From NCBI GenBank assembly GCA_043228905.1, contig JBHGNT010000018.1, positions 13,640,001-13,704,000 of the forward strand: a stretch of DNA of 64,000 nt, written 5' to 3'. The stretch comes from Azolla caroliniana (taxonomy: Eukaryota; Plantae; Polypodiophyta). Below are positions 1 through 64,000 of the stretch, one piece after another. How positions within the stretch are numbered: position 1 is the first letter of the stretch; the number at the start of each line of letters is the position of its first letter. The notes under the pieces are model-generated. The model was given only the letters and a program-made list of their open reading frames with translations. It was not told where the DNA came from and searched no databases. A program made the position numbers and the translations under genes.

Positions 1-2490
1 TTCTCCTCTTCATCCCTTGTACTTTTCTCAAACTCTTCGTCACTCTCCTCGTTGTGCTCCCGCCTCCATCTTCCATCTCTTTCGGTCTCACGTTGCCACG
101 TCGGCCGAACTGCCGAAGTCTCCGGACAAGATGGGGGTAACTAATTTCGCAACGTCTTTCGGAGACTCATCCGGGGCCACCGATCCTTTTAGGGTGTCAA
201 TGGAAAGCATCCGCTCTGTGATCAACCAAGCCCTACCTGGGCTTGATTCTCCAATGTCCAGAGTTTCGGCTCTGATGCCAACCTTGCCGGACTCGTTGTG
301 AACCCTTGATCACCTTCTTCCCGATTCCCGACCTTCGCCTGGCCGGTCTTTCTCCCCATGTAAATGAGGGCGGCTCGTTCCGCACCCTCTCCCATATCAG
401 CACCTTCATGCCGATTCTGGCCCCGGTCGAACAATCCACGACCGGATCGCACTCCACCCGAATTGGAGCACCGCGCGGTTCGGTCCCCGGTCGGGTCGTT
501 TCTTGGTCTCCTCGTCGACCTTCTCGTAGGCCATTTCCCATCCATCTTCGCTGGCATCGTGCCAAGACTCCTCGATACAGTCATCTATCTCCTCGATCTC
601 ACATGGGCGTATGGGCCCGAATGTCGAGTTCTTTGATATCGGTTCTGAGGGCTCTTGTCCGCTCCTTCCTCGTATCGTCTCGCCGATGATTCCCGGTCTC
701 TCGCCGCCACCTTCCTCCTCTTGGGACTCACGCGGGCACTCAGGCCCGACTGCCATCATCTTGGGAGCAAGTGTGGGAAGATGCGTAGAATTGCCCGTCC
801 TATTTACGCCCTTGTCGGTAGCCACCGGCTCCTCGTGGTCGGTGGTCGTCTTCTTACCGATCGTGCAAGCCCCACCTAGGCTTGCTTCTCCAATGTCTGG
901 AGTTTCGGGCTGACGTGCCCGAAATCGCCGGTCCCAACATTCTGATTCTGCGATCGGTATCTCGGCCTTGTCCTTGGCCGTTCTATTTCCGCAAGCTGAG
1001 AGGGCGTTTTGTTCCGCACCCTCTCCCGTGGTACCGTCGTACCGATCTTCTGCCATCTCATGGGGCAAGTTCATCTCCTCAGCGTCGGCTCGTGGCCTCG
1101 ATCTTTCCTTTTCCTCGAGCATTGCCTCGAGAGCTGCATACGCCTCCACAGTCCTGGCCCCGAAGCCGAGCCTTGCCGACTCTCTTTGCCGTTCGGCCTC
1201 TTCCCGTTGTGATGGCGCGCCGTCACGTGCCTTCCTCTTAGCCTTCTCGGCTCGCTCGTCATCTAGCCGTTGGCATACTCTTCCGACCTTCGACCAGTCC
1301 TCGGTAAGGTCATTCACTCCGTCATCGTCTTCGAGCTCAACCCCGATGGCCTCCCGTTCCGCTCGGTCGATCGACCTAACGAACAACAGGACTTTGTCCG
1401 CCCCCACCAGACCTTGCTCCCGCTCTGGAAGTCGAGCAAGTCGTCACTCGAACTCTCGGAACGCCTTCGTTGCGCTCCGGTAGGTCTTCGCCGATGCCAC
1501 CCATTGGTCGAAGCCACGTCGTCCCCAACTCTTCCGACGTCCTCCATATGCCTACAGGAGCGCCTTTTCGAAGGCCTCCCACGAACTATGAGCTTCTTGG
1601 AGCTCCTTCACTTCCACGTGCATACGGACAACGACGACCCGACAAAAGAACTCCAGCCTCAACGCCTCGTCTACATCTCGTTCCTCCATTTCCGCGTTGT
1701 AGGCTTCCAAGTAGAATGGGACTTTGTCCCCGTTGAAACAGCCGACTCTTTCAACCACTCGCTTAGTAGCTTGTTGCGCCGTCCCCCTTCTTGTTGTTGC
1801 TCGTCCAAACTCCCTCACCGCTTCGACACAAAGTTGCGTGAAGTCGTCTTCTTCCAACTCCATCCTCCCTTGCTGCCCTTCACGTCGGGTTCACCAAATA
1901 TGTCACGTTGTTACACGCGAGTGCGTGTAGAAGGGGCGGGACCATGGGGGTCTCAGACGAGGTAGAAAAGGGATGCCAAGAAACCCGACACCGGACACGA
2001 CTCAGATGCAACCGAACACGAGAGAGAGAAAGAGAGAGACAAAGGAGAGGGAGCGTGTGCGTGCGACACCGACTCTTATGCACAAGAAGCAAGGGGTTGT
2101 GCTTCCGACACAACCAAATACACCAATATGCACACACGGATACGAGTATGTATATTACAAGGGAAAGAATACATCCCCGGCTTCGAGCCGGACCAAGGTA
2201 GGTTAGGTTACAATAGCAGTCTACTGCCAAGCCGCAGATCGGGGGAGCTCTCGGGCTCGTCACGCCGAGTGGGGTCTTGCACATGAGACCAAGTAGAAGC
2301 AAACCCTAAACAGACATGAACTCTCAACCCATACGATGACGAAGAAGAAGAAGAAACTACCTAACCTAAATCTAACAGTATACCCTCCTAACTCAAAATG
2401 GGCAACCCTTCTACAAGGGACCATCCCTTCCTTTTATAGAACAAGGAAAGAGATGCATTACAATGTGGGATAAATCCCTTATTACATGAG
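1..2490 (-). mobile_element. Ty3/Gypsy-like LTR retrotransposon 5' portion (truncated 5' LTR, tRNA-Trp PBS, broken gag-like ORF)
   Basis: LTR edge TGTCACG at 1901, with PBS at 1879-1896 next to it. Gag-like ORFs 1552-1863 and 406-1407 follow on the minus strand. The LTR sequence clearly resembles the solo LTR at 28589-29359. Confidence 0.8.
1879..1896 (-). promoter_or_regulatory. Primer-binding site complementary to tRNA-Trp 3' end
   Basis: Plus strand TTCACGTCGGGTTCACCA matches the 3' 18 nt of plant cytosolic tRNA-Trp(CCA) as I recall it. It lies 4 nt from the LTR terminus. Confidence 0.8.
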
Positions 2491-2499
2491 AAGCTACAT

Positions 2500-5385
2500 T
2501 TTTCTAGCTTGGCATAAAGACCATTCTCGTGGAGTCGTTTTAGTACTAATAGTACATGAGAATCATGCTATACCTGGGTCTTCGAATAAATCAATAGATC
2601 ATCCAGATAGATGATCAAACAGATATCCAAGAGGTCTCTGAATATATCATTTGCCATGTGTTGGAAGACTGCGGGTGCATTGGTTAGACCGAACGGCATA
2701 ACAATATATTCGAAATGCCCATACTGCGTGCGAAATGCAGTCTTCCATTCATCTCCCGATTGGATGCGCACGAGGTTATACGCTCCTCGTAGATCGATTT
2801 TTGTAAAATACTTGGCACCATTAACTCGCTGTAACAAACTTGATATAAGAGGAAGTGCATACCTATTCTGGATGGTGACTTTATTCAAGCCGCGGTAATC
2901 AACGACGGGACGAAGTGAGCCATCTTTCTTCTTGACAAAGAAGATGGGTGCACCGGCCGGAGATTTCGAATGACGAATAAACCCGCTTGCCAAGTTCTCC
3001 TCTATGTAGGCTCGAAGGACTTCTAACTCAGTGGGTGACAAGTTGTAAATTGGTCCCCATGGTGGCTCTGCTCCTGGTTGTAAATCGATGGGACAATCAT
3101 AAGGACAATGATGAGGAAGAGTGCCAGCCTTTACCTTGTCAAATACATTGGCATAAGGATGATATTTCGCCAGAAGTTGCACTAAGGATTCCTCCTTGAT
3201 AGTGTTGGAAGGATGTATTGATATTGCAAATAGGAACATTACCTCCTTGTGTCCTTCTTCGCGTAATTGACGTAGTGAAATGGTCGAAACTCGATAAGTA
3301 GATTCTTGGGGTTGTCGATGTCGGACTTCTCTTGTTCTCCAATCTATGGCTGGATTATGTAATTCAAACTAAGGTAATCGCAGGACAATGGGATGCTTTG
3401 GACTACGAATTATATTAAATGCTACTACACACCCTAGGACAACTTGAATGGGTTCTGACTCTTCTACAATATTCTCGGAAGCGATGGGACGACCATCAAT
3501 GAATACTACAGATGTCTTAAGGATATCTGAGAAGCTTGGGCAAACTTTCGATCCATGAAACAGGAATTAGCTCCAGAATCTAGAAGTGTTAGGACGTGTA
3601 CTGGGGGAGTACTTTTAGTACTAACCATGACTTGGGCTAGGAACACGTTGCTAACTTGCTTGGAGGGAATGGAACCACTAATGGGTTGTACAGATCTAGG
3701 GTTGTCCAACCAAACGGCTCCTATTTTGGCTGGACTCGATCGTTTAACTCTTCATCTAATTGACTAAGGATTTCAAATTTGTTTGAGATACTTGGCCTAT
3801 TAGTACTATTAATACTATCAGACACTCCTAAGGGAAGAATTGACTCGGGTTTAGTACAGGCTACGATTTGATTTACCTGTCTTCTTGGCCTATGGGGACA
3901 ATTGATTGCGATATGCCCCGGTCCACCGCAATAAAGACATAATCGATTTGCACGTCGTCGTTGCTTTTCTTCTTCCGATAACGGGCCACGTCGACGCATG
4001 GTGTCGATCTTCATCGGTGTCGGAGTATTTGCTTGAGTTATGTCTCATGCAAACGGTTTAGCCGGGACTGAGGCGTAAGTGGGCTCCGGCCTAGAGCGTG
4101 GTATTTGTAATTGACGTTCCGAACGCCATTCGAAAAGGCGGTTGTCACATCGGACCGCTCGACTGATTGCCTCCGTAAGAGACTTTGGTTCTTCGGGGAA
4201 GGTTAGAAGTAGATCCTTGACATCGTTTCGCGGGCCATAGCGAAATTGCTCCATTAGTGCCTGATCATCCCAGGGGATATTTGAAGCGAGTAGATGGAAA
4301 TCCGCCGCGTAGGCAGAGGCTGGATGATCACCTTGACACAATCGTCGGATTTTGTTGATCGCCATCTGGATGTTGTCTGTATCTCCAAAGCAAGCTTTAA
4401 ACTCACTAATAAAGTCTTCAAAGTTATTAAGTAAGGGCGATTGTTTTTCTAGAAGCGGAGCAAACCATGCCAAGGCTAAGCTGCTAAGCAACGTGCCTAT
4501 TAGGTCGACTCGGGATGCATCAGTGGGGTATCGAGAAGGATGCATTTGAATGACTAAGAGTACCTGATTGAGGAATCCCCTAAATTGTGACCACATTCCA
4601 TCAAATTTCACAAGAAGTCCAATCTTGGGCTCTTTATGAAATCCGTGGGGACTTGATCCTTGTTGTTGCACACGTAACGCTAACTCCCCATGTTGCTGTT
4701 GCAATTCCTCATGTTGTTGCTACGTTTGCTATTTTTCTAGGGCGATTTGTTGAAGATCCCCTAACAACCGTTGGTTTTCTTGTTCCAAGGCAACAAATTT
4801 TTCTTTTAGACACTGTAGCTCGGAGAAAACGGATTGGTATTCTTGAGCGCTAACAAAAGCCATTGTATAGAAAAAGGATAAGAGGATGAGGGAAACCAAA
4901 AGAAAGACTAGAGAGGAGAAATTGGTTCAAACTGTCAGGAATAGTACTAAAATAGAGAGAGAATTAGTACTAGAGAAGGGAAGTACTATTAGTACTAAGA
5001 GGAGGGGAGGGGACTACGTAAGACTCCCGAGAGGGAGGAAATAGAAGAGGAGAGAGAGAGAGATATAGTGAGGACAAGAGAGAGAGAGATTATGATAATA
5101 GATGATATATTATAGGAAGAGTAAGTACAAGATGGCTATGAGGCTTAAGACTGGCGTTGAACCAATTTGGTTCAACATAATGCCTAGTGCCTTCTTTTAT
5201 AGTGCTCTCAAGAGTAATCCTGAAGCTTCTAGAATGTTCCAGAGAAATCTGAAATATACATTAATTTCCTATAATAAAACTTAAATGAAAATAATATCCT
5301 ACATAATACAATAGATGGTATAATGGCCAAGAGCTCAACCCATATAACATAAAGTCATGGGTTTGAGTCTTGCCATATCATGACA
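2500..5385 (-). mobile_element. Tf1/sushi/Tcn1-like chromovirus (Ty3/Gypsy), 3'-truncated: 5' LTR, gag, zinc knuckle, protease, RT
   Basis: Gag 4045-4704 has an in-frame TGA and continues into the [14 protein letters not shown] knuckle (3721-4014). Protease LLDSGA is at 3506-3709. RT at 2568-3239 has [27 protein letters not shown] and YLDD. LTR TGTCAGGA..TCATGACA is at 4933-5385 (far end less certain). Confidence 0.9.
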
Positions 5386-5419
5386 GTAATGCTACATTTT
5401 GTATTTGCTATTCTTGTAA

Positions 5420-7175
5420 GGTTTGGTTACCTTCTTCGTCGAATGGAACATTGCCAATGTGTCAAATCGGATGAGTAGTGTCGTCTCCGGTTTCGACATA
5501 GCTGGGTCGGTCCGGCTCTCGAAGTTCTCGGAACCATTCTTGATGTGACATCATATGGTTCGAAGCACCGGAGCCGACGAACCATACATCTTCCGGACCG
5601 GAGGCACTAGTTGAAGTAGAAGCTGACATAGAATTTGCTCTATGTCTCATCACGAACATTCCGCCATGATCGTCATAGTCAGAGTTGGTGGCGTAATTAG
5701 TGAGTTGTCGGCTAGTGGAAGCCGACTCACACATCTTCTTTCAGCACTCTTCTTCATGGTGGCCGATTTTTCTTCAATATCCACATTTGATCGAGGTTTG
5801 TCGACTCGGGCCGGAATGGAAGCTTTCCCTTCTTTCGAAGGTTCCTCGATGGCTTCCATCTTGTTGCCAAATTTGGGAGTTGTTTTCGTGAGTTGGGCCT
5901 CTTCCTTGACCGAATCGGCCTCTTGCTCGATTGCGTCCTCTTCCTTCGTTGGAATGTGTGTAGAGCATGTGGCCTTCTGAGGCATTGCTCCTTGTTCGAA
6001 CATGGCTTTCTTCAACCAACAACATGGATTGAAGATCGAGGAAAGAGGGTGGATTCTCCCGTGCTAGTATGACGGTCCTCATCGCATCGAACCGTGGTGC
6101 AAGGCTGTCGAGGTATATTTGCGCCATCTCATCATCGTCCACATTAACGTTTATTGAGCTAAGAGTGTCACAAAGCTCCTTGATCTTCAAGGTGTAGCTT
6201 GTGATGGACATATCCCTTTGTTGGAGATTATTCAACTCTTGGCGGAGTTGAAGCTTTCTTGCGGTTGTGTTGGCAGCGAAAATCTTTCGTAGATTCTCCC
6301 ACGCTTCCTTCGACGTCTTGGCTTCTCGAACGTAGTTGAGCATGTGGTCGTGAACACATCTCGCCAAGAAATAGATTACTTGACTCGCTGCTTGCTCCCA
6401 TGTTGAGTAGTTGGCGTCCTTTGGGTCGGATCAATTTTCTTGTGCTCCTTTGATTTAGCTCCAATATCCTTGACTGACAAGGTATTGGTGCATCTTGTAC
6501 TCCCAAGATGCAAAGTTGGTTTGGTCCAACTTCTAGCTAGGGAGAGCGCTCCCCATTTGAGTATTCATTGTCAATGAAGCTTTCTTTCTGCTTTTCCTTC
6601 TCTCTCGAACACGAGTTATGTAATCGCACTACGATAGCGATGAACCAGTTCCTCTCAAACGTGGGCGTAAAACACAACACATGCGAATGGGCTAGATTGA
6701 GCTACCAAACCACTCTGATACCATGTAAAGAATCGGATATGACTTGTGCAACGGAAGAGGTTAGAGATGTGTGTTATGTGTATGTGTGAGAGGAAAGAGA
6801 GAAGAGAAGAGAAACACAAGATAGCTGGAAAATAGAATACTCAAGAAGAAGGTGTATATTTACAAGTAGAATAGCAAATACAAAATGTTGCATTACAAGG
6901 AGTCACAACCGACTTACTATGAAGTAGGAGAAGGGTGCTTTATATGAGGTGACACATAGTTAATGTGTAGAGAGTAGTGGTGTGACTCTTGACCTTTGAG
7001 TGATCATATATGTATATGTGGGCACAAATGCACCATCAAACCTTACTAGCCCATGTATGTTGTGTTGGATAAAGGGTAACCGGAATATTAATTACCTAAT
7101 CCCCAAGGGCTAATAAGATCATATATTATGACTACAAGAAAAAAGATAAACAATGACAATATCAGTATAATTTCG
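5420..7175 (-). mobile_element. Ty1/Copia 5' fragment (LTR, tRNA-iMet PBS, degenerate gag-protease)
   Basis: PBS (plus strand CTCTGATACCA, 6713-6723) abuts LTR start TGTAAAG at 6724. Gag_2/UBN2-like ORF 5774-6367 (AWENLRKIF..KIKELCDTL) and protease motif WFVGSGASNHM are present. The far LTR end is approximate. Confidence 0.85.
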
Positions 7176-10083
7176 CACCACACTCAAATATACATAGAGA
7201 CAACTTACTAGACTCAATTAGCAATGGTGGCAATGATGACTCCATTACTCACAATAGTAGGTACAATCTCACTATAGGAATTCTTTCTCACTGATTTCAC
7301 AAAGCTCTACAACTTGAAGACACATCGCTTGGCAAGGAGTCTATAGTGTATGTTTTGTTTTATATAACTATTTAGGTGCATGCTTTGCATGTGTATCTGT
7401 GTGCATAAATTGTGTACATGTGATTGATTGTATACATGTGTACATCATTTGTGTATCTCATACATACACACACATATCCACATATATATGTATGTTCTTG
7501 TTGAGAATCAAGCTCAACATAGTGCAATGTGTGAACACACCCTTTGAGAATCTATGAGTAAAGTAGGTAGGCAACTTTGCCAATTTCTAAAAAATAATCC
7601 ATAAATTGGACTTATTTAAAAAATTATACAAACTACAATTCGTCCTTAGAAAAATGAGCTAAAAGCCTTGTGGAAAACTATATAAAGTAATCTAAATTTG
7701 TAATTTTTCCAATGTGAAATAGAACTAAGGATAAGTAGATAAATAAGTGGCTCCATAAAAAGGAATGCAAAGTTACTTGCAAAAAGGTACCTATGTAATA
7801 ATACAAACAAATAAACCATTCAATATTATCCCTAGGGTTCGTAATTACATGTAATTTTGTAAATAATAAACGTTCATGTGTTAACAAATGATTGGATGTG
7901 CAATAACATTGCCATTATAAAAAACTCTGTTGGAGAAAACACGAAAATGGGAAGGTGTTGTTATAAACCCATTCTTGATATCACAAATTTTCACTAATTT
8001 ATTAAATACATGCATTAAATGTTTATCATAAACATCAATGGGCCTCCTATATCCATATGACAATATCGGAACTCCAAAACATCAGACGACAACATGGTGC
8101 CAAAGACTCATCCTCATTATTCCATGGTTGTAAAGTATTCAACTCATGCAAATGCTCAATATACATCTGCATTTTATATATATGCTTGCAATTAATATTC
8201 TTAAGCAGCCCCATCAACATGCCATACATAATGTGTATTTCACAATGTCAAAAAGAAAAGAAAAAGACAAGGAGTTAGTAGTTACCCTTATCCTGATTGT
8301 TAAACATCATGAGTCATGACCAATTTACTGAATATTGTAATTTTTTGTTTATAATAAGGTCATCATTAAATATTTGAAGTTTCATCAATGTTGGTTTATT
8401 GAATATATCATTATGACAATGTCACTGATTCCAAAGAGTTCGAAATGTCAACCCCTTTTTAGTTCATTCACATATAATTAACTATGATGGGTTTGTATGA
8501 GCTTCATTGGGAACATGTATCAAAGTATGTGTAACTTTTCAAAATCACTTTCATCTATTCTCTACATTGTCCTCCTCGGCAACTTTAGAGTTGTTACCAC
8601 ACTTCTTCTCCTTCTTCTAGCTACAAACACTTAAGTAACTGTATTGGGCAAGCTTTTGATAATCACCACTTTTAGCTATGGTTATTTTTTTCTCTTTTTG
8701 ACCATTGGCTTGATGGTTTACACCTTAGAATCAAAGTTATAAATTTGTGATGATCCAAGTTCAATCCTCTCCATAGGCTATGCTTGTTACATAGATTGCA
8801 ATCAAAATCACGTGGATCTTACAAATATGTCAATATATCCATATGTTCCAATTCAAGGATCACACACAAAATACTTTCTATTGGAAATCTCTCATATGTA
8901 TCAAAGTAGATATAAAGTTGATACCTCCAAATTTCCATTTGAGAGTGAATATTTTCTATTGACTACGTTTAGACCCTATGGCACTTATTTGTAGTTTTGC
9001 CCGAATTAGCCATGTATATTTAATAATAAAAAGATAGAACCTTTTCGTCTTCTTGTGAGTGTTTCATGCAATGTCCACTCCATAAAAAGTGGATATATGC
9101 ATGCCATGTAGTAGAAAATGACAACATGCCAAATCTTATTTAATTAGGATTTGGAATCCTTGATTTAGACCAACTCCGTGCATATAATAAATATCCTTTC
9201 TTATATCATGCCATGTATTTGTGGAATAGATCTCCAACATGTTTACAATGTTATCCAAGCAAACCTTTATGGTTATGAATCCCTTTGAGTTTACTTTTGC
9301 TAAAGCTTTGCACCTTTTTAGTTTACACTTAGGATTTCCTTTTCATCCTCTTTACACCACTTGGAGCAAGTTTTAAATGCAATCAAGCAAAGTTTTTATT
9401 AAACAACATCACATGTATGTAGTACATAATTATAAGCATGAATTGATTTAAATATTGCTATAAATAAGTTGTTTTATGGCACCAACAATATGGCCACATA
9501 TAGCTTGACTTCTTAGCTCATGTATATGACATGTTTTATCCTCTGATACATTCTACACGGCCATGGTTGTGCCCACACCCCGTCACTCACAATTGGGCAC
9601 ATCCTATTCACATTTAACACTATAATCTCACGTACACGTGTCCAACTACTAGAATAGACTTAGTCAATGTCTATTGTAGCGTCATACTTTTTTGAGTTGG
9701 ACCACCTCAGTACTAAACATCAACTTTGTCCTTGTGTGATAGATAGTCTTATTTGAATTTCAAAGATGCAATCAAGAAGAGTAGCAAATCAAGTCCATAT
9801 ATCAAAGTGAAAAGAGTATCATCCACGACAAGAAGAAGTGTAGTCATTTTGATATGAAGAGAACAAATCGTGATATAAAGATCGAATCACGAGCTATGGG
9901 ATGAAGTATGGTCTTCGGTGTTCCCTATGCCCGTGCGGGATGCTGGAACATAGGGGGTAATAGGAATCCAAATCACCTGCTCGTGTGGAAGCAGGCGGAC
10001 AAGAGAGGAGATTCCGATGAGTAGAGTTTAATGAGGCCAGTATGGCTGAACGAGCAAGAACTAGTGTGCCATGTAAAACGAGC

Positions 10084-10085
<2 letters not shown>

Positions 10086-10131
<46 letters not shown>

Positions 10132-10356
10132 GCAAGTAGGTCATGAGCTCGGGTTGTTGCATGCCCACCCACCGTGAGAGGCCAAAAGGCCAAGGATTTC
10201 TGTGTGTCTCTCTCTCCATGCCCTCAAAAATAGAAGAATGAAGAAGGAGACACGGACCAGTCAAAATATATACATAGCATAAAATAGAAAAGAAAAAAGT
10301 GCCCACACACACACACACACACAGTCTCTACAGAGTGTACTTTCTTTTCCTATACA

Positions 10357-10387
<31 letters not shown>

Positions 10388-10520
10388 TGATACTGATCAT
10401 CCTCACCAATGAGCGCTCGACGCGTGGTTTTAACATGGAATGTGCCTCCGGAAAAGGAACCCCCGAAATGCCTTCTTCTTCTTCTTCTGCTTCTTCTTCT
10501 TCTTCTTCTTCTTCTGCTTC
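10086..10520. repeat. Microsatellite cluster (AG)n, (CA)n, (TACA)n, (TTC)n in TGA promoter/5' leader
   Basis: Visible runs at ~10086-10128, 10304-10323, 10353-10386 and 10472-10520. Confidence 0.9.
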
Positions 10521-11661
10521 TGTGGGTGGGTGCTTTTGGTTTCCTTTTTGTCCTCTTCTGCTCTGCTACAGCAATGCAGAATTAGGGTTTCCTGGGTCTC
10601 CCTCCCTCCCTCCCTCCTCTTCGTCTCTCCTCTCCCTTCTTGCAAGTCCTACGATGACCACCTCTACCTTACCCTCCTCCACCAATTCATGACACCGATT
10701 ATTCGCCCACCTCATGTTTCTCTCGGATTCCAAACCCATTCCACAGTAAGCCCTCTCTACTCTCTCCTCCTCCTCCTCCTTCTCTAATCTCAAAAGATTT
10801 ATGGCTTGTGATATCTTCACACACTCAAGGACTGTGAATGACAGTACTGTTTTTTTTTGGGGTCTTATTGTTATGGCTATGATTTGCTTTGTTTGAAATT
10901 TCTGGTTTCCTAGTTAGCTTCTTATCATGTTATGGGTGTTTCATCCGATGAAACCAATAAACATGTTAAGCTGGAAAGGGATTATATGTGATGACTTGGG
11001 TGTATATTGGCCTCGATGCCATAGTACATTTAAGAGCTTTCTGTAAGGCCTGCCAAATATGACATCTATTTCATTTTGGAATAACATTCTCTTATTCTAT
11101 ACAGATATTTTGTGGGCAATCTTTGTTTCCAATGGATTGCATTGAATTAATTTTGTGCTTACATGACTCAATGCCTTAACTTAGAGTCTCCTATGAGTTC
11201 TAAGAAACACGATTCCTATTATAAGAAAAAAACAAAAAAGTTTTTTTTCTTCTAGTGAGGTAATTCGATCTCCAATGAGCTACATCGGAGCTTATTTTTG
11301 TGGAAATCATATCAATTCCATGTATCTTTTATTGTGAATGACATCGATCTTTTTCTATCAGGGTCATTGATCTGTGTTAATCCCTTTGGACAAAATGATA
11401 TTGCATAAATTTGTTTGAAAAACTATACTTAATCAGAACATAGCCCAGGACAAAAATTATACACGTGCATTTGTTATATTCATTCATAACGTTGTTCATT
11501 GAACCATCTTCTCTATTTCCTTGTATAAGGTTCACTTGAGAGACAACTATACATTGGATTTTAAATGGAATTTGTTACTTTTGAATAGGCAGTGACAGGT
11601 GTAGCTTTCTCAAAGGAATCACGCTGCCACAACACATTAGAAGGCATTTACACATTGACAC

Positions 11662-14600
11662 ATGGGTTTTGAATCACCCCCAGGCCGTTACTTTCAGAAT
11701 TGGGCTGATCATAGTCCTCGAGCTGAGACATCGACAAGTCTAGAAGGAGATGTGAAGGATAATACAGTAATCTTTTTGTTCTCTTTTGCACTTAATTTCT
11801 CATTAGTCTACGAATTATTTGAACAATAAGGTTGCCATAAGGTTTGACATGTGAAACTTGTGAATTTGCCAATTGTTTCAGCTCGAAAATGGAGGTGGAA
11901 GCGAATTAGCTCTAGCATCAGGGTCTTCTGATCATGATCGTGGAAAAGTACTCGATTCCAAGGTATTGTTTCCATGTCAACGTATTTTATGGAGTTCAGC
12001 TCATTGTCGATGTAGAGGAATAATGAGGTGAAATGATTTATTTTCCCCTATCCCATTGCTTATGTGCTGCTTGGATTAGGAAACATATGTGGAGAATCAT
12101 TGTACTTGCTAATTCTATATATAAGCCCCATTATGGCAAACCAATTTGTATGTTGCGGGTATCTAGAATGTTGGAGGAAACTTCCCTCATCAGTATTTAT
12201 GAATCATTATTAATTGGATACACCTTTTGATGGCTCAAGGGAGAAAACAATGCAAGTTTAATGGTGTAAATTATATTAAAAATTTGATTGAGTAGTCCTA
12301 GTAATGGAACTAAAATACCTTTAATTGCTCTCAAGTAGATCTACTATCTAACAAAGAAGAGTTGTCATCCCCCAGGGTTTGTTAATTTATTTTCTATTAT
12401 TAAAACATATAGAAACTCGAAATTACGTACAAACTTCATCCAAAGTTGCAGAATGTTATAATTGTTGTAGTGGAAACTTTATAGAAATGCCAGAGCAATA
12501 TTGCAGTATATTGTATTTGAAAGTCTCCAATGCTTTAGTCATTCAGAGTGAGTACTACTGGAACACACGAGAATTCTTTAGTTCTAATCTGTTTTCCATA
12601 TGTTATGATTATATTGTTTTAACAATTTTCCATGGATTTCATTGTAAGATACATGTTTCTATTCTTCAAAACCTGAAGTGTGTTCTAATCTGTTTTCCAT
12701 ATGTTATGATTATATTGTTTTAACAATTTGCCATGGATTTCATTGTAAGATACATGTTTCTATTCTTCAAAACCTGAAGTGTGTATATCTGGAATATCCC
12801 AGGTCCTTCGGCGTTTGGCCCAAAATCGTGAAGCAGCTCGGAAAAGCCGATTGAGGAAGAAAGTAATCATTTATTATTATTATCCTGAGCTCTGTTAACA
12901 CACATCTAAGCATTGGTTTTATTATAATTTGGTGTCTTTCAACCAAATCAATTGCCTCTTTTCCAGGCTTATGTGCAACAGCTTGAATCAAGTCGACTGA
13001 AGCTCAACCAACTAGAACAAGAGCTTGAGAGAGTTAGGCAACAAGTAAGATCATTGCTGAGAGCACATGCCATTAGTAAAATGCAAAGACACTATGCTCT
13101 TTAACTAGTTTCAAGTTTATTTTCAGGGAATGTTCATGGGGGCCTCCTCAGGGGATCAAAGTCATCCAGGTATTTCAATAGATTTGTAATGTACTTTTAT
13201 TATTATTATTATTTTTAGATCCATAACTGAAAGGGAAAAACTTCAAAAGCTCCTGATCATTCTTTTTTTCTCCCTAGCTGGTGTTTTTGCATCAATCCCC
13301 CTCTACTTTTCTCCCTAACTAAAATGATACTTTAGAGTTAATAACTTATTTCTTAGGCCACGTGTTTAGGTGTTTTTGCATTTGACATGGATCATGCACG
13401 CTGGATTGAGGAACAAAATCGTCATGTGTCTGAGCTACGGTCTGCATTAGCTGCACATGTGACTGATAACGATTTACGTGTACTTGTGGACAATGGTGTT
13501 TCACATTACGACGAGCTTTTTCGGCTCAAAGGAATTGCTGTAAAAGCAGATGTTTTCCACATTGTATCTGGGATGTGGAAAACTCCAGCTGAACGTTGCT
13601 TTATGTGGATGGGTGGTTTCCGTCCTTCCGAAATTTTAAAGGTATCCATCCTTCTCTCTCTTTCCACAAATCTGCAAGTTATAGCTGGGGAATGGAAGTC
13701 TTAGTTTATAGATTAAGTTACCTCCATCCATTCAGCTTGTTGAACTTCATCATTATTGTTATAATGCGTGAGGATTCATTACAAAACCTTGGCCATGTGT
13801 GACATAAAATTTATGAGGCAAGTTACTTATTGTAAAGATGTATCTCAGGTTAATTTATGCCCTGACATGGATGTATTTTTTCGCAATTTGTCATTGTGAA
13901 GTACTGGTCAAGGAAAGTGTGAATATGGGTATTTTAATGGTGTTTGTAGACTAAATTGAACTAATTTATGATGGTGGCTAAATTTATGATGACAATGCAA
14001 GTCTTGTTGTGGATTTTTTGAGTAGTTTGCTCATGAAACCCTGAGATAGTGCATAAAAAGAATATTAGTATCACATAATTCTGGGCTTTGTTTTTGGATC
14101 AGATCTTAATTCCACAGCTCGAACCCCTTACAGAGCAGCAACTGCTAGCGGTATGTAATCTTCAGCAATCATCACAACAGGCCGAGGACGCATTGTCACA
14201 GGGGATGGAAGCCCTTCAGCAAAATCTTGCTGATACGCTGGCTGCTGGCTCGCTTGGAACATCGAACGTTGCCAATTACATGGGTCAGATGGCTATGGCC
14301 ATGGGCAAACTTGGAACACTCGAGAACTTTGTTCGCCAGGTCTATACCCCATGCCAATGTCCTTTCTGTTTTGTAACATGAATGACTAACATAGCGAAAG
14401 ACTTCGAAATACCATGTTTTATTTATTTTGTTTCACTAACCCCACGTCGCCTTTTCCCTGAAGTTTTTGTTAATTTACCAAAATGCCCTTGTGCCCCCCC
14501 AACCCCCTTTTGGAGCAATTATATAGTCAGCACAACTCATTGCTTTTCGTCTCAAGTTTGATGTGGTATTTGAGCAATTATATGGCCAATTTCTCCCCTT

Positions 14601-14987
14601 ATTTCTCTCTTTCAAGGTTAACCAAGTGCATTTGGGGAAATAAAGAAACAACTATGGGTGTTTAGGGGAATAAAGAAAAACCCAAGGAGGGTATTTGGGA
14701 GTTTACCATTCATTATTTCCACATATTTTACAACTACAACACCACCTTTATATGTTTGATTCTTGAAATATAGAGGATATGCTTTCTACATTTCCCCTTT
14801 TCACATGAAATGTCCTTTTTTGCTTTTATTTTGGATACAGGCAGACAATCTTCGACAACAAACGCTTCAGCAAATGAACCGGATCCTCACAACAAGGCAG
14901 GCAGCTAGAGCATTGCTAGCTATGGGAGATTACTTCTCACGTCTCCGAGCATTGAGCTCTCTTTGGGTAGCTCGACCACGTGAATGA
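11662..14987 (+). CDS. TGA: TGA-class bZIP transcription factor (bZIP + DOG1 domain)
   Basis: GT-AG exons: 11662-11766, 11882-11962, 12803-12862 (VLRRLAQNREAARKSRLRKK), 12967-13044 (AYVQQLESSRLKL), 13127-13169, 13370-13641 (KADVFHIVSGMWKTPAERCFMWMGGFRPSE), 14103-14339 (QQAEDALSQGMEAL), 14841-14987 (ADNLRQQTL..RLRALSSLW). An in-frame stop lies just upstream of ATG 11662. There is a probable 5' UTR exon ending at 10745. Confidence 0.95.
12581..12783. repeat. ~101-bp near-perfect tandem duplication in TGA intron
   Basis: GTTCTAATCTGTTTTCCATATGTTATG...CAAAACCTGAAGTGT occurs twice head-to-tail, ending ~20 nt before the bZIP exon acceptor. Confidence 0.9.
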
Positions 14988-17900
14988 GGAAGTATTGATT
15001 AGAGACATCGAAAAAAGGTGTTATCAGCATTGTTGTGCAAATAAAAAATTTAACGAATTTCTGTGGATTTGTGGAAACCTTCGTGCTATCAGTTGATAGC
15101 TGATACCGTAGTAGTCATCAGAGCTTAATTGCATGATCAGTCAACAAACCAGAAAAGGTTGAAAATTGATGAGAAGCTATCGCTAATCCGTACAACTTCA
15201 ATGTGAAGTATTGCATCATTATTTCCTTCGAGCTTCTAACGACACCAGAGGTTACAGTCCCCCCTTCCCGACTGTTTTCAGCCCTCAACGGCTCTGTAAG
15301 AGTTTCTGTTGTTCTTAATGTACTCTAACATTTCTAGAAACTAAATAATTGCTAGGAGGTATTGGTCGACTTTGTAATCAACCATTTGTTCTGTCAGGCA
15401 ATTACCTGACATCATGTTAGTATAGTCAAGTCACCTGCGATCACAGTACTCTATTAGATTAGAGGTACTACTTGTAAAATGTTTTTAATAATGTCAAATA
15501 GAAGAAACTCCATGGTTGTACTGTACATCTGTCATATTCGGCTTCCAAATTGGGACAGTGTTTTGCTCTTATATTCCAGGCTTAGGAATTCAATAATTTG
15601 TATGATTACTAAAGGGTCAATGTCGTTGAATTTATCAAACAACCGACATGTATGTATACCATGGGTGGTGTTGAATGAATGAAGCATTGAATAGCTGGAA
15701 TGAAGTCAATAGAATAAATTGATGTTTCATTGGCCAAAGTCAATGACCTGGGGAGAATCATAGTGAGAATCACATAATTTTGGAATAGAAGTTTAGTTTT
15801 TAAATATTATCCAATTGTGAGTACTATTAGAATTCTTATATTTAACTAGCATAATCATGGATCATAATATTAACAAATTTTCCTTGAGCCTATGTTTTCC
15901 TTGAGTTTTCTTTGAAGGTTTATTTACAAACTATGTGAGATGAGCTACAATATCATGTATGAATGAACAACTACCATCTTTATTTTTATCACATGAAATT
16001 TTCTTCAATTTTGTTTCATATGCTTTTAGAGCATAATTTACTAGCATGATATATTTAAAGATTCAAGAAAACCTTTTTTTAATACTTAAAAAAGGATCTT
16101 GACATGCACTTTCCATTTGATGAAACTAACTTTGTTGGACTCACTTGAGATTTCATGTCCTTAGAACCCCACAAACACTTTGGGTGTGTGAGTGTGCATT
16201 CTTTTCAGATAAGATGTTTAAAGAAATTGGCACTTCTAGTCGTATATGTATAATGTCAAGAGTGTGAGCAAGAGTATCATTGGGTATGGTTCCGAAATTG
16301 TTCCCACCATTGTTGTGCAGTTTCCCTAATTTCTAGGTATATGCTCATTTACTATAATTAGTTTTCATAGGTAATCTAATATATAGGTTATTGGTTTATG
16401 TCTCTAAAAGAAATAAAAGCTAACAAACAATTCATGAGTAGGCAATGTGTAGGTTGATGCCTCATAAATTGTCCTCCATAGTGGTAGGATCACTCAAAAT
16501 GTATGATCCTTATAGAAATACGTGATGACATTGGTAACTATGGTAGGTTCGTACTATGCCTTGCTAGGCCTAAGTGTTGTGAGGGACCTAATGGGTGAAC
16601 AATGACTACTATGGTAATCGCCAATAGAGAAGGTAAACCAAAGAGGTGTCAGATTGATACATTCATGACATTATGATATCAATCCAATCTACTTATCCTG
16701 CGATGTTGTATGATTCAACTATCTTTGTTATTAATACGATGTGTTTTAGGGCAACAACCAAGACAAATGAGTTGTAGGGAGCCCTAACAACAATGTAAAT
16801 GAGGATGCTTAAGACCATGAAGCTAGAGAAAGATATAGCAAGGCAATGAAGTGTGAAAAGGAGCTACCTAATTGTAGTTTATCAAATAATATGGATATTA
16901 TGGGGATGGCAAAATTTGAAAACACCATGATGGGAAGAAAGGGCAACAAGTCAATGATGATTTTACTTTCAGCATTTTCATTTATGTCCAATTCAACTGT
17001 TGAGTGTTGTTGATAGAGCATGTCATTTTCTTTTAACTAGAGAGTGTCGTCAATAAAGCATGACATTTTCTTTTGTCTCAAGGGTGACCTCGAGAAAGGA
17101 TGCCTTTTTCTTTTAAAGCTTGAGTTTTTTAAGCGAGAGAAAGAGATAAACGATATTGTATATGATGCATTCAAACACATACATGTGGATGTGAGGTGGC
17201 AAGCTCTCTCTCATGATGATTGTGACATTTACGAAACTTTTATCAAGTAAAGATGCTTTTTGGTAATGTCTACATAAAATAATTATCATTCTACATGACA
17301 TGAATAGAGAATAAAATTTTAATGTTTGTTGCATCTCCTTAATAATAACAACAATAATGTTGTGTGTCAAGTTTCAATTATTTAACAATTGATTGGCATG
17401 AAAAAGTGGGAACTATTTCATTCTTTATAATTGAGAAAGTATAGACAATATCGTAATATATAATACAAATCCGACAAAATAGAATTCTACTTCGATGAGG
17501 TTAGAAACTATTACTTTACACCAGAGATTGAAAGTTAATAAAACTTCATAGGATCATTGGTTGATTCAAGAATTAACATCATTTGAACAAGAGATGAACC
17601 AATCAATGAACGACTTAATCTTTACATACAATGGTTTTATGAAGGATGTTTGCCGCTTGTGTATCTAAATGTTGATTTCATCATATCAACACAAACCTAT
17701 AACCGATCAATGCATACCAACCTGATTTCTTAACTCAACAAGAGGAAAACACCTATGAGTTTGGGAAGTTAGAGAAAACCTTGGGTTTGTTCAAACTAGA
17801 TTGTTGCTAGACAAATCGGAGTCTAAACTGAACATGGGACACATTGTTAGAGGCTAGAGCACATGTGTTACACTAAGACTCTGACCATCCTCAAATACCC

Positions 17901-18628
17901 GAAATGAAAACAAAAAATTAATGCCTCATTTCCACTTCAAAGCACAGTTTGCCACAAAACCCTCAAGTCCATACAACATGTAGGTTAGATTTGGTTCGAA
18001 GACATGGCCCAATGAAATGATGCACAACCTACAACCCGAGATAACGTTTAAAAAAAAAGTTCACACGATGTTTGAGTAAATTGGTAGTGGACCACAATGT
18101 TCTCATGCAAAGGCAATATACACCATATTTCTTCCCCAACAAACTCCATCTCTCCACGTGACCACAGTCCTTGCATTGCATCTGAATTTATGTAGATGCT
18201 ATTTGTGACGAGTGAGGAGTGGACTAGAGCCGAGATCAATGTAGTAATAGTAAGCCAAAAAGCTCAACGGGTTGGGAGTAGCTTGGGGACACACACACAC
18301 ACAGATGGGTGGCTTCTCATGAGAGGAAATTTATGTCTTTCCCCTGTTTGCCCGAAGGAGTATATACATATATGTATGGCTCGACCCAAGGCGGAGACAT
18401 GTATGCGATCGACGAATCAATGAATAAAGAAACCAATCAACCAATGAATTAGTGTTGTTAATTCACTAAAATATCGTGGGTAGCAATAAGTGTGTCTTAT
18501 GTAAAAAAAAAAAAATGGCCTCTATGTCAAAATCGAGTGGAAAAGCAGAAGAAAGAAAGTGAGTCATGGAAAAAGGCCTCCGAGGTCTCGCCATTGCTCT
18601 CTCTCTCTCTCTCTGCAACCGAATACTC

Positions 18629-18676
<48 letters not shown>

Positions 18677-18702
18677 GTATAGTCGACAGGGTGCTATCAG
18701 CT

Positions 18703-20611
18703 ATGACCCAGAGAGCAGGTGAAGAAGACGTGGAGGAGCAGCAGCTCCATGTCCATGTCCATGTCCATGGTAGAGAAGATGGACAGCTCCATGATGATGA
18801 TGATGATGCTGATGATGGTAGCGGTAGTAGGGATCACGATGCGAGAATTGCAGTAGACACAGCGGCATCCCCCCTCCCCCAAATCTCATCAGACAGCCCG
18901 CATGTTAAAGAAGAAGAAGAAGATGATGATGATCCTCCTCCTCCTCCTTCCAAAGCCGCCATACCTCCTTCGTCGGATGCAGACGTTGAACCAAGACACA
19001 ACAGCCTGTCATCAAACCTTCACTCTGATGAGCTCGCAGAGGTAGAAACACGTAAAGACCCCCCCAATGAAACCCCTCAAATCACCCCTGAGACCACTGA
19101 CAATGACACCGCTTATACATCTAAAGAGAACGAGGATAGTGCCCCTGCCCCCACTCTTATCCCCGCCTCCCGTCAAGATCAAAGTCAAGAAGGAAAAGAT
19201 CAAGGCCTAGTTCAAGTTCAAGAAGGACATGGACAAGAACAACAAGGTCCAGATCAAGTTCCAGGTGAAGATGGGAAGGCTACAGTCGGCCGTTCTATCC
19301 GATCTAGCATCCCCGCGATTACAAAGACTCTACGATCAGTTACGGATAACATTTCTTTCTCCATACGGGCTTCTTCTAAACTCAGATCTCCCCCTACATA
19401 TGGCTATAAGAGTGGACGGTCTTTACACATGAGGAGCTCGGAATTGAGTGTTCGATCTGGCGCTACCGTACTTTCCCTTGTTGCCTTTTCAGTCATGGCT
19501 GCAACTGCCGAAGAACGCCAAGGTGCTGGAAGCACGTTCAAGATGAAGTTCAATGATTTCGATTCCTACAAGTAAGCTATGTGAACAACAGAATAGCAGA
19601 CAAAAAATTACAGCTCTGAATTTTTTTTCTCTTTATTTCCTTGATAATGCCCCTAAAATTTTGTTGTATTCCTTCTTGCCCCTTGGAGCACTTGGTTCAT
19701 TTAATCATTCGATGACGTGGTTTAGCCCCCCTCCAGAGTTTCACTTTATTTCCTTGGAATGCCCCAAAACTTTTGTTGTCTTCCTTCTTGTGCCTTCAAT
19801 CACTTGTTCATTTTAATGATTCAGAGCCGCGGTTTTTTTAGCATTATCTTGTAAGTTGTAAGTCATAAAAGAAATACAATACTTGCATAAGATCTTTAAT
19901 TGTAACAGACCTGTGAAGTTCTATATACATTTTGTAATGTCTGTATGTTTTCAAATTTGCGGCTATATAAGTTTGGCCATCATCAATAAAATTCAATGAA
20001 CGATGTATTTCTTGGAACACATTAGATATGCTAAAAGGGATGAAGAAGAAAATCATCAACACCAGGTGCTAAACTATTGATCTTTGTCTGTTTACACAGT
20101 TATCTGGTAGCTATCAATGCTATTGTGTTTACATATTTTGTGAGCCAACTAGTTTTTATTGCTCGCTTAAATCTCAAGGGCGACTTATTGTCTTACGACA
20201 AGAGGCTCATACTGTATGTTGTTGATCAGGTGAGACTTTTATTGCAATATCTATTGGGTATATATAACTCTGGCATCCTAGTCTAAACACATCCGATCCA
20301 ATGTAATCCACTTAGGGAGCATCTAAAATGCAAGAAAAACCTAACAAAATTGCAATTAAAAATAGGTATTCATATTTTAGGTTCTGGCATTCTTATCATT
20401 TTCTGCAAGCACGGCTGCCGCTACAGCCGCCCACCTGTGTCGACGCGGCTTACCTAATATATGGCCACCTGCTTGCTCAACATGGAAGCTTTCGCTTTTT
20501 TGCACGAAGGCCGACATTGCCGTGGCAATAAGCTTCTTCGCCTCGTTTTGTGTCATTGGATCAGCTCTTTATTCCGGCCATCACTTGTCAAAATTGATAG
20601 AGTTTATCTAA
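18703..20611 (+). CDS. CASPL: CASP-like (CASPL, DUF588/MARVEL) four-TM protein with long acidic N-terminal extension
   Basis: Exons 18703-19571, 20100-20229 and 20381-20611 give the canonical 3-exon CASPL layout. Motifs: RSGATVLSLVAFSVMA, KFNDFDSY|YLVAIN, VVDQ|VLAFLSFSASTAAA, WPPACSTWKLSLFC. Confidence 0.9.
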
Positions 20612-23263
20612 GAAAACATGGTGAAAAAACGTTAGCACGTTTGTTTCTTCTTGGCCATATATTTAGGCCAAAGGTAAAGGAGATGGACAAGCACTTGTTT
20701 CCATATGTTTGGCCTACAGGGTGCTCTTCATCTTTCCAAAGAAAAGATGGCTTGATGAAATGATTATAAGCATATATTGCCTATGCAAGGAGAGGCTTCT
20801 TTTAATTTCCAACAAGGTCTATAGATATGTCAGTATATCTGTGAACACCTCCAAAGGTATACTATGTTGACCCACCATATCAAAGGCGTTCAAGGCTTAT
20901 TCAAAAGACTGTAATCTGTAATCTTTGATTTTTATGGCAATCTGTAGGCACCAGATTTAAATGGTACCCATGTATATCTAATTCGTCAATAAAAATCCAC
21001 TGTAAACCCCCTTAACTAAATGCATGGTCTATGTATGATTAGAGATTATGAGTGTCAACTCTGCTCGCGTCAAGACACACACATTACTTTGTATATAATA
21101 TACGCAGACCAAAAACTCTAAAGCCCAAACAAATATTTCTGTATGAGTGTTCATTATTTGATATTTATTTGACATCCTCATTTATATCCAGTATTAGTCT
21201 TCTCTACATCCTAAACAATGTGTTTGTAATATACAAATCTTCTCTCTATATGATTTGTGCACGGTTTATAGGTTGTTTTATGTACTTCTATTGACTGCTC
21301 ATAAGCGGCTGTAACATAGCTTTTTTATCTGAGCTATACATGACATGTTGAGCTCGCTATGGAAAAAAATAATGAGAACCTTGGTATGTACTCTTTGTCA
21401 CAAAACATTTATCAGTTAGCATGGTTTTTCTGGTGGATCTTATTCTATTAGATTTATGCTTCTCATTTTCACATATAGAAATGTTTCATCTACTATTTCT
21501 TGTTTGTGTTCTTCTTTTTGATGATAGTTTCTTCTGATATGATGTGGTCCACATTTTAGTGTAAACTGGTTACGTCTGTCTGGATAAAGCCAATGGATAT
21601 TGCAGGTGGTTTTTTTCTCAGTTTCATTTTGCAAGAATAGACAACATTCAGTCTCATGTTATAGCTGAATTTTTAGAATAATTGTGACTGATTGAGTGTT
21701 CGGATTCTTATTGTTTGTTATTGTTTTCTTCATCTATCAGTATTTTATCTTTTAACACCTGTGTGAACAGTGGTGTTTGATCACTAACTGGTCAATCAAT
21801 GGTGTTATGGAAAGGAATGTTGAATTGTAGACCGTTATAGAGAGACTGTCTCAAAATATTTTGTATATTCCTCTCTGAATGTTTCCACAATATGGGTATC
21901 AACATCCATTGTCACCAAAAGGATAGGTGTAGCCCAAATTGGTGAGCTAGGGCCTTTGCCCAAAGGTATTTTTGTGGCATTAAGATGAATGTACCAAATA
22001 TCTTATACCAAATTGGTAAATTGGACCTAGAAATGACGTCAACAACATTCTGTAATCCGTGTTCTCGACTTGGACAAAAAATATTCAAAAACTCATCTCA
22101 ACTTTTGGTCATTGGTCGTGTACTTTATAGATTGAAGTAAGCATCAACTTATCATAATCTTGTGGATTCATGACATGAGAATTATACCTCAATACCAAAA
22201 AAATAATTGAAGAGATAATCAAGGCACATGTTAGGAAAATATTATATCCTTGTTTAAAGATTACTAGTAGTTTTTTGTTCTAGGCATTTCTCATGATTCC
22301 ACAACTAAAACGTGTCACTCGTTATTATTGGGATGGTGCATCTTGGCCAAGGTCTCTTAACCATTCATGATTATGCATGATTTGTAGTGTTTACGACCTT
22401 GATTGAAACCTTGGAAAATAATGCAGTGTTGAAGGCTTCCGTGAGTAAGTTGTATTTATGGCAACTTGGATATGGTGAAGCACACGAGAAACTTGCCAAT
22501 CACAATTGTATGATGTGAATTGAGCACAAAAAACTCCGTTAAATGTAAGGGAACCTTAGTGATACCTTGTATGACTAGAAACATGTCAATGTTGTAAATA
22601 ATTTTTTAAGAGCAGATGTATCTATGGCCCATGACTTTGTTGTGCATAAATTTTCATTTCACTCACATCTCGCATCAATGTGTATATTTTCCCCTCCAAT
22701 GCTTCCTAAGAGAGATATAGATTTTACTATAATCTCAGGAAGTTAAATATGACCTATGAAACAAAAAATATAACATTTTCACGAAATACATATGAAAGTT
22801 AGTAGTGACACTTGATGTTCAAGAACTTTACCAATGAATGTTGCAATCAAGACTGTACTCTCTGAATGCGAGAGAAATTTGTGCAATGATTGGGTTTGGT
22901 TGAAGATGGGTAGAAAGCATAGTTGACTCTGATCATGGCAGAGCATTGTGCCAAAGTGTAATACTCCAACTCCCAAACTTGTTTAGGGCAAATTGTGTGC
23001 ATAGTGAACTACTCCCATCAGTTATGCTCTAACACCTCATCTCACATCGTTGTGAGTGTGACCTAAGGAAGCAATTATTCAAATGGTTGGGATAGGCTTA
23101 ACATGTGGGTGTGTGCGGTTGGAAAAAGGTCAAATTCATAAAGGAATCTATTGATGCATTATGAAGCTAGTGCGTTGCACCCCATTCTTCCAAATTAAAT
23201 TTTCATACTTGCTTTTATATGTCGTTTGGATTGTTTTTCTTGCTTTTCATGTGATACTAGGAA

Positions 23264-23266
<3 letters not shown>

Positions 23267-23332
<66 letters not shown>
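23267..23332. repeat. (AG)n microsatellite
   Basis: Long perfect AG run. Confidence 0.95.
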
Positions 23333-23335
<3 letters not shown>

Positions 23336-23599
23336 ATTTTTGCGATTGCACTCTCTATCGGTAATGAAATTCTACACAGATACAAGTGTTGGAAAACCCT
23401 TGAACAGAGATCCACAATGAGATATAAAATGTTTAAATTGGTTTTTTGTGTTGTTGTTCGCAGCAGTAGAAACAAAGAACCTTGCGTTGTCATTTAGACA
23501 CCTACTCAACATGAATTGCATGGCTCTTATGATATTCTTCATCTTCATTTTCTTCAAGCGCGCGAGGTCTTGTTTTCTCTCTTAGTCATGGAAAAGTTC

Positions 23600-25080
23600 T
23601 TTTATCATAGTTTGATACAACATCAAGGATAGAGGACATGAACATGACTTCTTCACAATGTATGGGGGACATTGATATGGAAACAATTGCTCCAAATAAG
23701 ACAAAATTATATTAGAATGCCATGGCCTAAGTAAAGAAATATGATAAATGTTGGTGATGTAATGCAATGGTTGCATGTAGTTGACCATCTTGCTCGTTGG
23801 AACATTAGTGTCCTATTTGGATGATAGTGAATTGTAAACATGCATTTTCAAAGTCGCTTTTACCAGAGTTGATGGGCCGAATAGGAGTGAAAGATGCTTG
23901 GTATGTACTAAAAAAGACTCAGAGTTCGCTAAGCTTTTCAAGAGTAGGCTACAATAGTATAAATGACTTTTGCATGTCTCACATAGACAGAATATACATA
24001 AGCTCGGAACTAGAAAAATATGGCAACAATGTTGAAATCATCGCTGGTTCAGCCTACTCTGATAATATGCATGTTAAGATTACATTAGTCAACTAGAGGA
24101 GGCCAGAAAAAGACTACAACTTGAGGATCCACAATAAGCTTTTGAGGTTGCAGAGGTGGGAAGGAAGATAAGGAGAATATGGGCAAGTAATCCAGTGGGT
24201 TGTGGTGCACTTGATAAACTTAGAGGGAAGATTATTGAAACTTCAATGTATTTGCATGCGAAGACTAAAAATAGAATTTTGAGGTCTAAGGAAAGAGAAG
24301 TGAGATTAAGAAGATCGATAGCAGATGCCCAAAGAATGCTTCAGAAGATCCCATGTGTACTTGGTCTAGAGCAACTCTTGAGGTTGCTAGAGAAATGCTA
24401 CAACGGTTGATTGTGTCTAGAAACATGTCAGATGTTATTCAGGAGTTCAGCGGCATGGTGGAGCAAGAATGGGGATAAGGTAAACCAACAATTTTTTAAG
24501 TATAAAAAGTCGAAAACAAACTGTAGCTACAAACTTAAGTTGATTAAGGAGGATGGATCATTGTCGGAAGATGTATCGGAGATCATGAAGGTGGTCACAA
24601 CACATTATTGTGGGCTATAATTCTCAAACAGTTATAGTATCCTCGAATAGCCTACTCTAAAAAAACTTGTATGGGAGGGAATGCCACAAAGAATTTCAGA
24701 GGTTGCACAAGTTAATCTATCAAGGCCACTCTTGGAATAGGAGGTGTCAGATGTTTTGGTGGGTATATGAAGAGCGTCTTGTCCAAGCATCAACGGATTA
24801 TCAAGAGAATTTTTTGAAATTTTTTGGGAAGTGATGAAGATTAACTTGGTTGATGGTCTAAATGAGGCATGGGATGTTGGGTGCTTGATATTTCTAATTC
24901 CTAAGGTACATGGTCTAATAGGAGATGCAAGGCAATGGAGACCGAGGAAGGCAAAGTTGTGGTGGTTGTTCAAACTAGGTCTAACATTGAAAGAACGGGC
25001 TAACATGGAGGACAAGGTGGCCTGCGCCATAATGAGGGCCTGATCAAGTGTAAGAGAAGGTGGCTTGTAAGAGACCACAA
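23600..25080 (+). mobile_element. Degenerate L1-like LINE ORF2 fragment (endonuclease C-term to RT start)
   Basis: SHIDRIYIS and YSDN (RID/SDH-like), WSKNGDKVNQQFF (W..GD.N..FF) and PSINGLSREFFEIFW (PGPDG..EF..W-like) appear in broken frames. Confidence 0.7.
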
Positions 25081-28079
25081 CGCAACCCTCAAAGCCTAGG
25101 TGAGGTATGCGACAGACTAGCGAGGGTTAAAGAAATCAGCCTCGGGAAGGGGCTGGACTCTGAACCAGTGTTCATAGTCACATATCTCTAGTCGGACGAG
25201 GAGATGTCCTTGATCACCCTCCTCACGGAATTTAGCGACGTGTTCGCATGGTTGTACGTAGATATGAAAGGGGTTTCGGCTGAGGTCGTCACCCATAGTA
25301 TCCTCATGCGAGCCGATGCCCGCCCAATCCGATAAAGGCCACACCCAATGAACCCCAACTACGTCCAACAAGTAAAAGCCGAAATCAACAAAATGTTAGA
25401 TGTAGGCATCATCTACCCCATCGAACGAACCACTTGGGTCTCCCCGATCGTAGTCGTCCCGAAGAAAAGCAGCCAAATCCGCATGTGTCAACTACCGCCA
25501 AGTCAATGAAGCCACCATCAAGGACAACTACCCGGTACCCTACATTGAGCATTTACTTGGAAGAATCGCGGGAGCCGAAGCTTATAGCTTCATCGACGGG
25601 TTCTCGAGGTACAACCAAATCTCGGTGGTGCTTGAGGATCAACACAAGACAACCTTCGCCACCGAATTTGGTACGTTTGCATATAAGCAGATGCCTTTTG
25701 GGCTCACAAGTGCCCTGAGCACCTATCAAAGGGCGGCGGACCGTATCTTCACGGCAAGGTTACAACAAGGGGTGGAGTCCTATGTCGACGATTTATGTTG
25801 CCATTCGAAATGGCATGACCACTTGGCACTACTCCGCTTGACGTTCAAAAAATGCAGGGCCTATCAACTCTCTCTCAACCCACTCAAGTGTTAGTTCTGG
25901 GTCAAGCACGGATTAATATTAGGTCACGTAGTGTCCCGACATGGGATCTCGACCAACGAGGCAAAAGTAAAACTCATCCTAGACATGCCACCTCCCGCGA
26001 ATGAGAAACAACTACAAGGGTTCATGGGGTACACGAGTTATTATAGACGCTTCATCAAGATGTTCGTAGACAAGGCTAGATCAGTCTACGCCTTGCTAAA
26101 GCAGTACACCTAGACTAAAGAGTGCACCTGCTCATTCAAGCTCCTGAAAGAGTGCCTAACTAAGGCTCCCATCCTCTGATCTCCAGACTAGACCAACGAA
26201 TTCCACATTCACACTGATGCCTCCGCCTTCGCAATCGGTGCAGTGCTAGCTCAACCCGGTGAAGGGGCCCTTGACCTACCGATCACCTTGGCTAGTGGCC
26301 AACTGAACGCCGCCGAACGAAATTACTCCACGACTGAGCGAGAAGCTTTGGCCATGGTTTACATCGTGAAAAAGTGCCGACATTACCTCTTGGCATCACG
26401 TTTCTCATTTTTTGTAGATCATCAAGCCCTCCTCTACTTGGTCAACAAAACTCACGCCACGGGATGCATATCCCGATGGATCGTAACGTTACTCGAGTTC
26501 GACTTCAAGGTGGTGGTGAGAAAAGGAAAAGACCATGTACTCGCCGATCATTTCTCCCGAATACCAAACGGAGAAGAAGCCACGGGCATTGACGACGAAA
26601 CACCAGATGCAACATTATTCATGATCGACAGGTCTGTACCATCATGGGCATCAGACATTGTTCGCGCCTTAACCGAAGGGGTATCTTTCCTAAAACAACT
26701 AAGTCGGGCACATGCACTTGTCTTGTTAAGGAAATGTGGCCCCTTCACGATGCTCAGAGGCAACTTGTATCGAAGAGGGAACGATGATGTCCTTCGAAGG
26801 TGTGTGCCGAACCATGATATCATCGCCATCCTCAAACAAGCTCATTGCGGCAACGACAACAGTCATGAGGTCATGAGGTCAGCACACGCAAGTTCCTCCA
26901 GTCCGGCCTATGGTGGCCAACACTATTCAAAGACACATATGAGTATGTATGCCGATGTGATGAGTGCCAGCGTTTCAAACATCCGTTGAAAGAGGATTTC
27001 AACACATTAAACCCGGTGGTGGCATGGCAACCGTTCGAGAAAGGAGGTATCGACTTTATCGGCCCAATCAGCCCAACCTCCAACGTCAATTGATACATAA
27101 TAATTGCCACTGACCAGCTACCAAGTGGGTGGAAGCTAAAGCTTGCGTTAATGCTGACGCACGTAGCACCACCAAATTCCTATACGAAAACGTCATAACG
27201 CGGTTTGGATGTCCGCTCGAGATCATTAGTGATCAAGGCTCTCATTTCCTCAACGAAGTGATAGCACATCTACTAGGCGAATTTATGGTGACACACTACA
27301 AGAGCTCCCCTTATTACCCTTGGTGCAACGGACAAGCGGAAAGCACGAATAAGATGTTATGCGCAGTGCTCACAAAGATAATCGCCGCTTCGCGGTCTGA
27401 TTGGAGCACCAAACTCGAAGCGGCATTGTGGGCTTTCCGCACTTCCTACAAAGTCGCAACTCGCCACATGCCATTCAAACTAGTATATGGATAGGAAGCG
27501 GTATTGCCCATCGAGTTCCTTGTCTCCAGCCTCTGGATAGCCGTACAAGAACGATGGGACGGGGACCCCCTCCCATCACGCCTAGAGAACCTAGAACGGT
27601 TGACCGAAACTCGCCTTATCGCATTCCAAGCACTCTTGACAGAGAAAGCCAATGGAAAGGCGTGGCACGACAACAAAGTAAGAGATAAAGATCTCGCTGA
27701 AGGAGACATGGCACTCAAATTCTCCTCTCAACGGCACAAAAAGAAGCTCAAATTACGGGGTGAAGGCCCATATGTGGTGTCAGAGATTACCAAGATAGGA
27801 GCATGTCGAATACGCACACTCGAAGGCCTCCACATCCCAGGATTCATCAATGGGAGCAAGCTCAAACATTACTACATACCCCTCACCCTTGAAGCCCTAC
27901 TCACAGCTCGACAACGAGAAGTGGAAGCCAAACTTAAGGCATCCGAAGGCCAAATGGCCCGACTAGAAACTGACCTCCGCAATACGCAAGCAAAATTGAA
28001 ACTACAAGGGGACACCCACCTGGCAACCATGGCTAAGGCGGTCAACTCTAATGATGGGACGAAGCAACTACCATGCGTC

Positions 28080-28350
28080 ACCGACGGCGTACCTTTAACA
28101 GCGGTAATCGACACCGGAGCATCACTAACACTTTTCTCCTTCGAAACATAGGGACGTTTAGGTCACCCAGACCTTGAAATATGCAATGACAACTTCCGTG
28201 GCTTCGATGGGTCCACATCATGTTGTCTTGGAACCTTCGTGTGTAACATCAAGATAGAATACAACGACCACTCAATTCGAGTTCGGGTACTCCCACCCGA
28301 AGTGATGTAAACCCAATGCCTCCTCGGTTTTTGATTAATGTCACATAAGC
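28080..28350 (+). pseudogene. Retropepsin-like aspartic protease domain downstream of integrase
   Basis: In frame with the integrase C-terminus: AVIDTGASLTLFS..*GRLG..NFRGFDGSTSCCLG..*TQCLLGF*, with three in-frame stops. Confidence 0.75.
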
Positions 28351-28588
28351 GAATGTCTCCTGTCACCAAGCAAGAACATTGTCTCCTTCCAAACGGAAAA
28401 TGGGGTGAGGTCCGAGAGACTCGTTACAACAACACTCGAATCACGTCCCACCAATCTCGATGAGCTCCAAAGTGCAAAACCGCCCAATCAAAAGGAACGG
28501 GCACACCCACCGGCCATCCATGACTAGAGCAACGCTAACATCAGAACAAAGACACCCTTGCCACGCAAATGGGTGAACATCTACGCAA

Positions 28589-29359
28589 TGTCGCGTTGTT
28601 ACGCGCGTGCGTGGAGAAAGGCGGGACCACGAGGGTCTGGACTAGGGAGTGACGGAGCGTAGGAAGTCGTACTTCACCATTTTTGGGGCATCCCAAGAGC
28701 ACACCGGAAGCAACAGAAGGGAGAGAGAGAAAGAGAGGGAGCGCGCACTTAACACCGACTCACGCACACACACGCACACACACACACAGGCCGATCCGAC
28801 TCACGCCCTTATGTACAGGAAATGTAGGAAAGGGGAAGCACCGGACACCAACAGAGACGCGAATATACACGAACAGACGCAAATGTATATATATAAAAGG
28901 AAGAATACATTCCCAGCTTCGAGCTGGACCTTGGTAGGGTAGGTTACAGCAGCAGTCTGCTGCCAAGCCACTGTCCGGGGAGCTCTCAGGCTCGTCACGC
29001 GGAGCGGGGTCTTGCACAGGAGACCTAGTAGAGACAACCCTCAACGGTCGACCTCCCCGCCAAGAAAAAGAAGAAGAAAACTAACTCTAAACCTAATGGT
29101 ATACCCTCTGACACAAAACGGGCAACCCTTTCACAAAGGGCGCTCCCTTCCTTTTATAGAACAAGGAGAGGGATGCGTTACAATGTGGGATAAATCCCGA
29201 CTTACAAGGGATCGCCTGTCCCGACTTGACTAGCCTTCGGCACCATAAAGGCGCCCTTGTTATTCACACTAAATGTACAAGGTTGAGCACACACGCTGCA
29301 CCCCGCCGATGTAGCCAATGTTTCTCGATTTCCGCCTCTGGCCGAAATTCTTCACGACA
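28589..29359 (-). mobile_element. Solo LTR (same family as LTR at 1901) inserted in the Gypsy post-protease coding region
   Basis: Termini TGTCGCG..CACGACA. Flanks GCAA/GCGA form a 4-bp TSD with one CpG-type change. Removing the LTR restores the frame KWVNIYA|IFAEGP. Confidence 0.85.
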
Positions 29360-30835
29360 GCGATTTTCGCTGAAGGACCATGCCGCGGAGAACGTGCTAT
29401 TTGGCGAGTCAGAAAAGCAGTCACAAACGCTCAAGGTTGGCACAAAGGTGCCACTAGCTTCTGGGTCTCGAAACGAAGCTGGCTCCCCGCCCGCGACCGT
29501 ACCGCGACTGCACGAGACACCCGACCACTGCGCACATTGGTCAAATACCCCGCCCAGGTTAAGGCCATGGAAATCGACGGGAATAAACAGCTAGGAGGCC
29601 GAACGCTTCACAAGCCCTCCACGTCCCTTCGACAAAAACGTCACGAGTCTCGATCCTTAAAAATATACAAAGACCCTCAGACAACACTCGAACAACACAC
29701 CCCCCACATCCATCCCCTCAAGTCTTCCCGGAAACTCCTAATTCCCCCAAACCCTCACGACACCCCTGGTGGACCCCCGTCCAACCCTACCGTCCGCATG
29801 CAAACCTTGGCCGCCCCAAAAAACTTTTAAACCCACCCCCTACCTTATGTTATCCTGACCATCAACTACTCGACCCGTCTTCTCCCTCGACCTTTGTATC
29901 GCGCCTGGTAGACCATAACACCCCCTCCGGTCTACGTATTAGTATTTCCGATCGTCGAGTTACCCTTTAATTTTAGGGGTACCATGAACGATTATTTTTT
30001 ATTATTTGCAGGTGAGCTATTTTTGGTTCAACTTGTTCTTTTTCGTATTACGTCACATAGTCATTTCGGTTTCTTTAAATCTTCTGTTTTATTTTCATTT
30101 TTGACTGTTTGTTTTTTATCTATAGTCGTCTTGGTTGTTTTATCCTTTGTTTGCGTTTTATTTCCTTGTTTTGATTTTGTTTTCGATTGTTGTTTATCTA
30201 TCAACGTCTCGTCTTTTTTATTATTATGGCTTTCGTGTTTTCCTTGTTTTTTTTTCTTTTTTGTTGTTGTTTTTAGGCTCGTCTCGGTTCACTTTCTCTC
30301 TCTCTCTCTCTCTCTTACTTTGTTTTGGCTGCTTTTCTCTTCTTCCTCCTTTCCCCTCACAACCCTTTCTTCTCCCTCTTTTCCCTCACAACCCTCTCTC
30401 TTTTCTGCAACGTTCTCCCTCCTCCCTCTGCGCTTACGCTCCTGCCCCCGCAGGTTGCATGCTTCCTACCGCTGCCTCGTCTTCTGCACGTCGTGTCTAA
30501 CCACTACTTCCTCCTCGGGTAGGTCTCCTCCTCTGTTTTACTTCGAGCCGCGCCTTGCGAGCTACCTCTTCCTGTTTACATCCACACCTCCTCCTCCTCG
30601 CCTCATGCGTATTACCGCTTCTTCCCTCGGTAGGTCCCACCCTCTATCATCGATTGTTGTGTTTCGTTACTTCGTTATTTTTCTCACCTGCGTCCTCGGT
30701 CCCGGACAACGCCATGCACTTCGCCTCCCCCAGTGGCAGCCATGACGGCAGCCACGTCATTTTCCCACCTCCTCTGGTCGCTGGCAATTATTGGGCCGCT
30801 TTACGCGCGTCCTCGTCGCTTTCCTTTACCACCGC

Positions 30836-31864
30836 TTCGAGGAGTCTAACTCCTCGAACCCCTCCCCACCAGTTCGAGGAGCCTACCTCCTCGAACCTCT
30901 CACCGGTTCGAGGAGCCTAACCCCTCGAACCCCTCCCCACCGGTTCGAGGAGACTAACTCCTCGAAACCCTCACCGGTTCGAGGAGGCTAACTCCTCAAA
31001 CCCCCTAACCCCGGTTCGAGAAGGCTTACTCTTCGAACCCCTCCCTGGTTCCCCCCCCCCCACCGGTTCGAGGAGCCTAACTTCTCGAAACCCCCACCGG
31101 TTCGAGGAGACTAACTCCTCGAACCCCCTAACTGTTGGGATTTCGGTCCCTCCGGATGGGATGTCCGGAGATGAATGACGGCAAGCCCGGTTGCGGTTAC
31201 GGAGCCGGATGATGAATACCCCGGCTACGGAGCCGGATGATGAATACCCCGGCTACGGAGCCGGATGATGAAGACCCCGGTTACGGAGCCGGATGACGAA
31301 TGTACCCGGAGAGAGATCCGGATGCGGGGACATATTTGTGAATATGTTTGCCAAGGGCCCTTGAGGCTATATTTGTAAATAGCCCGAAAGTCATATGTGT
31401 ATAAATATGACTTAGGGCAAATAGTTTTTGTTGTTGCTCATTTTCTGTTTTCACTGAGAGGAAGCGAAGTGAGAGCAGCCGAGAGAGAGATAGAGCGCGA
31501 GAGAGACGAAGAGGTAGACGCCTCTGTGTATTTCCGCCGCCTGTGGCGAGGACAGCGAGCTCAAGGTCGTTGCCTTGCAGCTCGCCATTGTATATTTCTC
31601 TGTGCATAGTTTGGTTTGGAGTCTCGCACTCCCGTGGTTTTTCCCGTATAGGGTTTTCCACGTTAATTCCTGTGTATCGCGTCTTTCTCTGTATTTCCTA
31701 TTTTTCTGCTGCATTGATCCGCGATTACTCGGTTGTGGCCCAGTGGTGAAGGTGAATCCAAGCGTTGATTCCCGACACTAACCCCGGTTCGAGGAGGCTT
31801 ACTCCTTGAACCCCTCACCGGTGCGAGGAGACTTAATCCTCGAACCCCTCCTTGGTTCGAGGAG
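30836..31864. repeat. Array of ~11 palindromic hairpin units GGTTCGAGGAG-nnTAA-CTCCTCGAACC with C-rich linkers, split by a solo LTR
   Basis: Units start at ~30836, 30872, 30905, 30942, 30976, 31013, 31065, 31099, 31786, 31819 and a half unit at 31854. Confidence 0.9.
31133..31777 (+). mobile_element. Solo LTR with perfect 5-bp TSD (CTAAC) and internal 30-bp tandem repeats
   Basis: Termini TGTTGGGA..TCCCGACA. CTAAC is at 31128-31132 and 31778-31782. About 4 copies of GG(T/C)TACGGAGCCGGATGATGAATACCCC lie at ~31195-31310. TATA-like TATAAAT is at ~31400. Confidence 0.92.
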
Positions 31865-32023
31865 AGATTCCCTACACGCTAAAATCATCGATCCCTCAAC
31901 CCCTTCAAATCCCCATCCTACCTCACTGCAGTACATCATTCTTGTAAATAGGTCCATACAATACGCACGAATTCGTACACCCCATTTAACTATACTAATC
32001 CTTTTCCCCGCAGGTTGTAATCA

Positions 32024-33306
32024 ATGGCATCCACTCAATTCATCAAACTCCTCCACGCTTACTACCTCGACGCCGGTTGCGGTTCCTTGGTCATTCCAGC
32101 TGAGTTCAACAACACCCGATGTACTTACCGGGTACCCACAACCACCACGCAACTCAAGTACCTCGAACCCAACATGTTCGACACCCTTTCCCGACTCGGC
32201 CTCAAGTTCTTCCTCGGGATTGGCCCATGGGGTGTACTGCCCGAGCTGGTCAACCGGTTCCTCGTAGGGTACAACCCCGACATTGGCCACGTTCACGGAT
32301 ACTCCCTCCATCGAATTCCAATTCACCGTCGCCAACGTTTGCGCTACGCTACATTTGCCGACGGATGGCATCCCCTTCCGTACCACGAAGACCCGTGGTG
32401 TCGTCCCTAGCATCATCCCCGCCGTCTACTCCGAATATTCTTGGCGTGAAGGTTGGCGTTACACCGAAATCCCCCCTCGACCATTGTAGCGCAATTGCCT
32501 AGATCGGTGACACCGCATCTACCGATTCCACCGCCCACATCACCAACGAGTTCGTCAAGTGGGCACATGATCCTCAACCGGTCCAGTGGGCTCACGAGCT
32601 TGTTTGATGGGTCAGAGAATGGCAAACACGGCCCAAATCGACAGTCAATTTCGCGTGGTTCCTCACTCGTTACCTATGCGCAAAGTTCAACATCGGGTCT
32701 CCAATCCCTCCCTTCATACGCTGCCAGGAACGACACCGCAAGATAACCGTACCAGGCCAACACGAGCGTCTCCGCATCCCCGAACGTGACTTCTTAAGAC
32801 AGGTACACCAAGGTGAACGGTAACGCCCACCAGCGCACAAACAACCCCAAATCACCCACGTGACGACTGAAGATACCCTTGATACCCTTGAGGATATCAC
32901 AAATCGTGTCAAGGAATTCCAGACACGCGAATTCACCCCCACCGAAATCCAGGTCTTGTCTACTACATTCCACTATGTGTCTCATTAGACCATGGCCACG
33001 ACCCCTCGTTCCCGCAGCTGCACCACAGAATCAATCCTTCGTGACCTACGGAACCCGACGGCCCCACCCCTACCAACCTCGCTAACCTCTCTTCCCCGAG
33101 AATCCCCACCTGCCTCCCCTGGCACAAACAACCAGCCACCACCGCCCATGACCACCGAAGACACGCCGCAACCTCGACCTCGTAAGCTCACTCGTCACAA
33201 TGCCCTTGAAGCCGAAAACTCCCTTCTTCCTCCTGAGAACCCCAACCCACCATCATCCCCAAGCCCGGTCATCACCCCTCAACCCACCTTTGCATTACCT
33301 AGATGA
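32024..33306 (+). pseudogene. Extra ORF 1 of the Gypsy element (frameshifted, env-position)
   Basis: ATG is 10 nt after the acceptor CTAATCCTTTTCCCCGCAG (AG 32012-32013). Fragments MASTQFIKLL.., ..PVQWAHELV*W..VNFAWFLTRYLC.. and a Pro-rich tail end at TGA 33304-33306. Confidence 0.55.
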
Positions 33307-36255
33307 CAACCCCACCACCACCCCTACCAGTCTTCATTCCTTGCTCTACCCCATCCATTGCCGCAACCGGCCGCCCTAACCCAACTCCCGCCACCCCCCT
33401 GAAACCATTAGTCGACATGGTGGCCGACATCCTCAAGATGACTTCTATCGTGAATCGTCGCCTACTCCAAGTCTATGTGCGGGCCCAACAGACCGCCACC
33501 GACCAGCAAGAGGCCTCTACACGGAATGAGGTCTTGGCCGCCAAAGTAAGGAACACCCACCATACCAACGCGTGCCAAGCTGCCGCCTATGACCTCCTCA
33601 AGAAAGAATTGCTTGCGGAACGAACCTGACACCAACAACTCGCCGATGAGTTCCACCAAGCCCGGACAACATGGCACCATGACCAGGAACGCGCGGCGCA
33701 AACACACACCGAACTCTCTGCCGAGTACGTATGTCTCACCACCCAACACCAAAAGACGGAGTCCCACTTCACAACGATGACGGCTGACCTCTCCGCACGG
33801 TCCGAGGCTCTGGCCAACACCACTGCCACAACTCATAAACTCACAAGTGAGATCGCAACCCTCAAAGCTGAACATGACGCTATGGTCCAACAAGTGGAGG
33901 TCGCCAATGAACAGAACAGATGCCTCCTCATCAAACACCGCCGCCAGTGCGCCGAACTCGAGAAGGACATCATCCAACTCTGCACGACCAAAGCCGCCCT
34001 CGAGCACACCCTCAGCCCAGGCATGACTGGCCCCTCCACCATTCAGACACCTCTCCTTACTCCGCTCGACACTCCGAATATGATTAAGGTGCTCTCGGTG
34101 TATGTGACCTCGACATCCCTGCTCTCCGAACTCTTCACTGCACCACGTACACCACGTAAACTTCTAGCCCAAGCCACGTGCGTACTTCGGTCGTTGGCCA
34201 CTACGCGTCGCGTGTTCTTCGACAAGACCACCCTGCCCACTCCCCCCCCCCCCCCCCCCCTCGATCGGCAGACATTCATCCGAGTACTCTCTATTTTGTT
34301 TCTCGAAGGCATGGCCTACCTCCACACAGTCATTGCCCTAGACTTAGACATCACCGATTTGATATGTTTCGCCTACCCTTTCGATGTCATGATGCAAGTC
34401 ACCAAAGACCAGCTGGCCCAACTCGTCACCACGTTGGTGTGCTTACACCGCATCGCCGACACTCTCACCTGCACCCTGCTGGAGAGTGCTACTACCTACG
34501 TACCCCCTTTTGGTTTCCTATGGTTAATAGGCGCTTGGCAAACCACCTGGGACCTCCGGGTTCGTACTCACATATTCAGCATCGAATGTGCCACATTCAA
34601 CTGGCCCACTGATCTTGAGGCTGTCAACATACAGGAGTTAGCCCTATACCTCGACGTCTCTCGCGAGTATCAACTTATGACTTTCGATGAGGCTCATGCC
34701 CACGCACTCCTACCTCCACACCCCCTTCATTCCCCGCCTGAGATCAACCCGGAGTGGGACCACGACTCACCTGATGATCCCGACAACCAACCACCTCAAC
34801 GCCCTAACCCTACCTCATCCCCGCCTCCAAGCCCTCCCCCCCCACCCCCACCTCCAAGCCCCCCCCCCTCCCCTCCCACCCCCACCTCAGCGAACACCAC
34901 GTCCTCGACCACACACACCCATGTTCGGCGGCGACCCCTTTCGCACACCCCCCTTGGCCCATCCCCATTCCTCCCCACCTCCCACCTCCCACCTCCCCAC
35001 TACCCGACCCTTTCCCCCTCCACACACGAGTCGTCACCCACCCCGATCGGGCATTCAGAGATGCCATCCTCCGTAAAGCCCTCCCTTTCAAGCACCCCCT
35101 CTCACACCTCATGCTCCACCAACAATTACCCCCCCCCCCCCCCCCCCCCATCTTCACTACACCCCTGCTACTACACGACACGAGCCCCGATTCAATGTTG
35201 CGGCATTCTACGCTGATTTGGTTGACCGTTACCAACTCACCCACGACCTCCAAGCAGCTCTCGATTACATCGAACACGGTATAGGTTGGGACACCCACCT
35301 AGATAACCAATTTGCTGCACCCGTCCCCTGGGAGTTTGATTTCTGTGAGACCCCCTACTCCTCACCTGCCTCTACACCTACTACCATGAAGTCGCCTCTG
35401 AACCCCAAGTTGACATCTTCCTTTACCCACACATTTACCGAGATAAGATGTCTACTTGGGTAGCTGCCAACCCCACCTCAACTCGAGGATGGCACCACCC
35501 CGTGGTCGACCCCCTCCTTGAACCACCTAGCATCCAACCCTTGTGGTGTCTCCCCTGGTTCGAGCACGCGTCCTTCCAAGAATGGTTTGCCCTCCACCCT
35601 CCCGAGATGCGTGCCAACCCCACCTTTTTTCCCCTCCCTCGTCGTTGGCCATGACGTGACTTTCAAGCTGCCCAGGCACGCATACCCACCCTCCAGTTCA
35701 ATTGGCCCATGTTTACACGACCCCCGTGCACATCCATGATAGAAGTTAGAATGATCTGGGTCATGCGATGTTTTCTCCGTACGTACCTTAACGTTCCTAA
35801 CCCCGACATTCAAGCCAATCTTCGTTTTCTGCAACTGCTACTCATACTTCTTGACTCTGGCCCTTATGAATCCCGCCCCTTCAAGCAACACAACCACCTG
35901 GCGTGGGGCCTTGTCTTTGATTTGAAATAAAGGCCCTACACGTCGTCAACTGGTCGGCCTCTGGACCTGCGTCAATATGCTCCCCGCCACCTACAAATGG
36001 GATTTTGAAACCATGATTGACACATGTTTTTTTCCCGCTTACATAAGTTTTGGTAGAAACCCCCCCTTTCCCTTCACCGGCAACAATACCTGCACATGGC
36101 TAACTGGCCCCAAGAAGGAATTCTTCATGACGACCGATCAAATGCAGGATATCCGGTTACTGCCACTTAACATCCGTCATCTTTGCCATCATCTTTGCCG
36201 TTGACCACCCCTCGATGAACCCCCCTACTCCATCCTTCTCGCCCTCGATGCCTGA
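33303..36255 (+). pseudogene. Extra ORF 2 of the Gypsy element (coiled-coil, hydrophobic helical domain, poly-Pro, Trp-rich C-terminal fragments)
   Basis: ORFs 33303-33629 and 33777-35216 are in the same frame, separated by a single TGA. Later fragments (35218-36204) are shifted at poly-C tracts. Confidence 0.6.
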
Positions 36256-36308
36256 AGCTCCCCTCCCACAGTGCACCCGAGAGTGTGCACTCAGTAGGTT
36301 GGGGGGGA

Positions 36309-36859
36309 TGTTAAGCCCTTGGTAGCACCACGACCAGTCATGAAGAAGAGCGCATCAACAAGGACATAGTATGGCTAAAGGACCTATGAAGAGGGAATGA
36401 CAAGAGGAAAGAGGGCTAAAGGACATCGAAGTGTGAAAGGTCCATACCCTAAATGTAAATGCTATATAAACCACATGGTGGTGGCTTTGTAAGGGTTCTT
36501 CCATTTGTAAAGATCTCCCTATTGATTAAGAGCTAAGGCTTCCTCTCCTCCTTCTTGTAACCTTTAAGCTTAAGAGAGATTAGTGAAGTGTTTAGTTAGA
36601 GAACACTAATCTCTCTTCATTTGTTGGTGCTAGACCTCTTAGCAAAGAGGGTTAATAAACATATTCATTACTCTTATTGACTATATCCATTACCCTATTG
36701 TCTATGAGAGCGAGCTTGAGAGAGTGAGAGAGATATCGTGCTTAATCATCTATTAATCATTAGCCATCTCCGCCCGATTAGCCATCAAAAGGGTATACGC
36801 CGGTCCAAACTCCGCAAATGACATCGAGGAGTTAACTCCTTCGATACATAGATCTTACA
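36309..36859 (+). mobile_element. 3' LTR of the Gypsy element
   Basis: Follows the G-rich PPT, has TG..CA ends, TATATAAA at ~36463 and AATAAA at ~36654. Confidence 0.8.
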
Positions 36860-37504
36860 CAGAGAGCAACATCAGTAGTAGCCACAACAACAGAAGCAAC
36901 AACAATCGAAGTAGCAGCAGCAAAAGCCGATGGAACAACTACCCGATGAACCGTTGGAACCCCTGGACCAGAGTATTCTGGACATTCTGGAAGATGAGTA
37001 AAGGGGCTAACCCGTGGGTTCGACGTACAAGGTATTGTCCCACGGGCGTGCCATGTGTTGGCCGGTTAGGGCAAAGTATGAAAGGGGAGCCGGTTTTCTA
37101 ATAAAGGGAGGTGTAATTAGAATTACTTATTATAATTATAAGATTGGACAGGCGGACCCAGAATCAATATTCCGATCCGGATCTAGATAGGTTTGTAGCT
37201 AGTTGCCGGTTGGCACCGGTTTGTAACACAGCCGGATACCTATAAAAGGATCCAGATATGATGTAACCGAAGACAGATAATTAATAGAGAAGTGTTGCTA
37301 TTTTCATATCTTGTCTATCCTGTTATTTCCATTCTGTGCTTAATGATGTTGATTCTACACGTGTAACTAATCGATCCGGATACGGATCGGAGAGGGTCGG
37401 TTCTGTGTTACGCGTAGTCTTCCCATTCCTTACCGTACCACCCCTTTGGTGAAGTGTTCTGGAAGGACACCCTGTGTTAGTGGCTTGTCCAGCCCAGGAT
37501 TAAC
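36860..37504 (+). mobile_element. Probable remnant of another LTR element (PPT + LTR)
   Basis: Purine tract AAAGGGAGG then TGTAATTAG at 37112, and TATAAAA at ~37241. The right end is uncertain. Confidence 0.4.
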
Positions 37505-37559
37505 AAATACACATAGTATGAAATGATTTTGTTTTAAATTAAAGTGGGAGAAATTTGGA

Positions 37560-38535
37560 GGCCATTGCTTTGGATGTTGTAAATGGTGCCACTTTATGAT
37601 TGAATGTGACATCATTATCCTTTGGATATGGAGATCCCTAATGATGGGGTTGGTAAGGACAGAGTTGGGAGAGATGTTGGTATGTCACATATTTTGGTCT
37701 CTATTGATGAAGGAACATCATAGCATCATTTGGAGCATATGACAAAAATGCCCCATGTCAAATTTCTAGTTCTAAGAATAAGGGAAGTTGATTTGCTAAA
37801 TCAAAGTCGAAGGGAAATTTAATGAATATGCAATGTAATAGTTTGCCCTCTACTCGTGATATTACATGGCAAGGTAGTTTAGGAACAAGAGGGAGGGCGT
37901 TAAAAAGCTCCTTAGCAATGACAATTTACAAATAAGGGATTATCCCTTCAACTTCAATTTGATTCATCGAGATGGGTTGAAAATACTTTTAATCCTCGAG
38001 TTTTTGTCATGTTTGAGGACCTAAACAAAAGGTTTATGTAAATGGCCCTACGGATGTGGGTAATGAAAACTTGCATGCAATGCTGGAATATGCTTTGACT
38101 AGTTTCAATGGATTGGTTTCTTTGAAGTAGCAAGTGAACCCTTAACATCATTGATTGAATGAAAGTAGTAAAATGGAATATGAGAGGGGAATGTTCTCCT
38201 AATAAGAAGTACATACTATGGCAAACTAAGTAGAGAATGAGATATATAGTGTGCACTTGAGCATAAGTGTCATGAGTTAGCAAGGTCCACAATTCATTAC
38301 GTGTATATTCGTCATATTAATAAGTAATCATTATTCATTTGTAGCATTAATTTTGTGGGATCAATATTATCCTCAAATTGTGTATAATGATCCTTCTGGT
38401 AAATTTTTGGTTATGGACATCATTTATTTTGGTAAGGTTATATGGTTGGTGGGGATTTATGTCCCTAACCAAGCTACTCAAGATATTGCATTATGGGGCT
38501 CACTTCTTCAAACCCTGTTTGTGGGCCACTCGTGA
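37560..38535 (+). mobile_element. Highly degenerate LINE (endonuclease) remnant
   Basis: DPSGKFLVMDI..WLVGIYVPN resembles the L1 endonuclease D..GR..NIYAPN segment. Confidence 0.45.
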
Positions 38536-38925
38536 TTACTAATATTATTGCAAGCAATAGAGGAGATACTTTTACATATTTCATACACATGAAAAAGCAT
38601 GAGGCATGCCACACTTTGATGTTGGAGGCCCAAAACAAACAGGAAGGTGAGACAATTAAGGTTTTATAAGTTGTCAATTGTCCAATGGGGTTCTTGGAAT
38701 ATTTTCAAACATATAAGTTAGTTTAACTATAGGATAAATATGAAGGACATATCCAAGGGTATACCCATGGACATAAATATAACTTGTGTTTCACAAATGT
38801 ATACATTGTCTAAACAACATAATCATAAACCAATGTTAGTCATCCTCATCTTGGCTTTGTGGAATATTTCATGTTCTTTATACAATCTTAGAAACCTCTA
38901 TGGAAATTGAAGGTATAATTTCTTT

Positions 38926-39378
38926 TAACAATCGGCAACAATTCAGTTTGAACGGAACCAAACCGTGAAACCGTGGCTTAATGGTTTAATGGTTCGGTTC
39001 AGATTCAAGTTTTTTGAAAGGTTCGGTTAGGTTTGGGGGTTTTAATAGTTTGGTTTGAAACCACGGTTATCTACGGTTTGATGGTTTTTAAATATTTTTT
39101 CAAACAACCTTTTCATTTTTAAGTTTTAACCCTAATTCTCACATTTTAGGAAAAATCTATAAATTTTTGAAAATTAAAAATTTTAAAATTTTAATTGAAA
39201 ATTTGAGGTTTGACCTAAGTTGAAAACCAAACGCGAACCACAAAACCGCGGTCTTAACGGTTTAACGGTATGGATTTCTACCTAACGGTTTCGTGGTTCG
39301 GTTTGGTTCAAGTTTCCAAAATTTTAAACGGTTCGGTTTTGACACTCTCGAACCAAACCAAACCATTGCCAATTGTTA
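38926..39378. mobile_element. hAT-type MITE
   Basis: TIRs TAACAATCGGCAA / TTGCCAATTGTTA, 8-bp TSD ATTTCTTT/ATTGCTTT (7/8), and subterminal AACCG/CGGTT repeats. Confidence 0.85.
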
Positions 39379-40833
39379 ATTGCTTTGGTAGTTGATAATA
39401 ACCTAGAATGTAGATGTAGCTTCTTTGGTAGCTAGTATAGCATGCATTTATTTTTATTTTCATTTATTTTTTAATTTGTAAAATAGATTTTAGACATTTC
39501 TACGATAGATAGTCATTTATTTTCACCCAATGAGACGGCATCAACCTCAATCGCTACATGCAAAACAAGGTCAAGTAAAAGATCTTTATGAACCGAGCAA
39601 CACATCCTCTCCATCAAGGAGGAACATATATCTGAATGTTGATGTAATTATTGTCACTTGCTATGGTCAAGCTCTACATCTATAGCCTACAAGTTCTATT
39701 GCCAAACATATATTAGATAAGCATAATGTTAATAGCACAACACAAACACAAACTTCTAGAAGTTCTAGTACTCTTCTTGTGCAATCTCAAATAAATGCAT
39801 ATATATCTACTTTAGCTATATCTCATACATTAGAGAAGAAATTTTATAGTTCTACTATTAGATATATAGGTTCAACAATGTCACCTCATGGGCATGTTGT
39901 GCCCTTTAGTTTAAGAAGATTAGTGCATGATTTCTCGCATATTATCAACTTAAATAAGCTCATAGAGTTAAAAGATTAATATTAATCGAATGTATGTTGT
40001 TTTTTGTGTATTACTTAATTTTTATTTGTCCTCACAAAGTTTTACATATGTTATGACATGATGGGTGGAAAAATTATAGTTTAAAAGAATTTTATCCTAT
40101 GATTTTACATTGGGTCTTTTTAGAGTCTAGCAAGCCAATTAGTATGGCTTTAGACTTTCTTTGAATGGGGTAGGAAAAGGTTCATACAAGCTTTATTCTC
40201 GCATCCAAAAGCATTTGGTATCTCTTCACATCTTCTATCCACAACATCTGATGGTGCTAGTTAAAGTCTAATCGCATCAAAAAACTAGCTAGGTTATTGC
40301 TTAGTCATCATGGACCATACATTTTACAATCATTACATATGTTAAGATGCATGGTTCATATATCAGCTTGGTGTAAAGTTTGCATTAGAGCTTATCACTC
40401 TTCCTAAGGAAGACATTACATTCTATACACACAACTTTAAAGTTAGTTGGGCTATTTTTAAGAAATATCCGAAAAATATGCGTAACAATGGAGAGCAAGA
40501 ATCATCGTGTTTAGATTGTGTCACTAGATGGAATTCAACTCTAGTAATGTATCAACAAACCATAAAGTTAAGAGATATCATGAGTTGTACCATAAGTAAC
40601 AAGGTTATTGCTCATGAGTTTGTTGACCGTTCACTCTCAATAGATGATTGGAATCATGTAAGTATGGATCAATGCTTCCTTGTGCCTTCTATAAATTTTA
40701 ATTACATGAGTGGCTCAAAGTACCCAATCCTTTGAATAGCAACACTTGCATTCAAAAATTTATTATCACATTGTAATAATTATATATCTATGGATATGAG
40801 AGGGTCAATCTTGACGTTCAATGAGAAGTTAGT

Positions 40834-43800
40834 TGTTAGAGTTAATATGCGGAAGCGTATGACAAACCGGCTCAGCCGGATACCAACAAAACGTAGAGAA
40901 GAAGGTTTAATGGAGACATTACACAGAGAGTACATGGGAGAGACAAAGAGAGCAAAACATAAACTAAATTCAAAAAAAAAAATGCTACGTAATAAGCTGG
41001 ATCCGTAGGCCTCTAACGGCCTACCGGTTTCAATCTGATTCGGCTCCTGGTTCTGGATATCATCTAGACACCGATCTGGCTCTTCGTTCCGGATACCGAT
41101 CTGGATCCAGTTGAGCTTGCTTGCTCAACACTCCCCCTCAAGCTCAACGTGAGGCTGGATCGTGGTGTCAATGTCTACAGTAGCCGGTCCTTTCCTCTGG
41201 CTCATTATGGCGTCTTATCGCCTTGCTCGCGCTCCTTGTCCGGTCCGGTTACGCGTCCCACGGCCCGTCCGGTTCTGCGCACCTCGACCTCCTTGGTCGG
41301 CTTGTCTGCTCAGCAGACCTATCTTAGCTCCTTCTCTGCTATGACTCCGGCACTTGTCAACCCATCAGTTCCTCCATATCGGTGTCAATTCCACTGCCTT
41401 CTCGTTTGCTTGGCCTTTAGTTGATCTGGCTCCTCCGAATGAAATTGTTGAACCGAATTGGCTTCCTCCGATTTGTTCCAGCTCTTGTCCGAATCAGTTG
41501 CCTCCGATTCATTCCGGCTCTTGTCCGAGTTGGTAGTCTCCAACTCGTCTTCCGTTTTCAAGCCCTTCACCACATTAGACCACATTCGGGTCTTGGCCTT
41601 CTTCCGGTCGGCTCTGTCCTTCTTGACTCTGTCGCCGTTGCCGCATGCTCCGACTTGCTCGGATATGTTGACTTTTCCAGTTGAATCAACTTCCTTTTTC
41701 TTCTTATCTCCCCCTGTCTTGGTTCGTTCCTCTTTCTCAAAAAAAAAAAATGCTACGTAATAAGCTGGATCCGTAGGCCTCTAACGGCCTACCGGTTTCA
41801 ATCTGATTCGGCTCCTGGTTCTGGATATCATCTAGACACCGATCTGGTTCTCCGATCCGGATATCGATCCGGATCCGGTTGAGCTTGCTCGCTCAACACT
41901 CCCCCTCAAGCTCAACGTGAGGCTGGATCGTGGTGTCAATGTCTACAGTAGCCAGTCCTTTCCTCTGGCTCATTATGGCGTCTTATCGCCTTGCTCGCGC
42001 TCCTTGTCCGGTCCGGTTACGCGTCCCACGGCCCGTCCGGTTCTGCGCACCTCGACCTCCTTGGTCGGCTTGTCTGCTCAGCAGACCCATCTTAGCTCCT
42101 TCTCTGCTATGACTCCGGCACTTGTCAACCCATCGGTTCCTCCGTATCGGTGTCAATTCCACTGCCTTCTCGTTTGCTTGGCCTTTAGTTGATCTGGCTC
42201 CTCCGAATGAAATTGTTGAACTGAATCGGCTTCCTCCGATTTGTTCCAGCTCTTGTCCGACTCAGTTGCCTCCGATTCATTCCGGCTCTTGTCCGAGTTG
42301 GTAGTCTCCAACTCGTCTTCCGTTTTCAAGCCCTTCACCACATTAGACCACATCCGGGTCTTGGCCTTCTTCCGGTCGGCTCTGTCCTTCTTGACTCTGT
42401 CGTCGTTGCCGCATGCTCCGAATTGCTCGGATATGTTGACTTTTCCAGTCGACCCAACTTCCTTTTTCTTCTTATCTCCCCTTGTCTTGGTTCGTTCCTC
42501 TTTCTCTCCGGCTCCTTGTCTAGTGCCATTACCCGTTCTCCCCCTCAAGTGTGGCACGTCGAGATGTTGAATGTCGAGCATCTTCGAAAAGTGTTGCAAC
42601 TTGTCCGATCCGAGCGGCTTGGTGAAGATGTCAGCAACCTACTGAAGTTCAACTTCACTGCTCAAGACCCGCTCACGGATAAAGTGCTAATGTACTTCAA
42701 TGTGCTTTGTCCGAGTATGGAATACAAGCTTCTTGGCGAGTTGTATGCTGCTTACATTGTCGCAGTAGATCAGGATCGGGGTCGGCACCTCGATCCGGAG
42801 GTCTCGCAGCAGTTGCCGAAGCTAGATGGATTCACAGGTGGCAATGGTAGCGCCCCGGTACTCAGTCTCAATGCTCGAGAGAGCCACTTTTGGCTGTTTT
42901 TTGCTGCTCCATGCAACAGTCGCGCTACCAAGAGAGAACATATAACCGGAGGTGGATCGGTGATCCGATGCATCACCAGACCAGTCAGCATCGGTATATC
43001 TGACTAGTTTCCCAGTTATACTGTGTCGGTATAATAGTCTCCAGTCCTTCGTGCCACTCACATATCGCAATAGTCGATGCGTGCACTGAAGGTGCTCCAT
43101 GGTTGGATTCTGCATAAACTAGCTGATCACTCCAACCGGATAACTGATGTCGGGTTGGGTGATTGTCAAGTAGATAAGGCTTCAGACAGTTTGTCAAAAC
43201 CGTTTCTCATTGCAGGCCGGTTCGGAGTCGGGACGTAGCTTTAGGTTGCGGTCTAGGGGTGTGGAGATCGGTCAGCATTCCGTCATGCCGAACTTGTACA
43301 ACATATTCAACACATAATGGTGTTGTGAGAGCAATATGCTGTCAGGGGTCCGGATCACCTCGATCCCAAGAAAATAATGAAGGTTCCCAAGGTTCTTCAT
43401 TTCAAATGCGTCCGACAACTAGGACTTCACACGGCCGATTTCATGGAGTCCGGGTCCGGTGATGACTTGATCATCTACATATACTAGGATACAAACCGGA
43501 CCGTACGGACCTTTCCGGATGAACAGTGAAGAGTCGGACTTTGAGGCCGCAAACCCCATCTTACGCAACCGTTGCGTGATTTTCGCATTCTATGGGGGGG
43601 GGGGGGGGGGGGGGCTTGTTTCAAACCATAAAGTGACTTTTTGAGTCAGCACACCGCCGACCTGTTCAGCTCCAATTGAAAACCGAGGGGTTGGATCATA
43701 TAGACCCATTCTTCAAGGTCACCTTGAAGAAACGCATTCTTCATGTCCATTTGGTGAAGATGCCATCCCCTTGCCGCAGCAAACAACCAGTACCACACGA

Positions 43801-46800
43801 ACCATCGTCATCTTTGCAACTAGAGCAAAGGTCTCATTGTAATCAATTCTGTGGGTCTGTACGTATCCCTTCGCCACTAACTGAGCCTTGTACCAGTTGA
43901 CCGAACCGTCGGCATGGTACTTTACCTTATATACCCACTTACAACCGATCGGTTTACAATGACAGAGAGGGTCAACTAGGTCCCATGTGTCGTTGGCATC
44001 GAGTGCCCGCATTTCTTCCTCCATAGCATCATGCCAATTTGCATTTTTCGCTGCTTCTGCGTAGCTGTCCGACTCACGCACTTCCGCCACCTTGGTCATG
44101 TATGCATAGTGATGCGCCATGTACTCATTGTATCCATACCGTTTTACGAGGCTCTTTTGGCGGGTTGACCGGTGCACTTTTCCGTCAACCGGTTTGAGGC
44201 CCTTCTTGGTCGGCTCGAACTTCTGTCCAAAGTCAGAATCACTCCGATCTGACTCTTTGCTTCCGGTGAACCATCTCCTCGGTTCCTTGCACGGGGAGAG
44301 CATGGCAGAGTCTCCACGACTTGCCAGTTCTTCATCCTACTGGTCATTCCGACTCAGCCACTCATTCAACCCACTTAGCGGAAATGAGATCAGACTCTCA
44401 TATAGAGTACCGAATTCTTCATCTTCTACATGAACCTCTTCAGGTTCACTAGCCTCATCCTCCAGAATCGAGTCTTCGTCGGGAGTTGGAGTCGGTAGAG
44501 AGTACCATGATGTCGTCTCATCAAACTCGACATCTTAACTTACTCGGACCTATTTAGTCTGGGCGTTATAACACTTATACCCCTTCTGTTCATGCGAGTA
44601 GCCGATAAGTATGTACTTCTCCGACTTCGGATCCAGCTTCCTCCACTTCTCATCCGGTACATGCACATATGCTATGCTACCGAATACCCGAAGGTGTCTC
44701 AAATTCGGTTTCCGCCCGAAATACAGCTCATGTGTTGACACCTTATCTCCGATCCGGTTTTGGATGTAGATGGTCGTCCGGACCGCCTCAACCCAATACA
44801 ACCTGGGCATGCTTTACTCCTCCAGCATTGCCCTTGCCGCATCGACAACCGACCGGTTCTTTCGCTCAACCACACCATTATGTTCCGGTGTGTATCAGTA
44901 GCTGAATTCTCTCCGAATTTCTTTTTGTTGCAGATAACACTATTCAATTGGCCGGAAAAGTATTCTTTTCCACCATCTAACCGCAGGCACTTGATCTTTC
45001 TTTCTATTTCCCTCTCGATTAGGCTTTGTAGATTCTGGAAACAGTCGAAGACTTCACTTTTTCTCTCAATGAGGTAGATCCATGTGTGCCAGTTGTAGCC
45101 CTCAATGAAGGAGATGAAATATCGACTCCCGCCAAGACTAACATTATGTGCCAGTCCCCATACATCCGAATGGATTAAGTCGAGCTTGTTACAGTTGTGG
45201 TTTTGTTCGATGGGGAATGGAAGCCGGTGTTGCTTCCCGAGTTGGCAGGCTTCACATATTTGGGCCTTCTGACCACTGAATTTTGGCAATCTGAGAACAA
45301 CCTGTTTCGATTGCAGGTCTTGAAACCTCCGGTAGTTGCCGTGGCCAATTCGCTTGTGCCAGAGATCGATGTCTGATTCAGTCTTCTGTCCTTTGGCAAA
45401 CAAGGCGGTGCCTACGTCATTGGTGTTGAGGATGAACATCCTCCCATCTCTGCGCCCTTATGCGATTATATGGCCCTCTTCCATGGTAAAGCACCCGAGG
45501 TGCGTAAACCGCACCCGCATTCCCTGGTCGACGATTTGTCCAACCGACACCAGGTTCTTTGTGATTGTCGGAATGTGACGTATGTTCATCAGCTTTCCCC
45601 TTTGTCCAACATGGCTCAAAGGGACTTCTCCGACATGCACAATCGGGTGAGGGATGTCGTCTCCAGTTTCAACAATTCCCGGTTGTTTAGGGTATAGATG
45701 CGTTCTTCATGGCTCGTCATGTGATTAGATGCGCCGGAATCAACGTACCACACTTCCTCTGATCCGGAAGTGGTCTTCTTCATCGAGTTCGCGTTGTGCT
45801 TCATCACGAAGGTTGGCCCTTTACTAGTCTTCCCAGTAACGGATCCTTTTGCGTAGTGTGAGCTTTGTCGGTTTCCCTGTCCGGCCTTACCGGATCCCGA
45901 TTTTTTCGTCGCGCTTCTTCCAGCACTTGTTCTCTCTCTGTGGCCTTTCTTGCCACAATACCAACATTCCGTGTTGGCCTTCGCTTGCCGGTTCCCAGCG
46001 CCGTTTTGACTCCCCCTACTCGTGGAGGGTCCGGAACTGCTTTCGGCACTGTCTCAGTGCCTTCGATTCTATTCTTGCCAACCGCCTCCGTTGCGTGCTG
46101 ACCCACCTCGTCCTCCACACCCACGAGGATGGTCCGCCTCCATGTACAACATCCGGTTGTCCGATTGAAGTGGTCCTTGACCCACTCGCATGGTTTCCTT
46201 TCACCATAAGCATCGATTGCAAGTCGAAGAAGGATGGTGGATTCTCCTGGGTGCAGATCGTTTGTTCCTTCCACATAGCTCGAGTAACCATGCCCTAGTA
46301 GATACTGGTGCATTTTATATGACTAGGATGCATAGTTGCCAACTTGCCATACCTTTGTCCATCTTGGTTCTCTTCTGCTCTTCACCGGGTGTTAGGGTTT
46401 GTCTTCGAAAGCGTTTGTCAGCTGTAGAGGAGTCTCAACCCTCGCGCTCTGATACCATGTTAGAGTTAATATGCGGAAGGATATGACAAACCGGCCCAGC
46501 CGGATACCAATAGAACGTAGAGAAGAAGGTTTAATGGAGACCTTACACAGAGAGTACTCTGGAGAGACAGAGAAAGAAAAACATAAACTAAATTCAAAAA
46601 ATAATAATCCTTTGTACATAGAATGTGCTCAAAGAGCACTTTTATACAAGTCCATAAAGGACTAACAGGTACTTCAATGCTCATACGCGCGACTGGCACT
46701 GACTCCCAAAAATATGCCTACGTACTGGGTTGGATCCGTAGGCCTCTAACGGCCTACCGGTTTCAATCCGATCCGGCTCCTGGTTCCGGATATTATCCGG

Positions 46801-46887
46801 ACATCGATCCGGTTCTCCGTTCCGGATACCAATCCGACTCTGGTTTATTCCGCCGATCCAGATCCGGTTGAGCTTGCTCGCTCAACA
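40834..46887 (-). mobile_element. Ty1/Copia element, full-length but decayed, with duplicated 3' end
   Basis: 5' LTR 46458-46887, PBS-Met GCTCTGATACCA 46446-46457, 3' LTR 40834-41130, PPT 41131-41142, TSD TTAGT/CTAGT. Motifs: WYVDSGASNHM, WHKRIGH, CEACQLGK, IHSDVWG, CKWVYKVK, YTDADW, WSSKKQ. Confidence 0.93.
40970..42505. repeat. 768-bp tandem duplication (partial LTR + PPT + 3' internal region)
   Basis: Paired ORFs 41149/41917, 41162/41930 and 41354/42122 are offset by 768. There is a second LTR end at 41898 and PPT at 41899. The copies differ by scattered substitutions. Confidence 0.92.
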
Positions 46888-48198
46888 CTAGTCACAAATG
46901 TTTATAATACCTAATCTAGTACTAAGAATTGTTGAAATCCATTCCATCTTGAATCACAATGTTTCTTGACCCAATGGATTTTTGTTAGATCGATATTTTC
47001 ATTTTTTGTTTATAATCTATAATTATATACTATTTAAATTCTTTTACTAATATAGTCTTCTATCTTTTTGTAGAGTTCCAAAACCAAGTACATAATCCAA
47101 TAGAGAGAAAACCAAATATAGAATTGGTCCAAAATGTATTAGATGCAAACTATCGTCAAAGATGGGCATGACATTTTGGTTGGATCTACTTAATAATGCA
47201 AACATTTCTACACTGGAAGATATTAATGATGCGCATCACAATTTAGATATTGATTTAGAAGACATGATGGCGTAGGATGATGTTATGGAGTACTTGTACT
47301 TGGACAAACAATAAATCTTTGGAATTTTGGAATACTTGATCTTTACTTAATGATGACATTAGATACTAGATAGTTTGATTGTTCGATGTTGACACCATAT
47401 ATATTGATTGTTAGAAAGAGCTTCTAAATTGTCAACAAACTCCTTTTTTGGCCAAATGGGATTAATTTGAATGCGAAATATGTATATTCAGCTTTGGAAC
47501 TTGTACTATGTAGCATGTAATATAGAATGTTAATATGTATATAGTTTGAAAACAATTAAAAAATATAATTATTTGAATACAATGTTGTAGACTCTTGATG
47601 CACAATGCACATTGTAATTTGCCACAACAAACTTACAAAGTTATGAATTATATTTATTTAAGTATGAACGAATGACAATGACCATATGAAAATCGAACGA
47701 AATTTAGGTACGAGCAAGCAAACAAAAAATTTCGTGGTATTTTTCGAAATTTTCTCGTAATATTTCTCCATAACAAGCAATATTAATAGCTACATATATT
47801 GAGCATGCGCAGTTTGGGATCCGGGTTGGATTCAAGTTTGAAATATCGTAAACGAGTTAAGGGTGAAACCGATTTGTCTTGGGACAATGCTAATACATAC
47901 ATAAACCGGTTGAGCCCAAGCGGGGTAACTAACTGTGGTCTGGTCAATTCCTAGGGGCGAGGCGAGGCTTGGTTTGTCATTGCCAGTTAGTTCGTTAGTT
48001 ACTTGGATTTGGATCCATCCATCCATCCATGGCCTTTAGAATTCCGCCCCCCTTTTCCTGCTCTTTTTATATTATATACATATATGTGTACATAAGTATG
48101 TACATACATATGTCTGTCTGTCTGTCTGTGTGCGTGCTCGGTACTACAAGTAAATAAAACCACTGTCGGCCTTTTATTTACAAGATCTCCATAGAAGC

Positions 48199-48218
48199 AA
48201 ACCCTAATCCAACCCTAA
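48199..48218 (+). promoter_or_regulatory. Telo-box motifs in DnaJ 5' region
   Basis: AAACCCTAA and AACCCTAA lie immediately upstream of the ATG, with a site II-like TGAGCCCA at ~47910. Confidence 0.5.
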
Positions 48219-48224
48219 TTTTAG

Positions 48225-48839
48225 ATGATGGCCCTGCCTCTTTTCACACGTTGCCGCGCCATCTCCTCCTCCACCTCCAACAGACATGTCAGCAGCCACT
48301 ACTACCCATCCTCAACGCCGCCGCCGCCGCCGCCTCGCACAAATCCCCTATCCCTATCCCTTACCATCTCCACCTCTCCCTCCATAACCATCCCCAATTT
48401 CCCCCAATTCGATCATCATCATCATCATTTCGATCATGTCCCTGACTGTCAAGATCATTCTATGACCCTCTATGACGTGCTCCAAATCCCTCCCACCGCC
48501 ACTCTTGCGGAAGTGAAGGCCTCTTTCCGACGCCTCGCACGGCTTTACCACCCGGATGCATTGGCACGGCGCAGCTCTGGAAGCAGTTGGGGGCATGAGT
48601 GCACCACTCAACATTTCCTCAGCATCCATGCCGCCTACATTGCCCTGTCTGATGCACAAATCCGTGCGCGCTACGACCTCCAGCTACACTTTCAAAGCCG
48701 AAATTCTGACTCCACTTCACACTGTGACCCTAAGGTAGGGCATCATGATGTTGTTGGAGCTCATCCTTATGCTCGGTATCCCATATACAGCCAATCGATG
48801 AGGCCTGGAAGAAGTTGGGAAACTGACCAATGCTGGTAG
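48225..48839 (+). CDS. J11: Chaperone protein DnaJ 11-like (chloroplast J-protein, type C)
   Basis: Ser/Pro-rich transit-like N-terminus, J-domain LYDVL..YHPD..RARYD, and the family C-terminus GRSWETDQCW. Intronless. Confidence 0.92.
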   Translation: MMALPLFTRCRAISSSTSNRHVSSHYYPSSTPPPPPPRTNPLSLSLTISTSPSITIPNFPQFDHHHHHFDHVPDCQDHSMTLYDVLQIPPTATLAEVKASFRRLARLYHPDALARRSSGSSWGHECTTQHFLSIHAAYIALSDAQIRARYDLQLHFQSRNSDSTSHCDPKVGHHDVVGAHPYARYPIYSQSMRPGRSWETDQCW

Positions 48840-50196
48840 TTAGGAGGAGGTAGGTACAATATTCTTGTACCTTGACATTCAAGTCAACTTCTTTGGTAAA
48901 CCTCATTTAAGGATGCCCACACTCGTTGACAGCATAGTTGGTTTGGCCGGACAATCACAAGTCATGAACAATTTTCGGATTCCCGAATCCCAACCAACAC
49001 TGTCTTTTCTCTGGGAGATCTTGATTGTATGTAGTAGGCATGGTAGGCTTCCCAAAATAGGTGTGATGTCTCTCAACCTCTAATGTACACCAATGTTGCA
49101 AATCCTCAAGGTCTTACATACCAAGTCTTTCTTTGTGGGAAACTCCTTCGGATAGTATAACTTTCTTTGTAAAAATTTGAAGTTTTTGCACAATAAGAAA
49201 CCTATTGAAATACAAGATGGCAATACTCCGTTTTCCATTTAAATCCCCACTACTATTACTGCCATGATGCAACAAATTTCTTGGGCGTTAATAATTTTGT
49301 TTTTTATAACCAAAGGCCCTCATGGCCTGCAACCTAGAAACAAATGGAATCTAAAGAATTCTTTAGGACTTTTTAACATCTGGTGTGTCTATGATAATCA
49401 AACTCCACACACAAGCTAATATGCCAACACATCCAAGTACACAACCTAAACACCACAATACTACCAACATATGAGGTTACACTTACAACTGTAACATCTC
49501 GTAACGTATCACTTCTATGTAGGATGAATATACTCAATGATATATATGTATGTCCATGATGCATCAACCACAATTCCCTAGTGACCATTGATAGATAGTA
49601 GAATTAAATAGATCTCTATCAATAATTACTAAAGTTTACAAGACATTGATAAATGAATACAATGGAAGCCTTGTAACATACCAAGTGTACATTGCCATTT
49701 GAAGAGATCAACCATTAACATCGACATTAGCATCCAAATTCAATACTTACAAGTTACATGCATAATGGCAAACAGTTATTACAGAGCCAGATATATTAGG
49801 CAAAATCCAGTGGAGCACTATTAAAGCTCTAAACACGAAAACCTCTCTAGGCAATAATTTGTAACTTCAACAAGAACATGAGTGCATACAAAATTCTAGG
49901 GAATTATCTTTTATTGTAAAGTGGAAATCATTTGTCTTCGACAACTTAGATTTTGAGATAGCAAATCATCAACCACTGGTCCTTTCTTGTATTCATCTAT
50001 TTTTAGAAAAGGCTACAATAATACAAAATCAAAATATGGCAGTGAAACACTCAGCCAACACTAATATTAAGTCACATATGATGAATATAATTCAAAATGT
50101 GACCTTTATTTTTACCTAATTCTTAGGTAAAAAAATCACTACTTCTAAACAACATTGTGTGCATGTGTGCATGTGTGCCCACACATGCTGAGCATC

Positions 50197-50925
50197 ATGG
50201 TATGCAGCTTCCTACAGGGGGAAAAACAATGGTCAGGCATACGCTGATGATTCCTTCTTTCAACCTAGGTAAACAAAACAACACGATCAACAATTTAGAA
50301 CAAGCATGCACGTCTTGGAGTTATTTGCTTTAACAGCAGGATTCAAGACCAATTTCACAAAGACAATTTCCCTTTTACAAATTGTATGGCATTCTGTCTA
50401 TTGTGCAACCCAATTAGTTGGTCAGAAAAGTGGTGAGCTTCATGGTCTGCAGCTTCCTACAGAGAAAATAAATAAATTTGGTCAGACTTGCTGATGATTC
50501 CTACTATTTACAATTTATGACCATGCAAGCTTTGAAGTTGTTTGCTTTAACATCAAGATTTAAGATCAATTTCACAACGCCAAAATCCCCCCCTCTGCAA
50601 ATTGAGCCATGGTATTCTCTCTATTGGAAAACCCAATGAGTTGGTCAAACCTCTTGTATATCCTCTGACATGGAATAGCTCGGCAAAAGCCTAAAAACCC
50701 TAGGTATTATTAGAAAAGATCAATGGAAAGATGCAGGACATTATCCAGTTTCCACTTCACGTCAGATTGAGAATCATACAATCAATATGTATTGCTTGCA
50801 TTCAGTTCTACCTGCTACTTATTGCTTGGCCTTGCCAGAAAATCAATAAGTTCATGTCAGCAATGCTCAAAAACACTTTTGGACTTTGGAAAAAAAATAT
50901 CATAAGAAAGAACTTCACTTGTTAA
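50197..50925 (+). mobile_element. LINE RT fragment, locally duplicated
   Basis: AYADDS at ~50237 and LADDS at ~50488, each followed by GFKTNFTKT-like (GLKIN) sequence. Degenerate ~245-bp direct repeat. Confidence 0.55.
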
Positions 50926-51797
50926 CAAAATTCCAAACTTAACAAGCAACAAAAACCTAACAAGAATGATAAAAAATTTATGAGAATGGAGATCAAAATA
51001 GAAAACAAATTCCAAACTTAAATCTACAGCAGTAACATTTATGTTGCACTAGAATGTGCTTGCCTAAAAGCTGCAGTATTACATGATTTTGCTAAAAAAA
51101 CGCATCAGTGGGCACTCATGCTTGCAGACATTATTAAAGGTTTGTTTTGGACATTCCACATGTATCTTTTATGCATGTCTTCTTTGAAAATAGTGATAAT
51201 GTCTTGTAATCCTTGGTACATAATTGGTATCCCGCACCCTCTCATTTTTCATGCTTAACATCCACATTTTCATGCTATTTAAGGATGTGAGCTTTTGTCA
51301 TGATCCAGGGACAGGTATTATAGATAAGCATTATATTATTGGCCCATGTTTCCACCTAATTTAAACACTCCGCTATCACCATAATCATAAAAAAGGTTTC
51401 AACCTATGTTTCAACCTAAACCACTTAGATTTCTTACTTATGAGGTATATATGATAAATAGTTCTTTTTTACAGTCACACAATAAGAGATATTGGCAAAA
51501 TAGAGCACTAGCATTATTTCATCCACCGATCATATCACTATTCAAAACTTGGACAGCATAGCTTACCTTCCAAATGTAATTCACTCAATATTTTCTTTCT
51601 CATGTGACAACCAGTAAATAATATAGTAAAATATCACACTCAATATTTGGAGTTTGTTAAGGCTCCTTTACGTCAAAGAAAGTGCGAAAATAAATTAAGT
51701 TGAAGTTCAACCAAACCTTTAATTTAAAGAAAATGCAAAACAAAAAAGTTGAGCTGAAGTTAAACCAGAGGTGTTAAAAAGTACCGTTTTTTGCAGT

Positions 51798-54700
51798 TCA
51801 AGAAGCAGATCTATATTCCTCTATTTCTTCCAAAAACTCCTCTTCAGTCCTCAGTTGCCCACAGACATTACACTCCATAATTGTTGCTGAAGTGACATCT
51901 TGAGATGGTGGAAGGGGGGCCAACGTACCACCACAGCTCTCATCTGGGCACAAATACTTAACAAAGAATATAGCATGAGGAAAGCTTCCCTGTGCCTCCT
52001 CATCTGAACCCATTGATTCTTCTGCTTCTTCTTCTTCTTCTTCTCGATCATCATCTCCGTCCTCCATAATATCCTCATCTTCATGATCATCTGCATGTTT
52101 CAATGCAATATCGTGGTCGTGGTCATGGTCGTGCTCGTCCCCCCTGTCCTCGGTGCTCCACTTCTCTTCAATCTGGCATCGTTCACAAGTACACTCAAAA
52201 CCATATTCTTCTTTCAGCTTTCTCTGCCGCTCTGCAAGTGGCCAATTGATGGGGAAATAGCTTATGCAAACCTCAGTACCTTCAGAAATCTCATGAAGAG
52301 ACCGGATGATAATATCCGTATTTCCAACCTCTGGCTTGTCCATGTAATCAAACCTGGGAAAACATACAAAGAGAACAATAATGAATCTATGAAAAATATA
52401 TGAGTTTTCCAATGCTAAGTATCAATCCTAGATGGGGTACTGTTATGAAATTTGAACACACATGTTAACATTATTAGCCATGTCAATATAAGGTTTGTCT
52501 ATGCTCATAACACCATCTTATATACTTACCATTTTGAATAATCATTAATCGATAATATAGTGATTACAGTTCATAAGAAATTTATGTCTGGACTTTGTAC
52601 TCACTTGCATATTGCAAAACTGTTTTGATTCACATTTTAAGTGCTTGTCAAAGAGCCTCAAAATACTTCATTTCACACTATCTGGTATCATTTGGTCTGT
52701 GAATATATTCCATCTACTTGGATTTTCCTTGCATGTTAATTCGCAGAAGAATTTACCTAAGATGATGCTACAAACCATTCACATATGATCAAACCTTTCT
52801 GAGCTTCAGGTACAGCACATAATGCCTCACTTTTGACTATACTGAAATTCATTTGGTACACAACACTAACAGTAGACAAAGCATTGGCCACTATGTTATC
52901 TTTCCCTTAAAAGACGTTAATATATCTTTCTTTCTTTCTACAATACTCAATTTCCATATGGAATTCCACATGAGTTACTGACAACCAGCCTAACCAACCT
53001 TGATTTCTAGTTTATCACAGTACTTCAAAGTGGCATGGTCAATCAAGACTTAAAATTCTTGCTGCCTAGCAATAGTCAGATCATATACTACGCGGACTCC
53101 AGCACGTCAGCTAAAGCAGTGGCTAAGGAGGCATATCTCTGGATGAATTTCTAATAAAAAATATCTCAATTCTGAGACATTACTCCGTGTTGGTTAACAT
53201 AGGATGACAGAGACTTTTGGAACATGCACCCAGACCCCATCTGTGGATATCAAGTGGCATAAACTCAATGACCTTCTCACAGAAAAAAGTTTTCTTATTG
53301 TAAGTGTATAACCTGTGGTTCTTTAAAATTCCTCGCCCTACTAATGAATGTGTTGGTCTAGAACACCTGTATATCATCAACAAAATCAACAAATCAACCT
53401 ATTATCAAGTGAAACACCTTACTCATCAACATCATGAATGTATCAAGCATAGATAGATGTATCATCTGTGGGCTTCTCCTCCCAACCTTAGGATGTGCTT
53501 TTAGATAGCTGGTTCGATGCCGAAAGGCAAGAATATATGTCCAACCCCTTGCCCACATAACGTTTGTGTTGTATGCCAACACCTTTTCCCAAGGCCATAT
53601 TAGGAGGATTTCATAACACTTAAGAGTCATGACAATAAGGATGTTAATTACCACCCTCAAAAGCCGGTTTCTCCCAATGTTATGTCTCAAACAATCTACT
53701 TGACATTATACGAGTTAACTCCTCATATCATCCCCACTAGTGGAGGCCCTCCAAACAGTTTGTTTTATCAAATGGATGACAGAGTTAAACATGATGACGA
53801 CATTGATGAAGCAAAAGCAGGAAAAGGGAAATGATATATCCTTAGGCTTCTCCTCCCAACCATAGGATGTGCTTTTATGTAGTGCACTCCATGCACAAGG
53901 GCTAGTACGCATGTTCATCCCCTAGCCCAAAGAACATTTATGTTATATGCTTCTCAATAAATCTACTTCAAATAACTAGCGTATAGCTTCCCATACCACC
54001 CACACTAATAGAGACCCTCCAAATTGTTTGTTTTGTCCAAAGGATGAGAGAGTTAACACCAAATACACCCATGTACTATTTGAAGCTCGTAAACACGTTG
54101 TTGAGTCAAGTAAGAACGGTTCGTTCCACTTGGAGGTGAAGGGTTGATTTTGTAGAAAATGTAGGGATCTTAGACTAACTCTCACACAGCAAGATCACTT
54201 TAAGGACTTAAGCAAATATCAATAGATTAGAAAAAAACGTGCTTATGATTACAATGATGTAGAATGGTTTATACAATCCAATATCTACCGGAGGTAGGAA
54301 ACACAACTAACAATTACTATGTTCACAATTTTCTAACTATGTTCACACCTAACAATTACTTAACTAGGTTCACACTATTCTAAGTATGTTCATGCCCAAC
54401 AGTTCCTTAACTAGGTTCACACTATTTTAACTATGTTCACACAAACACTTTCACAGCATACACGTGTAACAAACCCCCCTGAAGTGAATGGTGTGAACTT
54501 GAATATCGTCACTATCCAAGTGTTGGAAGAATGCCCAATTCCTTGCGAAAAATGTTCAAACTTTTGTCCTGATACAGCCTTTGTAAAAATGTCTACAATA
54601 TTTTCATGAGTTGGTACATAGACCAAGTTTATCGCTTTCACATGGAATTGCTCCCTCACATAATGATAGTGCACCTTTGTTAGGGATATGTCCCTCCTGT

Positions 54701-57700
54701 GGGAGGGGCCGATTGTTCGGCTGAGTAAGAGCCAACAGTCAAAGACAAGGAGTAGCCGACTAGTCAAACTGAGAGCCAACAGTCGAAGACAAGGAGAGTC
54801 GATAGTAGATGATCCAAATCGAAGACAAGACCGACTAGTCGGGCCAACCGGATGGTCGACAACAAGGCCGACTAGACAGTCGACATAGGAGTCGGCTAGT
54901 CGAAACGAATAGTTGATCAGTTGGCTGATTAGTGACTGTTACTATTATTATTAGATAATAATAATAACAGACATATTTGTAGATAGCCCATACTGTGCTG
55001 AGTTTTAAATACCTCTAGGGCAAAACTTTAGTTGAGTAGAACAGAAAGTGTAGAACAGAACAAATCAGAGTAGAGTTTCTGTTGTTGTATAGTTTAGTGC
55101 TACAGAGAAGTGTGTAAGCGGCGCCATAGCTGTGACGCCAAGAGCCCTGCAAGGCTGATACACTCTATTTGAAGAGTGTTATAATCTGTTTTATCTTTGT
55201 ATATTCTCTAATACTGTGGACCTCTGTTCCCGTGGTTTTCCCCGTTTAGGGTTTCCACATAAAACTGTGTGCATTGCGTATTTGTCCATTTTGCTGTTTT
55301 CGCATTCTGCCTGTACATTTCAGCATATCTTCCTCACTGATTTACGATCCCATTTCAACAAATTGGTATCAGAGCAGAGGTGCAGAGATGGAAGGTGTGA
55401 GTGGCTTCCCAGGAATTATGGTCCTGAACTCACACAACTACGCAGACTGGAAGATCAAGGTGGAAGATCTTCTCATAGTCAAAGATTTGTACGAGCCCAT
55501 CGACAGAGACGAAATACCCACAAGGGTATTGGAGTCTGAATGGAAACTCCGCAACAAAAAGGTTGCGGCCACCATTAGACAGTGCGGCACATAGTTCAAG
55601 ACTGAACTAAGAAAGTGCTATGGGTGTCACAAAAGAAGTATGTGACAAAGGTCCTAGAAAGATTCAACATGTCAGAAGCAAAGACGGTCGGTTCGGCATT
55701 GCCAATAAACTGCAAGTTGAATGCTAAGCAATATCCGAAGAGCGAGAAAGAGAAGGCCGAGATGAGGAAAGTACCATATGCCTCGGCTGTCGGTAGTTTG
55801 ATGTATCCTTGGTCTTTACGGGACCAAACTTAGCATTTGTTGTGGGAACAGTAAGCTGATATAAGAGTAATCCAAGAAGAGAACACTGGGCAGCTGTTAA
55901 ATGGATATTCAAGTACTTAAAAGGCACCTCAAGAGAGTCGGAAAACCAATGCTCGAAGGATTTACCGATTCTGACATGTTAGGGGATGTAGACTCAGGTC
56001 GATACATGTCAGGATACGTGATGACCTATCCAGGGGGAGCAGTGTCGTGGGAGTCAAGACTGCGGAAGTCCGTGGCCTTGTCGACCACAAAGGCAGAGTA
56101 TATGGCTGCAGATATCACTTAGAAGACTTAATGAAATATCAATAGATAAGGAAAAAATGAGCTTATGGTTACAAAGATGTAGAATGGTTTATATAGCCAA
56201 TATCTACAGGTAGTTGGAAACACAACACAATCACTTAATTAGGTTCACACTATTCTAACTATGTTCACACCTGTAAACAATCAAGTATGTGATTGTGTGC
56301 AACAGAAATGAATGAGAGGTGTGTGTGTGTGTGTGTGTGTATGAGAAACGGAGAGAGAGTCGACTAAAGGTAGACACAGAAAACTACATTTCACAAGAAT
56401 GATAACCGACCAGTACACAAAGGAAAGGAGAAGGTGCTTATATGGTCACCTTCTCTCAACATTCTCTTACTACAACTACCTCTCGAGAAAGGGGGGAAAC
56501 CTTAACTACCTCATAACTATGTATCATACAAGTTAGATCTATGACACATTAGTTATTGTTGCATGGTAGTGGTGTGTTCACACACTTGTATATTCCTAAG
56601 GTGTGTTCACACACTAGGCAAAGATGAGTTTGATTGTCAACAACACCTAACTGTTACGTAACTAGGTTCACACTATTCTAAGTCTGTTCACACCCAACTG
56701 TTACTTTAACTAGGTTCACACTATTCGAACTATGTTCACACCAAAGCTTTCATAGGACACACTAAAGTGTAATAGATTTTAGATTTGAGAATAGGGGCAA
56801 GATATGAGGAGACTACCTTTCTTCCAATATGATCCTTCAAGTATGGTCAGACTTATGGCAGCTATACATAAGGTCGGTTGGATCACATTTAGATAGATCT
56901 TTGCCTTGAAGATGTTATATTATTGACACATGTTAAAGAAAATTCTAGCAGAGGGATTCGATCAGCTACGTTGACAAATGGACATAAACATGCCTCACAT
57001 CAAATAGGTTAGCTCTATTGTAGACAAACAAAGATTATTACATCCATACCACATTGCAATTGAGAGGACAGGGTAAGTGCTGATTCGAGCTTACTTCAAA
57101 GCATGCTACCCCATGTATTTCAATCTACACCATCTGATTACTACATTCTGGAAGTACCAATACGTTAGCTGCATTTCATCATTCCAAAGCAGTTCGCAAA
57201 TGCATTACCCTAGGCATTTTGAATTTACATAGATTTGGGAGCCGCTACACTCTCATGATCCTTGTACTACAAGGTTGAGTAAGAATCTCATACTTTGCTT
57301 TCATCATTCTTGCACCCTTCTATGGCACCACTTACAACAGCAGAAAGACATAATGATACACCTTTGAAAATGTGATATGAGACAATTCATCTAAATGGAT
57401 GATGTTGGCCTTTAATAGGCATTTAAAAATCATCTTTCTCGTCATACATATGTCTATACTCTAACATGAATCTGGTTAAATCTTAAGATCAGGCACATAC
57501 CTGCATGCATTGGGTAAGCAATTATGGTTGATAAATGAAGCTTGGGCATAGATAGCATAAGCCCTGACCTGTCGTTCACCAGATTCAGGCATCGCGGCAC
57601 TAAATCCAAAAGTATTCCTCTGATCTTTCGCAAGAAGCAAAGCCACAAAGTCAACAGACCAAGATGGCAAGTCAGGGCATTCCAACCGTGCCGCTCCGAC

Positions 57701-58213
57701 TAATTCCTCAATGAATGCATGTAAAACATGGACTCTCTCATCAACAATTCCTTCTCCTTCAAGGACGAGCAATTGGTCGAACGATTGAGGAGACACAATG
57801 GCAAGGTTATAAGCTGCAACAAGGAAACGGGCTTGGGTTTGCACATCAAAATCAAGAGACTTTAATGAGCCAAGTCGAGACAGGGCACCGCACACAAAAG
57901 GATTGTGGGTGGTTGTGGGTGCTGACATGGCACAAGAGGGGCTGCAGAAGAAGGAGGTGGCACAAGACGGGCATGGGGAGTATGAAGGAGTTGTTGTTGT
58001 TTGTGTGGATAATGAAGAAGATGATGAAGATGAGGGGCGGGCGCAGTGTGAACAAACAAGGGTAGAGGAGGTTGTAGCAGCGTCTAAGTAGATGAGGAGA
58101 GGGGTCTCTTGAAGCAAGACCTCACCTGCCTGAATGTGGTGGGAGGCCACCATACCTCGACCTCGTGAAGGCAGGTGGGAGAGCTTCAGCAGCAGCGACG
58201 CCGACCCCATCAT
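51798..58213 (-). CDS. ASHR2: ASHR2-like SET/MYND histone-lysine N-methyltransferase
   Basis: Exon 1 58213-57501: RGRGMVA, CSHC..CPSC..FCSPSC MYND, SFINHNCLPNAC. Exon 2 52353-51798: FDY..EGTEVCISYF, YGFECTCERC, FPHAIFFVKYLC..CGGTLAP..MECNVCG. The phase-2 GT-AG intron (52354-57500) restores ACR|FDY. Confidence 0.93.
54130..54677 (-). mobile_element. Copia 3' end (RNase H tail, PPT, LTR) in ASHR2 intron
   Basis: VHYHYVRE..YVPTHENIVDIFTKA, PPT (plus strand AAACCCCCCTGAAG) at ~54471, and an LTR ending ..TGTAACA at 54470 with ~19-bp TAACTA(T/G)GTTCACAC repeats. Confidence 0.7.
54678..56115 (+). mobile_element. Internally deleted Copia (LTR, PBS-Met, gag start joined to RT/RNase H tail)
   Basis: LTR TGTTAGGG..TTCAACA 54678-55360 and PBS TGGTATCAGAGC 55364-55375. 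LNSHNYADWK gag is followed within ~150 bp by SQKKYV..VPYASAVGSLMY and VALSTTKAEY. Confidence 0.85.
56272..56642. mobile_element. Solo LTR with perfect TSD ACACC, nested in an older LTR
   Basis: Termini TGTAAACAATC..GATTGTCAACA. ACACC is at 56267-56271 and 56643-56647. The host LTR (~56115-56770) resembles 54196-54470. Confidence 0.85.
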
Positions 58214-58214
58214 C

Positions 58215-58328
58215 GCTCTGCCTCTGCCTCTGCCTCTGCCTCTGCCTCTGCCTCTGCTATGTACTCCTACTACTTAAACCCTAGTTAACCCAATTCCTCC
58301 TCCTCCTCCTCCTCCTCCTCCTCCTCCT
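58215..58328. repeat. (CTCTGC)n and (CCT)n repeats in ASHR2 5' region
   Basis: Visible directly upstream of the start codon. Confidence 0.9.
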
Positions 58329-58560
58329 ATAGGTTATACATAATCATAACTAACTAATTAGAGACCATTCAAACATCTGCTGCACTAAATTAGTTAATGA
58401 CTCCCAATGATAATATGTACCTAAGAAGAGTCCACTACGCTCTCCTCTATCTTTCTTTGTCTTTCTGCCAAAGTCGGTAATTAGCTTACCTTAGTGGTAG
58501 GTTGTTGGATCTGACACCCAACTTTCACACCTCTCTGTCACTTCAATTTTACTTGCTCAA

Positions 58561-59070
58561 TAGCAATTGGCAATGAATCGAACCACATCTTAATGGCTTA
58601 AACAATTCAATCTGGTTCAAGCTTGAATGTTTGTAAATTGTTCAGTTTAAGGTTCTAATGGTTTCATTCAACTCAATTTGTTTTAGGTTTATAATGCTTT
58701 CTTAAATATTAAATTGTAACGATTTTTGAACATTTTCATATAAGGATAATGTGTGTGATTACATATAAGAGAAGGGGTGAAAAGCTCATAAAAGTGTTAG
58801 TGTTACAATTAAGTGCTTGTTAATGAAATAAATTATCTTCGAATTTTTGAGTGACAATCATTGAGCTGCCAATAGTTTGGTCGGGATCAAAACCGAAACC
58901 AAATCGCAAAAACCATGGTTTAATGGCTTAACGGTTTGTATATCTCTAGAACCATTTAGTTTGAGCTTGGAAATTCCTATAATGGTTCCTTAACAATGTT
59001 TGATTTGTAACCATTTGAGTTTGAGACTCCCAAACTCCATTGAACTAAATTGTATTGTTGTCGATTGCTA
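58561..59070. mobile_element. Degenerate hAT-type MITE, same family as 38926-39378, in ASHR2 promoter
   Basis: Ends TAGCAATTGGCAA / TTGTCGATTGCTA with similar internal AACC/GGTT motifs. No TSD is recognisable. Confidence 0.65.
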
Positions 59071-59799
59071 CAACTGAGCTACATCCATATGGTGTCTCTA
59101 TCTCTCTCATGGTTATTGAACCGTAAACCCTAGGTCATGTTAATGTCTCTTGAATCCTTAATGTCTTAGGTTATGCTAATGTTTGTTGAATAATTAAATG
59201 TTAATTTATGTTAAATAGATGCATTAATCTCTCCTTAATCTTGTGGTAATGTATGTAGATTCTCTTTGATAATGTTTGTCAAATCCCACGTTGATCCATA
59301 CTTACAGTTAGAGATTATTTCTAACGGGGCATGAAATAAGGAAATAAATGATAAATAGATAAGAGAAAGAGAGGGAAAGAAGGGCGATGATCCAGTCAAC
59401 TCCCCTAAACGAAGGGATCGAGATGGACTCAAGCTTGATTGGTGTCCCATACCATTGCCATGGCATCGAGTCGTACTTGGTATTGGAGCGCTCGCTACAA
59501 GAGTTTGTTCACCACAAGATCACAATCTCGACGTAATTGAATTATGTGTCTAATGAGGGTAGTTAGGCCTCATATTTATAGCCAAACATAAGGCCCTCAT
59601 ACAACTTCATACTTGCCCATTATGGGTTGTCTCAATTCCTAGGATTAAAAGTAATCCTCCCTTCTTGATAGTATTCCTACGTACAACTTACCACGGGATA
59701 AATTATGGTCATGCCCATAACACTTACTCCCTAAGTCAATGTTTGTTAAGTTTCTATGTTAATCCCTAGTGACCTTTGTCCTAGACCCCTTGAATGGAT

Positions 59800-60880
59800 T
59801 CATTGGTTACCGAGATCATGATTGTGCATGCACTTATCGTTCCTTCTTTGTCCCAACTCCGGACTGACCTGCAACGAGAAACAGTTCCGACAAATTGTCA
59901 GAACCCTAATCTATCTTACTATCACCTGTCCCAACATCGGCTATCTAGTCGGGATGATCAATAAATTTATGCAGAAGCTGACGGGTATGTTAACGACACG
60001 GTATAACCGAAAAGCTAGTCGGATATACAAATGTCGACCGGGCTGGTGATGTGTCGGATCGTTGGTCAACATACGGATTTATGTTCTCTCTTGGTAGCGC
60101 GGTTGTTGTGTGGAGTAGTAAGAAGCAACCGACAGTGGCTCTATTGAGAACTGAGGCTGAGTATCGGGGTGCTACCGTTGCCACCTATGAAGCCATTTGG
60201 CTTCGACGGCTGCTGCAAGACCTTCGGCTCGAAGTACCAACTCTGATCCTGATCTACTATGACAACATAAGTAGCATGCAACTGGCCAAGAACCCTGTGT
60301 TCCATGCTCAAACGAAGCACACAGAATTGCATTATCACTTTGTGTGCGAGCGGGTCCTCATAGGTGAAGTCAAACTTCGATATGTTCGGACGGATCGATA
60401 GGTTGCCGACATCTTCATCAAGGCACTCGGAATAGACAAGTTGCAACAGTTTTCGGAGATGCTTGGCTTACAACATCTCGACATGCCACACTTGAGGGGG
60501 AGAACCGGAACGGAAATTGGGAAATCAGGCAAAGGCGTTGAACAAGAAACCGTAGAGAAGGAAACCGAAACAAGGGGAGACAAGAAGAAAAAGGAAGTTG
60601 CACCGACTAAAGAAGTTAGCACATCCGAACAAGTCGGAACAAGTGGCGACGATAGCAAAGTCAAGAAGGACAGAGTTGACCAAGAGAAGAGGACCAAGTC
60701 CCAGACATGGTCTAATGTGGTGAAGGGCCTGAAGATTGAGGACATATTGGAGACAACCAATTCTTACAAGAGTTGGAACGAATTGGAGGCACCTGATTCG
60801 GAAGAGGTGTTCGATCAAAGGAGCCAAATCAACTTGAGGCCAAGTGAACAAGAAGGTAGCGTAAGTCAACAACGACACGG
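59800..60880 (+). mobile_element. Copia RT/RNase H fragment, same family as 40834-46887
   Basis: WSSKKQPTVAL..EAEYRGAT, AKNPVFH, and the shared tail HLRGRTG..GDKKKKEV..WSNVVKGLK. Confidence 0.85.
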
Positions 60881-62660
60881 TGTCACGTTATTCCGCGTAT
60901 GCGTGCGAAGCTTGGCAGGACCACAGGGGCCTCAAACCAAGGAGCCTAAAAGAAGAAGAATGGGAGGGAGAATAATAATTGTAGAAATGATTATCATCAA
61001 CAACCAAAAGCAATAAACTGCGGGATAGCATTGGACACAACCGGTTGGGTTGGGAACAGAGTGACACAACGAGGAATTCCGACAACAAATAGAATTGATC
61101 AGATTACAACCGGCTCAACCGGGAGCTCAACTACGAGCTCAACGAACAACACACGCACCGAGTTACCACAAGGAGCCTCTAACGAGAGCACACGGGCTTC
61201 CTACGTGAGCAGAGGTGTCCGGCCGAGTAGAACGTCAACAGAGGATACGAAGATAGAGCGCGATTGTTCGATTCCCAGATCAACAACACTTCCTTCTCTC
61301 CCCAAAATGCGATACCTCACTAAATCCTCTCTCCCTCCTTTTATAGACCAAGGAGAGAGAGGATTGTTACATCAAGTAGTTAAACCGTCGCTTCAGACTG
61401 AGATTCTCCTCGATCTCCTCGCATCACTCTCATATCCCATTGAATCTGTGTGAACACTTAAAGTACATGTTAAATCCTAGTTCCTAGCGTCTATTAGTCC
61501 TATGTTATTTTCATGTGTCCACACCCGGAGGCTAAGTTTGTCTATATACGTGCAAGCGCCCGATCCTACGTGTTTGGCTTTATTTCTCCCCAAGGCCGGA
61601 TTTCGCCATGACATCCACCCCTACCAAACCGCACATCCACCGGTATGTGCCGAAAGAAGAAAGTCGTGAAATCTGATTGCTCGTCACTCTTCATTCTCCG
61701 AACCATCGTCCCCCAATCGTTGACTCTCCCGTCTTCATTGGCTCCTTCCGGATCATTATGTTCACCCTCGCAATCCGAGTCTAGCTCATCCTCATGCCAC
61801 TTCTTGAAAACCTTGATCTGCTTTCCCGCGACCGGTACCGCTATCCGTGTTCCATCGAGCTCCGCAAGATGGTACATGGCATTGTCGTTTGCACTTGTCA
61901 CCACATAGGGCCCGAACATCTCCTCGCGAATTTCCGCATCACCTTATGTTGGTTGTCGAGGTTGCTGCCATAAACCAACACCTAGTCACCTTCCTCGATC
62001 TTCTTTGGTTTCAGCCGGTGTGTCCAGTCGAATCGGTCCTTGTTCTTCTCCCTGGCCACGTACAACTTCGCTTTCGCTCGTTCCACGTCCTCCGGTCTCT
62101 GCTCAAGATGGTGAATCCGCATGGCTAATAGCTCCTCCCGACTCATTTCGTCTGTCCAGCCGATCGCCACCCATGAAGAGATTGTCCATTCCATTGGCAT
62201 GATCGGCTTCTGCCCATACATGAGATCTACCGGCATAAACTCGATCATCAAACTGTGCGTAGTTCGGTCCGCCCACAATGCGTAAGGTAAGAACCTTGGT
62301 CAATTCCCGACTTGTCCCTCGTAGGCCCGTACTAATGCCTTCACAATTGGCCCGTGTTCGTGCTCCACCTTCCCGTTCGCCTCCAGATTGTACGCCGTCA
62401 TGAGAGAGAGTTTTAACCCTAACCGGCCGAACAACTCTTCAACTTCCTATGCGTCCAGCTCTCCCCGGTAGGCCACGATCTTCCCCACGTATCCGTATCG
62501 TCAAACCACCTCTTGGATTAGGAATCAACATACGGCCGCAGTCATTTTGTTCTGCAACACGACCCTCCACTTGGTTCGTCAGATCCTCTCGCGCAAGCAC
62601 TAGGTACCGCATTTGCCCCACTCGCACCGGCATTGTCACTAGATCCACCATCCATTTGAA
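60881..62660 (-). mobile_element. Gypsy 3' end (integrase, PPT, 3' LTR), related to the LTRs at 1901 and 28589
   Basis: LTR TGTCACGTT..CATGACA 60881-61613 and PPT 61614-61625. Integrase: YLVLAREDLTNQVEGR, YNLEANGKVE, FGPYVV. Confidence 0.85.
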
Positions 62661-63204
62661 GTGGATGGTCAACGGGTAGGTCGATGTTGTATGTTTTAGG
62701 GTTAGGGTTAATGGTAATGATGATTGGTGATGGAGATGGTGTGTTTGATGAGGATGGGATTGATGGTGAGAGAGATGGCAAGCATTGAGAAGCATTGTGG
62801 GGTGGGGGGTCACGGGTGGTGCCTAGAATGGCTCCACCCCCCTCCTAAGGGGGTTCAACGTTAAGGGGGGGGGGGGGAGGGAGAGAGAGAGAGAGAGAGA
62901 GAAATGGTTATTGTCTTCATTCATTCCCCATAAGGGGTTAAATAGGTACAAAGGGGTAGATCCACAAGGGTGCAAGCCCCCTTGGCATTCACACCTAGTC
63001 ACTCACTCACACCTCTTTGTATCTACCACACTCACACTTACATTCACACTCATAATTGTATAAAATCACACATACATATCCACACATTACATCTTTCACC
63101 CTCACTTATCGCACTTATCAATCACCCGTACATCTCGTACGGTAACACAATATGGCACACTCGTGGGAGAGTGCCTTGCACGTCGATCCCACATGCCTTG
63201 ATCA

Positions 63205-63465
63205 TAATCTTTCTTCGACAAGAATTTTCATCGGTCCTCTCAACGATCGACTCCCTCGATCGGAGCGCTTGACTCAAACATCGTTGTCGGTCAGCGAATC
63301 TTCATCGACGCGAACATTCTCGTTCTGTCGTTCACGAAGTTCGGTAACATCAACGATCGACTCCCTCGATTGGAGCGCTTGACTCGAACATCTCCATCGG
63401 TTAGCGAATCTTCATCGACACGAACATTCCCATTCTGTCGGTTCATGAACTTCGGTAACATCATT
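63205..63465. repeat. ~110-bp tandem repeat (2+ units)
   Basis: CAACGATCGACTCCCTCGAT.GGAGCGCTTGACTC starts at 63241 and 63351. Confidence 0.8.
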
Positions 63466-64000
63466 TGGGTTGTCAAAAAAACGTCGTATGTATGTGTGTT
63501 CTTCTTTGTATCTTGTGAGTTGTGTGTGGATCGTGTCCATTTCTTTTAGGTTCATGAGTTTTTGAAATTCCGTAGGTGCCCTTTGATTTTTAAAATTCTA
63601 TCATGTACCCTTATGTTTTTAAAGTTATGCTTGATACCCCTTAAATGTTTTAAAATTTCATGGATGCCCTCATCTCCGTTTTTCCCTCTCTCTTTTTTCT
63701 GTTTGCTTTTGTCTCTCCCACTCGTGTTTGTCTGTCCATGCCTTTCTCTTCTTCCATGAATTCTTCTTTCTCTTCCTTCTCTGTTCATCAACGGCTACAT
63801 CTCCTTCCGCTTCTTCTTCTATGCATTTCCCTTCTCTCATCTTCTTATTTTCTGCATGTCTGCATCTTTCTTCTCTGCATTGTCTTTGTTTTGGTTGTTG
63901 TGGTTGGTCGTCTGTCCAGCCCATCTGGCCACTCTGGCCACTGTTCGGCTATTCTGGCCGCTTCGGCCGCTTGGCCGCTTGTCCGTCTCCATCTCCCGCT

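Follow-up and report, generated by a model that had tools for sequence, protein, structure and literature searches.

A decayed Ty3/gypsy element in Azolla caroliniana represents a family with a second protease after integrase, palindromic motif arrays and a single large extra ORF

Introduction

Extra 3' ORFs and tandem repeats are ordinary in plant OTA elements: roughly one in two recent Retand elements has arrays particular to its family whose function is unknown, and TRP28 has been suggested to regulate through DNA binding (PMC6317226, PMC11963269). In Diaspora and Calypso, the primer-binding site (PBS) lies 5 bp after the LTR and is of the tRNA-Asp type (PMC1142308). The Tat "zero" lineages Z1 and Z2 have been reported in non-flowering land plants (Biryukov and Ustyantsev 2023, PMC10508981; PMC13468544). 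Accessory proteins that recognize tandem motifs are known from other systems: VANC21 binds such motifs in introns and upstream regions, PMD is reported to resemble the DUF1985 of VANC in structure, and the MAIL2 motif is palindromic (PMC5735166; bioRxiv 10.1101/2024.09.27.615353).

Here we describe an element within a 64,000-nucleotide stretch of A. caroliniana DNA (GCA_043228905.1, contig JBHGNT010000018.1, positions 13,640,001 to 13,704,000 of the forward strand), referred to below as the window and used for all coordinates.

Classification of the family

The element is OTA-grade and, in lacking an extra RNase H, Tat "zero"-like. By Pfam, its intact relative P0010 shows the order Gag-PR-RT-RH-INT with no chromodomain, a second protease (PR2) and a tail being added after INT; the extra ORF and large non-coding regions of the family are also OTA features. 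In hand counts against one reference per lineage (supplement 2 of PMC11963269; no tree), the P0010 RT gave approximately 52% with TatII, 47% with TatIII, 44% with TatI, 41% with Athila4-1 and 37% with Selgy. Phygy and Selgy were rejected as the RT is unlike theirs. Pfam detected no additional RNase H (aRH) in P0010 at E up to 5 and none in the extra-ORF proteins, and the D-E-D-D acidic residues of the native P0010 RH are intact by eye.

An RT apparently of OTA type, the lack of an aRH and the intact native D-E-D-D are features also of Tat Z1/Z2; in the descriptions consulted, however, Z1/Z2 are plain Gag-PR-RT-RH-INT elements, with no mention of a second protease, extra ORF or array. The lack of an aRH also separates the family from the REXdb Tat clade (TatI-III, Ogre, Retand). 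As in Athila, Calypso and Diaspora (PMC6317226, PMC1142308), a PBS-like site, putatively of the tRNA-Asp type, follows shortly after the LTR, the 5' leader is long, and a sense ORF lies between INT and the polypurine tract (PPT). Unlike Athila, the family has an RT nearer the TatII, TatIII and TatI references than Athila4-1 (by the hand counts), a second protease, and an extra ORF of 1,330-1,430 aa that lacks both a transmembrane segment and a Pfam match to ATHILA. Ogre and Retand elements whose ORFs are of the PMD or TRP28 type likewise have a long pol-to-3' LTR region in which an extra ORF accompanies a tandem array specific to the family, but those carry an aRH and the Retand ORFs are antisense, whereas here the ORF is sense and the array is palindromic, with its half-site recurring in the 5' leader.

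The window copy and its relatives

The window copy is a decayed, 5'-truncated member of a multi-copy plant Ty3/gypsy family. Homology to relatives begins at 25055 (blastn; 25055-25060 for contigs L001-L005), and gag, the first protease (PR1) and the 5' LTR are missing, in agreement with the original prediction of an absent 5' half. The pol remnant (25055..27875, +) comprises the end of the PR1-RT linker, RT, RNase H and integrase (Pfam RVT_1, RT_RNaseH and rve), as had been proposed. It carries the YVDD of RT at 25781, is interrupted by stops and frameshifts, and matches intact P0010 at 79-87% (tblastn); relatives in general show 78-87% amino-acid identity to the window over RT, RH and INT. 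The predicted PPT (36296..36308, +) and 3' LTR (36309..36861, +) are present. Similarity to the 5' LTRs of relatives identifies the latter as a 553-bp TG...CA LTR with a TATA box at 36463 and moves its end to 36861 from the 36859 initially called. It is 78-85% identical to the LTRs upstream of the PBS and gag in L001, L003 and L005. The PBS-like site in these three contigs lies 6 nt 3' of the LTR and putatively matches tRNA-Asp.

Intact relatives encode Gag, protease, RT, RH, INT, a coiled coil, the second protease and a tail in one ORF of ~2,550 aa. The tail, about 240 aa in relatives, corresponds in the window to 28411..29920 (+; tblastn to P0010, with matching segments at 28330-28590 and 29360-29916), where it is split by a 771-bp solo LTR. 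The "further coding sequence" originally noted after the protease is thus indeed coding, but belongs to the same gag-pol ORF. The complete layout is almost certainly LTR, PBS, leader array, gag-PR1-RT-RH-INT-coil-PR2-tail, spacer, array, extra ORF, PPT and LTR; it was assembled from overlapping relatives, which are short-read contigs and possibly mosaics of several copies, the window being the only DNA record among those compared to span pol, array and extra ORF. Viral contigs contained no relative. None of the datasets listed as containing the element was an RNA dataset, and one presumed RNA run contained only short or diverged pieces, mainly over the nested repeats and LTR, and is uninformative on expression.

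Two nested insertions were delimited by their ends. The first (28589..29359, unstranded) is the 771-bp TG...CA solo LTR, with a 4-bp target-site duplication (TSD) containing one mismatch. It is 78% similar to an LTR at window 1901-2486 and missing from L001-L003, L006, L010 and L011, and is foreign to the family; the joint across it is present in sequencing runs X1 and X5. The second (31133..31777, unstranded) is a 645-bp TG...CA solo LTR with the TSD CTAAC, inserted inside the motif array. It belongs to an unrelated, very abundant family with read depth far above that of the host element, and contains a 28-bp tandem repeat (TRF). Together they account for 1.4 kb of the 8.4-kb INT-to-PPT span, so that the native distance is ~7.0 kb and not the ~8.5 kb first estimated.

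These insertions, truly present, and the missing 5' half are what would be expected if the locus were a chance chimera of unrelated insertions, the condition named at the outset as refuting the element. Against this, other copies carry the second protease, array and extra ORF: L002 links pol to the array, L011 links PR2 to the array, and L005 links the end of the extra ORF to an LTR upstream of gag-pol. P0011 (pol) and P0021 and P0035 (both halves of the extra ORF) are each listed on a 13,843-bp contig, and 30 of 30 bins across the element were covered in three DNA runs. The chimera is thus largely refuted already and highly improbable, and the layout genuinely characterizes the family.

A second protease behind integrase

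The second protease, added to the normal protease before RT, is the best-supported unusual feature of the family, and its being a second one could not have been recognized in the first reading. In the window, a putative coiled-coil linker (27876..28052, +), in frame with INT by translation and recognized as a coil by eye, leads into PR2, a second retropepsin-type aspartic protease (28053..28410, +). Translated in the INT frame with X at stops, this region matched Pfam gag-asp_proteas (PF13975) at 29.9 bits (cut-off 28.2), with DTGA at 28110-28121, bearing out the predicted post-integrase protease. PR2 is pseudogenised in the window and intact in relatives. P0005 and P0010 each contain two protease stretches, both proteases occur in one ORF in 4 of the 15 cluster members listed (the remaining 11 are fragments), and both are also present, stop-free, in L001-L003; a PR2 profile match lies downstream of INT in 8 of 24 loci. 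PR2 resembles retropepsins (Pfam PF13975/PF13650) in its DTG motif, downstream LLG motif and domain length, and its nearest solved structure by sequence is DDI1 (E 0.007). It is unlike the usual retropepsins in being a second copy in one polyprotein, located after integrase and behind a putative coiled coil. No published report of a second protease after integrase was found in our literature search. Protease matches were removed by design in at least one screen for acquired domains (PMC9289625), so two-protease cases may have been missed.

PR2 is under relaxed purifying selection. Its dN/dS values were 0.34 (95% interval 0.16-0.75), 0.22 (0.12-0.39) and 0.25 (0.15-0.40), all three bootstrap intervals excluding 1, as compared to 0.02-0.03 for PR1, leaving PR2 ~10-fold less constrained. 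The coil linker gave 0.06-0.13 for pairs with appreciable divergence among L001, L003, L006 and L010, and 0.39 in comparison with the decayed L005. The weaker constraint on PR2 would fit PR2 being vestigial, with recombination having duplicated the protease region and the extra copy being tolerated at the polyprotein end while it slowly decays, as would the absence of PR2 from the distant relative L013 despite 3.4 kb downstream of INT, the changed catalytic motif in L010 (a decayed copy), and the full-length alignment of PR1 with PR2 (score 112 versus a shuffle maximum of 61). We regard this as rather unlikely, given that the intervals exclude 1 and that none of the stop-free copies seen has lost DTG or LLG. 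Identity between PR1 and PR2 is just ~27%, suggesting that PR2 has remained open for a long time; similarity between their flanks was not significant (p 0.24, 0.35). We lean toward PR2 being a duplicated or captured protease that would be catalytically competent and help to process the C-terminal end of the polyprotein.

Spacer, motif arrays and candidate splice sites

Downstream of gag-pol lies a non-coding spacer (29990..30420, +), T-rich and then CT-rich, with a similar spacer in L002 and L006. At 59% T it matches the T-rich spacer first described, and it may mark where the gag-pol message ends, serve as an internal promoter, or both. It is followed by a candidate 5' splice donor, G/GTAGG (30516..30526, +), called by eye upstream of the array; the same context is seen by eye in L011 and L002, the three not falling in one MAFFT column. 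At the other side of the array, a branch point, pyrimidine tract and acceptor-like 3' splice site (31993..32013, +) end 11 nt upstream of the extra-ORF ATG, in line with the predicted acceptor. A second acceptor-like site at 30453 was rejected as it is not kept in other copies, a warning on splice sites called by eye. In Athila4 and Bagy-2, the sense ORF between INT and the PPT is expressed from a spliced message.

The predicted hairpin array (30834..31880, +; scan and folding) consists of palindromic units TTCGAGGAG-N5-CTCCTCGAA, 10 full units and one partial, with 8 before and 2 plus the partial after the second nested LTR. A scan for the unit gave 11 matches, all within the array, versus 0-3 per shuffled 64 kb (20 shuffles). 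L002 contains a homologous array with 7 matches, and L011 one that yields a single match at the contig end; further copies were present in 4 of 4 sequencing runs examined. The half-site TTCGAnGA was found 7-11 times in three 5' leaders and 15-17 times in two 3' spacers (shuffle means 0.2-0.6); it was absent from two LTRs and occurred once in the extra ORF and 3-4 times in 7.6 kb of gag-pol.

The arrays could be ordinary slippage-born tandem repeats, with the extra ORF serving an unrelated role, e.g., particle-associated or in host interaction. Unit number and order differ between copies, the Retand arrays offer a precedent, and covariation of the array arms was not above shuffles (46 of 500 reached the score). 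We nevertheless consider this explanation rather unlikely: the element has its 8-nt half-sites clustered in two distinct non-coding regions and in no other part, and the CpG-containing core hardly changes across 18 units taken from three copies, unlike the variable loops.

Less likely again are RNA hairpins in the full-length transcript that would act in packaging, dimerisation or export and be bound by Gag or the extra-ORF protein in a Rev/RRE-like manner. Folding gave z-scores of -13 for the window array and -14 for the other 3' array, with two leader arrays reaching -6 and -8; 93% of cells pair, and pair 8/20 is seen as G-C, G-U and A-U. Only a single pair changes at both positions, through the two most frequent transitions and not above shuffles, and Rfam had no match within the array, its three weak chance rows all falling inside the nested LTR. 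Furthermore, almost every leader copy in L001 (7+1) and L005 (7+0) points the same way, as a direct repeat, indicating that what the leader and 3' arrays have in common is sequence and not a long hairpin.

The extra ORF and its protein

The two large extra ORFs of the original prediction proved to be one sense ORF, eORF-3'F (32024..36297, +; identified with relatives' proteins), broken in the window copy and intact in P0060 (1,332 aa) and P0038 (1,429 aa), which together tile the whole stretch. Its product has an N-terminal domain of ~330 aa, a Pro-rich linker, a coiled coil of ~200 aa, a domain of ~230 aa, a second Pro-rich linker and a C-terminal domain of ~380 aa. The domains are conserved (77-86% identical) and the Pro linker is not (57%); more distant relatives retain 64% at the N-terminus and 63% in the third domain. 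No transmembrane segment was found, the highest 19-residue hydropathy being 1.35 in P0060 and 1.28 in P0038. An envelope identity was rejected on this ground, and the earlier description of the lineage as retrovirus-like is not supported, a 3' ORF with repeats being usual among OTA elements.

Pfam PMD, DUF1985, Transposase_28 and ATHILA had no match in the extra-ORF proteins (sets of 5, 7 and 14 scanned). Atlas returned DUF1985 at 0.84 for the N-terminus, rank 10 of 30 with 126 of 256 features shared, in a range that shuffled proteins reach one-third of the time; it gave no usable match for the C-terminal half. AlphaFold modelled the coiled coil at pLDDT 72-92, and the models were otherwise poor (mean pLDDT 47 and 43). 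The N-terminal model, uninformative at pLDDT 47, retrieved nothing from the PDB and viral models in a fold search, its best VIA score against the PDB (Z 7.6) reflecting generic helices and Foldseek giving none at E 0.001. A profile search of PDB sequences with the extra ORF also found nothing. The N-terminal profile drew 20 representative proteins, all unnamed, of which 14 were scanned with Pfam and yielded no informative family. The extra ORF of L013 looks alike by eye, but hhalign gave only E 0.04 and a probability of 1.3%, and the profile missed it.

A proposed regulatory circuit

The likeliest mechanism, which we hold tentatively and by analogy, is that the extra-ORF protein recognizes the motif arrays in DNA form and sustains the element's activity. 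The ORF would encode a sequence-specific DNA-binding regulator of TTCGAnGA arrays that maintains the activity of the element's own promoters. We slightly favor its translation from its own spliced message, the 3' array lying in the leader intron, with splicing predicted. There is an even chance that the N-terminal domain adopts a fold distantly related to PMD/DUF1985 and oligomerises via the coiled coil. Binding to the arrays as double-stranded DNA, opposing host silencing in a family-specific manner as VANC does, is possible overall. The VANC analogy gains indirect support from the half-site being arrayed both in the 5' leader and in the putative intron that precedes the extra ORF, and from the weak DUF1985 lead at the N-terminus. 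The family is like VANDAL/VANC and MAIL1/MAIL2 in having a short tandem motif in non-coding parts beside an accessory gene, together with that weak DUF1985 lead; VANDALs, however, are DNA transposons and the MAIL proteins are host genes. It is quite unlikely that all parts hold at once, i.e., a VANC-like circuit with a giant PMD/DUF1985-type protein and arrays in both the leader and the regulator's leader intron, plus a two-protease polyprotein in which an active PR2 would pair in cis with PR1 or have its own substrates.

A second protease that lies behind integrase and is under selection is a departure from the usual Ty3/gypsy polyprotein. What the extra ORFs and tandem arrays do in plant OTA elements is a long-standing question (PMC6317226, PMC11963269), and this family combines a natural intact protein with a sharply defined candidate motif, making a direct binding test easy. 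If the proposed mechanism is true, VANC-type sequence-specific anti-silencing would extend from DNA transposons to LTR retrotransposons.

Structure of the window copy

The element at 25055-36861 is a decayed, 5'-truncated Ty3/gypsy copy, in which remnants of the reverse transcriptase (RT), RNase H (RH) and integrase (INT), beginning at 25055, were identified by sequence comparison with relatives and by Pfam. The integrase reading frame continues through a putative coiled coil into an aspartic protease (PR2; PR1 is the protease before RT), which scores 29.9 bits against a Pfam cut-off of 28.2 with stops read as X and agrees with the post-integrase protease of the original prediction. PR2 is followed in order by the predicted T-rich spacer (59% T), a palindromic array at 30834-31880, an acceptor-like site that by sequence ends at 32013, coding sequence to 36297, the PPT and a 553-bp LTR. 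While the parts of the proposed ~8.5 kb region between INT and PPT are present, 1.4 kb of it consists of two nested solo LTRs, each with a target duplication (28589-29359 and 31133-31777). The first of these is missing from relatives and is bypassed by contigs in 2 of 4 sequencing runs. With ~21 stops and ~11 frame changes across 14 aligned pieces, the window copy is dead.

Other repeats were observed in the window. The solo LTR at 31133-31777, which has a 28-bp tandem repeat, comes from a family of extreme abundance, with a summed depth exceeding that of the pol region more than 100-fold. The 28589-29359 solo LTR is related to the LTR of a minus-strand chromovirus at 1901-4720, whose RT resembles Tcn1 references by eye. 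Mosses and club-mosses are the reported hosts of Tcn1 (PMC6317226, accessible part), so that this neighbour may point to a non-seed plant as host. By eye and depth, a LINE-like remnant lies upstream of the element truncation point (23800-24945) and a further high-depth LTR-like fragment lies directly after the 3' LTR (36950-37500). At 40972-42506, a 767-bp direct duplication of 97% identity adjoins copia-like remnants.

A family with two proteases

Comparison of the post-INT region with long proteins returned one cluster, P0005, of 22 members, of which the 15 listed underlie the counts here. Both proteases lie within one ORF in four of these 15 (P0005, P0010, P0011 and P0013), two of which, P0010 and P0011, are full-length proteins of 2,553 aa with the order Gag-PR1-RT-RH-INT-coil-PR2-tail. 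P0008, P0012 and P0018 are fragments that include PR2, and the remaining eight end short of it. A scan of metagenome contigs, which are short-read assemblies of co-sequenced plant DNA and possibly mosaics of several copies, yielded 24 loci. A protease profile matches the PR2 position in eight (L001, L002, L003, L005, L006, L010, L011 and L012); L007 and L015 stop at the INT end, and the others without a match fall short of the region or are distant. The distant locus L013 (47% RT identity) has PR1 only, with no PR2 in the 3.4 kb 3' of INT; PR2 thus characterises this family but not all of its relatives. The two-protease polyprotein is well supported. Other copies also carry the region between INT and PPT, a point on which the original prediction had turned: L002 extends from pol to the array, L011 from PR2 to the array, and L005 from the end of the extra ORF (eORF) through the LTR into gag-pol. 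The association of the eORF with pol depends on these joins and on P0011, P0021 and P0035, each of which lists a 13,843-bp contig, taken from that length to be the same one.

In L013, INT is directly followed by a separate extra ORF in sense orientation that contains coiled-coil stretches (L013:5059-7850); the start of this ORF resembles the eORF N-terminus by eye only. Four Cys/His knuckle-like motifs were seen by eye in the Gag of P0010 (residues ~430-670). One contig in each of the sequencing runs X1 and X2 links the pre-RT linker to the PR2 start (25084 to 28046), bypassing RT-RH-INT; the short side of these joints is just 24-26 letters, and they could represent a non-autonomous derivative retaining PR2 and the eORF.

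Selection on PR2

Between L001 and L003, dN/dS (Nei-Gojobori) is 0.01-0.03 for the Gag core, PR1, RT, RH and INT. Three pairs gave 0.34 (95% bootstrap 0.16-0.75), 0.22 (0.12-0.39) and 0.25 (0.15-0.40) for PR2, with L010, used here, itself partly decayed, as compared with 0.02-0.03 for PR1. At these values a relaxed vestige is conceivable, though we think it unlikely. DTG and LLG are kept by PR2 of every stop-free copy. PR2 is old and constrained, though far less so than PR1, and we lean slightly towards a putative active second protease; a non-catalytic role is the least probable reading. PR1 and PR2 are ~27% identical, and the closest solved relative of PR2 by sequence is DDI1 (E 0.007); it may have arisen either by duplication or by capture.

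Synonymous divergence between L001 and L003 is 0.15-0.22 in PR2 and the 50 codons around WVNIHA, as against 0.47-0.88 elsewhere in pol. This 50-codon segment (window ~28560-28588 and 29360-29480) is 98% identical between the two loci. Either recombination between subfamilies or overlapping constraint may account for the low divergence.

The extra ORF is a single gene

Two large extra ORFs had been predicted; the sense-strand coding sequence concerned lies at 32024-36297. Searches from two separate pieces of it converge on one protein, P0021, and two cluster members, P0038 (1,429 aa) and P0060 (1,332 aa), cover 32024-36291 gap-free; the eORF is therefore one gene. P0038 and P0060 share 77-86% identity in the coiled coil and in each of the three globular parts, as against 57% in the proline linker. 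The Pfam scan of eORF proteins gave no match, a search for a transmembrane segment found none, and a search of 1.84 billion representatives returned only 20 relatives. The coiled coil is the sole confidently modelled part. An Atlas row for DUF1985 at 0.84, graded by Atlas itself as a lead only, and a by-eye likeness to PMD-type N-termini offer leads on the putative N-terminal fold, for which the structural models are poor.

Comparison with known lineages

By hand count against one reference per lineage (supplement 2 of PMC11963269), RT identity is ~52% to TatII, 47% to TatIII, 44% to TatI, 41% to Athila4-1 and 37% to Selgy. No additional RNase H was found in P0010 and its native RH has the four acidic residues, which matches Tat Z1/Z2 as described in the accessible parts of PMC10508981 and PMC13468544; the PBS is presumably of the tRNA-Asp type, as in Athila (PMC1142308, in part). 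OTA elements are established carriers of tandem arrays and of extra ORFs, the latter with domains of the PMD, Transposase_28 or Athila ORF1 kind (PMC6317226, in part), and TRP28 of Retand has been put forward as a DNA-binding regulator (PMC11963269, in part). In the full-text literature covered on second or duplicated proteases in LTR retrotransposons and on these lineages, mostly open-access papers, no description of the layout was found; domain strings in the supplement of PMC13468544 could contain it. REXdb 3.0 is noted to under-represent non-flowering plants (PMC11358816), one acquired-domain screen removed protease hits (PMC9289625), and the accessible text of a 2026 preprint on transposon-encoded regulators contains neither "retrotransposon" nor "LTR" (10.64898/2026.08.24.746577).

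Motif arrays and candidate splice sites

The predicted hairpin array is far above chance: its 11 matches are clustered at a single site, 20 shuffles of the window gave 0-3 matches each, and the folding z is -13. All four sequencing runs examined, two of them from one sample, contain array copies, and L002 and L011 share the 3' array, mostly with an A-T pair in place of the G-C pair of the window. In L001, L003 and L005, the 5' leader has a further array between PBS and gag that shares the half-site, TTCGAnGA. The half-site occurs 8, 11 and 7 times in these leaders, respectively, and 15 and 17 times in two 3' spacers (shuffle means 0.2-0.6); gag-pol has 3-4 copies, the eORF a single one and two LTRs none. 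Given this distribution, we regard neutral arrays as rather unlikely. The arms of the array pair in 93% of cells, with covariation no higher than in shuffles. Nearly all copies are direct repeats in two of the three leaders, a pattern more in keeping with a sequence motif in DNA than with a hairpin common to both arrays, and a role as RNA hairpin signals seems more doubtful still. Each arm of the units at 30834-31846 resembles, with one mismatch, TTCnnGAA, the repeat unit of heat-shock elements; a host factor could therefore be the array binder.

By eye, the window, L011 and L002 agree in the sequence context of a donor-like site that lies ~320 nt upstream of the 3' array; MAFFT did not align the three sites. 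Together with the acceptor-like site, this donor-like site would place the 3' array in an eORF leader intron. Another acceptor-like site is not conserved in other copies. An AG/GT site at 30005-30018, directly before the T-rich spacer, is readable both as acceptor and as donor and was not seen in either L002 or L006.

A possible protein-motif circuit

VANC proteins, the anti-silencing factors of VANDAL DNA transposons, carry DUF1985, and VANC21 binds a 9-nt motif tandemly amplified in introns and upstream regions (PMC5735166, in part). A structural similarity of PMD to DUF1985 has been reported, as has a palindromic motif for MAIL2 (bioRxiv 10.1101/2024.09.27.615353, in part). Beside the observed layout, motif distribution and conservation, we infer eORF splicing, the N-terminal fold, array binding and its effect, and tentatively favour a VANC-like reading of the eORF protein and arrays. 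This protein-motif circuit is an unproven, specific and testable hypothesis, under which the eORF protein would bind the arrays as DNA via its N-terminal domain, oligomerise via its coiled coil, and sustain the activity of the two transcription units in its own family.
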